NCBI GenBank assembly: GCA_965204755.1
Contig: OZ242011.1
Coordinates: 1,376,001 to 1,440,000 of the forward strand
Length of the DNA stretch: 64,000 nt
Reading direction: 5' to 3'
Source of the DNA: Candidatus Marinacidobacterium sp.
Lineage (GTDB): Bacteria; Acidobacteriota; Vicinamibacteria; Marinacidobacterales; Marinacidobacteraceae
The notes beneath the pieces were generated by a model. It ran no database searches, was not told the origin of the DNA, and worked only from the letters and a program-made list of their open reading frames with translations. The translations under genes were made by a program, and so were the position numbers. This document shows positions 1 through 64,000 of this stretch, piece after piece; the stretch's first letter is position 1; each line of letters opens with the position of its first letter.

Positions 1-143
1 CGGATCCCGAGGTGTTCCGCGATCGCCGCCGCGAGCGCCGGATTCGACCCTCCCCCGAACACCTGGAGCCGGCCCGAAAAGCCGTGCACCGGACTGCGGC
101 AGGCGGGATCTTCGGTGTCGCGGATCATCGGGCGACGCGACGA

Positions 144-165
144 CGCCGACGGAAATCCGTCGGCG
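144..165. terminator. GC-rich hairpin downstream of tRNA-Gln
   Basis: Perfect inverted repeat CGCCGACGG-AAAT-CCGTCGGCG just 3' of the tRNA; no clear U-tract. Confidence 0.45.
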
Positions 166-180
166 GAGGAATCGAGGAGG

Positions 181-252
181 CTGGGGCGGAAGGATTCGAA
201 CCCTCGTAGACCGGAACCAAAACCCGGCGCCTAGCCCCTCGGCCACGCCCCA
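181..252 (-). tRNA. tRNA-Gln (anticodon TTG)
   Basis: Reverse complement TGGGGCG..CGCCCCA-G acceptor stem, anticodon arm CCGGG-TTTTGGT-TCCGG, T-loop GGTTCGAATCC; followed by CCT so CCA not fully encoded; usual position downstream of ispE. Confidence 0.93.
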
Positions 253-336
253 AGAACCTGCAGCCCGAAACCGACCCGACCCGGGCGCCCGCGGGCGGAA
301 ACCGCGGGGGCGCCCGGCGGGAACGCCGTCCGGCGG

Positions 337-1365
337 TCACGAACGCCCCCGGTCGGAAGCCGCGCCCCGGAGGAGTTCGCCCCGGGAGACCGCGCGGGTG
401 GCGAGGGCCCGCCATTCCCGGCCGTCGAGCCGCCGAGCCGCCTCCTCCGCGGCCGCCGGATCGCCGAAGACGCCGTACACCGCCGAACCGCTCCCGGACA
501 TCGCCGAAACCAGCGCCCCGGAGGCCAGGAGCGCCCGGCGCATCTCGCCGATCTCCCGGCCCGGCGCCGCCGATTCGAACACCGCGGACTGTTCGAGATC
601 GTTCCGAAAGTCGTCCGGAGAAGAAGGAAACGAAGGCTCGCCGACGAAGCCGGGGAACCCGCGAAGGCCGGCGATTCTACCAACGGGCGCGGCCCGCCGG
701 CGCCCCGGATTCCGCTCGCGTCCCCGCCCGGAGGAGGCGGGATCGAGACCCCGGTACGCCTCGGCGGTGGAGATCCCGAAGCGGGGCAGGAGCAGCACCA
801 GCGCCGGCGGACGCGGCGCCGCGGCGGAGCCCCCCGTTTCCGCCAACGGGAACACCGCGTCGCCCCGCCCTCCGGCGAACGCGGCGCCCCCGTAGAGGAA
901 GAACGGGACATCCATGCCGATCGCGGCGGCCGTCCGGTGGAGTTCGGCGCGGGACCGGCCCAGCCGGAAGAGTCGGTTCAACCCGGTCAGGGCGGCGGCG
1001 GCGTCGGAACTGCCGCCGCCCAGCCCCCGGCCGGCCGGGATCCCTTTCCGCAGGAGGATCGAGACGCCGGGGAGCGGCCGGCCCGTCGCGGATTCCAGCC
1101 CCTCCGCCGCGCGCAGCACCAGGTTCTCGCGCCCGCCGGGAATCGGGTCGCCGCCCGCCTCGCCCACGCAGCGGAGCCGCAGGCCGGCGCCGCCGGGCTG
1201 GAACCGGAGTTCGTCCCACAACGCGATCGTGGCCAGCCGGGTGCGGATCCGGTGGTAGCCGTCAGCGCGTCTCCCCAGAACGCGCAGACCGAAGTTCACT
1301 TTCGCCGGCGCCCGAACCACGAGCGGCGGGCGGTCGGCCGCCGGGGAAACCGCCGGCCGGCTCAT
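337..1365 (-). CDS. ispE: 4-(cytidine 5'-diphospho)-2-C-methyl-D-erythritol kinase
   Basis: APAKVNFGLRV..DGYH, GHMP motif IPAGRGLGGGSSDAA, MSGSGSAVYG. Confidence 0.95.
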   Translation of the reverse strand: MSRPAVSPAADRPPLVVRAPAKVNFGLRVLGRRADGYHRIRTRLATIALWDELRFQPGGAGLRLRCVGEAGGDPIPGGRENLVLRAAEGLESATGRPLPGVSILLRKGIPAGRGLGGGSSDAAAALTGLNRLFRLGRSRAELHRTAAAIGMDVPFFLYGGAAFAGGRGDAVFPLAETGGSAAAPRPPALVLLLPRFGISTAEAYRGLDPASSGRGRERNPGRRRAAPVGRIAGLRGFPGFVGEPSFPSSPDDFRNDLEQSAVFESAAPGREIGEMRRALLASGALVSAMSGSGSAVYGVFGDPAAAEEAARRLDGREWRALATRAVSRGELLRGAASDRGRS

Positions 1366-2237
1366 CGGGCGCGGGGCTGCACGGCGTCGAGGAACGCAGG
1401 GACCGACAGGCGGCGGAGGCCGGCGGTGTCCGGCAGCCGGAAGGAGTCCGGGTGGAGGCGGGCGTTGATCCGCAGTTCCTCGACCCGGAGCGTCGCTTCC
1501 ACCCCCGGGGCCGCGATCCCGATCCGGCGCGGCGCCTGCCGATCGGAATCCGCCCGATCCGGGTACCGCACCTCGTAGCCGGGCGCGGCTGCCCGGACCA
1601 CCCGGGGAGGGGAGTCCGCCCCCTCCTCCGCCGGCCCGACCGGAACCGGCGCCCAGCGAAGCGACCCGCCGCCCCCGACGAGCCTCGCCCCGCCCTCCGC
1701 CGGGACTCCTTCGGCGCCGGGCGGGATGGGGATCCCGCTCCCGGAGAGCGCGGCGCCGACCTCTTCGAGTCCGACCGCGGCGCCGAACAGCGGCTCGGTG
1801 AACTCGCGAAGGGCCTTTCCCACGGTGAACACCCGCGCTCCCGGAGCCACCGCCTCGACCCGGCCGGGCCGGGCGACCAGACTCCAGCGCGCCCCGCCGA
1901 CCGGCCCGAACGCCGAGATCCGCATCGCCTCCACCGCGCCCCCGCCCGACGGGCGCCCCGGCGCCTCCGCCGGCGCGGAGTCCCCCTCCCGCCGCGCGAA
2001 CACCACCAGCAGCCGGCCCGAGGTCCGGCGGCCGTCCCGTTCGCCGCGAACGCCGAAGACCGCCTGGTACCGCCGCACCCCGGCAGCCGCCGCGCGAGTC
2101 CGGTCGAGCAACCGAGACGCCTCCGCCGCCGAGAGCGGGCGCGCTGGAGGCGGCGGGTCGGGCGGCCGCCGGACGCAGGAGGAGAGGGCGCCCGCGGCCA
2201 GCAGGCCGAGGAACCAGCCTCGCCGCCCGTGGAGCAA
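1362..2237 (-). CDS. Lipoprotein, LolB-like position (start approximate, TTG)
   Basis: Hydrophobic stretch and lipobox LSSC; lies between TPR gene and ispE; C-terminal LHPDSFRLP. Confidence 0.55.
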   Translation of the reverse strand: MLHGRRGWFLGLLAAGALSSCVRRPPDPPPPARPLSAAEASRLLDRTRAAAAGVRRYQAVFGVRGERDGRRTSGRLLVVFARREGDSAPAEAPGRPSGGGAVEAMRISAFGPVGGARWSLVARPGRVEAVAPGARVFTVGKALREFTEPLFGAAVGLEEVGAALSGSGIPIPPGAEGVPAEGGARLVGGGGSLRWAPVPVGPAEEGADSPPRVVRAAAPGYEVRYPDRADSDRQAPRRIGIAAPGVEATLRVEELRINARLHPDSFRLPDTAGLRRLSVPAFLDAVQPRAR

Positions 2238-2266
2238 GCGGAGCCGGAGATCGAAGAAGCGGCGGG

Positions 2267-4294
2267 CTATCGCCGTTCGTCGGCCGCTTCTTCGATCTTC
2301 CGCGACACGGCTTCGCGTTCGAGTTCGTCTTCCCCGTCGTGTTCCAGCGCCCGCCGCCAGAACCGCACCGCCTCGTCGGCGTTCCCCTTGGCCCGGTACA
2401 GGTCGCCGAGATGGTCGAGCACGACGCTGTTCTCCGGCATGCAGCGGGCGGCGGAGAGGAGGTTCGGCTCGGCCAGGTCGAGTCGGCCGCGGCGGAATTG
2501 CACCCAGCCGAGGCTGTCCCGGTAGGAGCCGTTGTGGGGATCCTCGTCCAGCGCCCGGCGGATCAGCGCCTCGGACTCCTCCAGCCGATGGTCGTCCTCG
2601 GTGAGCATGTATCCGAGGTAGTTCAGCGAGAGGGCGTGGTCGGGCGCCCGCTCCAGCACCCGCCGGAACTCCGCCTCCGCTTCCTCCCGGCGGCCCTGCC
2701 GCTCCAGGACCGCGCCGAGTTGGAACCGGAAGGCGGTGTCCTCCGGCCGCTCCGCCAGCCACTCCCGCGCCACCGCCTCCGCGGCGGCGTAGTCGCCCTG
2801 TTCCACCCGGTGGCGCAGGAGTTCGTGCGCCGGGCCGGGCTCCTCCGGGTTTTCGTCCGCCAGCCGGAGCAGGACGGCGAGCGCCTGCGCCGGCCGGCCG
2901 GACGCGGAGAGCACCCGGGCTTCGAGCGCCGCGAGCCCCGGCGTGTCTTCGTGGCGTTCCCGAACCTCGGCCAGCCTCGAAACCGCGCCGTCGGCGTCCC
3001 CGGCCGCGAGCATCCCGTGGATCTCCATGACCCGGAACCGCAGCGCGTCGCTTCGCCCTTCGGAGAGCGACCGCGCTTCGCCGAGCGCGTCGAGCGCCGC
3101 CCGGTGGTCGCCGAGTTCCTGGCGGGCATGGGCGTAACGCACCAGGAAGTCCCGCCGCCGGGCGCGCCCGTAGGAGTCCTCCGGCAGGTCGAGCAGCGAG
3201 CGGAATTCCCCGGCGGCGCTCTCGTACTCGCAGCGGGCCAAGTACACGCCGCCGAGCGCGTCCCGCGCCGGGAGATGACGGGCGTTCCGCTCGAGCACCC
3301 GGCCCAGGACCTCCTCCGCTTCCCGAAGCCGCTGCTGGCGCTGCCGCACCCGGGCGAGTCCCATCAGCGCGAGTTCGTCCTCCGGTTCCGCCTCGACCAC
3401 CCGCTCGAACGCCGCCCCCGCTTCGTCCAACCGGCCCACCCGGTAGAACGCCTCGGCGAGCGCCCGGCGCACCTCGGGGTCGTCCGGGTGTTCCGCCGCG
3501 GCCGATTCGTACAGGGCCGCCGCCTCCGCGAAGGCCTCTTCCCGTGAGCGGCCGGGGACGCCCTGGGGGTCGAGCAGCAGGCTGTCGAGCAGTTCGCGCG
3601 CGTCGGGCTGCCGGGGTTCGATGCGCAGCGACCGGAGCGCGTAGTCGAAGGCCTGCTCCCGGTCACCGTCGGCGAGCCGGAGCCGCGCCAGCAGGAAGAG
3701 TTCGTGGTACGGGTCGGGGGCCCGCCGGGTGAGTTCCCGGAAGTGCGCCGCCGCTTCCTCGCTCCGTCTCGCCGAAGCGAGCAGTCGGGCGAGCGCCGAG
3801 CGGCTCTCCAGATCGTCGGGGTCCAGCCGGACCGCCTCGCTGAAGGCCCCGATGGCGCGCTCCGCGGCTTCGGGATCGCCCGAGCGCAGTTGCCGGAAGT
3901 AGAGGCTTCCCAGGATCTGGTGCGGCGCGGCGGCGGCAGGGTCGCGCTCCGCCGCTTCCCGCGCAGTTCGCTCCGCCTCTTCCCCGTCGGAGGCGCCGTA
4001 GTGGAGGCTGGCCAGCGCCACCAGCGGCCCGACCGACCGCGGGTCGAGTTCGGCGGCGCGGCGGTAGGCGGCGGCCGCGGCCTCCGAATCACGCGCCCGT
4101 TCGGCCATCCGCCCTTCGGTGAAGAGGCGGTAGGCCTCGGCGACCGCGTCCACCGGAACGACCGGCGCAGCGGGTTCGGCGGCGGCCTCGTCGGCAGCGG
4201 GAGGGGCCGGGTTCCGGGGCTGTCCGGCAGCCGCCGCCGAGCCCGGCAGGAGCGCCGTCGAAACGCCCAGGAGCAGACGGAAAACGCCGGACAT
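2267..4294 (-). CDS. Exported tetratricopeptide-repeat protein
   Basis: Signal peptide MSGVFRLLL.., many TPR units, C-terminal SLNYLGYML..YRDSLGWVQF..LDHLGDLY. Confidence 0.9.
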   Translation of the reverse strand: MSGVFRLLLGVSTALLPGSAAAAGQPRNPAPPAADEAAAEPAAPVVPVDAVAEAYRLFTEGRMAERARDSEAAAAAYRRAAELDPRSVGPLVALASLHYGASDGEEAERTAREAAERDPAAAAPHQILGSLYFRQLRSGDPEAAERAIGAFSEAVRLDPDDLESRSALARLLASARRSEEAAAHFRELTRRAPDPYHELFLLARLRLADGDREQAFDYALRSLRIEPRQPDARELLDSLLLDPQGVPGRSREEAFAEAAALYESAAAEHPDDPEVRRALAEAFYRVGRLDEAGAAFERVVEAEPEDELALMGLARVRQRQQRLREAEEVLGRVLERNARHLPARDALGGVYLARCEYESAAGEFRSLLDLPEDSYGRARRRDFLVRYAHARQELGDHRAALDALGEARSLSEGRSDALRFRVMEIHGMLAAGDADGAVSRLAEVRERHEDTPGLAALEARVLSASGRPAQALAVLLRLADENPEEPGPAHELLRHRVEQGDYAAAEAVAREWLAERPEDTAFRFQLGAVLERQGRREEAEAEFRRVLERAPDHALSLNYLGYMLTEDDHRLEESEALIRRALDEDPHNGSYRDSLGWVQFRRGRLDLAEPNLLSAARCMPENSVVLDHLGDLYRAKGNADEAVRFWRRALEHDGEDELEREAVSRKIEEAADERR

Positions 4295-4404
4295 GAACCG
4301 AAAATTATAGAAGTCGGGAGGCCCGCGCCGAGGCCCGGCCGCCGACCGGAAACGGGCGCTCGGCGGCCGATCGGCGGCGGCCGGGGCGCTCGATCCGCGG
4401 GCCC

Positions 4405-6039
4405 TCAATGGCGGAAGTGCCGGCGACCGGTGAAGACCATCGCCAGCCCGCGCTCGTCGGCGGCGGCGACCACTTCGTCGTCGCGCTTCGACCCTCCCGG
4501 CTGGATGACGGCGCCCACGCCGGCGTCCGCCAACGCCAGCAGGCCGTCCGGGAAGGGGAAGAAAGCGTCGGACGCGGCGGCGGCGCCGGCGAGTTCTTCG
4601 CGGGACTTCTCCACCGCGAGCCGGCAGGAGTCCAGCCGGCTCATCTGCCCGGCGCCCACGCCGAGCAATCGGCGGCGGCGCGCCACCACGATCGCGTTCG
4701 AGCGCACCTGCCGCGCCACCCGCCAGGCGAACCGCAGGCCTTCGGTCTCCTCCCGATCCGGCGCGCGCCGCGTCACCACCCGGTGTCCCTCGCCCTCCCC
4801 TTCCCCGGGAACCGGGCCGTCCCAGTCCTGGGCGAGCAGCCCGCCCGCCACCCGGGCGAGGTAGCGCCCTCTGGGACGGAAGCCGACGGCGTCGGCGCAG
4901 GCGATCAGCCGCAGGTTCTTCTTGCGGCGGAGCCGCGCGAACGCCTCCGGGGCGAAGTTCGGCGCCACCACCGCCTCCAGGAAAGTCGAGGCCAGTTCCT
5001 CGGCGGTCTCGAGGTCCACCGGGCGGCTGAGCCCCACGATGCCGCCGAAGGCGGAGACCGGGTCCGTGGCCCGCGCCGCCGCGTAGGCCTCGGCGAGGGT
5101 TCGTTCCACCGCGGCCCCGGCCGGGTTCGAGTGCTTGACGACGACCGCCGCCGCCCGGTCCGGATGCGCCTCGGCGAGGTCGGCGGTGAGCCGGAGCGCG
5201 GCGTCCAGGTCGAGGATGTTGTTGTAGGAGAGTTCCTTCCCGTGGAGTTGGCGGGCGCCGGGGATCCCCTCCGCCTCCCCGCCCGGGTCCCGGTAGAGCG
5301 CCGCCGACTGGTGGGGGTTCTCGCCGTAGCGGAGGGCGGAAACCCGGTCGAAGGTCAGCGACAAACGCTCCGGGAACCCGGAATCCCCTTCGGCCGCCGC
5401 CTCGCCGCCGGCGTCATCCGCGGCGAACGCGTCGGCGATCGCCGCCTCGTACGCCGCCGTCGCCCGGAAGGCCTTCGCCGCCAGGCGCCGGCGCTCGGCC
5501 TCGGCGGCCTCCGAGTCCGGCGCGTCGAGCGTCCGAAGCGCCGCCGGGTAGTCCGCCGGGTCCACCACCACGGCCACATCCGGCCAGTTCTTGGCCGCCG
5601 CGCGAACCAGGCAGGGGCCGCCGATGTCGATGTTCTCCCGCACTTCGCCGTCGCCCGCGCCGCGCGCGACGGTTTCCTCGAACGGGTAGAAGTTCACCGC
5701 CACCACCTCCACCGGCCGGATACCCAAGCGGCCCAGCGACTCCAGATCGGCGGCGCGGTTCCGCCGCGCCAGGATGCCGCCGTGGATGGCCGGGTGGAGG
5801 GTCTTGACCCGCCCGCCCAGGATCTCCGGACTCCCGGTGACCTCCGCGACCTCCCGGACCTCGACCCCGGCGCCCGACAGGAAGCGGGCGGTTCCGCCGC
5901 TGGCGACGATCTCGAACCCGCGGTCGCGGAGGCCCCGGCCGAACTCGGCGAGCCCCTCCTTCCGGCTGACGCTCAACACCGCCCGCCGGGGAGCGGAAGC
6001 GGGGCCGGCTTCGGGCTCCGAGGGTTCCGGCGCGGGCAT
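4405..6039 (-). CDS. purH: Bifunctional AICAR formyltransferase/IMP cyclohydrolase
   Basis: [45 protein letters not shown]. Confidence 0.97.
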
Positions 6040-6106
6040 CGCGAAGCGCGGGATGGTACCCGCCGAAACCGGTTCCGGGCGCCGCCGATCGAAGGGCGCC
6101 GGCGGG

Positions 6107-7558
6107 TCAGCCGACGACCGCCTGCACCGCTTCCCGCAGTTCCTCGGACTCGCCGTCCAGCACCGTCCGGAGGTCGAGGAGCACGCGCTCCTCGTGGATG
6201 CGGCCGACCACCGGGGGCGAGCCGGCGAGCAGGGCGGAACGGACTCGGTCCGGCCCCCGGTCCCGGTGCGAGATTTCGAGGCACCGGGTGGGTTGGCGGG
6301 CGCCCGGCGCCGCGCCGCCGCCGACCGTGGACTCGGACTCCACCACGCGGATCGTCCATCCCGGACCGGGGTCGAGACCGGCGAGCAACTCCTCGGCCGC
6401 CCGGGCGATCGCCGCCACCGGCCGGGCGAGCGCCCGGACCACCGGAATCTCTTCGGCCGCCCGCCCGGCGGCGTGGCTCAGCAGCGTCGCCCGGAGCGCC
6501 GCGATCCGGGTCTTGTCGCAGCGCACCGCCCGCGCCAGCGGATTCCGCCGGCAGGCCTCCACCGCCCACCCGGCGCCCAACAGGATTCCCGCCTGCGGCC
6601 CGCCGAGCAGTTTGTCCCCGGAGAAGACCAGCAGGTCGGCCCCGCCGGCGAGCCGCTGTCCGACCGTCGGCTCTTCGTCTCCGCCGGCGACGCCGAACGC
6701 GCCCAGCGGCGACAGGTTGCCGGCGCCGTAGTCCTCGAGGAACGCCACGCGGAACTCGGCGGCCAGCGCCGCCAGCGCCTTCGATTCGACGGACTCGGTG
6801 AACCCGGTCATGCGGAAGTTGGACGGGTGGACCCGGAGCACGGCGCCGACCCGGTCTTTCTCGGCGGCCAGCGCCCGCCGGTAGTCCTCGAGGCGGGTGC
6901 GGTTCGTCGTCCCCACTTCCCGCAGCCGGGCGCCGCTCTTCTCGAGGATCTCCGGGATCCGGAACGAATCCCCGATCTCGATCAACTCGCCGCGGGACAC
7001 GACCACCCGCTTCCCCGCGGCGATCGAGTCCAGCGCGAGCAGCACGGCGGCGGCGGCGTTGTTCACCACCAGCGACTCCCGCCCCGGGAACAACTGCGCG
7101 AGGAGTCCCGTCACCCGGCTCTGCCGGCTGCCGCGGCGGCCGGTGTCCCGGTCGAACTCCAGGTCGGAGTAGCCGCTCGCCACCTCGAACATCCGGGCGG
7201 CGGCGGCCGGGGACAGCGGCGCCCGCCCCAGGTTCGTGTGGACGACCACGCCGGTGGCGTTGATGACCCGTCGCAGGTCCGGCCCGGCGGCGCGCTCGAG
7301 CCGGCGCGCGACCGCCTGCGCCAGCCACCCCTCCGGATCGCGCTCCCAGCCGGCGGGAACCGCTCCGGCGAGGATGGCGCGCCGGATCGCGGCGGTCTCG
7401 GCGCGGAGCGCGTCCCGCGCGGCCTCCCGCCCCGACGCCGCGGCCAGCGCGCGGAAGGGCTCGGTCTCGAGCAGCCTCCCCACCGCGGGGACGGCGCGGA
7501 GGGCGCCCACTGCCGACGCGGCGGCGGGAGTGGCGGGGGCGGCGGGGGCAGACGGCAT
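6107..7558 (-). CDS. selA: L-seryl-tRNA(Sec) selenium transferase
   Basis: VINATGVVVHTNLGRAPL, VSRGELIEIG, EVGTTNRT, PLP lysine FSGDKLLGGPQAG. Confidence 0.95.
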   Translation of the reverse strand: MPSAPAAPATPAAASAVGALRAVPAVGRLLETEPFRALAAASGREAARDALRAETAAIRRAILAGAVPAGWERDPEGWLAQAVARRLERAAGPDLRRVINATGVVVHTNLGRAPLSPAAAARMFEVASGYSDLEFDRDTGRRGSRQSRVTGLLAQLFPGRESLVVNNAAAAVLLALDSIAAGKRVVVSRGELIEIGDSFRIPEILEKSGARLREVGTTNRTRLEDYRRALAAEKDRVGAVLRVHPSNFRMTGFTESVESKALAALAAEFRVAFLEDYGAGNLSPLGAFGVAGGDEEPTVGQRLAGGADLLVFSGDKLLGGPQAGILLGAGWAVEACRRNPLARAVRCDKTRIAALRATLLSHAAGRAAEEIPVVRALARPVAAIARAAEELLAGLDPGPGWTIRVVESESTVGGGAAPGARQPTRCLEISHRDRGPDRVRSALLAGSPPVVGRIHEERVLLDLRTVLDGESEELREAVQAVVG

Positions 7559-7751
7559 CAGGGAATCGAGTCGGGATCGTCGCCGGGGATCCGCGCTCCG
7601 ATCGGTCCGCGTTCGCGTCCACCCCCCGCCGGTCGAAGCGGGGCCGACCGGCGGCCGCGGAACCGGCGGACGAACCCCCCGGCGGCGCCGGAGAATAGCC
7701 AACGACGGCCGAGCGGAAACCCGGTTTCCACCCGTTACGCTTTCCCGTTCG

Positions 7752-8015
7752 ATGCGACGGGAAGGAGCCGCCCGAGTTGGCCCCGGTGGCGGCCGGCGAA
7801 GCGCGGCCGACCCGGCGCCGGTCATCCGCGTGAACGGGCGGGAACGGCCGCTTCCGTCGCCGCCCTCCGTCGCCGGGGCGCTCGCCGCCCTCGGACTCCG
7901 CGGCCCGGTCGCGGTGGAAGTGAACGGCGCGCTGGTGCGCCGCGCCGAGCACGCCCGGACGGAGATCGCACCGGGCGACCGGCTCGAAGTAGTCACCTTC
8001 GTAGGCGGAGGCTGA
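7752..8015 (+). CDS. thiS: Sulfur carrier protein ThiS (start approximate)
   Basis: IRVNG..VAVEVNG..GDRLEVVTFVGGG C-terminus, directly upstream of thiG. Confidence 0.88.
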   Translation: MRREGAARVGPGGGRRSAADPAPVIRVNGRERPLPSPPSVAGALAALGLRGPVAVEVNGALVRRAEHARTEIAPGDRLEVVTFVGGG

Positions 8016-8021
8016 CCGCCG

Positions 8022-8825
8022 ATGTCCGCTCCCGCGGGGACGCCCCCCCCGCGCGCCGACCGCCCGCTGACGCTGGCCGGGCGGACCTTCGGTTCGCGGC
8101 TCGTCCTCGGCACCGGGAAGTACCGATCCTTCGAGGAGATGCGCGACTGCCACGCCGCTTCCGGCTGCGAGATGGTCACCGTGGCGGTCCGGCGGGTGGA
8201 CCTCGAAGCGAAGGAGTCGCTGCTCGACTTCATCCCCCGCGACCGGCTCACCCTGCTCCCGAACACCGCCGACTGTTTCACCGCGAAGGAAGCCGTGCGG
8301 ACGGCCCGACTGGCGCGCGAGGCCGGGCTCTCGGAGTGGATCAAACTCGAAGTGATCGGCGACCGGAAGACCCTGTACCCGGACACCGCCGAGTTGCTCC
8401 GGGCGACCCGGGAACTGGTCGCCGACGGGTTCGTGGTGCTCCCCTACACCAGCGACGATGTGGTGGTGGCGAAGCGGCTCGAAGACGCCGGGGCGGCGGC
8501 GGTGATGCCGCTCGGCGCGCCCATCGGCTCCGGGCTGGGAATCCAGAACCGGAACAACCTCTCGCTCCTCCGGGAGGCCGTGGAGGTCCCGGTCATCGTG
8601 GACGCCGGGGTGGGGACCGCCTCCGACGCGACGGTGGCGATGGAACTGGGCGCGGACGGCGTGCTGATGAACACCGCGGTCGCCGCCGCCGACGACCCGG
8701 CGCGCATGGCGCGGGCGATGCGCCTCGCGGTCGAAGCGGGCCGCCTGGCGTTCCTCGCCGGCCGGATGCCGCGCCGCCGCTACGCCACCGCCTCTTCGCC
8801 GCCGGCGGACGCCCCGCTCGCCTGA
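8022..8825 (+). CDS. thiG: Thiazole synthase
   Basis: [45 protein letters not shown]. Confidence 0.97.
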
Positions 8826-8833
8826 GCCGGGAG

Positions 8834-9694
8834 ATGCCGGGCGCCGGTTCGACGACCGGTTCTCCCCGCGCCGCCGCCGGGAGGAAGACGGCAGCGCGGG
8901 GAGCGGGCCGGGCGGGCGGCAAGACCACGAAGAAGGCCGCGCGGAAGAAGAAGACCCTGCGCCGCGCGGCCGCCCCGGCGGCGAAGCCGGCCGACAACGC
9001 GGAGGAGGCGGCGCTCCGGCGGCGCGCCGGGCGCATCACCCGGCAGTTGGCGAAGGACTACCCGGGGGCGGAGTGCGCCCTCACGCACGAGTCCGCGCTC
9101 CAACTCCTGATCGCCACGATCCTCTCCGCCCAGTGCACCGACCGGCGGGTGAACCAGGTCACCCCGGGCCTGTTCGCCCGCTACCCGGACGCCGCCGCCC
9201 TCGCCGAGTCGGACCCGGACGAGTTGGAGACCCTGATCCATTCCACCGGCTTCTTCCGCAACAAGGCGAGATCCATCCGGGGGGCCTGCCGCCGGATCAC
9301 CGAGGAGCACCGCGGCGAAGTGCCGGACACCATGGAGTCGCTCCTCGCCCTGCCCGGCGTCGCCCGGAAAACCGCGAATGTGGTGCTCGGCACTTGGTTC
9401 CGCAAGGCGGAGGGCGTGGTCGTGGACACCCATGTGTTCCGCATCTCCCACCGCCTCGGCCTCACCGCCGGGCAGAACCCGGCGCAAACGGAGCGGCGGC
9501 TCATGGAACTCCTGCCCCGCCCCGAGTGGATCGACTACAGCCACCGGGTCATCCACCACGGCCGCGCCGTCTGCCTCGCCCGCAAACCGAAGTGCCGCGA
9601 GTGCTCGCTGGAGGCGATGTGCCCGCGGCTCGGCGTCCCGGACCCCGACGCCGCCGCGCCCCCGAAACCCCGGACGCCCCGGAAACCGACATGA
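8834..9694 (+). CDS. nth: Endonuclease III with basic N-terminal extension
   Basis: LIATILSAQCTD, HhH LPGVARKTANV, VDTHVFR, Fe-S motif CLARKPKCRECSLEAMC. Confidence 0.95.
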   Translation: MPGAGSTTGSPRAAAGRKTAARGAGRAGGKTTKKAARKKKTLRRAAAPAAKPADNAEEAALRRRAGRITRQLAKDYPGAECALTHESALQLLIATILSAQCTDRRVNQVTPGLFARYPDAAALAESDPDELETLIHSTGFFRNKARSIRGACRRITEEHRGEVPDTMESLLALPGVARKTANVVLGTWFRKAEGVVVDTHVFRISHRLGLTAGQNPAQTERRLMELLPRPEWIDYSHRVIHHGRAVCLARKPKCRECSLEAMCPRLGVPDPDAAAPPKPRTPRKPT

Positions 9695-10731
9695 AACTGG
9701 GACTGGAACTCGGGTTCCTCACCACGGGACAGGAGCCGCCGGTGGCGCTCGCGGAGCGGGCGGAGGCGGTCGGGTTCGACTCGGTGTGGGTTTCGGAGGC
9801 GTGGGGTTCGGACGCGGTGAGCGTGCTCGGGTATCTCGGCGCGCGGACGAAGCGGGTGGGGCTGGGGGCCGCGATCCTCCCCATCGGCTCGCGGACGCCG
9901 GCGCTGCTCGCGCAGACCGCCGCCACGCTCGACCTGCTCACCGGCGGGCGGTTCCTCCTCGGCCTCGGCGTCTCCGGGCCGCAGGTGATGGAGGGGTGGC
10001 ACGGCGCGCCCTTCGCCGACCCGGTGGGGCGCACCCGGGAAGCGGTCGAAATCGTCCGGCGCGTCCTCCGCCGCGAGGCGCCGCTGGAATTCACCGGCGA
10101 GCACCACCGGCTGCCGCTGCCCGGCGGAACCGGGCTGGGGAAGCCGCTGAAACTCATGATGGCCCCGCGCCGGGCCGACACCCCGATCCTGCTCGCCACG
10201 ATCGGCCCGAAGAACACGGAACTCGCCGCCGAAATCGCCGACGGCTGGCTGCCCATCCTCTATTCCCCGGAGCGGGCGGGCGAGGTCTTCGGCCCCGCGC
10301 TCGCCGCCGGCGCGGCGAAGCGGCGCCTACCGCACCGGCTCGAAGCCGCGCCGATGCTCGACTGCGCCCTCGGCGAGGACCTGCCCCGGCTGCGCGACCG
10401 CCTGCGGCCGGGGATCGCGCTCTATGTCGGCGGGATGGGCGCCCGGAACCGCAACTTCTACAACGACCTGGCCCGGCGCTACGGCTACGGCGCCGAGGCG
10501 GCCGGGATCCGGGCCCTCTATCTCGACGGCCGCCGGCGCGAAGCGGCGGCCGCGGTCCCCGACGCCCTGGTGGACGAGGTCTGCCTGGTGGGCCCGCCCT
10601 CCCGGATCGCCGAACGGATCGCCGCCTACCGGGAGGCGGGCGCGACCACGCTCATCGTTTCCCCTCCGGTCAACGAATCCGGCGAGACGGCGGAAGACGG
10701 CCTCGAAGTCCTCCGCCGCGCCTGCGGCTGA
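9691..10731 (+). CDS. Luciferase-like (LLM) class oxidoreductase, probably F420-dependent
   Basis: WVSEAWGSDA, RTPALLAQTAATLD, LGLGVSGPQVMEGWHG, IADGWLP. Confidence 0.88.
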   Translation: MKLGLELGFLTTGQEPPVALAERAEAVGFDSVWVSEAWGSDAVSVLGYLGARTKRVGLGAAILPIGSRTPALLAQTAATLDLLTGGRFLLGLGVSGPQVMEGWHGAPFADPVGRTREAVEIVRRVLRREAPLEFTGEHHRLPLPGGTGLGKPLKLMMAPRRADTPILLATIGPKNTELAAEIADGWLPILYSPERAGEVFGPALAAGAAKRRLPHRLEAAPMLDCALGEDLPRLRDRLRPGIALYVGGMGARNRNFYNDLARRYGYGAEAAGIRALYLDGRRREAAAAVPDALVDEVCLVGPPSRIAERIAAYREAGATTLIVSPPVNESGETAEDGLEVLRRACG

Positions 10732-10883
10732 CTTTCCGCCCCGGCATCGGTCCTCCGCGCCGCCGTCCCCGGAGGCAGCCCAAGCCGTACAAGCACTCGG
10801 CGGGCAGAGGCGCCTAACGCGCGAACAGCGTCACCTGCTCGACGCCAGCCAACTCGAGCCGGTCGTGGCGGACCGGAGGGAGA

Positions 10884-11303
10884 TCAGGCCCCGAACCGCT
10901 CGAGCGCGACAGCGGGCGACAGAATCGGTATCCGAAAACCAGACGCCAAGGACAGTAGATCCCGGTCGCCGGTCACCAACGCATCCGCTTCGGCGGCGAC
11001 AGCGAGTTCCAAAAACGGCCGATCGGTTGGGTCACGGCAGACCGGAACCTCGGGTGGTATGGCCACAACGATCGGCTCGCTCACCTGTAGATACTCGGCA
11101 ACGAGGTCGCCGCGCTCACTTTCGCCCAATCGGAATTTCGGATAGCCGAGCGTGGCAACCAACTCGGCGATGGTGTCGGCGCTGACGACCGGAACCAGGT
11201 CGCCGGCCCGCCAGCCTTCGCGCACCCAGGCCACTTTCCCCGCAGAGAACACCAGAGCCGAGAGCACGACATTCGTGTCCAACACCAAACGGACGCTCTT
11301 CAC
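10884..11303 (-). CDS. PIN-domain toxin
   Basis: LVLDTNVVLSAL, CRDPTDRPFLELA, LVTGDRDLL; GTGA overlap with antitoxin. Confidence 0.9.
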   Translation of the reverse strand: MKSVRLVLDTNVVLSALVFSAGKVAWVREGWRAGDLVPVVSADTIAELVATLGYPKFRLGESERGDLVAEYLQVSEPIVVAIPPEVPVCRDPTDRPFLELAVAAEADALVTGDRDLLSLASGFRIPILSPAVALERFGA

Positions 11304-11527
11304 TCTTTGCGACGACGAGCCCACGCGACCGCATCGGCCACATCCGCCTCCGAGATGCCCAGCGCAGCCAGTTTCTCTTGGATCTGGTTCACCTTGAGAA
11401 CCCTCACCGGCGTCAAGAGGATCCCGTCCTTGGTCCTCTCAACATCGAAGTACTCGACCTTCGGTAGTTCGGCGATGATGGCCTTGGGCAGCGTCAACTG
11501 GTTCTTGGAAGTGAGTTTGGCAAGCAT
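11300..11527 (-). CDS. AbrB/MazE-type antitoxin
   Basis: MLAKLTSKNQLTLPK..ILLTPV. Confidence 0.88.
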   Translation of the reverse strand: MLAKLTSKNQLTLPKAIIAELPKVEYFDVERTKDGILLTPVRVLKVNQIQEKLAALGISEADVADAVAWARRRKE

Positions 11528-11567
11528 GAACTTGCGAACCTCCGGCAGCGGCAAATGAGTAAGGAAT

Positions 11568-11579
11568 CATGATATCATG
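11568..11579. promoter_or_regulatory. Palindromic putative operator of the AbrB/PIN operon
   Basis: Perfect 12-bp palindrome CATGATATCATG in AT-rich patch about 40 bp upstream of the antitoxin. Confidence 0.5.
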
Positions 11580-11786
11580 GAAACCAGCATCTCCACAAGT
11601 GCCCCTGCGTTGGCGTGCGGATGAGATGGCAGACGAAGGTGCCGGAAAGGTAGTTGAGGGGGCGGAAGAGCCGCCTGGCCCAACGGGCAACGGCGCCCCG
11701 CGAACGACCGTCACGCGGCCCACCAGCTATCCAGCCCCTGTCGACGGCGTTCCTCACGACGATGACGACGAAGATCTCAGGCAATG

Positions 11787-14105
11787 TCAGGGTCGCGCAC
11801 GGCGGACCAGGGCGGCGGCGCCGTCCTCCCGGGGTGCGGTGACGACCCCGATGCGCGACGCAGGGACGCCGGCCCGGGCCAGCGCGGCGCGGAACGCTTC
11901 TTCGCGGGGCGGGGGGACGGCGGCCAGAAGGCCGCCGGCGGTCTGGGGGTCGAACAGCAACTCGTACCGCGGATGGGCGGAAGCGTCTTCCTCGACCCGG
12001 ACCGCGCGGGCGATCCGGCGGTTCTCCGGGTGGGCGGTGCTCCGGAGGCCGGAGGCGAGCAGGGGTTCCGCGCCGGGAAGCGCCGGGAGTTCCGAGACCC
12101 AAACTTCCGCCGACGCGCCGCTGGCCCGGAGCATCTCGGTCAGGTGCGAGAGCAGGCCGAAGCCGGTGATGTCGGTCGCGGCCCGGAGGCCGCAGGAGAC
12201 CGCCGCCCGAGCGGCCCGCTCGTTGGGCCCCGCCATCTGCGCCGACACCGCCTCCAGCCAGGCGCCCCGGCCCCGGCCCAACATGATCCCGCGCAGGACG
12301 ACGCCCACTCCCAGGCGTTTCGTCAGCCACAGGCCGTCGCCGGGCGCCGCCCCGTCGAGCGTCAGCAGGTGGTCGCCGATCGGGTGGCCTTCCACGGAGA
12401 ACCCGACGGTGAGTTCCGGCCCGACCGTGGTGTGGCCGCCGAGCAGCGCCACCCCCCGTTCGTCGAGCAGCGAACGCGCCCCGGCGAGCAGTTGGAAGAG
12501 GCTCTCCGCGCGCTCGTCGCGGCTCTCTTCTTCCGGCAGGCAGACGAGGGCCATCGCGTAGCGCGGCGCCGCTCCGGTGGCGAAGAGGTCCGACAGCGCG
12601 TTCGCCGCCGCCGCCCGCCCCACTAACCAGCGGTCGCCGCTGAACGCCCGGAACCAGTCCACGCTCGACACGACGGTGTCCCCGGAGGGCGTCAAGTAGG
12701 CGGCTGCGTCGTCGGGCCGGCCGAGGCCGAGGCGAACCCGGCCGGCGCCCCCGGCTGCGGCGCCCGCTCCCTCGCCGGCCCCGGCGCCCATCTCCTCCCG
12801 GAGCCGGGCGAGCGCCCGGTCGAGCGTCGTCTGTCCGGCCTTCGCCGCGCAGCCGCCGCAGAGCACGGCGTCCATCGCGGCGGTGTCCATCCGCCGTTCC
12901 ATCCGCCGGAACTCGGCGCTGGTGGCGTCCCCATCGTCGAGCGCCTGGAACTTCTCCATGAATCTCCGGTCGATCCGGTCCTTCCAGCGCATCACCCACC
13001 GACCCTCGAACGAGAGTCCCCACTTCGCTCCGAGCGCCTGACCGTCGCCGAGGTTCAGCAAGGTCAGGAAGTCCGGCTGCGGCCGGTAGCGGGTGAGCGG
13101 CCGGCCGGCCACCGCCCGGCGCAGGTTCTCGGCGAGGTAGGGCCCCTGCCGCACCGCGTACACCCCGGCCTTCGCCGTGCCCGGCCAGTCCGCGAGCGTC
13201 GCGCAGTCGCCCACCGCGAAGACCCGGTCGTCGGAGACGGTCTGCAGCGTGGGGCGGACCAGCACGAATCCCCGCTCGTCGAGCGCGAGGGTCGAATCCC
13301 GCAGGGTCTCCCGGCTGCCGGCGCCGACCGCCCACACCAGCGCGTCGGCGGGCAGCGACTCGCCGCCGCGCAGGACGACCTGCCCGGCGGCCGCTTCGGC
13401 TACTTCGGTCCCGGTGCGAACCCGGATCCCGCGCTGCTCCGCATGCCGCCGGGCGCGGCCGGCGAGCGAGCGGGGAAACCCGGGCAGGACCTCCGCCTGC
13501 GCCTGGAGCAGCGTGACCCGGAGCGGCCGCGCGGGGCCTCCGGCGTCCGCCTCCTGATCCCGCAACAGGCGCTCGCGGAGGGTGAAGGCGAGTTCGACGC
13601 CCCCGGCGCCGCCGCCGGCGACCACCACCTCGAACCGCCGCGAGCGGTCGCCGGCGAGGAAGGCGGCGGAAACGGACTCGATCTCCGCGACCAGCCGGGA
13701 GATCGGCCGGGTGGCGCAGGCGTGCTCGCGGACTCCCGGCAGGTCGAGCCCGGCGACCGTACTGCCGATATCGAACGAAACGAAGTCGTAGGCGAGCGGC
13801 GGGCGGCTCTCGAGCAGGACCCGCCGCGCCGCCGGGGCCACGCCGACCGCGGCGTCGAGCACCACCTCGGCGCCGGCCCGGCGGGCGAGCGGAACCACAT
13901 CGATTTCCAGTTCCGAGGCCCGGTACTGCCGCGCCACGAACCCCGGCGCCATCCCGGAATAGATCGCCACCGGGGTGTCCAGGACGACGGTGACCCGCGC
14001 CTCCGGCCACGGGCGCATCATCATCGCCCGGAGCACCTGGACATGGGCGTGTCCGCCGCCGACCAGCAGGACGCGCGGGGCGGCGGAAACGGCGGGGGAA
14101 GTCAT
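11787..14105 (-). CDS. selD: FAD-dependent oxidoreductase (NDH-2-like) fused to selenide, water dikinase
   Basis: N-terminal LVGGGHAH, VAGGGAGGVE, FAVGDCA; C-terminal CGGCAAK, DDAA, ANALSDLFATG, GGHT, ATDITGFGL, FDPQTAGGLL. Confidence 0.92.
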   Translation of the reverse strand: MTSPAVSAAPRVLLVGGGHAHVQVLRAMMMRPWPEARVTVVLDTPVAIYSGMAPGFVARQYRASELEIDVVPLARRAGAEVVLDAAVGVAPAARRVLLESRPPLAYDFVSFDIGSTVAGLDLPGVREHACATRPISRLVAEIESVSAAFLAGDRSRRFEVVVAGGGAGGVELAFTLRERLLRDQEADAGGPARPLRVTLLQAQAEVLPGFPRSLAGRARRHAEQRGIRVRTGTEVAEAAAGQVVLRGGESLPADALVWAVGAGSRETLRDSTLALDERGFVLVRPTLQTVSDDRVFAVGDCATLADWPGTAKAGVYAVRQGPYLAENLRRAVAGRPLTRYRPQPDFLTLLNLGDGQALGAKWGLSFEGRWVMRWKDRIDRRFMEKFQALDDGDATSAEFRRMERRMDTAAMDAVLCGGCAAKAGQTTLDRALARLREEMGAGAGEGAGAAAGGAGRVRLGLGRPDDAAAYLTPSGDTVVSSVDWFRAFSGDRWLVGRAAAANALSDLFATGAAPRYAMALVCLPEEESRDERAESLFQLLAGARSLLDERGVALLGGHTTVGPELTVGFSVEGHPIGDHLLTLDGAAPGDGLWLTKRLGVGVVLRGIMLGRGRGAWLEAVSAQMAGPNERAARAAVSCGLRAATDITGFGLLSHLTEMLRASGASAEVWVSELPALPGAEPLLASGLRSTAHPENRRIARAVRVEEDASAHPRYELLFDPQTAGGLLAAVPPPREEAFRAALARAGVPASRIGVVTAPREDGAAALVRRARP

Positions 14106-14350
14106 GCGGCGGGCCGCCGGAGTATGCGCGAACGCGCCGCTCCCGCCCGATGCTCCCCGTCGGGTTCCGGTCGGCGGAAATCGGGCGCCGCCGCCCGGTT
14201 CCGAGCGTCACCGGTCGGAGTCCTTCCGCGTCGGGTCAGCCACCCGGCGGCGCATAGAATCGGGGATTCGCCGCGCCGCGGCATCCCGCCCCCGGCGGGG
14301 CGCGGCCCCGGCAGAACCGAAGGGCGACGCGCCCCGAAGGAGCCAGCACC

Positions 14351-15958
14351 ATGCGAAACCACCCGACCACCCGCCGGAACCCCGCGCCGGCGACGCTCCG
14401 CCGACCCGCCGGGGCCGCCGCGGCGGCGCTCGCGCTCGCCCTCGCGCTCGCCCTCGCCGCCTTCGGCTGCGGCGGCGGCGCCGAAGAAGAGCCCATGGTG
14501 GAGATGACCCTCGAAGAGAGTTTGGTCGCCCGCGCCGCCGGGTTCGAACTCGACACCGAGCGCGTCCCGCCGCCGGGCGACTTCATCGAGCACGAAGCCG
14601 CCGGTTTCGCCAAAGTGCTCTGTTCCGCCGTGTTCCTGACCGGGCTCGACTTCGAGGACGCCCAGATGCAGATCGGCGGCTTCACCGCACGCTACCAGTA
14701 CCGCGACCGTCTCCCCGGACGCGAGATCGACATGGACGGACAGCGCGTCCACATCACCACCGACACCGGCGTAACCCGCACGGCCGTGCTCCACGGCGAC
14801 CAGGGCTGCGTGGCGCTCCCGAAGGGCGAAGACGCCCCCTTCTACGAGACCGTGCCGGTTGCCTCGACCGTGAACCAGAACGACCCGTGGCCGATGGGCG
14901 ACGCGCTGCCGGACGAAATGCCGCCGGACGATGTGGACGGCGCGAAACTCGAAGCCGCGGTGGACGCCGCCTTCGAAGAGGGCGCGATGACGCTCGCCTT
15001 CGTGGTGCTGCATCGGGGCCGGCTGGTCGCCGAGCGCTACCGCGAAGGCATAGACAAGGACACGCCGCTCGAGAGTTGGTCCATGAACAAGAGCCTCTCG
15101 GCGACGCTGATGGGCGTGCTCATCCAGCAAGGCGTCTATGACCTCGACGAAATCGCGCCGATCGACGCCTGGCGCGAGGACCCCACCGACATACGCAGCA
15201 CGATCCGCATCCGTGACATTCTGCAGATGTCCAGCGGCCTCCGCTGCGTGAACGCCGGCGACCCGGAATACGACGAGGCGGCGATGGGATACCCCGACCA
15301 CCTCTACCTCTACACCGGAACCGTGGATTCGCACCTCTGGGCGGCGGACCGTCCCGCGCAGTGGCCGCCGAACACGGTAGGCCGCTACCGCAACTGCGAT
15401 CCGGTGCTCACGAACCACATCGTGCGGCTCGGCGTCGAAGGCGAACTCGAGGAGAACTACCACCGGTTCCCGCAGAAGTACCTCTTCGACAAGATCGGCG
15501 CCGCGCGGTTCGTGGCGGAAGCCGACCCCTACGGCAACTTCCTGCTGAACGGTTACGGCTTCGGCGCCGGCCGCACCTGGGCGCGGCTCGGCCAGTTGTA
15601 CCTGGACGACGGCATTTCGCCGGAGGGCGAGCGCGTCCTGCCGGAAGGCTTCGCCGAGTTCGTGAGCACGGTGGCGTCGTCGTGGGAGGCGGACGGCCGT
15701 CCGATCTACGGCGGCCTCTTCTGGATCAACAACCCGCCGCGCGGCGGGACGAAGCGGTTCCCGGCGCTGCCGAACAGCGCTTACAGCATGGCCGGCGCCG
15801 GCGGGCAGAGCACGATCATCGTCCCCACGCACGAGATGGTCATCGCCCGGCTGGGCCTCTACCAGGGTTCGCTCGACGGCAGCGCGAACCGGGCGCTCCA
15901 GAACGCTCTCGGCCTGCTGATGGAGGCGATTCCCGCCGCTTCCACGGACGGCGACTGA
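14351..15958 (+). CDS. Lipoprotein serine hydrolase (class C beta-lactamase-like)
   Basis: Lipobox AFGC; SxxK as SWSMNK; YRN; WARLGQLYL; MAGAGGQ. Confidence 0.85.
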   Translation: MRNHPTTRRNPAPATLRRPAGAAAAALALALALALAAFGCGGGAEEEPMVEMTLEESLVARAAGFELDTERVPPPGDFIEHEAAGFAKVLCSAVFLTGLDFEDAQMQIGGFTARYQYRDRLPGREIDMDGQRVHITTDTGVTRTAVLHGDQGCVALPKGEDAPFYETVPVASTVNQNDPWPMGDALPDEMPPDDVDGAKLEAAVDAAFEEGAMTLAFVVLHRGRLVAERYREGIDKDTPLESWSMNKSLSATLMGVLIQQGVYDLDEIAPIDAWREDPTDIRSTIRIRDILQMSSGLRCVNAGDPEYDEAAMGYPDHLYLYTGTVDSHLWAADRPAQWPPNTVGRYRNCDPVLTNHIVRLGVEGELEENYHRFPQKYLFDKIGAARFVAEADPYGNFLLNGYGFGAGRTWARLGQLYLDDGISPEGERVLPEGFAEFVSTVASSWEADGRPIYGGLFWINNPPRGGTKRFPALPNSAYSMAGAGGQSTIIVPTHEMVIARLGLYQGSLDGSANRALQNALGLLMEAIPAASTDGD

Positions 15959-15959
15959 G

Positions 15960-17120
15960 TTGGCGCGTTCGACGGCGCGGCGGCCGGCGCTCGTCTTCGC
16001 CGGAGCGGCGTTGCTGTTTCCGGCGATCGCGGGCGCTTCGGGGCAGCCCTCGGGTTCCGACGAACGCGGCGCCCCGCTCCCGCTGGAGCGCCTGACGCTT
16101 CCTCCCGGCTTCGAGGTCGCGGTCTGGGGCCGCATACCGGGCGCCCGGTCGCTCACGCGGGGCGACCGGGGTACCGTCTTCGTGGGCACCCGCGACCCCG
16201 ACGGCAGCGTGTACGCGATCGCCGACCGGGACGGCGACCACCGGGCGGACGAACTCCACACGCTCGACGAGAACCTGTTCATGCCGAACGGCGTGGCTTT
16301 CCGCGACGGCTCGCTCTTCGTGGCCGAAGTGAACCGCATCCTCCGGTTCGACGACATCGAATCCCGCCTCGACGATCCGGGCGAGCCGACGGTCGTGACC
16401 GCCGACCTGCCGGACATGCGCCACCACGGCTGGAAGTTCATCGCGTTCAGCCCGGACGGCTACCTCCATGTTCCGGTGGGCGCGCCCTGCAACCGGTGCG
16501 ACTCGGTGAATCCGCTCTTCGCTTCCATCGCCCGGATGCGCCCCGACGGCAGCGGCCTCGAAGTCGCGGCGCGCGGTGTCCGCATGTCCGTCGGTTTCGA
16601 CTGGCACCCGGAGACCGGCGAGATGTGGTTCACGGACAACAACCCGGACTGGCTCGGCGACGACAACCCGCCGGGCGAGATGAACATCCTGACCGAGGTC
16701 GGGCAGCACTTCGGCTATCCCTACTGCCACGCGGGCGATGTCGGCGACCCCTGGTACGGCCGGGAGCGCTCCTGCGACGAGTTCGAACCGCCGACGCAGC
16801 AACTCGGCCCCCATGTGGCCGCGATCGGGATGACCTTCTACCGCGGCGACGCGTTCCCCGAGGAATACCGCGGCCATGCCTTCGTCGCCGAACACGGCTC
16901 CTGGAACCGCACCGAGCGCATCGGCTACCGCCTCACCATCGTCCGGGAGGAAGACGGCCGGGCCGTCGGCTACGAGGACTTCGTCACCGGCTGGATCGGC
17001 AAACCCGAGGAACGCCCCTGGGGCCGCCCGGTGGACCTCCTCGAACTCCCCGACGGCAGCCTCCTGGTCTCCGACGACCGCGCCGGCGCGATCTACCGGG
17101 TGTGGTATTCCGGCGGCTGA
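15960..17120 (+). CDS. PQQ-dependent sugar/sorbosone dehydrogenase
   Basis: HHGWKFIAFSPDG, VGAPCN, FGYPYCH, LGPHVAAIG, HGSWNR, WGRPVD. Confidence 0.9.
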   Translation: MARSTARRPALVFAGAALLFPAIAGASGQPSGSDERGAPLPLERLTLPPGFEVAVWGRIPGARSLTRGDRGTVFVGTRDPDGSVYAIADRDGDHRADELHTLDENLFMPNGVAFRDGSLFVAEVNRILRFDDIESRLDDPGEPTVVTADLPDMRHHGWKFIAFSPDGYLHVPVGAPCNRCDSVNPLFASIARMRPDGSGLEVAARGVRMSVGFDWHPETGEMWFTDNNPDWLGDDNPPGEMNILTEVGQHFGYPYCHAGDVGDPWYGRERSCDEFEPPTQQLGPHVAAIGMTFYRGDAFPEEYRGHAFVAEHGSWNRTERIGYRLTIVREEDGRAVGYEDFVTGWIGKPEERPWGRPVDLLELPDGSLLVSDDRAGAIYRVWYSGG

Positions 17121-18313
17121 TGCCCGAAAAGACACCCCCGGCCGCGTCAACGATCGGGAAGGCGAGCGCGCCGCCCGACGCCGCTCCGGACGCCGCCCCG
17201 CCGGCCGCCCGGCGTTTCGACGATCTGGAACTGGAACCGAACTCGGCAGAAGAGGAGGACCGCCGCAGTTCCGCCCCCGACTACCAGATCACGACTTATC
17301 CCACGGACTTCACGCTCGAAATCCTGCACAAGAAGTGGGAGGACGGAGAGATCGAAATCCCTCGCTTCCAACGAGGATTCGTGTGGACGAAGACACAGGC
17401 GAGCCGGCTGATCGATTCCTTCCTGCTGGGACTGCCCGTACCGGCGATCTTCCTCTACAGCGAGCACGGCAGCGACAAGTACCTCGTGATTGACGGACAG
17501 CAGCGCCTGCGCAGCGTTTTCAGTTACTTCGACGGTCGTTTCCCGCCGACCGAGGTCGGAAATCCTCCGTCCGCCGCGCAGGACAACGGCTCCGTCTTTC
17601 GCCTGGTCGGGCTCCCCTCGTCGCGCTACTACCAACACTTCGATTTCCACGGCCTGCCCGAGCGTGACCGGCGGCGCCTCCGGAACGCCGTCCTCCGCGC
17701 CTTCATCGTCAAGCAGATAGACCCCGACGACGATGCGAGCATGTACGACATCTTCGAACGGCTCAACAACGGAGGCACCCATCTCGAGAACCAGGAAATC
17801 CGCCAATGCATCTACCGCGGCCCTTTCGCCGATCTTCTCGAGGAACTCAACGAACTGGAGTCATGGCGGGTCGTCATCGGTCAGGGAGCGCCGGACAGCC
17901 GGATGCGCGACATCGAACTCATCGTCCGGTTCTTCGCTACGAGGTCTCTCGACACCTACGAGAAGCCGATGAAGCGCTTCCTCTCGCTCTATATGGCCCA
18001 CAACCGGCACGCGCCGGCGCAGACGCTCTCCGCCCATCGTGAAGTCTTCGAGGTCACTTGCACCGCGGTAGCCCGCCATCTCGGCGAGAAGCCCTTCCAC
18101 CGCCGGAGCGGCCTCCTGAGCGTCTCCGCGATGGACGCAGTCATGGTCGCGTTCTCCAAGAACCTCGGTCGCATTCCGAACGACATCCGCGCGCGATTCG
18201 AGCGTCTCCTCCACGACGATGACTTTTGTCGCAACACGACCCAGCGGACGACGGACGGCGACCGGCTGCGAGGGCGTTTCGAGCAGGCGTCGAGGAGCCT
18301 GTTCCATTCGTAG
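17120..18313 (+). CDS. DUF262 (GmrS/ParB-like) protein
   Basis: IPRFQRGFVW, LIDSFLLGLPVP, VIDGQQRL, IFERLNNGG. Confidence 0.92.
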   Translation: MPEKTPPAASTIGKASAPPDAAPDAAPPAARRFDDLELEPNSAEEEDRRSSAPDYQITTYPTDFTLEILHKKWEDGEIEIPRFQRGFVWTKTQASRLIDSFLLGLPVPAIFLYSEHGSDKYLVIDGQQRLRSVFSYFDGRFPPTEVGNPPSAAQDNGSVFRLVGLPSSRYYQHFDFHGLPERDRRRLRNAVLRAFIVKQIDPDDDASMYDIFERLNNGGTHLENQEIRQCIYRGPFADLLEELNELESWRVVIGQGAPDSRMRDIELIVRFFATRSLDTYEKPMKRFLSLYMAHNRHAPAQTLSAHREVFEVTCTAVARHLGEKPFHRRSGLLSVSAMDAVMVAFSKNLGRIPNDIRARFERLLHDDDFCRNTTQRTTDGDRLRGRFEQASRSLFHS

Positions 18314-18327
18314 GCGGACTGCGACCC

Positions 18328-18828
18328 GTGCGGCTTCCCCGAGTCGAAGAGGCGCTTACGGAGTGCCGCCGGCACTTGGCGGCCGAGGGCGATGTCGGAG
18401 CGTCCGTGCGGAGCCTGCTGGCCCAAGCCGTGTTGATCCTGATCTACGCGGAGTTCGACCGGGCGATTCGGGAACAACTCATGCGACGATGCGCCGACAT
18501 TCCCGACCCCGAGGTCCGACGCTTCGTAGCCAACTGCGTGGACAGCGTGTTTCGAAGTCTGGGAATCGGCGCGCTCGCCGGTCTGCTCGGGCGGTTCGAT
18601 GACGAGGCCCGCCAGGAGTTCCAGAGGCGCGTGGACCGGGACACGAACGAAAAGTACGACAGCCTGATCCGCAGCCGAAACATCGTCGCCCACGGCGACG
18701 GGGCGGCGCCGACTCTGGAAGAAGTCGAGGAATACTACGAGCGCGCTCATGTCGTGCTCGATCACTTTCGGTACGCCCTCTTCGCCCGGGAGTCGTCCGA
18801 GAATCGGACGCCGACGGAGGCCGGCTGA
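18328..18828 (+). CDS. HEPN-domain protein (MAE_28990/RiboL-PSP-like)
   Basis: Helical protein with LILIYAEFD and RxxxxH motif RNIVAH. Confidence 0.85.
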   Translation: MRLPRVEEALTECRRHLAAEGDVGASVRSLLAQAVLILIYAEFDRAIREQLMRRCADIPDPEVRRFVANCVDSVFRSLGIGALAGLLGRFDDEARQEFQRRVDRDTNEKYDSLIRSRNIVAHGDGAAPTLEEVEEYYERAHVVLDHFRYALFARESSENRTPTEAG

Positions 18829-18832
18829 CTCC

Positions 18833-20791
18833 ATGTCGCCAAAATTCTTGGCCGTCGCCGGCGGAGTCCTGGCGAGCGCGGTGAACACCGGAGTCGGCGC
18901 CCAGGACCGGACGCCCGGCGACTGGCCGCATTACGCAGCGGATCTGGCTTCCACGCGGTACTCGCCGCTGGAGCAGATCCACGCCGGGAATGTCGCGGAC
19001 CTGGAAATCATCTGGCGGTGGACTTCGCGGAACTTCGGGCCGCGGACGGACTGGAACCTGCGGACGACGCCGCTGCTGATCGACGGCGTGCTCTACGCGA
19101 CGGCCGGGGCGCGGCGGGTCGCCGTGGCCATCGACGCCGCAAACGGGGAAACGCTGTGGATGTACCGACTCGACGAGGGACGGCGGGGACGGTCGGCGCC
19201 CCGGCAGACCTCCGGGCGGGGCCTCTCCTTCTGGTCGGACGGGGAGGAGGCGCGGCTCTTCCTCGTGTCCCCGGCGTATCGGCTCATCGCGCTCGACGCG
19301 GCCGCCGGACGGCCGATCCCGAACTTCGGGCTGGACGGGATGGTGGACCTCCGGCGCGATCTCGGCCGGGAAGTGGACCTCGAACGCGCGCCCATCGGCG
19401 CCGGGTCGCCCCCCACCGTGGTCGGGGATGTCATCGTGGTGGGCGCGGCGCTGCCGAGCGGAGGGGCGCCGCCTTCGCCGGAGAACCCGCCCTCGCCGGT
19501 GCGCGGCTACGACGCCCGCACCGGGGAGTTGCTCTGGACCTTCCACACGATCCCCCGCCGCGGCGAATACGGCTGGGAAACCTGGGAACAGGACAGTTGG
19601 CGGTTCACCGGCAACGGCGGCGTGTGGAGTTGGATGAGCGCGGACCCGGAACTCGGCCTGGTCTATCTGCCGACGGAAGCGGCGACCGGCGACTACTACG
19701 GCGGGCACCGCCCCGGCGACAACCTGTTCACGCAAAGCGTCGTCGCGCTGGACGCCCGCACCGGATTGCGGAAGTGGCACTTCCAGACGGTCCATCACGG
19801 CATCTGGGACTACGACCTGCCCACCGCCCCGGTGCTGCTCGACCTGACCGTGGACGGACGCGGGATCCCGGCGCTCGCCCAGGTCACCAAGCAAGGCTTC
19901 ACCTTCGTCTTCGACCGCCGCACCGGGGAACCGGTCTGGCCCATCGAGGAACGCCCGGTGGCGCGGTCGGAAGTCCCCGGGGAACGCGCGGCGCCGACGC
20001 AACCCTTCCCGACGAAGCCGCCGCCGTTCCAGCGGCAGGGAGTCTCGAAGGACGACCTCCTCGACCTGACCCCGGAACTCCGCGCCGAAGCGGAAGAAAT
20101 CGCCGAGCGCTACACCTTCGGCCCGCTCTACACCCCGCCGACCGTGATGGAAGAGGGCGGCAACCGGGGCACGCTCACCGTTCCGGGCGCGCTCGGCGGC
20201 GCGAACTGGCCGAGCGTGGCCGCCGACCCGGAAACCGGAGTCCTCTATGTCTCCTCCGGCCTCGACCTGAATGTGCTCGGCCTGGTGCACGACCCGAAAC
20301 GCTCCGCCATGCGTTTCATCCTCGGCCGAGGCCCGGACCGCGTGCTCCCCGAAGGCGGCGGCCCGCAGGGGCTCCCGCTGCTGAAACCGCCCTGGGGCCG
20401 CATCACCGCCATAGACCTCAACCGCGGCGAGATCCTCTGGTGGATGCCGAACAGCGACGCGCCGGATTGGGTGCGCGACCACCCGGCGCTCTCCGGCGTG
20501 GAACTCGGCCGCACCGGGCAGCGCGACCGCGGCGGCCTGCTCGTAACGAAGACGCTGCTCTTCGCCGGGGAAGGAAGCGGCCTGTTCGCCGCCTACGGCT
20601 CCGGCGGCCCCATGCTCCGCGCCCACGACAAGACCACCGGCGAGATCCGGTGGGAGTTCGAGTTGCCGGCGAACCAGTCGGGCACGCCGATGACCGGACT
20701 GGTGGACGGTCGCCAAGTCATCGTCGTCGCCGTGGGCGCGCGCGAGTTCCCGGGGGAACTCGTCGCCCTGGCGCTGCCGCGCCGCGAATAG
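18833..20791 (+). CDS. PQQ-dependent quinoprotein dehydrogenase (glucose dehydrogenase-like)
   Basis: RYSPLEQI, WHFQTVHHGIWDYDLP, WPIEERPV, GGANW, KPPWGRITAIDL. Confidence 0.92.
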   Translation: MSPKFLAVAGGVLASAVNTGVGAQDRTPGDWPHYAADLASTRYSPLEQIHAGNVADLEIIWRWTSRNFGPRTDWNLRTTPLLIDGVLYATAGARRVAVAIDAANGETLWMYRLDEGRRGRSAPRQTSGRGLSFWSDGEEARLFLVSPAYRLIALDAAAGRPIPNFGLDGMVDLRRDLGREVDLERAPIGAGSPPTVVGDVIVVGAALPSGGAPPSPENPPSPVRGYDARTGELLWTFHTIPRRGEYGWETWEQDSWRFTGNGGVWSWMSADPELGLVYLPTEAATGDYYGGHRPGDNLFTQSVVALDARTGLRKWHFQTVHHGIWDYDLPTAPVLLDLTVDGRGIPALAQVTKQGFTFVFDRRTGEPVWPIEERPVARSEVPGERAAPTQPFPTKPPPFQRQGVSKDDLLDLTPELRAEAEEIAERYTFGPLYTPPTVMEEGGNRGTLTVPGALGGANWPSVAADPETGVLYVSSGLDLNVLGLVHDPKRSAMRFILGRGPDRVLPEGGGPQGLPLLKPPWGRITAIDLNRGEILWWMPNSDAPDWVRDHPALSGVELGRTGQRDRGGLLVTKTLLFAGEGSGLFAAYGSGGPMLRAHDKTTGEIRWEFELPANQSGTPMTGLVDGRQVIVVAVGAREFPGELVALALPRRE

Positions 20792-20813
20792 ACCGGAAAG
20801 AGGAACCACCCGA

Positions 20814-21404
20814 ATGAGCGCCGCCACGACGAACCTCACCCGCGCCGAAGCGTGGGCGCATCTCACCGACTGGTGCGAGACCGACTCGCTCCGCAAGCAC
20901 GCGCGGGCGGTGGAAGTCGTCATGCGCGCCGCCGCCCGGCGTTACGGCGAACCGGACGCCGACCCCGAGGTCTGGGGCATCGCCGGAATGCTCCACGATG
21001 CCGACTACGAGAAGTGGCCGGAAGACCACCCGAACCGGATCGTGGCCTGGTTGCGCGAGCGGGGCGAAGAGGCGCTGGCCTACGCCATCTCCGGCCACTA
21101 CACGAAGTGGGGCGTCCCGCTGAACTCGCCCCTCGACAAGGCGCTGCTGGCCTGCGACGAACTCACCGGCTTCATCGTCGCCTGCTGCCTCGTCCGCCCG
21201 GAAGGCGTCTCCACCCTCGCCCCGAAGAGCGTCCGCAAGAAACTCAAGGACAAGGCGTTCGCCGCCAAGGTGGAACGCGCCGAGTGCCTCGCCGGAGCGG
21301 AGTTGCTGGGCGTCGAGTTGAACACCCACATCGAGTTCATCATCTCCGCCCTCCGCCCCCACGCCGAAGAACTGCGAATCACCGGCCGCCGCCTGTCCGG
21401 CTGA
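20814..21404 (+). CDS. HD-domain phosphohydrolase
   Basis: LRKHARAVE, GMLHDADYE, ACDELTGFI, KDKAFAAKV. Confidence 0.9.
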   Translation: MSAATTNLTRAEAWAHLTDWCETDSLRKHARAVEVVMRAAARRYGEPDADPEVWGIAGMLHDADYEKWPEDHPNRIVAWLRERGEEALAYAISGHYTKWGVPLNSPLDKALLACDELTGFIVACCLVRPEGVSTLAPKSVRKKLKDKAFAAKVERAECLAGAELLGVELNTHIEFIISALRPHAEELRITGRRLSG

Positions 21405-21405
21405 G

Positions 21406-21526
21406 ACCCGCGGGGAGAGCGCCCTGCCCTCCCCTTCTCGACCGGAAGGAACCTCCGTTCCGTTCCTTGGCGGGTTGCTCTCCCCATTGGCTCGCGGCGC
21501 AAATCGCTTCAACGATCCCTCCGCCA
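21406..21526 (+). repeat. Degenerate partial copy of the ~225-bp MITE-like repeat
   Basis: CGCGGGGAGAGCGCCCTGCC..GGCGGGTTGCTCTCCCCA..GCGGCGCAAATCGC..CCGCCA aligns with the left half of the copies at 47364 and 51256. Confidence 0.65.
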
Positions 21527-21535
21527 CGAACGGCC

Positions 21536-21778
21536 TCAGTAACGGCGTCCCTCCTCGAACAGCGCCCGGATCGAAATCCCGCCGAGGTCATGGGTTCGCT
21601 GGAACACCTCCAGTCGTTCGATCGCGTTCTGGATCGTCTCCTCGTTGCGAGCAGCCACCGGCCGCAACTCGGCCACCGCCCGACCGCGCCTGGTGATGAC
21701 GAACCGCTCCCCCGCCTCGACCAGCCGAAGCAGACGCGAGAGAGCGGCTCTGGCCGAGGCGGCTCCGACCCGCTCCAT
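21536..21778 (-). CDS. Phd/YefM-family antitoxin (orphan)
   Basis: ARAALSRLLRLVEAGERFVITRRGRAVAELRP..EEGRRY. Confidence 0.88.
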   Translation of the reverse strand: MERVGAASARAALSRLLRLVEAGERFVITRRGRAVAELRPVAARNEETIQNAIERLEVFQRTHDLGGISIRALFEEGRRY

Positions 21779-21834
21779 CGGATGACCGCCCATTCTGACC
21801 TTGGAACGGCGCCCGGACTCGTCCCAGCCTACTT

Positions 21835-23097
21835 CTATGCCGATGCCTCGTCCGGCAAGGGCCGGAGAGCGGGCCTTCGCATCACACCCCTGCTGCCTAT
21901 CGCCAGATGCACCCAAGGGCCGGAATCACGCCTGAACTTGGGGGCCGGCAACCCAGCCTGGCGGCATCCATCGATCATTCGCAGCGTCCCGGTCCCTTTC
22001 GTCTCCATGTAGCGCGTCTGTCGCAACGCGCGCACGATCGCCCGGTTGCGGGGAACGGAGGGATGCGGCTCCGACAGGGCCGACACCGACAGCGAGGTCG
22101 GCAACTTCCCGGGGTTGATGATCTCCAGGCGGTCCGGGAAGAGCATCACCTGCACGCTCGCAGCACTGAAGTAGTCCCGATGAGCGACCGCATTGACGAT
22201 AGCCTCTGTCACCACCGCTTCCGGAAACTGCGGACCGCAGGGCACCCTCGGCCCGTCCGTCCGCAGACCCATCCGGGAAGACAAGCGACTCAAGACGAAT
22301 TCTGTCGCGCGTTCGATCGCCCCGAAGATCGGCCCCTCTACGAACGAAGTCGCCGCTATGGGCGATGCGGCGTGGAGACCGCGGAACTGGACGCATTTGA
22401 TGACGGCGGACGGGTGGAACTTGGTCGGGCAAGCGCCGAACAGGAGCACGGCCGCATTCGTCAAACGCTCGTCGTCGCCGAGGTCGAGATATCTCAGCAC
22501 TTCGGCGACTCCGGGATCGCGTCCGAGGCGCCGACGAACGGGTTCCCGGGCGCGCCTCAGAAAGGCGCCGACCGGTTCCTCTCCAAGGTCGGCCAAGGAG
22601 GCTCTCGGGCATCGGGCTTCGTCGAACCGCTCGGTGCGCAGTACTCCGTAGTCCAGAAGATAGGTGACAAGAGAATCCAGAACCGCAGCCCGGAGTGAAT
22701 CGGAGTCCGTGAAATCGGTTCGAACGGCCGACTGTTCCGCTTTACGGATCAGGGCCGTCATCCTCGGATCTCGTTGAGCGTCGTCGCCTCCCTTCACGAA
22801 GATGAGTCGCTTCTTCCGACCGACACTCGCTCGATCGAACTCCTCTTCCGTGGGTGAGATCGAGCCCGCGGCGTCGCCGTAGGCCGCTCCGAAAAGGCCG
22901 ACAAACACATCGCATTTGTCGAGGGCATCTCGGCGGGCGGGCGACGGCGCCGAATCCGCAACGAAGGGCCGCTCGACGAGGGATACAGTGAAGCACCGAC
23001 GCAGGACCGGGTTGCCGCGCACCTGCTCTTCGAGCATTCTTCGTTCGTCTCGGAACTCCGCCTCCAAGCCACTCACGAAGAGCCGGAATCGCTCCAT
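21835..23097 (-). CDS. DUF4062-like domain fused to HATPase_c_4 (RecG C-terminal-like) domain
   Basis: RLFVSG..FVGLFGAAYG..SPTEEEF; TEAIVNAVAHRDY, DRLEIINPGKLP, SVPRN, GTGT. Confidence 0.85.
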   Translation of the reverse strand: MERFRLFVSGLEAEFRDERRMLEEQVRGNPVLRRCFTVSLVERPFVADSAPSPARRDALDKCDVFVGLFGAAYGDAAGSISPTEEEFDRASVGRKKRLIFVKGGDDAQRDPRMTALIRKAEQSAVRTDFTDSDSLRAAVLDSLVTYLLDYGVLRTERFDEARCPRASLADLGEEPVGAFLRRAREPVRRRLGRDPGVAEVLRYLDLGDDERLTNAAVLLFGACPTKFHPSAVIKCVQFRGLHAASPIAATSFVEGPIFGAIERATEFVLSRLSSRMGLRTDGPRVPCGPQFPEAVVTEAIVNAVAHRDYFSAASVQVMLFPDRLEIINPGKLPTSLSVSALSEPHPSVPRNRAIVRALRQTRYMETKGTGTLRMIDGCRQAGLPAPKFRRDSGPWVHLAIGSRGVMRRPALRPLPDEASA

Positions 23098-23154
23098 GTC
23101 CGCCTCGATGCCTCCTGCCGAGGCGAAGTGTAGACGCGCGGAAACCCTTGGCGC

Positions 23155-25299
23155 TCAGCGGCCGAGGGACGGCCATAGGGAGACCAGGAATCGTTCCTGG
23201 CGGACGGGGATTCGGACGCGGCCGGTCATTCCGTCATAGACGGAGTGTTCGGGGCCGAACTCGTAGACGACGCTCGCCGGGAGGTCGGCGTAGACCAAGG
23301 CCACCGGGCGGCCGGTGAACTCCTCGGGGAGGGGGCGGCGGAGCAGGGCGCGGGCTTCTTCCCCCTCCACGACTTCGCCGCTGACCGAGCGGGCGGTCAG
23401 GTGCAGGGGGATGCCGGGAAACTGGTCCAACTCGGCTTCGACCTGGAGGCCGGAGTGGAGCAGGGGGCGGTAGTTACCGGGGACGGCGGCCACGATCTCG
23501 AACGCGGCGTCCTCGCTGTGGATGGCCGCCACGGTCTGCCCCGGCGCGACCACGGCGCCGGTCTGGACGAGGATGTCCGCGAGGACGCCGTCCACCGGGG
23601 CGGTGAAGGCGCGGGCTTCCAGGGCGGCGCGCGCTTCCCGGCTGGTCGCCCGCAGGGTCGCCAGACCCGATCCGGCGCCGGGTTCGTCGGGATAGCGGAG
23701 GTAGCGGACCAGGTTCTCCTCGTACTCCTGTTCCAGCCGCTGGACGAGAGCCAGTTCGTTCGCGTCGTAGAGCGTGCCGATGACCGCGCCGGCGCTGACC
23801 GGCGCGCCCGGGGTCAACCGCACCTCCTCCACCGTTCCGGCGGCGTTCGCGACGACGGGGGTTCGGCCGAGGCTGTGGACGAACGCCGCCCCCTCGGCGT
23901 ATTCCGTGCTCCGTCCGAGGATGAGGAAGGTGAAGAAGCCCACGAGGAGGGCGGCCAGCGCGACCACGATCCAGTTGCCCCAGCGTTCCGAGACATCGAG
24001 GATGGAGGAGGCGCCGCGGTCGGCCCGGCGGTGCTCCTCCAGGGCTTCCGGGCGGAAGATGGACGGGTCGGCGGGGCCGCCCCCGCCCTCCAACCGCTGC
24101 TCTTCCCGGAGCGCCGACAGCGGGGCGCTGAATTCCCGGGCGAGCAGGCGGCCGGCGGGAACCCAACCACGCGCGAGGCGGCTCTCTTCGTTCCGCGGTC
24201 GCAGCGTCAGGACACCCAGCACCGTGCCGGCCAAGTCACGGATCGGGAGCGCGACGAGCCCGCGGCCCGCCATGGGCGCCGCGTCCAGGGCCGGGTCGTA
24301 GAAGACGCTCTCTTCGGGCCGGGGCTCCTCCACCGAAACGCCGGCTCGCGCCGCGTAGGAGATCAACCCGACCGCCGCGCTGTCCACGCTCTCCGCCTCC
24401 GCCACCGGCTGGGGGCCGATCAGCGCGTCCGCCCAGTCGTCGCAGGCGTACACCGACGCCACCGCTTCGGGCATCCGCTGCTCGGCGCGCGCCGCCAGGT
24501 CGCCCAGCGTCTGTTGGACCGCGCGGCGCCGGCGCAGGCTGGCCGAGTCGTACCAGTCCCGCTCCGGGATCTCGTAGTCCTCGCCGTCGGTCTCGCCGAA
24601 GAGGGCGCGGTGGGCGCGGCGCAGGACGGCCTGCTCCGCCGCAGCCAGCGCGAGCCCGGCCAGGAGCCGAGGCTCGGGCCAGCCGCGGCAGACGAAGAAG
24701 GCGGCGCCGGTCGCCGCCAGTTCGCTCCGCCAACCGGACGGGGCGCCGCCCCGGGCGACCAGGATCGGGCGAAGACCGGGGAAGTTCTCGACCGCCGGCC
24801 GGACCGCGGCTTCGGCGGGATCGTGCGGCGGCCGGCAACCGAGCAGCAAGGCCCCGACGGCGTCGTCGTCCCGGACTTCGCCGACCGGAACGACCTCGAT
24901 CCCGGCGAGACCCGGGACCTCCCGAAGCCAAGGAACCGCCGCCTCGTCGTCCACCGCGACCACCGCCGGAGCGAGCCGGGAGAGGGCCGCCGCATCCCGA
25001 CCCCCGGCGTCTTCGGCGAGATGCAGGGTCGCCGACCGAACCGCCCGGGCGCCGCTGCCGAGCGCCGGCCCGAGCCGGAAGTCCGCCACGCGCGCCCACG
25101 CCCCGCCGCGCGCCGAGCGCAGCCGCAAGGAGAGTTCGACGCCCTCCGCCGCCCCGTCGCGCCCGGCGGCCGCATCCGCCTCCCGAAGACCCACCCGCGC
25201 CTGCCGCTCGCCCACCTCCAGCAACCAAGCGGAACACGACCACCCCCCGACGCGCATCTCCGCGGCCGCCGAAACGCGCCGAAGACCCCCGCCGCTCAC
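23155..25299 (-). CDS. HlyD-family secretion adaptor with N-terminal receiver-like and GAF-like domains
   Basis: GTGA overlap with lanT stop; GAF-like AVGLISYAARAG..YDPALD..LVALPIRDLAGTVLGVL; SIFRPEALE, one TM helix, APVDGVLADI, DGMTGRVRI. Confidence 0.8.
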   Translation of the reverse strand: MSGGGLRRVSAAAEMRVGGWSCSAWLLEVGERQARVGLREADAAAGRDGAAEGVELSLRLRSARGGAWARVADFRLGPALGSGARAVRSATLHLAEDAGGRDAAALSRLAPAVVAVDDEAAVPWLREVPGLAGIEVVPVGEVRDDDAVGALLLGCRPPHDPAEAAVRPAVENFPGLRPILVARGGAPSGWRSELAATGAAFFVCRGWPEPRLLAGLALAAAEQAVLRRAHRALFGETDGEDYEIPERDWYDSASLRRRRAVQQTLGDLAARAEQRMPEAVASVYACDDWADALIGPQPVAEAESVDSAAVGLISYAARAGVSVEEPRPEESVFYDPALDAAPMAGRGLVALPIRDLAGTVLGVLTLRPRNEESRLARGWVPAGRLLAREFSAPLSALREEQRLEGGGGPADPSIFRPEALEEHRRADRGASSILDVSERWGNWIVVALAALLVGFFTFLILGRSTEYAEGAAFVHSLGRTPVVANAAGTVEEVRLTPGAPVSAGAVIGTLYDANELALVQRLEQEYEENLVRYLRYPDEPGAGSGLATLRATSREARAALEARAFTAPVDGVLADILVQTGAVVAPGQTVAAIHSEDAAFEIVAAVPGNYRPLLHSGLQVEAELDQFPGIPLHLTARSVSGEVVEGEEARALLRRPLPEEFTGRPVALVYADLPASVVYEFGPEHSVYDGMTGRVRIPVRQERFLVSLWPSLGR

Positions 25300-27527
25300 G
25301 CCGCCGCCTCCTCGCCTTCGGCCGCGCCGTCCGCCCGGGCCCGCACCAACGCGGCGTACTCCCCGTCCCGCTCCATCAACTCCTCGTGCCGGCCCGACTC
25401 GGCGATCTCGCCATCGCGCAGCACCACGATCCGGTCGGCGTCGCGGATGGTGTTCAGACGCTGGGCGATCACGATGCGGGTGCACGAAAGCCGCGCCAGC
25501 CGGGACTGGATGGTCGCCTCCAACCGCGTATCCAGGTGGCTCGTCGCCTCGTCCAGGATCAACACCGGCGGCGCGGTCGCGATCGCCCGCGCCAACGCCA
25601 GCCGCTGCATCTGGCCGCCGGACATCAGGAAGCCGCCGTCGTAGAGCATCGTGTCGTAGCCGAGCGGCAACTTGGCGATGTCGTCGTGGATGCAGGCGAC
25701 CCGCGCCGCCTCGATGACTTCCGCGAGCGACATCTCCGGGTTCCCGAGCGCGATGTTCTCGCGCACGCTGTCCGCGGCGTACCAATGCGTCTGCGTCACC
25801 GTCCCGATGAGCCGGCGGACTTCGCGCACATCCAGACTGCGGAGGTCGGTCCCGGAGTAGAGCACATGCCCCTTCGTCGGCTCGTAGAGGCCGAGCAGCA
25901 ACTTCGCGATGGTGGACTTGCCGGCGCCCGACCGCCCGACGAACGCCACGAACTCGCCCGAGCGGATCTTCACGGAGAGGTCCTTCAACACCTCCGGCCC
26001 GCTGTCGCCGTACCGGAACGAAACCTGTTCCAGCGCGATCTCGCTCAGGTCGGCGGCGACCGGACGCTCGATGCGGCGTTCCGGCTCCGCGGTGATGACA
26101 TCCTCGATCCGGTCCACATAACTGCCGACGAGGTAGATCGAAGAGATCGTCCCCACCAATGACGAAAGCGGCCCCAGGAAGCCCGTGGCGAAGGCATTCA
26201 TCGCCAGCATGACGCCGAGCGTCAGGTGCCCGTCGAGCACGCGCTGCGCCCCCACCACCAGGATCAGCACCATACCCAGACTGGAGAGCGCGCCGGTCGC
26301 GGCCCCCACGGAGGCGTTCATCCGGTTCTGCTCGATCCCGATGTTCAGTTCGCGCACGAACAGGTCCGTCCACTTGCGCGCCACCTGCCGCTCGGCGCCC
26401 ATGGACTTCAGCGCCTCCATGCCGGAGAGCATCCGCACCTGGTAACTGCGGGCGTCCGCCTGGCGCTGGATGGACTCGGACACCAGTTCGCGGCGGCGCA
26501 CCCGGGTCACGAGGAACACGGTGACGCGCAGGATGCCGAGCACGATCACCACGCTGCTGATGACCAGGTCGGTCAGCAGCATGAGCACCAGGTAGGAGAG
26601 GACGAACAGGCCGTCGAGCGCCGCCGAGAACGCTGTCGAAGTCAGCGCGTTGCGGATCTGGACATGGCTGTTCATCCGCAGCATGAGGTCGCCCGACGAC
26701 CGGTTCTGCAGGAACGAGAACGGCAAGTCCATCAGGTGATCCACGAAGGACACCGTGAGCCGGGCGTCTATCCGCGACATCACTTCCACCATCAACCGGG
26801 AACGGATGAAGGTGAACACCGTGGAGAACAGCGCAATGCCGACCAGGGCGACCGCCACGGTGAGCAGCAGGCTGTAGTCCCGGCGCGGGACGATGCGGTC
26901 CACCAGCAGGGCGGTGAAGAGCGGCGTCGCCGCGCCGAGCACCTGGATCGTCGCCGACATCGCCAGGAGTTGCGGCAGGTGCCCCGAGCGCAGGATGACC
27001 CGCGCGTAGTCGCGGAGCACGCCGCTGCGCTCCGCCTTCTTCGACGAGAAAGTGTCGGTCGGCCACAACTCCACCGCCACTCCGGTGAAACTGCGGCTCA
27101 CCTCTTCCCAGGGGACGAGCCGCCGCCCCATCGCCGGGTCCATGACCCGCAGGCCGCGGCGGGTCGGCCGGTCGAGCACGACGAAGTGGCTGAACCGCCA
27201 ATGCAGGATCGAGCCCTGCTGCAGCCGACCCAGGTCCTCGATCCGGTCCACGCGCACTCCGCGCCCGCCGAGTCCGTGCTCCTCGGCCATATGGAGCAGG
27301 TCGGCGGCGGTGGTGCCGTCGCGGCCGGGGTCGAGCCGGTCCCGCAGCACCCGGACCGGCGTATGGCGGCCGTGGAGCGCCAGCGCGCCGGCCAGGCAGG
27401 CGAGCCCGCACTCGGTCGCCGCCGTCTGCTGGACGAAGGGAACGGTTCGCGGGCGGCGGATCTGGCCCAGGCCCCGGAGGTTCCGGACCGAAGCGGCGAA
27501 GAAGGAGAACCGCGTCGGCTCAGGCAC
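25296..27527 (-). CDS. lanT: Peptidase-containing ABC exporter (C39 peptidase, TMD, NBD)
   Basis: VPFVQQTAATECGLACL, HWRFSHFVVLD; TM helices; GRSGAGKST, SGGQMQRL, ILDEATSHLD. Confidence 0.93.
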   Translation of the reverse strand: MPEPTRFSFFAASVRNLRGLGQIRRPRTVPFVQQTAATECGLACLAGALALHGRHTPVRVLRDRLDPGRDGTTAADLLHMAEEHGLGGRGVRVDRIEDLGRLQQGSILHWRFSHFVVLDRPTRRGLRVMDPAMGRRLVPWEEVSRSFTGVAVELWPTDTFSSKKAERSGVLRDYARVILRSGHLPQLLAMSATIQVLGAATPLFTALLVDRIVPRRDYSLLLTVAVALVGIALFSTVFTFIRSRLMVEVMSRIDARLTVSFVDHLMDLPFSFLQNRSSGDLMLRMNSHVQIRNALTSTAFSAALDGLFVLSYLVLMLLTDLVISSVVIVLGILRVTVFLVTRVRRRELVSESIQRQADARSYQVRMLSGMEALKSMGAERQVARKWTDLFVRELNIGIEQNRMNASVGAATGALSSLGMVLILVVGAQRVLDGHLTLGVMLAMNAFATGFLGPLSSLVGTISSIYLVGSYVDRIEDVITAEPERRIERPVAADLSEIALEQVSFRYGDSGPEVLKDLSVKIRSGEFVAFVGRSGAGKSTIAKLLLGLYEPTKGHVLYSGTDLRSLDVREVRRLIGTVTQTHWYAADSVRENIALGNPEMSLAEVIEAARVACIHDDIAKLPLGYDTMLYDGGFLMSGGQMQRLALARAIATAPPVLILDEATSHLDTRLEATIQSRLARLSCTRIVIAQRLNTIRDADRIVVLRDGEIAESGRHEELMERDGEYAALVRARADGAAEGEEAAA

Positions 27528-27554
27528 GGGTCGGGCGCCGGGGGGAAGCGGGGG

Positions 27555-28598
27555 TCACGACGAGTCGTCGGTGGCCGGGAACACTTCGGGATGCGCGGCG
27601 CGGCAACCGGCGAACCGCTCGTCGGCGATGGTCCGGCGCGGCGGAACCGAGATCCGGGCGGGAAGGCCGGACGGCAGCCGCTCGCCGCAGAGCGCCGCCT
27701 CGACGAAGACGAGCAGCGTGCGGGCATCGATCACCGGCGAAACCGCCAGGACGACGCCGGGCTGCACCGCGTGCCCTTCGGTCCGCACCCACAGCGGATC
27801 GCCGGGGAGGAGGAACTCGGCCGCGTCGGTGGGCGCGGCGAAGCGGATGCGCCACTCGCCGGCGCCGACCGCGAAGACGGTCGCTCCGCGGGTGTAGTAG
27901 GCGCCGGGCGGGCCGTGGACTTCGGAAACGACCCCGGTGAGCGGCGAACGGAGGGTGGCGCGGGCCAACTCCGCCTCCGCGTCGGAGAGCGCGGACTGCG
28001 CCTGGGAAAGACGCGCTTCGGCGGCGTGCAGCCGCGCTTCGGCGATCTCCACTTCGGCCCGGATGTCTTCCATCTGTTCCTGCGAGAAGAGATCCGGGCG
28101 CTCCAGGCGCCGCTCGTAGCGCCCGGTCGCCTGCTCCGCTTCCACCTGCGCCGCGTGGAGGGCGGCGTCGGCCTCCGAAACGGCGGCGCGGGCGGAAGAA
28201 ACCTGCCGCTCCGACGCGTCCGTGTCGAAACGCCCCAGGACCGCGCCGGCGGTCACGGATTGCCCGGGCATCGCCAGACTCTCCTCCAGGCGGCCGTCGA
28301 ACGGCGCCGGGATGCGAATCTCCCGTTCGCGCACGACGACCCCGGTATAGACCTCGCCCCCGGCGGCGAACCGCTCGACAGCGTCGTCCGATTCCGCCGG
28401 CCCGGCCCCGGAGCGTTCCGCCGGAGACGCCGCCATGCCGGACGACGCCGTTCCACCGGGCGCCGCCGGTTCGCCGCCGCAGGCCGCGAAGACGAGCGGG
28501 GCGAGGATCGAAACGCAGAAGGAGCGAAACAGGCGACGCGACGCGGGCGCAGGGGCCGCCGCGCGAACGCTCCGCCGACGACGGCGCGCCCCGTCCAT
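27555..28598 (-). CDS. Lipoprotein periplasmic adaptor (RND/MFP family)
   Basis: Lipobox FAAC; IPAPFDGRL..PGQSV; coiled coil; LRSPLTGVV; VSPVID. Confidence 0.85.
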   Translation of the reverse strand: MDGARRRRRSVRAAAPAPASRRLFRSFCVSILAPLVFAACGGEPAAPGGTASSGMAASPAERSGAGPAESDDAVERFAAGGEVYTGVVVREREIRIPAPFDGRLEESLAMPGQSVTAGAVLGRFDTDASERQVSSARAAVSEADAALHAAQVEAEQATGRYERRLERPDLFSQEQMEDIRAEVEIAEARLHAAEARLSQAQSALSDAEAELARATLRSPLTGVVSEVHGPPGAYYTRGATVFAVGAGEWRIRFAAPTDAAEFLLPGDPLWVRTEGHAVQPGVVLAVSPVIDARTLLVFVEAALCGERLPSGLPARISVPPRRTIADERFAGCRAAHPEVFPATDDSS

Positions 28599-28606
28599 GT
28601 CCCGGG

Positions 28607-31600
28607 TCAGGCGGCCGCGCCGACGCGGCCGCGCGCCAACAACGAGCGGTAAGCGCGGCTCAGGAAGTCGTGGAGTACCAGTTCGTGCTGGCGCGCCGAG
28701 GTTCGCAGGAGGCGGTTCGCATGCATGTGCGTGAAGTCCCGAAGGATCGCGAACAGCGGACGCCCGAGTTCCCCCGCCTCGGCCCGCTCCCGGAGCCGAC
28801 GCGCGAGCGGCTCGGTTCCGGACGACCGCCGGCGAAACGCGGCGTCCACCGCGGACAACGGCCCGTCGGCCGACGAATCCTCCCCCGACAGCAGCCGCAG
28901 CACCCCCGGCAACTCCCGGCGCAGCCGCCCCGCCAACCGCCGACGCAGCGGCGCCCCCACCGAGAACTCCCGCCCGAAGTTCTCCCGCGCCTCCTCGATC
29001 ACCTCCCGCCGCTCCTCCACCGAAAGCCCGAAGTCGCCGAGCAGCCGGTCGAACCCCAAGAGCGCCGCGCGCCAGCGAAGCCCCTCGTCGCCGGTCTCCT
29101 CCACCGCCCGGAGCACGGCGAGCGCCGCTTCGCTGTCCAGCCGGAACCAGTCCTCGGCCAACTCGATGCCGCGGCCGCCGCCGTAGCGCTCGATCTCCCG
29201 CACATAGGTGTCCACCGACATCCGGTGCGCCAGCCCGTCGCGGAAGAACGGCTGCGTCAACTCCGCCGCCCGGTCGTCCAGCCGGCGCTGCGTCTCCCGA
29301 CTCGCCCGGAACCGCGCCCGCAGGTGGTTCTCCGGGTCGGAGTAGCGGAGGAAGAACCACGGCGCGTCCGGCTCCCGCTCCCGGTGGAGGGCAGCCAGCG
29401 GCGCCACCACCTCCCGCAGCAGCGGGTCCGCGCTCACCGGAGCGGCGTAGATCTTCAGGAACAGCCACTCGTCCCCCGGCGGGAACACCCGGCGGACGGC
29501 GGCCTCCCCCGGCGCGGAAGCCGCCGCCCGCGCGGGCCCCTCCCGTTCGGCGGCGTCCGGTTCGCGGGCTTCCTTCCGCACCAGCGGCAGGACGATCTCG
29601 TGCCGGTGGCGCCCCTCCGGGCTCTCGACGCACCCGCCGAGATCCTCCGCCGGCACTTCCTCCAGCACCAACGACGGCCGCTGCCGCGCATAGTCCGCCA
29701 GCACCCGCCGGCAGAGTTCGTTCTCCAAGTCGAGCAGCAGCCGGTTGTCGCCTTCCGAAAGCCGCACCCACCGGGGCAGGCCCAACTCCCGGACGAGGGC
29801 GGCCGCCGCCCGCTCCCGCTCGCCGGGGGTCTTCCCCTCCGCCACCCGCTCGTAGGCCTTCCGCCCGCGCCCGACCCGCCAGCGGGCCAGCGCGTACACG
29901 GCGCGCCCCCGCACGACCCGCGGCAGGTAGGGCAGCGAATCCAACGATCCCCAGCCCCAGCCGAAACCCTCGCGCCGACCCTCGCCCTGCAGGGCGCAGA
30001 GAAAGCGGTAGAGCCCCGGACTGCGCCGGAAGTTGTGCGCCGAAGTGAGCCGCGGGCGCACCTCCCGCCCGTCCTTGCGGGACCGCAGCCGGAACCGCCC
30101 CCGCTCCAGTCGCAGCAGCAAGTCGGCGGCGGTCAACCGGGAGTCGCCCTCGAGCCGCGAGTTCCCGGCGCAACTGATCTCCACCTCCCGCAGCCGCGGC
30201 CGCCGCACCACATTCCCCACCCGGCCCTCCGGGGTGTGGACCACCTCCGCCAGCACCGCCTCCGGCGCCAACGCCTCTTCTTCCCGGAGGTGTTTCCGCA
30301 CCCATTCGCCGAGTTCCGGGTCGAGGTCGCAGAACCGCCCCAGCAGCCGCGCGCCGGACGGCCCGTGCGCCCCCCGCACGAACAGCCGGTAGTCGCCCCG
30401 CTGCACCGCCGCCTCCGACTCGGCCCAGATCTCGAACTGCAGGCTCAGCGCATCCGGCAACTCGGCGCTCTCCGCCGGCGCGAGCCGGGCCAGCAACTCG
30501 TCGTCGAGTTCCACGGTGGGGGGCAGCGCGCCGCCCGCCTCGAGCGCCCCCGCCTGCAGCCGCTCCCACATCCCGTCGGCGAAGGCGGAACGCGGCGCGC
30601 CGCCCGCGCCGCCGCCCGCCCGCCCCGGGCCGATGTCGAGACCGGCCAGGAGCGGGGACGCGGGGAGACGGGGCCGCAAGTCCGCGCCGGGCAGTCCGAT
30701 CCCCCGCTCCGGATCGAGCGCCTCCGTCAGCGGGACTTCGCGGGACTCGTAGCGCTCCCGGAAACGCGACTTCAACTCACGCAAACCGTCCCCCGCCGCC
30801 CCCGCCAGCCGCCGGAGCGGTTCGGCGGCGCCGAGCGCCTCGTCGACGACGGACTCGTCGAGCCGCAGACCGGGCGCCTCCCGGAAGAGGTCCACCTGCA
30901 ACAGCCGATCGGAGGCCTTCATGCCCAAACCGTCCGTCCAGACCGCACCGACCGCGTCCCAAGCGTCCCGGGAAGCGCCGACGCCGCCGGCGTCCAACCG
31001 GCGGATGGCTTCGCGGAGAGGCCGGACCCGCTCCGCCCCGGCCGCAGGCAAGCGCTCGAGCAACTGGTCGAGCGGGTCGTCCCCCACGACGGCCGGCATC
31101 CAGTCCGGCGTGAGGACCTGCGCCTCGATCAAGTCGTCCACGAAGGCCGCCACTTCGTCTGTCGAAGCGTCCGAGGCCAACTCCGCCACGGCCTCCGCCA
31201 ACTCCGCCGGGGAAGCGCCTCCTTCGGCCCGACGGAGCGCCGCGTCCAGGACCGGGGTCACCTCGACGAACTGCGCTTCGTGGCGGATCTCGCCGCCGCT
31301 CTGGCGGAACTCCACATACTGGCAGCCCCCCGAGACCGGCGCCAAGGTGTCGTTCGGCCGGTAGCGGGCCGAGCGGCGGACCTCCGGGTCGCCGCGCAAC
31401 CCGTCGGCGAGCGACGCCAGTTCTCCCAAGTCCAGCGTGGATCGGCGGCGGCAGCCGGCCAGATCGGCGAGCCGGAGCCGGGTCTCCCCGCCCACTTCGC
31501 CGACGGAAACCCCGGCGAACAGCCCGAACGGCGTGCACCGGTCGCTCATCCGGGCGAAGTACTGGATCAGGGAGCGGTCGAGCCGCGCCCGCTTCCGCGC

Positions 31601-31894
31601 CGACCGCTTCCCGGTATCCGCGTTCATCGCGTCCTCCAAGCCGGGACTGGCGACCCGCAGGGCATCGCGCACGGCCGGGGACGAGAGGACGCGCTCCAAC
31701 TCGCGACGAAGCGATGCTTCCCCAGGCGTCCCGGCCGCGGTTCCCTCGCCGGCGTGCGCCGCCGCCCGGTCCCGCCAGCCGCCGAAGGCCGACGCCGGGA
31801 GCAGCGGCGACCGAAGGACGAAGAAGCCGGAAGGCCGGAACTGCCCGGTCAGCGGGCCGGGCGTCGGCGGTGCGCCGGTTGCCTTCTCTCCCAT
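28607..31894 (-). CDS. lanB: Class I lanthipeptide dehydratase (glutamylation and elimination domains)
   Basis: FFVLRSPLLP, YFARMSDRCTPFGLFAG, LLGRFC, GDNRLLLDL, EWLFLKIY, WFFLRYSDP..HLRARF, YVREIERYGG, HMHANRL. Confidence 0.96.
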   Translation of the reverse strand: MGEKATGAPPTPGPLTGQFRPSGFFVLRSPLLPASAFGGWRDRAAAHAGEGTAAGTPGEASLRRELERVLSSPAVRDALRVASPGLEDAMNADTGKRSARKRARLDRSLIQYFARMSDRCTPFGLFAGVSVGEVGGETRLRLADLAGCRRRSTLDLGELASLADGLRGDPEVRRSARYRPNDTLAPVSGGCQYVEFRQSGGEIRHEAQFVEVTPVLDAALRRAEGGASPAELAEAVAELASDASTDEVAAFVDDLIEAQVLTPDWMPAVVGDDPLDQLLERLPAAGAERVRPLREAIRRLDAGGVGASRDAWDAVGAVWTDGLGMKASDRLLQVDLFREAPGLRLDESVVDEALGAAEPLRRLAGAAGDGLRELKSRFRERYESREVPLTEALDPERGIGLPGADLRPRLPASPLLAGLDIGPGRAGGGAGGAPRSAFADGMWERLQAGALEAGGALPPTVELDDELLARLAPAESAELPDALSLQFEIWAESEAAVQRGDYRLFVRGAHGPSGARLLGRFCDLDPELGEWVRKHLREEEALAPEAVLAEVVHTPEGRVGNVVRRPRLREVEISCAGNSRLEGDSRLTAADLLLRLERGRFRLRSRKDGREVRPRLTSAHNFRRSPGLYRFLCALQGEGRREGFGWGWGSLDSLPYLPRVVRGRAVYALARWRVGRGRKAYERVAEGKTPGERERAAAALVRELGLPRWVRLSEGDNRLLLDLENELCRRVLADYARQRPSLVLEEVPAEDLGGCVESPEGRHRHEIVLPLVRKEAREPDAAEREGPARAAASAPGEAAVRRVFPPGDEWLFLKIYAAPVSADPLLREVVAPLAALHREREPDAPWFFLRYSDPENHLRARFRASRETQRRLDDRAAELTQPFFRDGLAHRMSVDTYVREIERYGGGRGIELAEDWFRLDSEAALAVLRAVEETGDEGLRWRAALLGFDRLLGDFGLSVEERREVIEEARENFGREFSVGAPLRRRLAGRLRRELPGVLRLLSGEDSSADGPLSAVDAAFRRRSSGTEPLARRLRERAEAGELGRPLFAILRDFTHMHANRLLRTSARQHELVLHDFLSRAYRSLLARGRVGAAA

Positions 31895-31956
31895 GGGCGG
31901 GGCGGGAGGTTACCGGGTGCCCGCCGCCCGCGATGCGAGGACTCTCCCGGCCCGGG

Positions 31957-33174
31957 TCAGGACAGCAGGAGCAGCCGATCCCAGGCGGGGTCGGTGTCGG
32001 TGACGGCGGCGAGAAGAGCCAGACCGATGCCCGCGGACCCGCCCAGGAACGAAGCATCGTCCACGAAGCCCTGCTTGCCGTCCACCTCCGCCCAGGCCTG
32101 GAAGCCGCCGACACCGACGCCGGGCTTGCGGTAGGTCGAGGCGTCGCCGAACCACGCGAGCGCCGCCTGCCGGAATCGCTCGTCTCCGGTGCGGCGGTAG
32201 AGCCGGTGGAAGATGTGGGCGTTCCCGGCCGCCCCGTGGCAGAGCGCAGCGTCCCGGTTACCGCTCTCGGAGGGCTCGACGCCGGCGCAGGCGAAGGACA
32301 TCGTCCGCCCCCATTCTTCGCCGGCGGAATCACCGCCCTCCCGGGCCGCTTCCCACACGACGGCCGCCGCGCCGAGCGGGCCGTAGCACCAAGCCATGCG
32401 GCGGTTCGGCTCGCGCCGGACACCGGGAGCGATCCACGACGGCAGATCGGGCGTTCCCGGGTCCGGGTGAGCGGCCAGCAGCCACCGCAGGCTTCCTTCG
32501 AGCAGCGTCCTCGCCCGGTCCGCCTCGACGCCGCGCGCGCACAACTTGCCGAGCAACCACATCACCCCCGGCACACCGTGCGCCACGCCCAAGTTGTAGT
32601 AGCCCTGCGGCGCGCGCTTCCGCTGCCACGCCGGGAGCAGGTCGGACTCCGTGAACCAACTGATGCCCTCGTCGACTTCTACCGCCGTCTTCTCCAACTC
32701 GTCGAGAATACGGACGAGCCCATCGCAGGCGGCCTCGTCGGGCAGCCGCTCTACGAAGTGGACGCCCACTCCGACAAGCCCGCTGATCAGGTCGTACCCG
32801 AACGACCGCGGCCACGAGTCCAGCGCAGCCCCCGTGTTTCGGCTCACTTCCCGCTCCACGAAGTCGTCCTCCGCACCGAGATGTCCGACGAGCCAGCCGA
32901 GCCCCGCCCAACCTCCGAACAACCCCGGGCGGAGGCGCGTTCCCGAGCCATCGATGTACGAGTCCACCAGGCGTCCGCACCGCTCCATGCCGTCGTCGGC
33001 GTGACCCGTCAACTCCAGATAGGCGGGCAGGAGCGTCGCGAGCACATCGGAGCGCGGCAGACCGCTCACGGAAACCTCGTCGGTACCGGCGCGCGTCAGG
33101 TAAGACAGGTCCCGGTCAACGGCCTTCACGGCCGTCGTCGCAGTCCGATTCCCCTCCGGAAGAAGCGGCTTCAC
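31957..33174 (-). CDS. lanC: Lanthionine cyclase
   Basis: YDLISGLVG, NLGVAHGVPG, zinc ligands AWCYG and LCHG, FLGGSAGIGLAL..WDRLLLLS. Confidence 0.95.
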   Translation of the reverse strand: MKPLLPEGNRTATTAVKAVDRDLSYLTRAGTDEVSVSGLPRSDVLATLLPAYLELTGHADDGMERCGRLVDSYIDGSGTRLRPGLFGGWAGLGWLVGHLGAEDDFVEREVSRNTGAALDSWPRSFGYDLISGLVGVGVHFVERLPDEAACDGLVRILDELEKTAVEVDEGISWFTESDLLPAWQRKRAPQGYYNLGVAHGVPGVMWLLGKLCARGVEADRARTLLEGSLRWLLAAHPDPGTPDLPSWIAPGVRREPNRRMAWCYGPLGAAAVVWEAAREGGDSAGEEWGRTMSFACAGVEPSESGNRDAALCHGAAGNAHIFHRLYRRTGDERFRQAALAWFGDASTYRKPGVGVGGFQAWAEVDGKQGFVDDASFLGGSAGIGLALLAAVTDTDPAWDRLLLLS

Positions 33175-33542
33175 GGTTGAACCGTCCTCCGGCGGCCAGT
33201 CCGGTACCGAGCCTCCTCGACTGCAGATTTCGCAATATCGTGAGAGACCATCCTTGGCCTCATCCCAAGGCCACGACCGAGGTTGCCGACACTCGCGACC
33301 CGCCGAATGTTCGACTCCGCGTGATCGTGAGGACCCGGCAACTGGAACGGATCGAAATCACTGGCGCATGGGGCGACGCAACTTCCGACAGGCAGCGCCG
33401 AGAATGGGCAAGGCAACGCCCGGCGCCAAACAGCGTTCCGGAGAAGCGCAGGTCAGGCACCCCGGCTTCGATCCCCATTCCACGGAACGGGCGACGCTGC
33501 CGGGGGCCTTGGCCGTCGCAGAGGACGGGCCCGAGTGCCGCG

Positions 33543-33851
33543 CTAGGCGCAGCGCTCCGGACTGGTCGAGTCCACACCGCACCCGCCCATGTCGCAGGTG
33601 TCCCCGCAGGTGTCCCCGGCGGTGGCGCCGCAGGCAGCACCGTCGCAGGTGGGCGCGCACGAGGGACCGTCGCCGGTCGCCGCCGGGCAAACGCCCTCGC
33701 ACCCCGAGTCGTGCGGATGGGCCCCGGCCGCGTCCTCCATCTGCCTCCGGGTGAGGTCGGCGATCGGCCGCCGCCGAAGTTCAAGCCGCGACTTCCCCTT
33801 GCGGTGGTCGTCGGGGGGCGTCGGAACGGTTTCCGGTTTGGTGATCGTCAT
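33543..33851 (-). CDS. lanA: Lanthipeptide precursor (44-aa leader plus 58-aa Cys/Ser/Thr-rich core)
   Basis: GAGGAG RBS before ATG; leader LELRRRPIADL..MEDAAGA; core with 9 Cys and 10 Ser/Thr; first gene of the lanC-lanB-lanT unit. Confidence 0.88.
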   Translation of the reverse strand: MTITKPETVPTPPDDHRKGKSRLELRRRPIADLTRRQMEDAAGAHPHDSGCEGVCPAATGDGPSCAPTCDGAACGATAGDTCGDTCDMGGCGVDSTSPERCA

Positions 33852-33988
33852 GAGTGTGCTCCTCGGATCGGGTCAGGTCAGTGCCCGCGGCCACCTCTGC
33901 AGCCGGGGGCGAGAAAAGGGCGTTTGCAGGAGGCAACGGCCGGACCATCGGCCACATCGAGCAGGCAGGTCCTGAGCCTTCGCGTAAA

Positions 33989-34002
33989 AGTCAATTTGTC
34001 AA
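33989..34002 (-). promoter_or_regulatory. Possible -35 or regulator boxes upstream of lanA
   Basis: Minus strand TTGACA-AA-TTGACT in an AT-rich patch about 140 bp upstream of lanA; no convincing -10. Confidence 0.3.
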
Positions 34003-34105
34003 CGGTTTGGAAGAAGAATCCTACACGCCCCCCTTTTCGACAGAGAGCCCTTCGGTTCAGATTCTTGAAGCGAGCGACAGAGTATCCTGACTTTCCGATT
34101 CCGCG

Positions 34106-34160
34106 GGTCAACCGGCGCCGAAAATGTCCCACTTTTAAGCAACGAAAACGCCCCACCTCG
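34106..34160. mobile_element. Relic IS21-like terminal repeat
   Basis: GGTCAACCGGCGCCGAAAATGTCCCACTTTTAAGCAACGAAAACGCCCCAC: GTCAA start plus two GAAAA..CCCAC boxes, same layout as an IS21 end but different sequence from the intact element. Confidence 0.55.
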
Positions 34161-34522
34161 GGGAGTGGAGGAGGTCGGTTGGCCGGGCAAGGTTTGCGGA
34201 CGGACTTTCGGCCGAGGCCGACGGCCGCGGGCGTGGTCGGCTCTTGGGGCGGGCGTGTCAATGGGACGCGAAAAGTGGACAGAAATGGGATCCGAAAAGT
34301 GGACACTTTTCGGGCTCGGGTTGCGGGGTGGAGGGAAGGGTCGAGGCGGGGTTTGGGGCCCGACGACGGTGGTGGCGTCCCGCGACCCCGGCACTCCTCC
34401 GGGAGGGTAGGGCCGAGGCGGGGCCGGGCGCGCCTTGGCGGAGCGTCCGGGCCGGTGGGCGCGACGGCCGGGGCCGGAGGGAGCGGAGCGACCGGAGCGC
34501 CCCGGCCGTCGCGCGTCGCGCT

Positions 34523-35347
34523 TCATCGGGGGCCCGCCTCCCCGATCCCCGGCGGGTCGCCGGGGTTCTTCCGGGCCGGGGCCTGGTGCAGCGCCTGCGC
34601 CAGGTCGGCCCGGAGCCGCATCCGGTAGCTGTTGCCCCGGATGTTCACGATGTGGCAGTGGTGGAGAAGCCGGTCGAGCAGGGCCGCCGCCATCACTTCG
34701 TCGCCCAGGATCGCCCCCCACTCCTCGAACGTCTTGTTCGAGGTCAGAACCGTCGAGGCCCGCTCGTAGCGCTCGTTGATCAACTGGAAGAACAGGGTCG
34801 CCCCGTCCCGGGTCACCGGCAGGTAGCCGATCTCGTCCACCACCAGCAACGCCGGGTGCGTCAGGACCCGCAGCCGACGCCGCAACTGGCCCTTCGCCTC
34901 CGCCTCCCGCAGCGTCTCGATCAGGTCCCCCAGCGAGCCGTAGTACACCCGCCGCCCCTGCTCCGCCGCCGCGATCGCCAAGCTGATCGCCAGGTGGGTC
35001 TTGCCCACCCCGGGCGGCCCCAGGAACACCACGTTCTCCTTCCGCCGGACGAAGTCCAACTCGTGCAGCGAGGCGATCTGCTCCCGACGGATCGAGGGCT
35101 GGAAGGTGAAGTCGAAGTCGTCCAGCGTCTTCACCGCCGGAAGCCGGCTGGAGCGCATCGCCGCCGCCAGCCGCCGGTTGTTCCGGAGCGTGATCTGCGC
35201 CCCCAGCAGCCGCTCCACCGCCTCCGCCCCGGTGATCCCGCCGCTGTCCACCCCCGACAGAACCTCGTCCAGCGCCTCCAGCGCCCCCGGCATCTTCAGG
35301 TCCACCAGCTGGGCGCCGATCCGCTCCCGCCGGGTCCCCTTCGTCAT
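34523..35347 (-). CDS. istB: IS21 helper ATPase
   Basis: KTLDDFDF, GPPGVGKTHL, LLVVDEIGYLP, LDRLLHH, GNSYR. Confidence 0.95.
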   Translation of the reverse strand: MTKGTRRERIGAQLVDLKMPGALEALDEVLSGVDSGGITGAEAVERLLGAQITLRNNRRLAAAMRSSRLPAVKTLDDFDFTFQPSIRREQIASLHELDFVRRKENVVFLGPPGVGKTHLAISLAIAAAEQGRRVYYGSLGDLIETLREAEAKGQLRRRLRVLTHPALLVVDEIGYLPVTRDGATLFFQLINERYERASTVLTSNKTFEEWGAILGDEVMAAALLDRLLHHCHIVNIRGNSYRMRLRADLAQALHQAPARKNPGDPPGIGEAGPR

Positions 35348-36362
35348 GACACCCGCTCCGACAGCGCGTAGGCCCGCAGCGACCGCCGCTCCACCCGCAC
35401 CGAACGGGCCGCCGGCGCCGCGGCCGACCCCGGCAACGCCGGAACGATCCCGGCATACGGGCGCCCCGCCAGCGCCCCCAGCACCGCCCGCTCCTCCTCG
35501 AAGCGCTCCGCCGGAACCTCCTTCAGCGTCGCGTGAACCCGCGCGTTCGCTGTCCTTGAAAGCCACCGGAGCGCCCGGTCGTTCAGGTCCCCGTCCGACG
35601 CGAACTCCCGCCCGTAGAAGAACCCCTTCCGGATATACCCCACCGGACGCTCCACCTTCCCCTTCGTCTGCGCCCGATACGGGCGGCAGGCCCGGATCCG
35701 GAACCCCCAGTGGCTCGCGAACCGCAAGAACTCCGCGTTCCGCAGCAACTCGCCCCCCGACGCCCGCCGATCCTCGATGACCACCGACTTCATCTGGTCG
35801 AACAGCAACTCCCGGGGCACCCCCCCGAAGTACTCGAACGCCGCCTCCAGGCCCCGCATCAGCACCTCCATCGTCTCCTGCCGGTAGAACTGGAACCACA
35901 GCAGGCGCGAGTAGCCCAGCACCACCAGCAGCGCGTGCCGCCTCCCCCAAGGCAGCCGGAACTTCGCGAAGTCCACCTGCCCCTGCAGCCCCGGCGGCGT
36001 CTCGAACCGAACCACCGGCTCCACCCGAGGCCGAGGCCGAACCTCCCGGACATGCCGCTTCACCAGGTCATACCCCCCCGCATACCCGGCATCCCGGATC
36101 TCCGAGAACAGCCGAACCGCCGACAACTCCGGATACGCCGAAAGCCGGCTCCCGATCCACTCCCGGAACGGGTCCAGAACCGAACCCGGACCCCGCCGCG
36201 GCCCATACCGAACCCGACCCTCCCGCCCACCGTCCCCGCCGCCCAACCGCTTCCAGTTGTACGCCGTCTGGCGACTGATCCCCAGCTCCCGGCTGATCGC
36301 CGCCACGCTAGCCCCCGACCGAGCAAGGCCCAGAACCGCCTCCGAAACGTCCTCTCGTACAT
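35344..36362 (-). CDS. istA: IS21 transposase (probable frameshift near the 5' end)
   Basis: HTH ISRELGISRQT, RFETPPGLQGQVDF, DQMK, RAQTKGKVER; RBS-preceded ATG at 36362 is out of frame by one base. Confidence 0.88.
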
Positions 36363-36887
36363 CGCGCCTCTCCCGCGCAAAGAGCAGCGCCCAACCCCCA
36401 GACCGACTCCCCGGGCCCGGTCCCCCCTCCCGGAAACCGACCCTCTCGCCGCCCGTCTCCGCGGAGACCGGACGACAATCCTCCCCCGGACGGACTGTCC
36501 ACTTTTCGCGTCCCACAACTGTCCATTATTGGGAGCCCGCCGACAAGCGGAGGGGGAAGATGGCTCCCGCGCGGCACCCGAGGGGCGGTGCTCCGATTCA
36601 CTGCCTGCTCACAGCACGCCGCGACGGTCGCGCCCCGGCCGGCGCGGCGGCCGGAGCCGCAGGCCGACCCGCATCATCCGGACGGTGACCGGGAACCGTC
36701 CCGCTCAGCCTACCGCCGCTGGATCTTCTCGTCCCACGACCACTCTTCTGTCACCGTCGGGAATTCGGCCGGGGCCCACCCGGCTCGAAGTCTCGACGCA
36801 CTCGGCTTGCGCGAACCCCGTCGCGCCGGAAGGCGCCGGCGCTTCGAGTGAGAGGCCGGAAGCGGAGGCGCCGTGTTGCGGATAACG

Positions 36888-36922
36888 AAAAAGCCCCGGA
36901 GCGCCGAGGCTCCGGGGCTCTT
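36888..36922 (-). terminator. Intrinsic terminator after the FN3 lipoprotein gene
   Basis: Stem AGCCCCGGAGC/GCTCCGGGGCT with A5 on the + strand (U-tract on minus). Confidence 0.8.
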
Positions 36923-36970
36923 CGCCGTGGGGAGGCGGCCGGCGCCGCCTACCCCTCGGTCAGCGGGTCA

Positions 36971-39547
36971 TCAACTCGGGAGGCACTTGATGAAGTAGTT
37001 CTTGTCGTCCTTGCCCGAGAGGTCGAATCTATCGTTGCCGGCGCGCTCCTTGTCGCCTTGGGCGTCCCAGGTGCAGGTGATGCTCTGCTCAATCTCGTGG
37101 ACGCAGGCTCCGGCGAAGTCGCCTTCGTCGGTATCCCGGATGCGGGTAAAGGTGGCGCTCAGGTCGAAGGTCATCTCCGCGTCGCAACCGGCGCCGCCAT
37201 CGTCGGCGGAGCACTTCCGCGACGCGTCATCGTTGACCGTGTCCGTGTTGTCTGCTTCTCCGTCCTCGTCGAAGTCGGTTTTGCCGAAGTCGCCGTACTT
37301 CGGGTCGCCGTCGGCGTCGAACATGTACAGGGACATGATCGGCCGCCAATCACCGCTGACCCCGAAGTTTTGGGCGCCGGAGCCGGCTCCGACCCGGGCA
37401 TTCCAACTCTGGTTGGCCGAGTAGAGATCGTGATCGGGCTCGGTACCGTCGATTCCGAAAGAGGAAGTCACGCGCTTGTCCACAAGCCAGAGGTGGGCAT
37501 GTCGCGAGCCCCGCGGCCGATACACATCGCCGGGACCTCGCTCGTTGGAGTCGGAGTCCTCGGTGTATCGGATGACGATTTGGTCGAGACGGACAGCATT
37601 ACCCGTTCCATCGGTCCCGGTGTACTCGACATCGAAATTGCCGCCGGAGCCGATGCCGTTCCCCCAGTAAGCGTCCACTTCCGCGCGGAAGTCGTCGCAG
37701 ATATTCACCATGTCGGCGATTTCGAAGACTTTGCCCCCACATTCCAACCCATCGAACGGATCGTTGTCGAGGCTGCTCCAAGAAACGCTGCTGCCGGCCC
37801 AAGCGACCTTCGCCGTCGGGTCTATGTGCACCCGGTAGCCGTTCAGGTAGTTCCGCCACTGCAGGGAAATCCCGTCCGCGTCGGCGGTCCACGCATCTAC
37901 ATCTTCGTAGACGCCGTCCGTGATGAGTCGCGCACAGTGCTCCGGCCGCGACACGGCAGCGCTTCCCGAAGCGATGGTGTCGCCGTTACTCTGGTTGGCG
38001 GATGCGTAAGACGGATTGTTGGCGTGAGTGAGGGGGAGGCAGTCGGCCGCCGCGTTGCCCGCGTTGCCCGCTTCGCCGTTGCGGATCGGCCCCGGTTGGG
38101 TCTGCGTCTGCGGGTTGTTGTCCCGGTTCAGGGCGCCGCCGAAGTGGTTGTTGGTGCTGGTCCCCGTGCCGGGAACCAGCGACAGCGGCCGATTGGTGCC
38201 CTTAGAGATGCTGCCGCCCTTGACCCGGTAACTGCTGCCGCCACCGAAACTGACATCGGAGAACTCATGGGTCACGGTCGCATCGTGCGTCACCGTGTAG
38301 GTGAAACCGATGTCCAGACCGATGTTCTGGTCGTTGGCCCGCTGGTTGTGGACCATGCCCTTCACCAGTGTCAGGTCGGCCTCGAACTCCTGGCAGGCGG
38401 CGGAGTCCTCGAGAGTGATCGCCGGCCGCGGCGGGGCATCCGTGGCGGCGTCGGAGCAGCGGAACGGGCCGCAGGTGATGTAGGCCACATCGCCCGTCGG
38501 CATCGCTTCCTGACCGGCGCCCACCGTCACCTTCTCGAACATGAACACCGCGCCGTCACGCGCCACCGCCACCTGCGTCGCCGACCAGTCCACGAATGTG
38601 AACGGGGTCGCCCCGGAGCCGGCGGACACCACCACCGGCCGGGCGCCCTCCATGAACATCGGCGTGATCCGGGCGGCGTGCGAGGAACTCACCATCAACT
38701 TGGCGTTCACCGAAGCCATCGCCGTCTCCGCGTCCTTGCCGTCGTCCGGGCAGAACGCCTGACCCATGCACGACTTGTCGTCGTCCGCATCCGGAGTGCT
38801 CATGCTCACCGTCAGCGGGCTCGGCGCCATGTCGCTCGTCGCCATCACCGCTTCGCTCCAGTCGCCGGCCGTCGGCGTCGGAAGGAGGACGCCCGCCCGA
38901 ACCCGGATGTACATCGTCGTCTCCGGCTCCACCGTCACCCGGTGCGAAGTCGCGGTAACCGTCTCCAATTCCGCCATCTCGAAGCCATCCTCCGAGTCCG
39001 CGACCTGCAACTGGTAGCCCTGCGCGTTCTCCACCGCGTCCCACTCCCACTCGACGAAGTCCACGCCCGTGGCCTTCACCCGGACCGTCGGCACGCCCAG
39101 CACCAGCGGGGCCGCGTTGCTCATCCCCGTAACCGCCTCCGTCCAGTCGCTGTTGTTCGCCTCGTCCGACACCGCCCGGACCCGCGCGTAGGCGGTCGTG
39201 CCCGGCTCAACCGAGAACCGGTGCATCGTGCCCGTCACGCTCGCCGTCGAGACGGAACTGAAGTCCCCCTCGGTCGTGCTGAGTTGGATCTCGTAGCCGC
39301 TCGCGCCTTCCACGGCCTCCCAACTGAACTCGATGTAGTCGGTCCCGCTGGAGGCGACCGTCAGCCCGCCCGGGGCGTCGAGGGTCGGCGTCGGGGCCGG
39401 GGCCGGCGGCGCGGGCGCCGGGGCCGGGGTCGTGGTGGTCGAGTCGTCGTCACCGCACCCGGACAGCACGAGGCCTGCGCCCAGCATCAGGGCGAGAAGG
39501 ACAGTCAGCCCGCGCAGCGGACTCGACTTCCTTGTGATCTGCATCAT
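36971..39547 (-). CDS. Large surface lipoprotein with two fibronectin type III repeats and an unknown acidic, Cys-containing region
   Basis: AGGAGG RBS; lipobox LSGC; T/PA linker; IEFSWEAVEGASGYEIQ and VEWEWDAVENAQGYQLQ. Confidence 0.85.
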   Translation of the reverse strand: MMQITRKSSPLRGLTVLLALMLGAGLVLSGCGDDDSTTTTPAPAPAPPAPAPTPTLDAPGGLTVASSGTDYIEFSWEAVEGASGYEIQLSTTEGDFSSVSTASVTGTMHRFSVEPGTTAYARVRAVSDEANNSDWTEAVTGMSNAAPLVLGVPTVRVKATGVDFVEWEWDAVENAQGYQLQVADSEDGFEMAELETVTATSHRVTVEPETTMYIRVRAGVLLPTPTAGDWSEAVMATSDMAPSPLTVSMSTPDADDDKSCMGQAFCPDDGKDAETAMASVNAKLMVSSSHAARITPMFMEGARPVVVSAGSGATPFTFVDWSATQVAVARDGAVFMFEKVTVGAGQEAMPTGDVAYITCGPFRCSDAATDAPPRPAITLEDSAACQEFEADLTLVKGMVHNQRANDQNIGLDIGFTYTVTHDATVTHEFSDVSFGGGSSYRVKGGSISKGTNRPLSLVPGTGTSTNNHFGGALNRDNNPQTQTQPGPIRNGEAGNAGNAAADCLPLTHANNPSYASANQSNGDTIASGSAAVSRPEHCARLITDGVYEDVDAWTADADGISLQWRNYLNGYRVHIDPTAKVAWAGSSVSWSSLDNDPFDGLECGGKVFEIADMVNICDDFRAEVDAYWGNGIGSGGNFDVEYTGTDGTGNAVRLDQIVIRYTEDSDSNERGPGDVYRPRGSRHAHLWLVDKRVTSSFGIDGTEPDHDLYSANQSWNARVGAGSGAQNFGVSGDWRPIMSLYMFDADGDPKYGDFGKTDFDEDGEADNTDTVNDDASRKCSADDGGAGCDAEMTFDLSATFTRIRDTDEGDFAGACVHEIEQSITCTWDAQGDKERAGNDRFDLSGKDDKNYFIKCLPS

Positions 39548-39684
39548 GTCGCCTACCTCCTGTAGGACGGTGGAGAACGGAACCCCGAAGGCTCCCGGCG
39601 GGCCGTCCCGGAGGGGGACTTCCCGGCTACCGGTTTCCGACCGGTGACAACCCCGTGCGCACTGCGCCGGGTAATCGGGGGCGG

Positions 39685-39714
39685 AGTATAGGCGTAACCG
39701 GGAAGAACCGGCAA
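39685..39714 (-). promoter_or_regulatory. Sigma70-type promoter of the FN3 lipoprotein gene
   Basis: TTGCCG-N18-TATACT about 140 bp upstream of the ATG. Confidence 0.55.
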
Positions 39715-39863
39715 GCCGCCCCGCCCGCGCCACACCGGCGCAGCGCGCATAAGGGCGCGAAGTCAATCACAGGCGGGAAGTCCAAGTCAACCGGCGGGGA
39801 CGGGCGGTTCCCCGGCGGTCGGGGGACGGGCGACGCCTCCATTCGGCGGCGGGGCCCCGGCCG

Positions 39864-40310
39864 CTACGGTCGGCGGACCGCCTTCCCGGAGCGCCGGCCG
39901 GCGGGGGCGCCGGGGCCCCGGCGGGCGGGGGTCGTCCAGGCGGCGGCGAGGGGACGGTCGAAGGTGACGAGGTCGGAGGCGCGGCGGCGGCGGCAGACCG
40001 CCAGGTGGAGCAGGCCGCGCGCGTCGAGGCGGGGGTGGACATCCGCCAGCGCCCGGGCGAGGGTGAGGTCCTCGGGCTCGACCGGCCAGATCCGGATTCC
40101 GGCGCGGCGGACGAGGGCCAGGGCGTCGTCGAACCGGTCGGGTTCGCCCCGCCGCAGGTGGATGTGCAGGAGTTCCTGCAGGACTTCGCTGGAAGTGCAA
40201 AGCCCCGCGGGCCGGCCGAATCCGGCGCGGAGCCGGGCTGCGGCCTCGGCGCGGAGCGGGTGCGGCCCGCCCAGGGCGAAGACCAGGACATTCGAGTCCA
40301 CGAAGACCAT
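39864..40310 (-). CDS. VapC-like PIN toxin
   Basis: MVFVDSNVLVFA, TSSEVLQELLH, LHLA, LVTFDR. Confidence 0.88.
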   Translation of the reverse strand: MVFVDSNVLVFALGGPHPLRAEAAARLRAGFGRPAGLCTSSEVLQELLHIHLRRGEPDRFDDALALVRRAGIRIWPVEPEDLTLARALADVHPRLDARGLLHLAVCRRRRASDLVTFDRPLAAAWTTPARRGPGAPAGRRSGKAVRRP

Positions 40311-40339
40311 GGCGGGGCGCTCTTTGCCGCGGGCCGGGA

Positions 40340-40627
40340 CTAGTCCGCGCCGGGGTCGCGGAGACCGGAGAACTTGGAGTGGATGAGGAGGCGCTTGGTG
40401 TCCTCCCAGTCCAGTTCGCGGCCCGGGCCGGCGCGCTCCTGGCAGTCGGCGACGAAGGCGTCGAGTTCGTCGGCGGACTCGAAGCGCCGCTCGCGCCCGG
40501 CGGCGAGCCGGGCCTCCGCCGCGGCGCGGAACCAGGCGCCGAGCGACTTTCCCTCCCGCCGGGCCTGCGCTTCGTAGCGGACCTTGTCCGTCTCGTCGGC
40601 GATGAAGTGGATGCGGGCGGCCGGCAT
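40340..40627 (-). CDS. Ribbon-helix-helix antitoxin
   Basis: RIHF..RYEAQARREGKSLGAWFRAAA, upstream of the PIN toxin. Confidence 0.8.
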   Translation of the reverse strand: MPAARIHFIADETDKVRYEAQARREGKSLGAWFRAAAEARLAAGRERRFESADELDAFVADCQERAGPGRELDWEDTKRLLIHSKFSGLRDPGAD

Positions 40628-40666
40628 GGCGTCTTCGGCTCTCTCGGGTTGGTGGTGCAGTCCTGC

Positions 40667-40684
40667 TGCGCAATGCGCATCATA
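40667..40684 (-). promoter_or_regulatory. -10 box with adjacent tandem palindromic operator for the TA pair
   Basis: Minus strand TATGAT overlapping TGCGCA-T-TGCGCA. Confidence 0.5.
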
Positions 40685-40746
40685 CGGCACACGCCCGACG
40701 GAGCGCGGGCGGCGGCCGCGCCGGAACGCCGGGGTCGGCGCGCGGT

Positions 40747-41910
40747 TCAGCGAGGGGCGGGGCCGGGCGTCTCGACGAACATGGCGTCGCCGTAGGAGTA
40801 GAAGCGGTAGCGGCGGCGGACGGCTTCTTCGTAGGCGGCGAGGACGCGCTCGCGCCCGGCGAGCGCGGCGACCAGCAGCAGGAGCGAACTCTCCGGGAGG
40901 TGGAAGTTGGTGAGGAGCGCGGACACCACCCGGAACCGGTGGCCGGGGAGGATCAGGAGCGAGGTCTCGTCGAGGGAGTCCGGGGGCTCCGGGGGCCGGG
41001 CGGCGGCGGCCGCGGCGGGGTTCCGCCGGGCCGCGAGGCGGGTTCCCATCGTTTCCAGCGCCCGGACGGAAGTCGTGCCGACGGCGACGACCCGGCGGCC
41101 GGCGGCCAGGGCGGCGCCGACCGCCGCGCGGGTGGCTTCGGGAATGTGGAATCGCTCCGGGGCCAGGCGGTGCTCCCGGGGGTCGGCGCTCCGCACCGGC
41201 ATGAAGGTGCCGTAGCCGACATGGAGGGTGAGGTCGGCGACTTCGACGCCTCGCCGCCGGAGGCGGGCGAAGTGCGCCGGCTCGAAGTGGAGCCCGGCGG
41301 TGGGGGCGGCGACGGAGCCGGGATCCCGGGCGTACGCCGTCTGGTAGCGCTCCCGGTGGAGCGCCTCGTCGGCGTCCGGGTCGCCGGTTTCGCGAGCGGG
41401 GGGATGACCCGCAGCCGCGGCGCGGCGGCGGCGGAGGTAGGGGGGGAGCGGCGTCCGGCCGGCGCGGGAAGTCAGGTCGAAGACATCCGACGCGCCTTCG
41501 AGGATGCGGACGGTCCGGCGGCCTTCGCCGAGGGCGCCGCCCACCCGGAGCCGGACGGCGGCGCCGATCCGCAGGCGTACGCCGGCGGGGAGCGCGGGGC
41601 GGGTGAGCGCGGCGAACTCCGGCGATCTCGGGGCGTCGAAGTCCGGCAGCGCCAGCAGTTCCACCCGGCCGCCGGTCCCCTCCCGGACGGCGTGGAGGCG
41701 GGCCGGGACGACTCGAGTGCGGTTGCGGACGAGGAGGTCACCGGGCCGGAGGAGGTCGGGGAAGTCGTCGAACCGCCGGTGCGTCGGCGGGCCGGCGGCG
41801 GGCAGGTGGAGCAGCCGGGAACCGCCCCGCTTTTCCGCCGGGCGCCGGGCGATCAACCGCTCGGGCAGGTCGTACCGGAAATCGCCCGTCCGCAGCGGCT
41901 CGGCCGGCAC
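40747..41910 (-). CDS. queA: S-adenosylmethionine:tRNA ribosyltransferase-isomerase (start approximate)
   Basis: DFRYDLPERLIA, PLPPY, YQTAYA, AAPTAGLHF, LTNFHLP, YRFYSYGDAM. Confidence 0.95.
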   Translation of the reverse strand: MPAEPLRTGDFRYDLPERLIARRPAEKRGGSRLLHLPAAGPPTHRRFDDFPDLLRPGDLLVRNRTRVVPARLHAVREGTGGRVELLALPDFDAPRSPEFAALTRPALPAGVRLRIGAAVRLRVGGALGEGRRTVRILEGASDVFDLTSRAGRTPLPPYLRRRRAAAAGHPPARETGDPDADEALHRERYQTAYARDPGSVAAPTAGLHFEPAHFARLRRRGVEVADLTLHVGYGTFMPVRSADPREHRLAPERFHIPEATRAAVGAALAAGRRVVAVGTTSVRALETMGTRLAARRNPAAAAAARPPEPPDSLDETSLLILPGHRFRVVSALLTNFHLPESSLLLLVAALAGRERVLAAYEEAVRRRYRFYSYGDAMFVETPGPAPR

Positions 41911-41996
41911 CGCCGCGCCGCCGCCGGGCGGGGCGGCGGGCCGGTCGTCGGGCCGGTCGCCGGGGTCGGAGGAGCGCCGCCCCGGCGGAGGGTCGC

Positions 41997-43082
41997 TCAG
42001 CGGCCGTTCGGGCGCTCGGCCCCGGCCGCGCCGCTCCCGCCGGGCGCGGGGGCGGCGAACAACCCCTCCCTCGGCGGGGCCGCGCCGAACCACTCGAACC
42101 CTCGGGGGGTGAGTACCCGGCCGCGGGCGGTCCGGCGCAGGAGCCCCCGGTAGATCAGGAACGGCTCGTGGACTTCTTCCAGCGTCCGCGTGTCCATTCC
42201 CAGGGTGGCGGCGAGGTTCGCCGCGCCCACCGGCCCGCCGGTGAAGGTGTGGAACACCGCCTCCAGGATCTTCCGGTCGGCGCGGTCGAGCCCGCTCTCG
42301 TCCACCTGCGCCAACTCGAACAGTTTCCGCGCCTGGCGTTCGTCCACCGCGCCGTCGCCCTTGACCTGGGCGTAGTCCCGGATCCGCCGGAGCAGGTTGT
42401 TCGCCACCCGCGGCGTCCCCCGGGCGCGGGAGCCGATGAGCGCCGCCGCCTCCCCGGTGAGCGCGGTGTCCAGCACCGCCGCCGACCGGAGCAGCACCCG
42501 CTCCAACTCCTCGCCGGAATAGAACTCGAGGGGGTGGACCAGCGGGAAGCGGTCGCGGAGGGGGCCGGTGAGCAGGTCAGCCCGGGTGGTGGCGCCGATC
42601 AGGGTGAACGGCGGAAGCGTGATCCGGAGCGACTGCGCCCCCAACTTCTCGCCCACCATGATGTCCAGGAACCGGTCCTCCATCGCCGGGTAGAGCACTT
42701 CCGCCACCGCCGGGGCCAGCCGGTGGATTTCGTCCACGAACAGCACCTCGTTCGGTTCGAGCGCGTTCAGCAGCGCCACCATGTCGCCGGTGCGGGGGAT
42801 GAGCGGGCCGGAGGAGGAGTGCATCCGCACTTCGAGTTCCCGGGCGAGCACCGCCGCCAGCGAGGTCTTGCCGAGCCCGGGGGGGCCGTGGAACAGCACA
42901 TGGTCGAGCGCCTCCCCCCGCCCGCGGGCCGCCTGGACGCTGATCCGGAGTTGGTCGAGGACGGCGGTCTGGCCGACGAATTCGTCGAAGCCGCGAGGGC
43001 GGAGGCTCCGGTGGAACTCTTCGTCTTCGCGGCCGGCCGGGGGCGGGAAGTCGGCGGCCGCTCCGGGGAGGGCGTCGGTCAT
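41997..43082 (-). CDS. ruvB: Holliday junction branch migration helicase
   Basis: LRPRGFDEFVGQ, GPPGLGKT, FVDEIHRL, GATTR, RGTPRVAN. Confidence 0.96.
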   Translation of the reverse strand: MTDALPGAAADFPPPAGREDEEFHRSLRPRGFDEFVGQTAVLDQLRISVQAARGRGEALDHVLFHGPPGLGKTSLAAVLARELEVRMHSSSGPLIPRTGDMVALLNALEPNEVLFVDEIHRLAPAVAEVLYPAMEDRFLDIMVGEKLGAQSLRITLPPFTLIGATTRADLLTGPLRDRFPLVHPLEFYSGEELERVLLRSAAVLDTALTGEAAALIGSRARGTPRVANNLLRRIRDYAQVKGDGAVDERQARKLFELAQVDESGLDRADRKILEAVFHTFTGGPVGAANLAATLGMDTRTLEEVHEPFLIYRGLLRRTARGRVLTPRGFEWFGAAPPREGLFAAPAPGGSGAAGAERPNGR

Positions 43083-43138
43083 GGGGCGTCAGGCCGTTGC
43101 GGCGAGGATCGAGGGCGCCCGGTTCGGGGGTGTCGCGG

Positions 43139-45316
43139 TCAGTGTTCCCGGTCGCCGGCGAGTCCGGGGAGCGAGGTGAACTCGCCCCCGTCGGCGCCGT
43201 CGGCGCCGTCGGGGCGGGGCGCGGGCAGGTTCAGCATCCGCATCAACTCCAGCGCGTTGCCCCGGGTCAGCGGGCCTTCGCGCAGGTCGTAGTCGAAGTC
43301 CATGACGCCGTCCACGATGCGCTCGCTGAAGTGGTGGTTCCGCACCTGCCGGGGGAGTTCCTCGGCGAGTTCGGTGAGCGAGAGGTCGTGGGTGGTCATC
43401 ACCCCGACCGCGCGGCGGCGGGCCAACTCGCGCACCAGCGCGAAGACCGCGGCGCGGCGGTCGTCGGAGTTCGTCCCCTGCAGGATCTCGTCGAGCAGGA
43501 AGAACAGCGGTTGGTCGGCCGACCCGGTGTCGAGCACCGAGCGGAGCGCGAAGAGTTCGGCGAGGAACCGGGAGACGCCGTCCTGCAGCGAGTCGTGGAC
43601 GGCCACCGAGACGCCGAGCGCGCCGGGGCCGACCCGGAGGCTGGTGGCGTTCACCGGGGCGCCCATCCGCGCCAGCAGGAAGTTGACGCCCAGGGCGCGG
43701 AGCAGGGTGCTCTTCCCGGACATGTTCGACCCGGTAACGACCTTGATCTCGGGCTCGCCCCGGCCGAGGACGACGGTGTTGCGCACCAGCCGCTCCTCCG
43801 GGATCAGGGGGTGGCCGAGGTTCACCGCGCGGAGTCCGGGGGTGTCGTCGAATTCGGCGAAGGCGTGCGCCGGGCGCTCCTCGGCGTACTGGGAGAGGGC
43901 GAGGAGGGCGTCGAATTCGCCGGCCACCCGCAGCCACTTCTCCAGGTCTTCGTTGTGGCGCCGCCGCCAGCGGTCGATGGCCAGGGCGTGCTGCGAGCCG
44001 AAGAAGACGGCGGCCCCGAAGGGCGCGAACAGCAGGTTGCGGCGGAACCGCAGGCGCCCGTGGAGGGAGAGCAGCCGGGAGATCGCCGCGCCGGCGCCGG
44101 CGATGTCCTTGCCGAGGCGGCCGAGGCAGTCGGAGCGGAAGTCCTCGCGCTCGAAGATGGAGACGATCTCCCGGAGGCCGGAGAGTTCGGGCTCCATGAG
44201 CCAGCCCATCTCCTCGTGGGCCAGGACCCGGGGCCGCATGCCCAGGCCATAGACCACGGCGCCGGCCACCGCCAGGAGGAACACCCACGCCGCGCCGGCG
44301 TGGAGCAGGGCGAGGGGGAGCGAAGTCCACAGGAGGGCCAGGTTGGCGAAGGCGAGCGCGAGGAGGAGGCGTTCGCGCCTGATCGGCAGGTGGGGGGGGA
44401 TGGCGAGCAGCGGGTCGGCGGCGGGGGACTTCCCTTTCTTCTCTTTCCCGGAGTCGGTCTCGTCCTTCTCGGCCGAGTCCCCGGCGTCGGCCCCGCCGGT
44501 CTCGCCGGCGGGTTCGTTCCCGCCCTCGCCGTCGGCTGATCGGCCCTCGTCGGCGGGCGTTTCCGTCTCCGCTTCCCGGCGGGCCCGGCCGAAGCGGCCC
44601 TTGGAGTCGAACGGGTGGAGCGTCCAGGCGGTGGAGACCGGCCAGCGGTGGCTGGGCCAGGCCCGCAGCGAGCCGGTGGCCGCCACCGCCTCCCGGAGGT
44701 CCACCCGGGGGGTCAACTCGCGGACCGCCGCCTGCCGGGCCCGGGCCAGGGTCGGGGGCGCCGGGTTCACCAGCCACCAGGCGAGGGTCTCGCCGCCGCT
44801 GTCCGTCCGGAAGTCGGCGAGCCGGTCGAACACCTGGCCGCTGTCGAAGAGGTCGAGGTGGCGGCCCAGGCCGCGCCGGTCGAGCAGGCGGACCCGGTTG
44901 CGGCGGTTGGCGGCGAGTTTGTCCTCGTCCAGCGAGGGGCGGCGCAGTTGGACGCCCCGCCGGCGGATGGCCTCGGTGGGGACGCCCCGCCGGTCCTCGG
45001 TGTCCTCGAGGTCGGCGTGGATCCGGCTGGAGGCGCGGCGGTGGAAGTCCGCCATGCGGTGGAGGGCGCGGGCCTGCCGCATCCATCGCTCGTGGAAGTA
45101 CGCGAGGACGCCGAAGAAGGCGGCGGCGAGGAAGAGCCACCAGGAGGCCACCGTCTCGCGGGCGACGAGCACGACGAGGACGGCGGTGAGCAGGGTGGCC
45201 CCCATCCGGAACTTGACCACCAGGTCCACCCGGTCGAGCAGCCCGGAGACCTGGTCGAGGCGGTCGGCCGCCCGCTGGAGGAACTTCTCCCGGTCGGCGA
45301 TGGCGAGGAAGGACAT
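43139..45316 (-). CDS. Membrane-anchored MutS domain V-like ATPase
   Basis: TM helices; HLDLF; LGHPLI, VTGSNMSGKSTLLR, DSLQDGVSRFLAEL, LDEILQGTNS, TTHDL. Confidence 0.88.
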   Translation of the reverse strand: MSFLAIADREKFLQRAADRLDQVSGLLDRVDLVVKFRMGATLLTAVLVVLVARETVASWWLFLAAAFFGVLAYFHERWMRQARALHRMADFHRRASSRIHADLEDTEDRRGVPTEAIRRRGVQLRRPSLDEDKLAANRRNRVRLLDRRGLGRHLDLFDSGQVFDRLADFRTDSGGETLAWWLVNPAPPTLARARQAAVRELTPRVDLREAVAATGSLRAWPSHRWPVSTAWTLHPFDSKGRFGRARREAETETPADEGRSADGEGGNEPAGETGGADAGDSAEKDETDSGKEKKGKSPAADPLLAIPPHLPIRRERLLLALAFANLALLWTSLPLALLHAGAAWVFLLAVAGAVVYGLGMRPRVLAHEEMGWLMEPELSGLREIVSIFEREDFRSDCLGRLGKDIAGAGAAISRLLSLHGRLRFRRNLLFAPFGAAVFFGSQHALAIDRWRRRHNEDLEKWLRVAGEFDALLALSQYAEERPAHAFAEFDDTPGLRAVNLGHPLIPEERLVRNTVVLGRGEPEIKVVTGSNMSGKSTLLRALGVNFLLARMGAPVNATSLRVGPGALGVSVAVHDSLQDGVSRFLAELFALRSVLDTGSADQPLFFLLDEILQGTNSDDRRAAVFALVRELARRRAVGVMTTHDLSLTELAEELPRQVRNHHFSERIVDGVMDFDYDLREGPLTRGNALELMRMLNLPAPRPDGADGADGGEFTSLPGLAGDREH

Positions 45317-45921
45317 CAGCGGGTCCCCCGCGGCGCGAGGCGGGCGAGGGCGGCCCGGAACCGGGCTTCCATCGTCTCGTCGGGCAGTTCGGCGATGACG
45401 GCGTCCACCGCCTCCTCGACCCGGCGGCGGTCGCTGAACTGCAGGTTGGAGAACGCGGTGAGCAGGCCTTCGCGCTGCGGGTCGGCGGCGCGGGCGGCGG
45501 GGCCGGCCGGCTCTTCGGGCGGGGGCAGCGCTTCGGCGAGTTCGGTGATGATCCGCCGGGCGATCTTGGCGCCCACTCCGGGCGCCTGCTGGAGCGGCTT
45601 CACTTCGCGCGCCCGGATGGCCTCGGTGAGCCGGGCCGGGGTGATCGCCAGCAGCCGGAGCGCGACCGCCGGGCCGACGCCGCTGACGGCGCACAGCCGG
45701 TCGAAGAGGGCGGCCTCCTCGTCGGTCGGGAACCCGTAGAGCACCAGGTCCTCGCCGCGCGGAAGGAGCGTGCGGACGACCAGGGTCACTTCTTCGCCGG
45801 GAGGGGGCAGGCGGGAGGCGGTGGCGGTGGAGACATGGACGCCGAAGCCGACGCCGTGGACATCCACCAGCGCCCGCTCCGGCGCCACCTGCGCCACCCG
45901 GCCGCGCAACCGTTCGATCAC
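45316..45921 (-). CDS. ruvA: Holliday junction DNA-binding subunit
   Basis: MIERLRG, VDVHGVG, LYGF, VSGVGPAVAL, PGVGAKIARRI. Confidence 0.95.
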   Translation of the reverse strand: MIERLRGRVAQVAPERALVDVHGVGFGVHVSTATASRLPPPGEEVTLVVRTLLPRGEDLVLYGFPTDEEAALFDRLCAVSGVGPAVALRLLAITPARLTEAIRAREVKPLQQAPGVGAKIARRIITELAEALPPPEEPAGPAARAADPQREGLLTAFSNLQFSDRRRVEEAVDAVIAELPDETMEARFRAALARLAPRGTR

Positions 45922-45937
45922 CGTCGTTCCTCCGGGG

Positions 45938-46573
45938 TCAGGAGGCTCGCCTGACGGCGGGTCGGGTTCGGCGCGGCGCCGGGGGGCCTCCCGGGGCGGC
46001 GGCGACCGGGCGGGCGCGGGCGGCGCGCTCCGCGGCGCGGCGCCGGTCGAGGTGGCAGACCGCCACCGCCAGCGCGTCGGCGGCGTCTTCCGGGGTCGGG
46101 GGCGCCGGGAGTCCCAGGCGGCGGGCGACCATCGCGGCGACCGGCGCCTTCCCGGCTGCGCCGTAGCCGGTGAGCGCCTGTTTCACCGCCCGGGGCGCGT
46201 ACTCGGCCACCGGCCGCTCGCCGATCGCCGCCAGCACCGCGCCCCGGGCGTGGCCGAGGGTCAGCGCCGAACCGACGCTCGCCGCGCTGAACACCGACTC
46301 GACGGCCACTTCGTCGGGGCCGAGGCGGGCGACCAGCGCGGCGATTTCCCGGTGCAGCCGGCGCAGGCGGGCCACCAGCGCTTCGCCGTTCGGGCAGCGC
46401 GCGACGCCGTATTCGACGAGGACCGGGCGGCCGCCGGACTCGACGATCACTCCCCAGCCGGTGACCCGGGAGCCGGGGTCGAGGCCGAGGATCCGGCAGC
46501 CGCCCCCGTCCGGGGCGGCGTCAGGCCGCCGCGCCCCGGCGGGAGGCGGGGCGCCCTTTCCGCGGACCGTCAG
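45938..46573 (-). CDS. ruvC: Crossover junction endodeoxyribonuclease (start approximate)
   Basis: RILGLDPGSRVTGWG, VAVESVF, LGHARG, VKQALTGYG, DAADALAVA. Confidence 0.93.
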   Translation of the reverse strand: MTVRGKGAPPPAGARRPDAAPDGGGCRILGLDPGSRVTGWGVIVESGGRPVLVEYGVARCPNGEALVARLRRLHREIAALVARLGPDEVAVESVFSAASVGSALTLGHARGAVLAAIGERPVAEYAPRAVKQALTGYGAAGKAPVAAMVARRLGLPAPPTPEDAADALAVAVCHLDRRRAAERAARARPVAAAPGGPPAPRRTRPAVRRAS

Positions 46574-47316
46574 GACGCGGCCTCGAGTTCCTCGTCGTCC
46601 ATGTCGAAGTTCGCCCAGACATGGATCACATCCTCCTGGTCCTCGAGCGCTTCCATGAGCCGCAGCACCCGCTGCGCTTCGCCGCCGCTCACCCGCACCT
46701 GCTGGTTGGGGAGCATCGCCACCGCTTCGCTGTCCGGGGCGATGCCCTCCGCCTCGAGTGCGTCGCGCACCGCGCCGAACGCTTCCGGGGGGGTGCGCAC
46801 CTCCCAGTGCCCGCCCTCGTCGCGCACATCGTCGCCGCCGGCGGCGAGGACCACTTCGATGAGCCGGTCCTCGTCGGTCCGCTCCTTGGCGATGAGGAAG
46901 TGGCCGGCCTTCTCGAACATCCAGCCCACCGAGCCGCTGTCGCCGAGGTTGCCGCCGTACTTGGAGAACAGGTGGCGGACATCGCTCACCGTGCGGTTCC
47001 GGTTGTCGGTGGCCGCCTGGACGAAGACGGCGACGCCGCCGGGGCCGAAGCCCTCGTAGTTCGCTTCCTCCAGCCGGAACCCCTCGAGTTCGCCGGTCCC
47101 CTTCTTCACGGCCCGGGCGATGTTGTCGCGGGGGACATTCCCGGCTTTGGCCTTGTCGATCGCCAGGCGGAGCCGGGGGTTGAACTGCGGGTCCCCGCCG
47201 CCGAGCCGGGCGGCCATGGTCACTTCCTTCAGCAGCCGGGTGAACGCCCGGCCCCGCTTGGCGTCCACCACCGCCTTCTTGTGGCGGATCGAGTGCCACT
47301 TGCTGTGTCCGGACAA
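46570..47316 (-). CDS. yebC: YebC/PmpR family protein
   Basis: SGHSKW, NPRLR, YEGFGPGG, TDNRNRT, GSVGWMF. Confidence 0.96.
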   Translation of the reverse strand: MSGHSKWHSIRHKKAVVDAKRGRAFTRLLKEVTMAARLGGGDPQFNPRLRLAIDKAKAGNVPRDNIARAVKKGTGELEGFRLEEANYEGFGPGGVAVFVQAATDNRNRTVSDVRHLFSKYGGNLGDSGSVGWMFEKAGHFLIAKERTDEDRLIEVVLAAGGDDVRDEGGHWEVRTPPEAFGAVRDALEAEGIAPDSEAVAMLPNQQVRVSGGEAQRVLRLMEALEDQEDVIHVWANFDMDDEELEAAS

Positions 47317-47363
47317 CGCGCAACGACTCCGTTCTGTCGGTCTCGGATGGTTGCGCTCATCTT

Positions 47364-47588
47364 ACCGGCCCGCGGAAAAAGCACGCCGCCCTCCGCTCAT
47401 CGACCGGCAGGACGCCGAGTCCCTGTCGCGTTCCCCGGCGGGGCGCTCTTCCCACGGCCCTGCGGCGCGAATCGCTGCGCGATTCCCCCCGCCAACTGTC
47501 GCGGGGAGGGGGATGCCCCTCCCCGCACCCCTCCCCGGTCGGCGCTTCGCGCCGACAGCCGCTCCCCGGACTTTCTCCACAGGCCGTT
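47364..47588 (+). repeat. ~225-bp MITE-like repeat, copy A
   Basis: Shares GGCGGGGCGCTCTTCCCACGG..GCGAATCGCTGCGCGATTCCCCCCGCCA..CCCCTCCCCGGTCGGCGCTTCGCGCC..CTCCCCGGACTTTCTCCAC with copy B; imperfect terminal inverted repeats. Confidence 0.8.
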
Positions 47589-47649
47589 GCCGCCCGCTCC
47601 TCCCGCCGCCCGCCGGCGGCACAGCCCGGCGCGGGGGTCGCGCGGGCCG

Positions 47650-48555
47650 TCAGTCGTCGAAGACGATGGTGGGTTCCGCGTAGAAGCGGACGCGCCCGGA
47701 CTCGAACCGTTCGGCGACGATCGCCTCGAATCTCCGCCGTTTCTCCGAGAGCGGTAGGTCGGTGGCGAGGAAGGAGAGCGGCAGGTCGAAACCGAGGACG
47801 CGGCGGGGAGGGAGGAAGCGGGTGACCCCGGACGGGAGCCGCTCGCCGGACGCCGCCATGCGCCGCACCTCCGGGAAGGGGAGGTCGGGATAGACGAGCA
47901 GCCCGCCGCAGTCCGGGTGGCCGCGCAGCGCCTCCTCGAGGTCGGCGTGCGCGACCCGGGCGATCCGCCCCCGGGGGTGGGCCAGCCGGTTCACCACGGC
48001 GCGGAGACCGGCGGCCCGGGCGGTCTCCCGGGCGGCGCCGCCCGCCGCTTCGTCCCCCGCCGGCTCGGCGTGGAACCGGACCTCGCCGCCGGCGGCGAGC
48101 AGGAGGCGGCAGAGCGGAGCGCCGCCGCCCTCGTCGTCGGCGGAGGCGTCCGCGCCCGCGGAAGCGTCCTCGCCCGTCGCGGGGAAGCGGACCCGGACGC
48201 CGGGGGGCGGCTCGCGGAGGACCGCCTCCGCGTCCTTCTTCCGGATGACATGGTTCCAGTGGAAGAGGCGCAGTCCGGGGTCGTCGGCGGACTCGGTCTG
48301 CACCGCCGCGTGGGCGATCCCCATCCGGGCGAGCGCCTCCACCCGGTTCGCGCCGTCGAGCAGCAGCCGGCGCCCGTCTCCGTCCCCGCTCCCGCCGCCG
48401 AAGCGGACCACCACCGGCGGGTTGCGCAGGATGCCGTCCGCGCCCAGCCGCTCGATCAGCGCGGCCACCCGCGCCAGGTCCACTTCTTCGTGGAAGACGA
48501 TGTCCCGCAGCGGCAGGACTTCGAGGGTCGGCGGCGAAGCGTCCACCAAGTCCAC
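47650..48555 (-). CDS. SbnI-like (ParB/Srx fold) putative free L-serine kinase
   Basis: IVFHEEV, ILRNPPVV, LLDGANR, WNH, LPSGVTRF..RVLGFDLPL, RFYAEPTIVFD, in the motif order of S. aureus SbnI as recalled. Confidence 0.75.
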   Translation of the reverse strand: MDLVDASPPTLEVLPLRDIVFHEEVDLARVAALIERLGADGILRNPPVVVRFGGGSGDGDGRRLLLDGANRVEALARMGIAHAAVQTESADDPGLRLFHWNHVIRKKDAEAVLREPPPGVRVRFPATGEDASAGADASADDEGGGAPLCRLLLAAGGEVRFHAEPAGDEAAGGAARETARAAGLRAVVNRLAHPRGRIARVAHADLEEALRGHPDCGGLLVYPDLPFPEVRRMAASGERLPSGVTRFLPPRRVLGFDLPLSFLATDLPLSEKRRRFEAIVAERFESGRVRFYAEPTIVFDD

Positions 48556-48581
48556 GAATCTTCGGCCCCGAACCGCCGATT

Positions 48582-49832
48582 CTACGAGCGGCGGGGGGCG
48601 GCCGGCGGTTCCTTCCAGAGGCGGACGGTGAAGCGCTCCCCCTCTTCGATCAACTCCGGCTCGGTTCCGTTGTGCTTCCGCATACCGGGGACGATCTTCC
48701 TGCTGATCCCCATCCCGTGACCGTCCACATAGCCGTAGTCGCGCATGACATTGACGAGAACCTGGTCCCGCGCGCAGCGCATTCCGCGGCGCATCGCTTC
48801 CGGCGTCACGGTGTTCGGGAGCCCGCCCGGACTCCGGACCTCCAACCGGTTCGAGAAGACCAGGAGTTCGATGTCCGAGCCCGCGATGCCGTAGTCCCGA
48901 TGGACGAGCGCGTTCACGACCGCCTCCCGGACGACCGCTTCCGGGTACTCCCAACCCCGGACTACGCGGCCGTTTTCCAGGCGCGCCGTCGGCATCGTGT
49001 TCCGCCGGACGAACTCGATCGCCCGTTCGACGAGTCCCGACTCCATCACTTCGCCGTCCGAAGCGAGCCTGGGCGTCATCGGCCCGCCGTGCGTCCGGTC
49101 CTCGCGGGTCGCGTAGTCCATGTCTTCTCCCGGAAACGCCAGCGCGTGGATCCCGGCCTGGTGCATCCGGCGCCGGGGATCCGTTCCGAACAGGAGCATC
49201 CCGTCCACCGTCGCCGTCAGCGTCCCCAATGCGAGCGTAAGGAACTCCAGGTTCCGGAGCAGCACCGCCCACGCCTCGTCGTCGTCCTCCGGCGGCGCCT
49301 CTCCGGCGAGCACGGTCCCGAAGTAGTCGGTCAAGCGCCGCCGATCCAGCGACTCCAGGGTCGAACCGAGCACCGGCTTCGCGCCGTACCGGAGAGCCCC
49401 GGAGCGCTGGTACAGGCGCTGTTCCTCCTCGCGGGACGCATCTCGAGTCGTCGTCCCCACCCGAACGCGGGTGACCCAGGCGCCGCGCCGCTTCGCCTTG
49501 TACGGCTTGTCGGGAGGGTTCGGCGGCACGGAGACCACGCCGACGACGCGGTCCTCGTCCCAACGGATGGTCCTCCAGAGCGGTATCGCCGCCGCGGGCT
49601 GCACATGGGTGCGCGCGGCTTCCATGACCCATTCCTCCGCCTTCGCCGCGGGCCGCGCCAAGCCCGAGACGGATCCGTCGTCCTCGACGCCGAGCAGGAT
49701 ATGGCCTCTCCCGAGGTTGAAGAGCGCCGCCATCTCGCCGGCGAGACATTCCGCCGTAAGGTCGTCGCGCCGGAATTCCAACGAGGAACCCTCCCCGCGA
49801 GCCACCAGTTCGGCGAGGTCGGCCCGGGTCAT
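48582..49832 (-). CDS. Schlafen/AlbA_2 domain fused to HATPase_c_4 domain
   Basis: GEGSSLEFR, AALFNLGRGHILLGVEDDG; REAVVNALVHRDY, RLEVRSPGGLP, GMGI. Confidence 0.88.
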   Translation of the reverse strand: MTRADLAELVARGEGSSLEFRRDDLTAECLAGEMAALFNLGRGHILLGVEDDGSVSGLARPAAKAEEWVMEAARTHVQPAAAIPLWRTIRWDEDRVVGVVSVPPNPPDKPYKAKRRGAWVTRVRVGTTTRDASREEEQRLYQRSGALRYGAKPVLGSTLESLDRRRLTDYFGTVLAGEAPPEDDDEAWAVLLRNLEFLTLALGTLTATVDGMLLFGTDPRRRMHQAGIHALAFPGEDMDYATREDRTHGGPMTPRLASDGEVMESGLVERAIEFVRRNTMPTARLENGRVVRGWEYPEAVVREAVVNALVHRDYGIAGSDIELLVFSNRLEVRSPGGLPNTVTPEAMRRGMRCARDQVLVNVMRDYGYVDGHGMGISRKIVPGMRKHNGTEPELIEEGERFTVRLWKEPPAAPRRS

Positions 49833-49857
49833 CACGCCGGTCGGAGACTGCATGTCG

Positions 49858-49902
49858 GCGGTGGAAAACTCTTTCCCGCCCTCCCCTTCCCGACCGGAGG
49901 GC
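49858..49902 (+). repeat. Short fragment of the MITE-like repeat
   Basis: GTGGAAAA..CCGCCCTCCCCTTCCCGACCGGAGGG resembles 21409-21448. Confidence 0.4.
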
Positions 49903-49985
49903 ATGGTAGCGATCCCCTTCGGGGACCGGTGGGGGGGCGGGGCCGGGCGGCGGAGTCGTTACGATTCGCGGCTGCTTCGAGTCCG

Positions 49986-51236
49986 TTGCCGCCCCTCTCG
50001 TTCCGTCCCGCCCCGCGCTCGGCCGGCCGGCTCCTGACCGTCGCCCTGGTCGCTGCCGGCGCCCTCGGGCCCGGCTGCGGCGGGGGCGGCGACACGGTGC
50101 GGATCGGCGCCGCGCTGCCGCTGTCCGGGCGGCACGCCAATGTGGGCGGCTTCCTGCGCGAGGGGTACGCGATCGCGGTGGAGGAGGCGAACGAGGCCGG
50201 CGGCGTCGAGATCGCGGGCGTCGCCCGGCCGGTCGAGTTGGTGGTGTACGACGACAAGAGCGACGCCTCCATCTCGCCGAGCCTCCTCGAACGGCTGATC
50301 GCGGTGGACGGCGTGGCGGCGCTCCTCTCCGGCTACAGCACGCCGCTGGTGCAGGCGCAGGTGGTCGTGCCCATGCGGCGCGGCGTTCCGTTCGTGAACG
50401 CCGGCGGCGCGTCGCAGACGATCTTCCGCGAAGGGAACGAGTGGGTGTTCGGCGCCTTGAGTCCGGTGGAGGCGCTGGCGCGGACGACCCTGGAGTGGCT
50501 CGCCTGGGAGCAGGACCGCGACCGGTTGCCGAGGCCGCTCCGGTTGGCGCTGGTCTGGCAGAACACCGACCACGGCCGGGAGTACCGGGACGGAGTCCTC
50601 GAGGCCGTCGCGAGCGAACCGGGGCGGTTCACCGTGGTGCTCGACGAGTCGTTCGAGCACCTCTCGAGCGACCACACTTCGCTCATCGTGAAGGTGAAGT
50701 CGGCGCCGGCCGATGTCTTCCTCTCGGACGCCCACGAGCCGGACTTCCTCCTGCAGCACCGAGCCTATGTGGAGCAGGGGCTCCGCCACCGGGCGGTGAG
50801 TTACGGCGCTAGGGGGCCGGAGCGTTCGGTGCGCGAAGGGCTCGGCGCGGCGGTGTCGCACCTGGTCTCGGCGCAGTGGTGGACCCGGGCGCTTCCCTAC
50901 GAGCGGTCCCGCCGGTTCATCGAGAAGTACGAATCGCGCAACGAGGGCGCGCTGACCGAGTACTACCCGGCGGTCGCCTACGAAGCGGCGCGGGGGCTGA
51001 TCCTCGCGATCGCGAACGCCGGTTCCGCCGAGCCGGAAGCGATCCGCGACGCGCTGCAGGCCCTCGACCTCACCGATTCGCTGCTTCCCGGCGGCCGCCT
51101 CCATTTCCCGGCGGAACACCGCTACCAGATCCACAACCGCTCCGTCATCGTGCAGAACCAGACCGACGGCGGCACGCGGATCGTCTATCCGCCGGAAGCG
51201 GCGGAAACCGAATCCGTCCTCCATCCGGCCGAGTGA
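49986..51236 (+). CDS. Branched-chain amino-acid-type ABC substrate-binding lipoprotein (start approximate)
   Basis: Lipobox GPGC; VRIGAALPLSG, VELVVYDDKSD, ALLSGYST. Confidence 0.88.
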   Translation: MPPLSFRPAPRSAGRLLTVALVAAGALGPGCGGGGDTVRIGAALPLSGRHANVGGFLREGYAIAVEEANEAGGVEIAGVARPVELVVYDDKSDASISPSLLERLIAVDGVAALLSGYSTPLVQAQVVVPMRRGVPFVNAGGASQTIFREGNEWVFGALSPVEALARTTLEWLAWEQDRDRLPRPLRLALVWQNTDHGREYRDGVLEAVASEPGRFTVVLDESFEHLSSDHTSLIVKVKSAPADVFLSDAHEPDFLLQHRAYVEQGLRHRAVSYGARGPERSVREGLGAAVSHLVSAQWWTRALPYERSRRFIEKYESRNEGALTEYYPAVAYEAARGLILAIANAGSAEPEAIRDALQALDLTDSLLPGGRLHFPAEHRYQIHNRSVIVQNQTDGGTRIVYPPEAAETESVLHPAE

Positions 51237-51255
51237 CCCGGCGCGCGGCCGGACG

Positions 51256-51482
51256 GCATCCCGCCGCGGAAAGAGCGCCCCGCCATCCACTCCTCGACGC
51301 GAGGGCGCCAAGTCGACGGTCGGTTTCGCGGCGGGGCGCTCTTCCCACGGGCCGGCGGCGCGAATCGCTGCGCGATTCCCCCCGCCATCTATCGCGGGGA
51401 GGGGGCCACCCCCTCCCCGCACCCCTCCCCGGTCGGCGCTTCGCGCCAACGAGGGCTCCCCGGACTTTCTCCACGGGCTGCT
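51256..51482 (+). repeat. ~225-bp MITE-like repeat, copy B
   Basis: Similar to copy A; ends GGACTTTCTCCACGGGCTGCT; tail CTCCACGGGCTG repeated near 51510. Confidence 0.8.
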
Positions 51483-51562
51483 CACGCTCCCCCGACCTCC
51501 CCTGACGCTCTCCACGGGCTGACCGCCCGCCATCTTCCGGCCGAGCCGGCCTCGCCCCGCTC

Positions 51563-52417
51563 TTGACCGAACTCGTTTCGGTGCTCGCCTCCGGCGTGCT
51601 CGTCGGGACGGTGTACGCCTACATGGCGTACGGACTCGGGCTCATCTACGGCGTGCTGCGGGTGGTGAACCTGGCGCACGGCGCCTTCCTGACGCTCGGC
51701 GTCTATGTGACCTGGTGGCTCCACTCCTCGTTCGGCGTGGACCCGCTCGTCTCCCTCGCGGCGACGGTTCCCCTCGGCTTCTTCCTCGGGGCCGCGGTCG
51801 AGCGGACGCTGGTGTTCCGCCTGCGGAACAGTCCGCCGGTAACCACGCTCCTGCTGTTGTTCGGCGTCTGGCTCATCGTCCGGAACGCCCTCTACCTGGT
51901 GTTCGGCGGCGCCGACCGCTCGCTGCTCACCGGCTACTCGCTCGAGTCGGTGGCGCTCGGCCCGGTGCAGGTGAGCGTCCCCCGGCTGATCGTCGCCGGG
52001 TTCTCGCTCGCCGGCTTCGTCGCGCTCGGCCTGATGCTGAAGCGGACCTGGAGCGGGCTCGCCCTCCGGGCGGCGGCGCAGGACGGTGAGGCGGCGGCGC
52101 TTTCCGGCGTCCCGGTGAACCGGGTGTGGGCGACGGCGTTCGGGATCGGTTCGGCGCTCGCCATGTCCGCGGGCTCGCTGATGTCGCTCTTCTATTCGGT
52201 GACCCCGGAGTTCGGGGCGCGGTTCCTCCTCAAGAGTTTCTGCGTGGTCGTCCTCGGCGGACTCACGAACATCGGCGGGATCCTGGTCGCCGGGATCGGG
52301 CTCGGCATCGCGGAAGACCTGACCGCGTTCTATGTCCACACCGGGTATCGGGATGTGGTGAGTTTCCTGGTGCTGACGGCGGCGCTGGTGCTGCGCCGCC
52401 CGGACGGCGAGCGCTGA
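51563..52417 (+). CDS. livH: ABC permease, LivH-like
   Basis: GLGLIYGVLRVVNLAHG, LRAAAQD..AALSGV, VVLGGL. Confidence 0.9.
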   Translation: MTELVSVLASGVLVGTVYAYMAYGLGLIYGVLRVVNLAHGAFLTLGVYVTWWLHSSFGVDPLVSLAATVPLGFFLGAAVERTLVFRLRNSPPVTTLLLLFGVWLIVRNALYLVFGGADRSLLTGYSLESVALGPVQVSVPRLIVAGFSLAGFVALGLMLKRTWSGLALRAAAQDGEAAALSGVPVNRVWATAFGIGSALAMSAGSLMSLFYSVTPEFGARFLLKSFCVVVLGGLTNIGGILVAGIGLGIAEDLTAFYVHTGYRDVVSFLVLTAALVLRRPDGER

Positions 52418-52462
52418 CGGCGGGCGCTGACGCGATCCTCCGGTTCCGGCTGGTACCCCCCG

Positions 52463-53437
52463 ATGATGTCCCCCGGGCTTTCGGACGCCGGCCGGAAGCG
52501 GCTCCTGGCCGCGCTCGCCGCCGCCGCGGCGCTCACGGCCCTCGCGCCACTGTTGATGGCGAACGCGTATGTCTTCCGGCTGGCCCAACTGCTGTTCCTG
52601 AACATCCTGCTGGCGAGCGCCTGGAACCTGGTCGGCGGGTTCGCCGGGCAGATCTCCTTCGGGAACTCGTCGCTCTTCGGCGTCGGGGCCTACGCGACTT
52701 CGCTGCTCTGGCTCGGCGGGATGCACCCGCTCGCCACCATGCCGGCGGCGGCGGTCCTCGCCGGGGCGTTCGGACTCCTCTGGGGCTGGCCCTGCCTCCG
52801 GCTGAGGGGGCCGTACTTCGCCATCGCCACCATCGGCGTGGCGGAAGCCACCCGCATCATCGTGAACAACCTGGAGGCGGCCGGCGGCGCCTCCGGGCTC
52901 ACGCTGCCGCTCGAAGAGGAAGGCGGCCCCTTCTTCCTCTACGCGCTCGGCGGGGCGCTCGCCATCCTGGCGGTGGTGGTCAGCGACGCCGTGCGCCGTT
53001 CCCGGTTGGGACTCGGCCTGGTCGCGCTCCGGGAGGACGCCGCCGCCGCGGCCGCCTCCGGCGTGGATGTGGGTCGGGTGCAGGCCGCCGCGTTCGCCGT
53101 CGCCGCGGCGCTCACCGGTCTCGGCGGCAGTTACTACGCGCAGTTCACGCTGTATGTCGTGCCGGAGAAGGTCTTCGGGTTCGACCTGTCCATCAGTTTG
53201 GTGCTCATGGTGCTGGTCGGCGGCATCGGGACGGTTACCGGGCCGCTGCTCGGCGCGGCGGTGTTCCTCTTCCTCGAGCAGTTCGTGCTCGCGAGCCTCG
53301 CGGACATCCACCTCGCGGCGCTGGGCGCGATCCTGATCGCCATCGTCCTGCTCGACCCGCGCGGGCTGGCGCCGCGCGTGTTCTCGCTGGCCGCCGGGCT
53401 GCGGCGGCGCCTCTCGCGGGGGCCCTCGGCGTCGTGA
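52463..53437 (+). CDS. livM: ABC permease, LivM-like
   Basis: WNLVGGFAGQISFG, LRLRGPYFAIAT, VLVGGIGT. Confidence 0.9.
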   Translation: MMSPGLSDAGRKRLLAALAAAAALTALAPLLMANAYVFRLAQLLFLNILLASAWNLVGGFAGQISFGNSSLFGVGAYATSLLWLGGMHPLATMPAAAVLAGAFGLLWGWPCLRLRGPYFAIATIGVAEATRIIVNNLEAAGGASGLTLPLEEEGGPFFLYALGGALAILAVVVSDAVRRSRLGLGLVALREDAAAAAASGVDVGRVQAAAFAVAAALTGLGGSYYAQFTLYVVPEKVFGFDLSISLVLMVLVGGIGTVTGPLLGAAVFLFLEQFVLASLADIHLAALGAILIAIVLLDPRGLAPRVFSLAAGLRRRLSRGPSAS

Positions 53438-54270
53438 GTCCCGTCCCGTCGTCGGCTTCTTCCGCCGTTTCGGCGGGCGGGGCTTCGCCCGCCGTCTCGG
53501 CGGGCGGGGCTTCGTCCGCCGTTTCGGCGGGCGGGGAGACGCCCCTGCTGGAGACCCGCGGGTTGGTGCTGCGTTTCGGCGGGCATACCGCCGTGAACCG
53601 CCTCGACCTCACGCTTCGGCGCGGCGAAGTGCTGGGGTTGATCGGCCCGAACGGCGCCGGGAAGACCACGATCTTCAACCTGCTGAGCGGGCGGCTGCGC
53701 CCGAACGCCGGCCGGATCCGGCTGCTCGGGAGGGACATCACCGGCCTGCCCCCCCATCGCGCCTGTCGGCTGGGAATCGCGCGCACTTTCCAGGTGCCGC
53801 GTCCGTTCCTCTCGTTGACGGTGTTCGAGAGCGTGCTGGTGGGCGCCCGGTTCGGCCGGCGCGTCCCCGGCGCGGCGCCGGAGCGGGAAACGGCGGAGTT
53901 GCTCGCGACGACCGGACTGGAGCGCCGGAAGAACGACCCGGTGCGGGCGTTGAACCTGGCGGACCGCAAGCGGCTCGACCTGGCGCGGGCGATCGCCACC
54001 CGGCCGCGCGCTCTGCTCGTGGACGAAGTCGCCGCCGGACTCAACCCGGCGGAAGTGCGGGACGCGGTCTCGCTGCTGCGCGAAGTGCATGCCCGCGGTC
54101 TCGGCATGATCTATGTGGAGCATGTGATGGAGGCGGTGATGGAACTCTCCGACCGCATCCAGGTGATCGAACACGGGGAGACGATCGCCTGCGACGCGCC
54201 CGCGGCCGTCGCCGCCGACCCGGCGGTGATCCGCGCCTATCTCGGCGGCGGGGCGGAGGGGCGGCCGTGA
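53434..54270 (+). CDS. livG: ABC ATP-binding protein, LivG-like
   Basis: GLIGPNGAGKTT, GIARTFQ, VDEVAAGLN, VIRAYLG. Confidence 0.9.
   Translation: MSPVPSSASSAVSAGGASPAVSAGGASSAVSAGGETPLLETRGLVLRFGGHTAVNRLDLTLRRGEVLGLIGPNGAGKTTIFNLLSGRLRPNAGRIRLLGRDITGLPPHRACRLGIARTFQVPRPFLSLTVFESVLVGARFGRRVPGAAPERETAELLATTGLERRKNDPVRALNLADRKRLDLARAIATRPRALLVDEVAAGLNPAEVRDAVSLLREVHARGLGMIYVEHVMEAVMELSDRIQVIEHGETIACDAPAAVAADPAVIRAYLGGGAEGRP
53455..53535 (+). repeat. 27-bp tandem repeat x3 at the start of livG
   Basis: GCTTCxxCCGCCGTxTCGGCGGGCGGG three times, encoding AS(S/P)AVSAGG. Confidence 0.85.
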
Positions 54271-54998
54271 GCCTGCTGTCGGTGACCGGCCTCCGGGTGC
54301 GGCGGGGAGGCGTTCCGGCGCTCCGGGGCATCGCTTTCGAGGTGCGGGCGGGGGAGGTCGTGGCCCTGCTCGGCGCGAACGGCGCCGGGAAGACGACCGC
54401 GCTCCGGGCGGTGAGCGGACTTTCCCCGGCGGAGGCCGGCGAAATACGCCTCGAAGGCGAATCGCTCACCGGCCGCGACCCGGCCGCCGTCGTCGCCGCC
54501 GGCATCGCGCAGGTCCCCGAGGGAAGCCGCATCTGGCCGGAGATGACCGTCGCGGAGAACCTGCGTCTCGGCGCCTTCGCCATCCGCCGGCGCCGGGGGT
54601 TCGCCGAGCGGCTCGACTTCGTCCACCGGTTGTTGCCGCGCCTCGAAGAACGCTCGGGCCAACTCGCCGGGGACCTCTCCGGAGGGGAGCGGCAGATGGC
54701 GGCCATCGGGCGGGCGCTCATGGCCGACCCCAAACTGCTGCTCATGGACGAACCGTCGCTCGGTCTCGCGCCGCAGGTGGTGGACACCGTGTTCGAGACC
54801 ATCGCCCGCATCCGGGGCGAGGGCGTCGCCGTCCTGCTGGTCGAGCAGAATGTGGTGCGCGCCCTCTCGATCGCCGAGCGCGGGTATGTGCTCGAAAACG
54901 GGCGCATCGCGCGAAGCGGCGCCGGGGCCGAGTTGCTGCGGGACCCGGAAGTGCGCCGGGCCTACTTGGGCAAGGCGGCGGCCGCGACCGAAGACTGA
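54267..54998 (+). CDS. livF: ABC ATP-binding protein, LivF-like
   Basis: GANGAGKTT, QVPEG, LSGGERQM, MDEPSLGLAP. Confidence 0.92.
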   Translation: MSLLSVTGLRVRRGGVPALRGIAFEVRAGEVVALLGANGAGKTTALRAVSGLSPAEAGEIRLEGESLTGRDPAAVVAAGIAQVPEGSRIWPEMTVAENLRLGAFAIRRRRGFAERLDFVHRLLPRLEERSGQLAGDLSGGERQMAAIGRALMADPKLLLMDEPSLGLAPQVVDTVFETIARIRGEGVAVLLVEQNVVRALSIAERGYVLENGRIARSGAGAELLRDPEVRRAYLGKAAAATED

Positions 54999-55064
54999 CC
55001 GCCCTCGTCAGGAACCGGCGGCGAAGAGCCGGCGGCCGGCAGCGCGCCGGCGCGAAACCACCGC

Positions 55065-55097
55065 CCCGGCGCGAACCGCTCGCGGGTTCGCGCCGGG
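55065..55097. terminator. Hairpin between convergent genes
   Basis: CCCGGCGCGAACC / GGTTCGCGCCGGG inverted repeat. Confidence 0.5.
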
Positions 55098-55122
55098 AGA
55101 AATCGGCCCCGGAGGCCCGGGC

Positions 55123-56532
55123 CTACGGCTCCGCCGCGACTTCGCCGAGCCAGTCGGTCAGCGCTACGAACTGACCGTCCTCGACGCGTTTCACGGTTAC
55201 CGCGTCCAGTCCGCGATGGTTGTCTTCGCTGAAACTCACGGGCGGCCCGAGGAAGGACTCATGCCAGTGGTCGAGGGTTTCGAGAGCGCGGATGAGGGTG
55301 ATCGGCTGGAGGTCTTCGCCGGCCAACTCCATTCCGTGATGCGCGAGTTGCGCCCAAGCCATGCCCAGCACCGCGTAGTCCCCGAAGGGAAGGTCCGGAG
55401 CGTATTGGGCGAGGATCTCCCTCACCCGGTCGGCGCCGCTGTGGTCGTTCGCCAGGTCGGGTGTCGAGGAGACGACGACCGCGCCCTCCCAGGCGTCGCC
55501 GGCGAGTTCGAACATCGCCGGATCGGACATGGCGATGGAACCCAGGAGTTGCGGATTCCAGTCCGGATCGGCGGCGACCGCCTTCGCCACTTCCGCCCCG
55601 AACTCGGCCACGCCCCAGATCAGGATCGCGTCCGCCTGGTTGTCGCGGAGTCCCGAAAGGGACTGGGCGATGGCCGTCCCGCTGCGCGGGCTGCGCAGCG
55701 TTCCCACATCTTCGGGCGCCCGTTCCGGGCGGCCCCAGCGTCCGCCCCGCGTGCGCTCCACGCGCCAGAGGGCGCCGTTCCGCTGCGGCAGCCGGGTCGG
55801 ATCGGAGACCCAACCCTCCGAGTCGGGATTCTCGGTGCGCGGCCGGCGGATCCGCGTTTCGTTGGACCTCGTGTAACGGACTTCGATGTCCTCCGGGAGG
55901 TTCGCGGCGACCTCGGCGTAGAACTCGCGCACGCCGAGCCGGTATCCCTCCTGCCCCTGCCCGCCGAACGGGGTGTCCTCGACCAGCGCGCCGATGCGGC
56001 GGGCGCCGAGTTCGCTCATCGCATAGTGGGCGAGCACCTTCGCCGCGGTGATCGAAGTCGGGAAGATCGAGAACACATAGGCGCTCACCGGGTCCGTCCA
56101 CACCGGGGAACTCGATCCGGGATTGATCCAGGGAATCAGGCCGTTCGCCACCCGGTCCTTGATGGCGAGGCAACTGCCGCTCCCCATGCCGCCGACCATG
56201 GCGAACACCGGGTCGCCGCGCACGGAGAGGAGGTCCTCGACAGCGGCCGGAGTCATCTCCGGGTTCCCCTGGTCGTCGCGGATGCTGAGCCGCACCCTCC
56301 GGCCGTTGATGCCGCCCTGGTCGTTCACCCACTGGAAGTAGGCGTCCATCGCCTTCGCCACATTGGAGAGCGCCTGGAACTCGCCGGTGAGCGGGGCGAA
56401 AGTGCCGAGGTGGATCTCGTCGGAAGTCACGCCCCGCGCGGAACCGCCGCAGCCGGCGGCGGCGAGGAGCGAGGAAACGAGGAGGGAGGAAGCGAGGAGG
56501 GCCCGGAGGCGGAAGCGGGAGGCGCCGGACAC
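55123..56532 (-). CDS. ABC substrate-binding lipoprotein (Leu/Ile/Val-binding fold) with internal insertion
   Basis: Lipobox AAGC; RGVTSDEIHLGTFAPLTG, VNDQGGINGRRV, VSFSEDNHRG. Confidence 0.85.
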   Translation of the reverse strand: MSGASRFRLRALLASSLLVSSLLAAAGCGGSARGVTSDEIHLGTFAPLTGEFQALSNVAKAMDAYFQWVNDQGGINGRRVRLSIRDDQGNPEMTPAAVEDLLSVRGDPVFAMVGGMGSGSCLAIKDRVANGLIPWINPGSSSPVWTDPVSAYVFSIFPTSITAAKVLAHYAMSELGARRIGALVEDTPFGGQGQEGYRLGVREFYAEVAANLPEDIEVRYTRSNETRIRRPRTENPDSEGWVSDPTRLPQRNGALWRVERTRGGRWGRPERAPEDVGTLRSPRSGTAIAQSLSGLRDNQADAILIWGVAEFGAEVAKAVAADPDWNPQLLGSIAMSDPAMFELAGDAWEGAVVVSSTPDLANDHSGADRVREILAQYAPDLPFGDYAVLGMAWAQLAHHGMELAGEDLQPITLIRALETLDHWHESFLGPPVSFSEDNHRGLDAVTVKRVEDGQFVALTDWLGEVAAEP

Positions 56533-56707
56533 CGGCCCGGCGGCGGCGCGGCCGGAAACGGGAACCGGCCGAACTCCGATGCGAACGGAAGACGGGGTGC
56601 GGGGGAAACGCAAGTTGGTCAGATCTCCTCGAAAAGGGGCCTCGGAAGGGGGAATCCGGCGCGCAGAAGCGAGCGAAACAATGTACCACAGCGGCCGCCC
56701 GGCGCCG

Positions 56708-56787
56708 CCGGTCCCGTTCGCTCGTCCCGTCCCGTTCACCCGGTCCCGTTCACCCGGTCCCGTTCGCCCGGCCCCGTTCAGCCGGTC
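56708..56787 (+). repeat. 14-bp tandem repeat, about five units
   Basis: CCCGGTCCCGTTCA/G units. Confidence 0.8.
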
Positions 56788-56980
56788 GCCGCGCGCCTGC
56801 GGACCTGGGCGGGAACCCGGTGATCGGGGTGACCGGCTGCCGGCGAATTCGTTCGGCAGGTAACCGCATCCGGTAACTGCATCCGGGGCGGTTCGTGGAA
56901 GCCGCCGAGTCTCGAGGCGCCCGCCCGGGTCCGGCGACGGAAGACGGAGCGACTCCCGCGACTTCCCTCATGGGACGGGC

Positions 56981-57032
56981 GCGGGCGGGACTCGCTGTCC
57001 CGCCCGCCTTCGAGCCCGAGGTTTCGGGCTCG
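56981..57032. terminator. Two adjacent hairpins downstream of the histone-like gene
   Basis: GCGGGCGGGAC/GTCCCGCCCGC and CGAGCCCGA/TCGGGCTCG. Confidence 0.55.
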
Positions 57033-57073
57033 CGCTGACGGCCCGCGACGCGGGCCGCCCTTTGCCGGCTGCG

Positions 57074-57742
57074 CTAGTCGGCGCTCTCGACCGGGGCGGG
57101 AGCGGGGGCCGGCGTCGGCTCGGGCGCCGGGCTCGGCGAGGGTTCGGCGGCCGCCGGCGCGGCCGGCTCGGCGGTCGTCCGACGGGCGGCCTTCTTGCGG
57201 GTCGCCTTCTTCGAGACCTTCTTCCGGGTGGCCTTCTTGCGGGAGACCTTCTTGCGGGTCGCCTTCTTCGAGACCTTCTTCCGGGTGGCCTTCTTGGAGA
57301 CCTTCTTCCGGGCGGCCTTCTTGCGAGCGGCCTTCTTCCGGGTGGCCTTCTTGGAGACCTTCTTCCGGGCGGCCTTCTTCCGGGCGGCCTTCTTCCGGGC
57401 GGCCTTCTTGCGCGCGGCCTTCTTCCGGGTGGCCTTCTTCCGGGTGGCCTTCTTGCGCGCGGCCTTCTTCCGGGTGGCCTTCTTGCGCGCGGCCTTCTTC
57501 CGGGTGGCCTTCTTCCGGGTGGCCTTCTTGCGCGCGGCCTTCTTCCGGGTGGCCTTCTTGCGAGCGGCCTTCTTCCGGGCGGCCTTCTTGCGCGTGGCCT
57601 TCTTCCGCGTCGCGGTGCGCCGGGCGGCGGTCTTCTTGCGCGCCACCTTGCGGCGGGCGACCTTCTTCCGGCGAACCAGAGTCCGCGCGGCGGTCTTCTT
57701 GCGCGCCGCCTTCTTCCGGGTGCTCTTCGCTTTCTTCTTCAT
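57074..57742 (-). CDS. Histone H1-like (Hc2/HctB-type) repeat protein
   Basis: About 30 KKAAR/KKATR/KKVS units followed by a Pro/Ala/Glu tail; GGCGGAG RBS. Confidence 0.85.
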   Translation of the reverse strand: MKKKAKSTRKKAARKKTAARTLVRRKKVARRKVARKKTAARRTATRKKATRKKAARKKAARKKATRKKAARKKATRKKATRKKAARKKATRKKAARKKATRKKATRKKAARKKAARKKAARKKAARKKVSKKATRKKAARKKAARKKVSKKATRKKVSKKATRKKVSRKKATRKKVSKKATRKKAARRTTAEPAAPAAAEPSPSPAPEPTPAPAPAPVESAD

Positions 57743-58074
57743 GTCCGGCTCCGCCTTTCGTGGCTGGGTCGTGTCGAAGAGGGAAGGAGCGGCGCCGGGG
57801 CGCGCTCCCTGTCCAGTACGGAAAACCCTATCATCCGAGTTCGCCGCGGGTCAACTCTCCACCGACCGGTCGAACGCGTCGAGAAGCGCCGGCGCGTACC
57901 GGAACCGGTCGCGCCGTACCGCGGCGCGGGGATTCCGGCAAGGAATTCGTTGCGCAACCGCGAAGGGCCGAGCGCCTTCACGCGGTCTTCCGACGCGGCG
58001 CGGCGTCGGCGCATTCGACGGGCCGCCGCCCGGACTCCACACCGCTCTTCCGCTTCGCCATTCCCGTCCTCCCC

Positions 58075-58950
58075 ATGGCCGAAGCCTCGACGAAGCGAAC
58101 GCCCGGAAGCCGTCTCCGGGTATGGGCGGAGTACCTGAAGATCGAGCACACGCTGTTCTCGGCGCCGCTGGTGTACGCCGGCGCCCTGCTGGCGGAACCG
58201 CCGCTCACGCCGCGCGCGGCGCTCCTGATCCTGGTCGCGGCCACCGGGGCGCGAACGGCGGCGCTCGGCTTGAACCGCATCCTCGACCGGGAACTGGACG
58301 CCCGGAACCCGCGCACCGCCGGGCGGGCGCTTCCTTCCGGCGACCTGACGCTCCGCTCTGCCGCGGTCGGCGCCGCCGTCGCCGCGGCGATTTACCTCGC
58401 GGCGGCCGCCGCGATCTCGGTCCGGTGCCTGCTGCTCGCGCCGATACCCCTCGCCGTCTTCTGGATCTATCCGCTGCTCAAGCGGTGGACCCGCTGGGCG
58501 CATCTCGGCGTCGGCGCCGGCCTGGCGACGGGCCCGCTCGGGGGCTTCTTCGCGGTGTCGCTCGACTTCCGCGACCCGGCGCCCATCCTGTGCCTCGCGC
58601 TGTTCACCCTGTGTTGGTCGTCCGGCTTCGACATCCTGTACTCGGTGCTCGACCGCGACGCGGACCGCGCCCAGGGACTCCACTCGCTTCCCGCGGACGC
58701 CGGCGTCCGTTCGGCGTACCGGGTCGCCGCGCTGCTCCATGCGGCGGCGTTCGCCGCGCTCGCCGCGCTCTACGCCACCGCCCTCTCCGGCGTCGTCACC
58801 CTCGGCTTCTTCCTGCTGGTCGGCGCGCTGTTCGTGTTCCAGCACCGCGTGCGCGACGATGTGCCCCTCGCGTTCTTCCGGGTGAACGCGGCGCTCGGCG
58901 CCGCCGTGTTCTTCGGCGTCGTCTTCTCCGGACCGCCGCCCTCCGCCTGA
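58075..58950 (+). CDS. ubiA: UbiA-family polyprenyltransferase (MqnP-like)
   Basis: KIEHTLFS, NRILDRELDARNPRT, FDILY..D..D. Confidence 0.9.
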   Translation: MAEASTKRTPGSRLRVWAEYLKIEHTLFSAPLVYAGALLAEPPLTPRAALLILVAATGARTAALGLNRILDRELDARNPRTAGRALPSGDLTLRSAAVGAAVAAAIYLAAAAAISVRCLLLAPIPLAVFWIYPLLKRWTRWAHLGVGAGLATGPLGGFFAVSLDFRDPAPILCLALFTLCWSSGFDILYSVLDRDADRAQGLHSLPADAGVRSAYRVAALLHAAAFAALAALYATALSGVVTLGFFLLVGALFVFQHRVRDDVPLAFFRVNAALGAAVFFGVVFSGPPPSA

Positions 58951-59001
58951 CCGCCGTCATCCGCCTCACCGCCGCCGGCGCAGCGCCATCGACCGCTTCA
59001 C

Positions 59002-59622
59002 ATGAAAACGACCGAACCGAACGAAACCGCGGAAGCCGGGGCCGCCCGTCCCCGAAGCGACGCGCGCCGGCCGCGCATCCTCGTCGGCATCTCCGGCTCT
59101 TCGGGCGCCGTGTACGGACTGCGGTTCCTCCGCCGGTGCCCCGGAGAGACCCACCTGATCGTTTCCCGGTGGGGCGAGGAAGTGCTGCGGCTGGAAACCG
59201 GCGCCACGGTGGAAGACCTCCGCGCGGCCGGGTCGAAGGCGTACCGCGACGACGACCTCGCCGCCCCCTGGTCCTCCGGCTCGAATCGTTACGACGCGCT
59301 CGTGCTCATCCCCTGCAGCCTCTCCACCCTCGGCAAGGTCGCCGGCGGGCTCGCGGACACGCTGATCACCCGGGCGGCGCAGGTCGCCCTCAAGGAACGG
59401 ATGCGCCTCGTCCTCTGCGTGCGCGAAACCCCCTGGTCCACGATCACCCTGAAGAACGCGCTGGCGGTCTCGGAAGCCGGCGGCATCGTCATGCCGGTGG
59501 CGCCGCCCTGGTACCGGCGGCCGGCGTCCATGGAAGAAGTGGTGGACGGATTCGTGGACAAGGTGCTCGGCGTGCTCGGTCTCGGAACCGCCCCGGGCTG
59601 GCGCGAAGAGGAGACGAAGTGA
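59002..59622 (+). CDS. ubiX: Flavin prenyltransferase
   Basis: VGISGSSGAVYG, SSGS, PCS, RAAQVALKE, RETP. Confidence 0.93.
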   Translation: MKTTEPNETAEAGAARPRSDARRPRILVGISGSSGAVYGLRFLRRCPGETHLIVSRWGEEVLRLETGATVEDLRAAGSKAYRDDDLAAPWSSGSNRYDALVLIPCSLSTLGKVAGGLADTLITRAAQVALKERMRLVLCVRETPWSTITLKNALAVSEAGGIVMPVAPPWYRRPASMEEVVDGFVDKVLGVLGLGTAPGWREEETK

Positions 59623-59836
59623 ACCCGCCGTCCGGTCGCGGTCGGCGGGGAGGGCGCGGGCTGCGGGCCGCCGTCCTCGTGGTAGATTCCGCCGCCCGTT
59701 TCGCTTCGATCCCGTCGTTCCTGGCCGCTCTGCGCCGTTCCCGTTCCGCGCCGTTCCCGGGCGCTTCCCGTTCCCCGAGGTCTTGCTCACCGGGTTCTCG
59801 TCGAGCCCGCAGTTCCTCGCCCGGTCCCCTCCGTCC

Positions 59837-60961
59837 ATGACCGCTGACGGCATCGTCTTCCGCGACCGGGCGCTGGTTCCCGTCTGGGAGAAGGTCCTCG
59901 CCGGCGAACGGCTCGACCGGCGGGACGGGCTGGCGCTGCTCGAAACCCTCGACCTGCCGGCGCTCGGCCGCATGGCGGACCATGCGGCCCGCCGCCGGAA
60001 CGGCGACCGCGTGCAGTTCGTCGTCAACCGGCAGATCAACCCGACGAACCTGTGCGTGCTGTCCTGCGCCTTCTGCGACTTCGCCGCCAAGCCGGGCGAC
60101 GACCACGCCTACGAGCAGAGCCTCGACGAAGTGCTCGCGCAGGTCTCCGACGACCTTTCCGAAGTCCACATCGTCGGCGGGCTGCATCCCCGGTGGAAGT
60201 TCGACCGCTACCTGGAGATCGTGCGGGAGATCCGGCAGCGGTTCCCCGCGGTCCAAGTCAAGGCTTGGACCGCCGTCGAGATCGACTGGTTCGCCCGGTT
60301 GGAGAAGACGACGATCGAAGACATCTTGGAGCGCCTCCGGGACGCCGGGCTCGACTCGCTGCCCGGAGGCGGGGCGGAAGTCTTCTCGGACCGGGTGCGG
60401 AAGGAGACCTTCAAGACCAAGATCGGCCGGCGGCGATGGTTCGAAGTGCACCGGGCGGCGCACCGGATGGGCATCCCCTCGAACGCCACACTCCTCTACG
60501 GCCACATCGAAACGCTCGGCGAGCGGGTGGACCACCTCCTCCAACTGCGCGAGGCCCAGGACCAATGCCGGAACGAAAGCCGGAACGGGAACGGCGCCGA
60601 GTTCGCCTCGTTCATCCCGCTGGCCCTCCAGCCCGGGAACACCGGATTGGCGGAACGCCAGGCATCGGTGCTCGAAGACCTGCGCACCGTCGCCTGCGCC
60701 CGGTTGCTGCTGGACAACTTCCCGCACATCAAGGCGTACTGGGTGATGCTCGGCGAGGACTCGGCGGCGATGGCGCTGAACTTCGGCGCGAGCGACCTCG
60801 ACGGCACGATCGGCGAAGAGAAGATCGCCCACTTCGCGCAGGCCTCGAGTCCGGTCGGACTGGCGCGGGATCGCCTGATCCGGATGATCCGCGGCGCCGG
60901 CAAGACCCCGGTGGAACGGGACGCGCTCTACAACCCCCTCCGCGTCTGGGAAGCGGCGTGA
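59837..60961 (+). CDS. mqnE: Aminofutalosine synthase (radical SAM)
   Basis: INPTNLCVLSCAFCDF, HIVGGLHP, PGGGAE, IKAYWVMLG, DLDGTIGEEKI. Confidence 0.9.
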   Translation: MTADGIVFRDRALVPVWEKVLAGERLDRRDGLALLETLDLPALGRMADHAARRRNGDRVQFVVNRQINPTNLCVLSCAFCDFAAKPGDDHAYEQSLDEVLAQVSDDLSEVHIVGGLHPRWKFDRYLEIVREIRQRFPAVQVKAWTAVEIDWFARLEKTTIEDILERLRDAGLDSLPGGGAEVFSDRVRKETFKTKIGRRRWFEVHRAAHRMGIPSNATLLYGHIETLGERVDHLLQLREAQDQCRNESRNGNGAEFASFIPLALQPGNTGLAERQASVLEDLRTVACARLLLDNFPHIKAYWVMLGEDSAAMALNFGASDLDGTIGEEKIAHFAQASSPVGLARDRLIRMIRGAGKTPVERDALYNPLRVWEAA

Positions 60962-61002
60962 GCGCTCGCCTGCGCGCCGGCCGGCCGCATCCCCGGTAAA
61001 CG

Positions 61003-61854
61003 GTGCGGCTGCTTCTCGGGCAACTGGCCTACCTGAACACCCGCCCGTTCGAACCGCTGCGGGGGGCGCGGGTGTTTCGCGGTTCGCCGGCGGAAATCGG
61101 CCGGTTGGCCCGGGCCGCGGAACTGGACGGCGGGTTGTTTTCGGCGGCGGACCTGTTCACGGTGGAGGACCGCTACTCGCCGATCGGGGATCCGGGCGGC
61201 TCGTTCGGCATCGCCTGCCGGGAGCAGGCGGGCAGCGTCTTCCTCCTGTCGCGCCGGGAACCTTCGGGCCTCGGGGGAGAGGTGGTCGAGATCACGAACG
61301 AGACCTCGACCTCGGTGCTCCTGCTCCGGCTCTACCTGGAGCACCGGCTCGGGATCGAGCGGCCCCGGTACCGGCGCGGCGTGACCCGGCGCCACGAGGC
61401 GGCGCTGCTCATCGGCGACGCGGCGCTCCGCGAACGGGAACATCCGGACCCGGCGTTCTCGTACCGACTCGACCTCGCCGCCGCCTGGCGGGAATGGACC
61501 GGGCTGCCGTTCGTCTTCGCGGTGTGGAGCGCGCGGCGGTCGTTGACCGCGAGCGCCCGCGCCGGACTGCGGGACACGATCGCCCGCGGCCTCGAACGCG
61601 GGGAGGAACGGATTCCCCAGATCGCCGAACGGGCCGCCGGGCCGCTCGGCGACCCGGAAACGCTCGCCGCCTACCTCGCCGACTTCACCTACCGGTTCGG
61701 GGAGGGCGAGCGGGAAGGACTGGCGCTCTTCCGGCGCGAAGTCCGGGAGAAGGGTCTCGTCGAACCGGGCCCCGGGTTCTTCGCCGACCGCTGGATGGAC
61801 TTCGACTTCACCGCGAACCTCGCCTCGCCGGCGCTCGGAGCGGCGGGCCCGTGA
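61003..61854 (+). CDS. mqnA: Chorismate dehydratase
   Basis: LAYLNTRP, TSTSVLLL, LLIGDAAL, WREWTGLPFVFAVW. Confidence 0.9.
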   Translation: MRLLLGQLAYLNTRPFEPLRGARVFRGSPAEIGRLARAAELDGGLFSAADLFTVEDRYSPIGDPGGSFGIACREQAGSVFLLSRREPSGLGGEVVEITNETSTSVLLLRLYLEHRLGIERPRYRRGVTRRHEAALLIGDAALREREHPDPAFSYRLDLAAAWREWTGLPFVFAVWSARRSLTASARAGLRDTIARGLERGEERIPQIAERAAGPLGDPETLAAYLADFTYRFGEGEREGLALFRREVREKGLVEPGPGFFADRWMDFDFTANLASPALGAAGP

Positions 61855-62966
61855 ACCCGGCCGCGCGGTCGAACGGGGCCGGAAGGGAAACGCTGGCCCG
61901 GATCCGGGGCAAGGTGGAAGCCCGCGTCCGGCTCGACGAAGCGGAGTCCCGGTTCCTGCTCGAGGAAGCGCCGCTGCTCGAACTGGGCGAGATGGCCAAC
62001 TTCGACCGGTTCCGCCGGCGCCCGGCCGCCGAAGTCACCTTCGTCGTGGACACGAACCCGAACTACACGAATGTCTGCGAAGTCGATTGCACCTTCTGCG
62101 CGTTCTACCGGCCGCCCGGGCACGAGGAGGCCTACACGCATTCCGTCCCGGAGATGCTCGACCGGATCGCCGGAGCGGTGGACCGGGGCGCCACCACGGT
62201 GCTGCTCCAGGGGGGCGTGAACGAATCGCTGCCGCTCGACTACTACTTGGACCTGGTGCGCGGGACCAAGGAGCGATTCCCCGGCGTCACGCCGCACTTC
62301 TGGTCGGCGGTGGAAGTCGAAGGCATGGCGAAGGTGAGCGGGCTCACCACGCGGCAGGTGCTCGAGCGGCTGCGCGAAGCCGGACAGGACACGCTCCCGG
62401 GCGGGGGCGCCGAAATCCTGGCCGACGGCGTCCGGCGCCGGATCTCGCACAAGAAAGGCGGCGCGGCCGCCTGGCTCGAGGTCCACCGCGAAGCGCACGA
62501 ACTCGGATTCCGCAGCACCGCCACCATGATGTACGGCCACCTGGAAACGAACGAACAGGTGGTGGAGCACCTGCTCGCCATCCGGGAATTGCAGGACGAG
62601 TTCGAGGGGTTCACCGCCTTCGTCCCCTGGAGTTTCAAGCCCGGCAACACCCCGCTGGTCAAGAAGATTCCGGAGTACGCCGGCCCGAACGAGTACCTGC
62701 GCATCCTCGCCGCCGCCCGGCTGGTGCTGGACAACTTCGACCACATCCAGGCTTCGTGGTTCAGCGAAGGCAAGAAGGCCGGCCAGGTCGGTCTCCACTG
62801 GGGCGCCGACGACTTCGGCGGAACGCTGCTCGAGGAGAATGTCCACGCCTGCACCGGTTTCGTGAACCGCACCAGCACCGACGAAGTGAAGGTCCTGATC
62901 CGCGAGGCGGGATTCCGGCCGGTGCAGCGCGACACGCACTACCGGGTCCTCCGGCGTTTCGAGTGA
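61851..62966 (+). CDS. mqnC: Cyclic dehypoxanthinyl futalosine synthase (radical SAM)
   Basis: NYTNVCEVDCTFCAFYR, LLQGG, TATMMYG, HIQASW, GADDFGGTLLEENV. Confidence 0.92.
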   Translation: MNPAARSNGAGRETLARIRGKVEARVRLDEAESRFLLEEAPLLELGEMANFDRFRRRPAAEVTFVVDTNPNYTNVCEVDCTFCAFYRPPGHEEAYTHSVPEMLDRIAGAVDRGATTVLLQGGVNESLPLDYYLDLVRGTKERFPGVTPHFWSAVEVEGMAKVSGLTTRQVLERLREAGQDTLPGGGAEILADGVRRRISHKKGGAAAWLEVHREAHELGFRSTATMMYGHLETNEQVVEHLLAIRELQDEFEGFTAFVPWSFKPGNTPLVKKIPEYAGPNEYLRILAAARLVLDNFDHIQASWFSEGKKAGQVGLHWGADDFGGTLLEENVHACTGFVNRTSTDEVKVLIREAGFRPVQRDTHYRVLRRFE

Positions 62967-62976
62967 CGCCGCTCCG

Positions 62977-64000
62977 GTGATCTGGGCGCTCGCGGCGGCG
63001 CTCGCCGGGGTGTTCGTCCTCTCCGCGTTCTTCTCCGGCTCGGAGACGGCGTTCCTCTCGGTGAACTTCCACCGGCTGCGCGCGGTGGGCGGCGAGCGGG
63101 CGCAGGCGGTGCGGCGGCTGAGCAGCCACCCGGAGCGGCTGTTGGGGGCGATCCTCACCGGGAATGTGTTCGCGAACGCCCTGGTCGGGGTGCTGCTCAC
63201 CACCGTGCTGATCGCCGGCGCGGCCACCGTGGAGGAACGCGCGCGCGCCGCGCTCGCCGCCGCGCTGGCCACCTCCGCCGGCCTCCTGGTGTTCGGGGAG
63301 ATGATCCCGAAGAGCATCGCCGCCCGGCATTCGGAGCGGTGGGCGCTGCTCACGGTCCGGCCGGTGCAGGCGCTGCTGTGGTTGTTCGGGCCGATCGCCG
63401 CCGCGCTTTCCTTCCTGGTGGAGCGCCTGCTGCGGCTGTTCGGCATTCCCCGTCCGGCCCGGGAAACGACGCTGAGCGTCGCGGAGATGACCGAGATGCT
63501 CCGGGCCGGCCCGGAAGGGGCGGAAGGCGACCATCGGCGGATCCTCGCCCGGTTGGCGGACGCGACCGGACGGCGGCTCACCGAGATCATGACCCCGCGC
63601 CGGGACATCCGCTGGGTCTCGCCGCAGGCGTCGTTCGCGCTGGTGACCCAGGCGTTCCGGGAGTACGGGCACTCGCGGTTCCCGGTGGCGGGGCCCGGGC
63701 GCGACGAAGTGGTCGGCGTCCTCGATGTGCGCTCCGCGCTCCGCGCCGGGCCGGAGGGTTTCTCGCTGGCGCCGCATGTGGAGCCGGCGCGGTTCTTCCC
63801 GGACACCGCCACGCTCTCGCAGGCGCTCTTGCAGATGCGGAGCCGGGCGAGCCGGATGCTGCTGGTGGTGGACGAGCACGGCGGCATCGAGGGATTGGTC
63901 ACCGCGCCTTCGCTGCTGGACGCCATCCGGGGACCCGGAGCGGAGGAAATCCGCCGGACCGAGGGCGGGGCCTACCTGCTGGACGGGGCGCTCACCGTGG
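62977..64000 (+). CDS. CNNM/hemolysin-family CBS-domain protein (runs off the window)
   Basis: SAFFSGSETAF, ILTGNVFAN, VFGEMIPKSIA, IMTPRRDI, HSRFPV, VVDEHGGIEGLVT; not in the ORF track because no stop codon is in the window. Confidence 0.9.
   Translation, partial: MIWALAAALAGVFVLSAFFSGSETAFLSVNFHRLRAVGGERAQAVRRLSSHPERLLGAILTGNVFANALVGVLLTTVLIAGAATVEERARAALAAALATSAGLLVFGEMIPKSIAARHSERWALLTVRPVQALLWLFGPIAAALSFLVERLLRLFGIPRPARETTLSVAEMTEMLRAGPEGAEGDHRRILARLADATGRRLTEIMTPRRDIRWVSPQASFALVTQAFREYGHSRFPVAGPGRDEVVGVLDVRSALRAGPEGFSLAPHVEPARFFPDTATLSQALLQMRSRASRMLLVVDEHGGIEGLVTAPSLLDAIRGPGAEEIRRTEGGAYLLDGALTV

Follow-up and report, generated by a model that had tools for sequence, protein, structure and literature searches.

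Six intact genes lie on the minus strand at positions 23155-33851 of the window (the whole 64-kb, 64,000-nucleotide stretch of DNA analyzed here): lanA, lanC, lanB, the gene for a lipoprotein adaptor (MFP1), the gene for a C39-ABC exporter, and HlyD2. Spacing between all six open reading frames is tight, or they overlap. This is the co-oriented set lanA-lanC-lanB-MFP-lanT(C39)-GAF/HlyD of the initial annotation, every member of which was recovered. The cluster is flanked by a DUF4062/HATPase_c_4 gene on one side and an IS21 element on the other, and a Pfam search found no LanP, immunity, regulator, or TolC gene between these two flanks, as had been claimed. A scan of positions 33100-34300 turned up a single terminator-like site (1.3 expected) and nothing resembling a promoter, and the RNA fold z-score of the lanA-lanC gap, a test for an attenuator or terminator there, was only -1.0.

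The gene order TonB-dependent protein-lanA-lanC-lanB-MFP1-ABC-HlyD2 recurs in three related loci (L001, L022, and L023) and, as far as the contig's end, in a fourth (L024). LanB is 55 to 75% identical to the LanB proteins of these loci; the host LanB is 75% identical to that of a related Candidatus Marinacidobacterium MAG, and LanB was found in 4 of the 18 other genomes of the host's family. Searches with Pfam, NCBIfam, and family profiles and of the literature gave no named or characterized match to the cluster, which agrees with its earlier description as a likely uncharacterized RiPP system.

Biosynthetic enzymes and precursor peptides

The lanC gene (positions 31957-33174, minus strand) encodes a stand-alone cyclase of 405 amino acids (aa) (PF05147, E = 2e-27). 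The motifs GxAHG (here GVAHG), WCYG, and CHG have aligned counterparts in 8byk and in LANCL proteins, including LANCL2, and the zinc-ligand (Cys, Cys-His) and catalytic His motifs are present. The lanB gene (positions 28607-31894, minus strand) encodes a full-length dehydratase of 1095 aa, which matches PF04738 (N-terminal, glutamylation) over profile positions 2-649 of 649 (E = 1.5e-143) and PF14028 (C-terminal, elimination) over profile positions 1-255 of 255 (E = 4e-58). Matches in the PDB were 9g04 (E = 6e-46), MibB 5ehk (E = 2e-45), and NisB (E = 1.4e-20). Profiles and alignments to proteins of known structure thus confirmed the LanC zinc and acid-base motifs and the C39 and LanB domains, and the motifs are intact, as first noted. 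Like nisin-type systems (NisABTCIP), the cluster has a full-length glutamyl-tRNA-type LanB, a zinc LanC, and a leader-bearing precursor. Unlike them, it has no FxLD box, LanP subtilisin, plain LanT, or LanI/LanFEG immunity, and has two membranes for its product to cross.

The precursor gene lanA1 (positions 33543-33851, minus strand; 102 aa) was identified by its translation, a Shine-Dalgarno site (GAGGAG, 8 nt ahead of the ATG), synteny, and family profile searches; LanA homologues adjoin lanC in all four related loci. The leader contains the box L23-x-L25-x-R27-x5-L33 (L23-E-L25-R-R27-RPIAD-L33) and ends at G43-A44. Class I lanthipeptides of Bacteroidetes have a GG leader with an LxLxKx5L box and are linked to C39 proteases (Walker et al. 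2020, PMC7268733). LanA1 has Arg in place of Lys and GA in place of GG. Because this leader type has already been described, the kind of biosynthesis is known; the earlier proposal of a C39 route that cuts at GA is supported, and its precedent in the Bacteroidetes class I peptides refines it.

LanA1 gave no match at E ≤ 0.1 to NF038153 (lant_leader_L1a), a class I lanthipeptide leader model with a curated cutoff of 22 bits. The L001 orthologue (25.1 bits) and the family members P0016 (24.3), P0033 (41.9), P0040 (41.1), P0049 (48.8), and P0052 (47.2) are above this cutoff; P0008 (21.4) and P0012 (17.8) are below it. The precursors had no Pfam match even at E = 10, and a text search of the literature for their core motifs returned unrelated papers only. 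The top score in the ESM Atlas, 0.83, we take as a lead only; PF28317 (Lant_leader_dom) occurs in 63% of the members of that cluster. Weak leader-like matches elsewhere in the genome (L006-L010) are not precursors; they belong to a dispersed repeat in which both strands carry open frames.

After the GA, the LanA1 core has 58 residues, starts with HPH, and contains 9 Cys, 10 Ser/Thr, 9 Asp/Glu, and 1 Arg, a composition that fits the large polycyclic anionic peptide first envisaged, the rings being predicted. The precursors, which fall into 94 clusters at 90% identity, make up an unnamed family marked by (S/T)C tetrad repeats, about ten units at a period of four residues. Their cores have a high content of Cys and Asp/Glu and often begin with His: His is the first core residue in 27 of 44 members, and HPH is found in 11 of the 44. 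The median precursor has 10 Cys versus 10 Ser/Thr, and the L001 peptide has 13 versus 11. Such a repeat predicts unusually dense, ladder-like rings with a topology that could not be guessed from known lanthipeptides. These cysteine-ladder precursor peptides have not been described previously, being set apart from Ped15 and the viridisins by descriptions rather than by core sequences.

Two more precursor genes, lanA2 and lanA3, are located elsewhere in the genome. The lanA2 start codon is TTG; all 9 Cys are kept between lanA1 and lanA2, and dN/dS is 0.48. Both cores are poorer in (S/T)C pairs than the family as a whole, and in LanA1 4 of the 9 Cys are preceded by Ser/Thr, versus 65% of Cys across the family. 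This last value, the GA in place of GG, and the position of LanA1 below NF038153 count against a working pathway.

Exporter and adaptors

The exporter gene (positions 25296-27527, minus strand) encodes a protein of 743 aa with C39 (residues ~30-170; PF03412, E = 6.5e-25), ABC_membrane, and ABC_tran domains that matches PCAT1 (4ry2) over residues 31-726 (E = 5e-97). The C39 Gln/Cys/His/Asp set is present in the motifs QQ..ECGLA, HFVVL, and MDP and is kept in all four orthologues; Walker A, signature, and Walker B motifs are also present. The H-loop reads AQRLNT versus AHRLST in ABCB4. Gln thus replaces the canonical His, which is required for ATP hydrolysis in HlyB. That the Gln is found in 4 of the 5 loci examined points to a family trait rather than local damage. 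The best NCBIfam model was NHLM_micro_ABC1, and the exporter scored under every curated NCBIfam cutoff (543 bits versus 853). It shares its C39, membrane, and nucleotide-binding architecture with PCAT1, ComA, the NHLP export set (TIGR03794/03796/03797), and CvaAB-TolC. However, it differs from these peptidase-containing ABC systems in the Gln of the H-loop, the lack of a second ABC subunit, the extra lipoprotein adaptor, and the lack of a nearby TolC gene.

That adaptor, MFP1 (positions 27555-28598, minus strand; about 347 aa), is a lipoprotein-type periplasmic protein (HlyD_3, E = 6.5e-8) whose translation contains a signal peptide and a lipobox cysteine. It scored 84.5 bits against TIGR01730 (RND_mfp), under the cutoff of 94.9, and its orthologues in the four loci are 48 to 51% identical.

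The second adaptor, HlyD2 (positions 23155-25299, minus strand; 714 aa), is membrane anchored (HlyD_3, E = 3.7e-14), and its GTG start overlaps the stop codon of the exporter gene as GTGA. Its 18 close homologues are 666 to 724 aa long. From AF2 models compared by Foldseek and VIA-align, its layout is a PilZ-like domain (residues ~1-100), a pseudo-receiver (~109-237), a GAF domain (~257-408), a membrane helix (~439-461), and an HlyD-type periplasmic domain (465-701), with domain folds supported overall at Z values of 9 to 13. Among 20 family members a single one, and not the HlyD2 of the window, was matched by Pfam GAF models, but residues 257-408 have a GAF fold (VIA Z = 13.1 to 1mc0, with an rmsd of 4.1 and 146 residues aligned; Z = 12.8 to 4mcw; Foldseek E = 1.1e-7 for the region). 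The "GAF/HlyD" label of the initial annotation was therefore right about the GAF domain but incomplete.

The receiver fold gave Z values of 10.2 to 6swl and 9.8 to DctD. At the end of strand 3 (residues 149-153; LLLGC), where a phospho-acceptor Asp would be expected, there are instead a conserved Gly154 and Cys155, and for this reason we call the domain a pseudo-receiver. Residues 1-96 have a PilZ barrel fold, with Z values of 9.8 to 8u0i (rmsd 3.5, 81 residues aligned), 9.5 to 1yln, and 9.1 to the BcsA PilZ portion of 9fmv, a range that the tool itself describes as moderate. PilZ domains bind c-di-GMP by the motifs RxxxR and (D/N)xSxxG. The motifs of HlyD2 are noncanonical: versus RxxxR there is a conserved RR with an Arg 8 residues on, and the second motif reads D-G-A-A-E-G, the exact DxSxxG being found in 2 of 20 aligned members. 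The periplasmic part matches MacA, MexA, AcrA, and EmrA (Foldseek).

A similar protein is Alg44 of Pseudomonas aeruginosa, which has a cytoplasmic PilZ domain, a membrane helix, and a periplasmic MexA-like domain (PMC3815931). In both proteins one membrane helix ties a cytoplasmic PilZ-type domain to the membrane-fusion-protein domain of a secretion complex. However, Alg44 acts in polysaccharide secretion and has canonical motifs for binding c-di-GMP, whereas HlyD2 adds the pseudo-receiver and GAF domains, serves a peptide exporter, and has the noncanonical PilZ motifs. A signal-sensing export adaptor of this kind, its sensing predicted from the modeled folds, has not been described previously, and a sensor module on an exporter adaptor offers a testable case for posttranslational control of peptide secretion.

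A second locus and the outer-membrane protein gene

In all four related loci a gene for an Oar-type TonB-dependent protein lies beside lanA; in L001 it is co-oriented and lies between two lanA genes. The L001 protein matches PF13620 (CarboxypepD_reg, E = 7e-15), PF25183 (E = 3e-30), and PF00593 (E = 1e-4), and its Plug segment, searched alone, gave 22.4 bits versus a cutoff of 23.9. In the window this gene has been deleted. What is left is a relic at positions 33781-33957 (minus strand), recognized by blastn against a second locus and by junction sequences: the start codon plus about 9 codons, joined to DNA that at the second locus lies past the stop codon of this gene. The junction, at about 33920/33927, is bridged by short-read contigs of run X1 (0 differences) and of run X5, from another study (2 differences).

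The second locus, 184 kb away, has kept the Oar-type gene and lanA2 and has lost lanC and most of lanB. Its Oar-type gene (positions 1590578-1593577 of the genome) is an intact 999-codon frame, and the product is 79% identical to the L001 protein. The cluster has been duplicated in the host genome, with each copy decaying differently, and, because the second Oar-type gene is intact, the two loci together retain the full gene set. One pathway split over two half-decayed loci is a caution for cluster-based genome mining.

Oar of Myxococcus xanthus, which belongs to a TonB-dependent subclass, is needed to secrete cargo over the outer membrane (PMC6434023). Like Oar, the cluster-linked protein has a CarboxypepD_reg N-terminal extension and, probably, a plug and a 22-strand-type barrel; its Plug match is just below the cutoff, and its link to a lanthipeptide is a putative one drawn from gene neighborhood. 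Unlike an ABC-exported peptide, the cargo of Oar is a folded protease. The absence of a TolC gene from the cluster, which had been noted earlier, stands, and to it we add the Oar-type protein as a candidate for the missing outer-membrane part.

Proposed pathway, alternatives, and residence of the cluster

The evidence supports a class I LanB/LanC pathway with a GA-cutting C39-ABC exporter and two adaptors. We put at roughly 0.7 the probability that this is a working pathway of a marine, sponge-associated Acidobacteriota bacterium with the following steps. LanA1, and probably LanA2 and LanA3, would be recognized via the LxLx(K/R)x5L leader. LanB would dehydrate core Ser/Thr by glutamyl-tRNA-dependent glutamylation followed by elimination, and the zinc site of LanC would add core cysteines to the dehydro residues. 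The predicted product, some 58 residues long, is strongly acidic and highly cross-linked, with as many as 9 thioether rings. The C39 domain would cut after Gly-Ala; the ABC transporter, the membrane-anchored HlyD adaptor, and the lipoprotein adaptor would carry the peptide over the inner membrane; and the outer-membrane step would fall to the Oar-type protein of the second locus or to one of the three TolC-like proteins whose genes lie outside the cluster. The PilZ-like/pseudo-receiver/GAF module of HlyD2 probably links export to an intracellular signal.

Characterized class I examples with GG leaders are Ped15.1/15.2, the thalassomonasins, and the viridisins (PMC9680876). The pathway shares with the Bacteroidetes GG-leader group separate LanB and LanC enzymes, the LxLx(K/R)x5L box, a double-Gly-type site, a C39-ABC protein instead of LanP, a Gram-negative host, and several precursors per enzyme pair. 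It differs in its phylum, in its (S/T)C tetrad-repeat core with an N-terminal His or HPH, in its two adaptors, one with the sensor domains, in the conserved Oar-type gene, and in that LanA1 falls under the NF038153 model. What is new is the (S/T)C-repeat precursor family, the sensor-bearing adaptor, the cluster-linked Oar-type gene, and the Gln H-loop. As of February 2026, the RiPP modifications characterized experimentally in Acidobacteriota were reportedly limited to a thiazole-forming pathway and one class III lanthipeptide (PMC13083261); a class I family in marine, sponge-associated members would therefore bring known chemistry to a group so far untapped.

For the outer membrane, a course that we regard as possible but less likely than not is classical type I secretion via a TolC-like channel encoded elsewhere, with the neighboring TonB-dependent protein unrelated to export (e.g., a receptor or an immunity-related importer). 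ABC systems with HlyD-type adaptors usually dock to TolC (CvaAB-TolC, HlyBD-TolC), the proteins matched by the periplasmic part of HlyD2 all dock to TolC-type channels, the genome has three TolC-like (OEP, PF02321) loci, all outside the cluster, and the window cluster is intact despite loss of the TonB-dependent gene. However, none of the five loci compared has an OEP gene inside or adjoining it, and in L001 the TonB-dependent gene is co-oriented with the two lanA genes on either side of it. It would be a bolder reading, and an unlikely one, that the C39-ABC exporter and two adaptors hand a ladder-like lanthipeptide to the Oar-type barrel rather than to TolC, gated by a second messenger (e.g., c-di-GMP) via the HlyD2 module. 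Outer-membrane crossing is, to our knowledge, poorly understood for Gram-negative RiPPs, and the cluster-linked Oar-type protein could reveal how such peptides achieve it.

Also counting against a working pathway are the deletion of the Oar-type gene at the locus, the IS21 just upstream, the Gln H-loop, the noncanonical PilZ motifs, and the lack of an immunity or dedicated regulator gene in the cluster. That the locus is a silent or decaying remnant, with both duplicates eroding and the peptide neither made nor exported any more, is nevertheless rather improbable. The genes missing from each copy, the IS21 next to the promoter region, the TTG start of lanA2, the H-loop change, and the (S/T)C-poor cores of lanA1 and lanA2 would fit such a remnant, but all six window genes are uninterrupted and untruncated and retain their catalytic motifs, the second-locus outer-membrane gene is unbroken, the H-loop Gln is common to most of the loci, the dN/dS value and the retention of every Cys speak against erosion, and the deletion junction is present also in the run from another study. 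Very improbable is a different biological role for the product, that of a metallophore-like, metal-binding peptide (neither antibiotic nor signal) exported by the ABC transporter and taken up again, metal loaded, via the TonB-dependent protein: the placement of that gene directly beside lanA, the His- and HPH-initial cores, their Cys and Asp/Glu, and members with more Cys than Ser/Thr would suit it, but LanB and LanC would use up most thiols, the cluster has no metal-related gene, the linkage is weak evidence in a genome with at least 13 tblastn matches to CarboxypepD_reg-type TonB-dependent proteins, and for one Oar-type protein the documented role is in export.

The IS21-family element (istA and istB, positions 34254-36546, minus strand; rve and HTH domains, and IstB_IS21 with E = 2.5e-83) plays no part in the pathway; its insertion point is some 300 bp upstream of the promoter region of lanA1. 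In runs X3 and X5, contigs that lack IS21 connect ~34226-34253 with ~36547-36566. An istB remnant adjoins lanA3, which raised the idea that IS21 had split lanA3 from the cluster; this was unsupported, as the empty-site joints show a simple insertion at the window locus. The tetranucleotides ACGT and AGCT, reported as depleted in the initial annotation, have 0 sites each in the cluster versus about 22 expected, and they are near-absent genome-wide (265 ACGT and 332 AGCT sites in 3.98 Mb). Because the cluster shares this avoidance with its host, its long residence, as first suggested, is supported; all 3 ACGT sites of the window, and all but one of its 5 AGCT sites, lie in IS21.

Gene content and distribution of the cluster

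Because the G+C content of the window is about 72%, genes were called from third-position G+C, translation, and protein family scans. At 23155-33851 on the minus strand there are six open genes, all co-oriented; translation and family scans bore out the lanthipeptide gene set proposed in the initial annotation at these coordinates. First comes lanA1 (33851..33543), which encodes a precursor of 102 aa and has GAGGAG 8 nt 5′ of its ATG. The cyclase gene, lanC (33174..31957), matches PF05147 (E 2e-27), and the GVAHG, WCYG, and CHG motifs of its product align with their equivalents in solved LanC-like proteins. The dehydratase LanB (31894..28607) has N- and C-terminal dehydratase domains, each covered end to end, and aligns with full-length MibB and NisB. 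MFP1 (28598..27555), an adaptor, carries a signal peptide and a lipobox cysteine and is followed by a C39-ABC exporter (27527..25296) that matches solved PCAT1 (residues 31-726; E 5e-97). The last gene, HlyD2 (25299..23155), encodes a second HlyD-type adaptor; its GTG start overlaps the stop codon of the ABC gene as GTGA. In a related MAG (locus L001), by contrast, ∼600 nt of Arg/Gly-rich and apparently noncoding sequence (14851-15477) separates the two genes. The cluster is flanked by a DUF4062/HATPase_c_4 gene and an IS21 element, beyond which lie housekeeping genes (RuvB, YebC, ThiG, SelA, and PurH).

The genome containing the window, G000, is one contig of 3.98 Mb. Near-identical DNA was found in 13 sequencing runs from four studies, labeled as sponge or marine metagenomes or as coded organisms; none of the runs listed was RNA. 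Among public sequences, LanB has its nearest relative (75% identity) in a MAG of Candidatus Marinacidobacterium sp., a genus of the Acidobacteriota, class Vicinamibacteria. LanB occurred in 4 of the 18 other genomes from the host's family and was absent from all 12 genomes of two sister families. All four related loci (L001, L022, L023, and L024) share the order TonB-dependent-type outer-membrane protein, lanA, lanC, lanB, MFP1, ABC, with HlyD2 next in three of them; L024 stops within the ABC gene. L001 has an extra lanA ahead of the outer-membrane protein gene. When 12 first-look candidates were scored per genome, the precursor profile matched at least 3 of the 401 genomes sampled from the phylum, its own genome counted. 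One of the two foreign matches was in an unpublished genome (G152), which is used here solely as one of these three matches, for its differing gene order, and for its canonical H-loop His.

The precursor and its family

The leader of LanA1 carries L23-x-L25-x-R27-x5-L33 and ends in Gly43-Ala44. These residues make up the LxLxKx5L plus double-Gly box known from class I precursors of Bacteroidetes; Walker et al. describe this box and tie it to a C39 protease (PMC7268733). NF038153, the curated NCBIfam leader model for class I lanthipeptides, did not reach LanA1 of the window. Its cut-off was exceeded by the L001 orthologue and by five other members of the family, and two members scored below it. 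The core of LanA1 is 58 aa long, starts with HPH, and has 9 Cys, 10 Ser/Thr, 9 Asp/Glu, and 1 Arg.

Searched against 1.84 billion proteins, a profile built from five precursors returned 48 representatives (E ≤ 1e-3), with E ≤ 1e-10 for 15 of these. At E ≤ 1e-5 there were 94 clusters (90% identity), none of which was named by any source. For core statistics we took these 48 plus LanA1 (49), of which the leader pattern matched 44; P0028, P0036, P0047, P0050, and P0055 were left out. Among the 44, the median core has 51.5 residues, 10 Cys, 10 Ser/Thr, 6.5 acidic residues, and 2 basic residues. His directly follows G(G/A) in 27, and HPH occupies the first three positions in 11. The Cys-to-Cys spacing is exactly 4 in 198 of 394 cases, and Ser or Thr precedes 65% of the Cys. 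This makes the family an "(S/T)C-x-x" ladder, to which LanA1, where 4 of 9 Cys come after Ser/Thr, belongs as a looser member.

Weak matches to the lanA leader at five other places (L006-L010) were spurious. Their source is a ∼220-nt repeat, dispersed to many places in G000, with open frames of 73 to 74 codons on both strands.

Export proteins and the proposed pathway

The C39 catalytic motifs are kept in all four orthologues. The H-loop of the window's ABC protein (25296-27527) is AQRLNT, in contrast to AHRLST in ABCB4, so that Gln stands for the His that is essential in HlyB. L001, L022, and L023 also have Gln, and the more distant G152 protein has His; the Gln is a lineage trait. The pump is presumably a homodimer.

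HlyD2 (714 aa) is in line with 18 close homologues (666 to 724 aa), and its periplasmic part matches MexA, MacA, AcrA, and EmrA with E values near 1e-11. Its cytoplasmic 435 residues were modeled from 20 aligned sequences (pLDDT 74.6). In the model, residues 1-96 form a PilZ-like barrel (Z 9.8 to 8u0i, 9.5 to 1yln, and 9.1 to the PilZ part of BcsA), and the PilZ binding motifs are noncanonical (DGAAEG in the window; DxSxxG in 2 of 20 members). Residues 109-237 adopt a receiver fold (Z 10.2 to 6swl), which is a pseudo-receiver because strand 3 terminates in a conserved LLLGC that replaces the phospho-acceptor Asp. The GAF domain that had been proposed for this protein was recovered in the model at residues 257-408 (1mc0, Z 13.1; 4mcw, Z 12.8; Foldseek E 1.1e-7). 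Of 20 family members, a single one has a Pfam GAF match, within which residues 303-365 of the window's HlyD2 align by BLASTP.

The cluster-linked outer-membrane protein has a CarboxypepD_reg domain (E 7e-15) and a barrel (PF25183, E 3e-30; PF00593, E 1e-4); Plug, with that segment searched alone, scored 22.4 bits, slightly below the cut-off of 23.9. This architecture would place it in the Oar subclass.

Alongside the observed gene content, motifs, synteny, and folds, we infer the chemistry, cleavage site, export route, and regulation, most likely as follows. The leader would direct the precursor to LanB for dehydration of Ser/Thr, LanC would close the thioether rings, the C39 domain would cleave after Gly-Ala, and the ABC pump together with both adaptors would export the peptide. 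The outer-membrane step might use the Oar-type protein, encoded in trans in G000, or one of the genome's three TolC-like proteins, whose genes lie at other loci. A rival account has export follow a plain TolC route, with no export role for the TonB-dependent protein; another has the product be a metal-binding peptide that is re-imported via that protein. In the proposed pathway, the PilZ-like, pseudo-receiver, and GAF module would be positioned to link export with an intracellular signal.

TriABC of Pseudomonas is a precedent for one pump with two different adaptors. The closest architectural precedent for HlyD2 is Alg44, with a PilZ domain, a membrane helix, and a MexA-like domain; Alg44 binds c-di-GMP and is required for alginate secretion (PMC3815931). 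The cluster shares its enzymology and leader type with GG-leader class I lanthipeptides, whose characterized members are described from Bacteroidota and Gammaproteobacteria (PMC7268733; PMC9680876). A February 2026 paper presents class III and thiazole pathways as the first RiPP modifications characterized from Acidobacteriota (PMC13083261). In the literature searched, we found no description of the (S/T)C ladder core family (this search excluded supplementary data and MIBiG), a sensor-bearing adaptor, dual adaptors with a conserved Oar-type gene, or the H-loop Gln.

The second locus, deletion, and residence

G000 has three precursor genes, lanA1, lanA2 (184 kb away), and lanA3 (∼970 kb away). 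The lanA2 gene starts with TTG, has 88% identity to lanA1, and retains all 9 Cys. It lies in a decayed copy of the cluster outside the window (G000:C1:1590578-1594750), with an Oar-type gene in an intact frame of 999 codons and a lanB fragment with a frameshift and an internal deletion, and without lanC. By blastn, window positions 33206-33920 match the lanA2 locus at 94%, past which the second locus runs directly into the lanB fragment (window 30472-30847, 87%). Window positions 33927-34114 match, at 86%, the stretch that immediately precedes the second locus's outer-membrane protein gene. The window thus lost that gene by a clean deletion of ∼3 kb, leaving its start and ∼9 codons joined to sequence 3′ of its stop. 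Short-read contigs span the junction in run X1, which may be the source sample (0 differences), and in run X5 from another study (2 differences). Together, the two loci hold one full gene set. A rival reading makes the cluster a silent remnant. Between lanA1 and lanA2, dN/dS is 0.48 (8.5 synonymous and 12.5 nonsynonymous differences).

Contigs from runs X3 and X5 connect ∼34226-34253 with ∼36547-36566 and so do not contain the IS21 element, apparently a simple insertion of ∼2.3 kb that is polymorphic; these joints, with shorter sides of 32, 49, and 87 letters at a likeness threshold of 88, are open to repeats or other organisms. The third precursor gene, lanA3 (G000:C1:437698-437958, outside the window), belongs to a tighter TC-x-x type and has a GG site; next to it is a 125-nt IS21 istB remnant.

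The depletion of ACGT and AGCT, previously taken as a sign of long residence, held up at both scales. The 3.98 Mb contain 265 ACGT and 332 AGCT sites (observed/expected, 0.03 to 0.04), and CTAG (385) and TTAA (65) are likewise almost absent; GATC, GCGC, and CCGG frequencies are normal. The pattern suggests long-standing restriction pressure. The cluster has neither ACGT nor AGCT, with ∼22 of each expected. All three ACGT sites of the window (34729, 35031, and 36347) and four of its five AGCT sites (34627, 34981, 35307, and 36284; the fifth is at 11725) are within IS21. By this measure, the cluster is adapted to the genome equally with its housekeeping neighbors, and the IS21 element is recent. 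ACGT and AGCT are also depleted at L001, of the same genus, but not at loci of other genera.

Elsewhere in the window, HATPase_c_4 genes at 21835-23097 and 48582-49958, one with DUF4062 and the other with Schlafen/AlbA_2, are two of more than 20 paralogues, an expanded family in G000. SelA and a pyridine nucleotide-disulphide oxidoreductase/AIR-synthase-like (SelD-type) fusion, at 6107-8443 and 11787-14207, hint at selenium metabolism.
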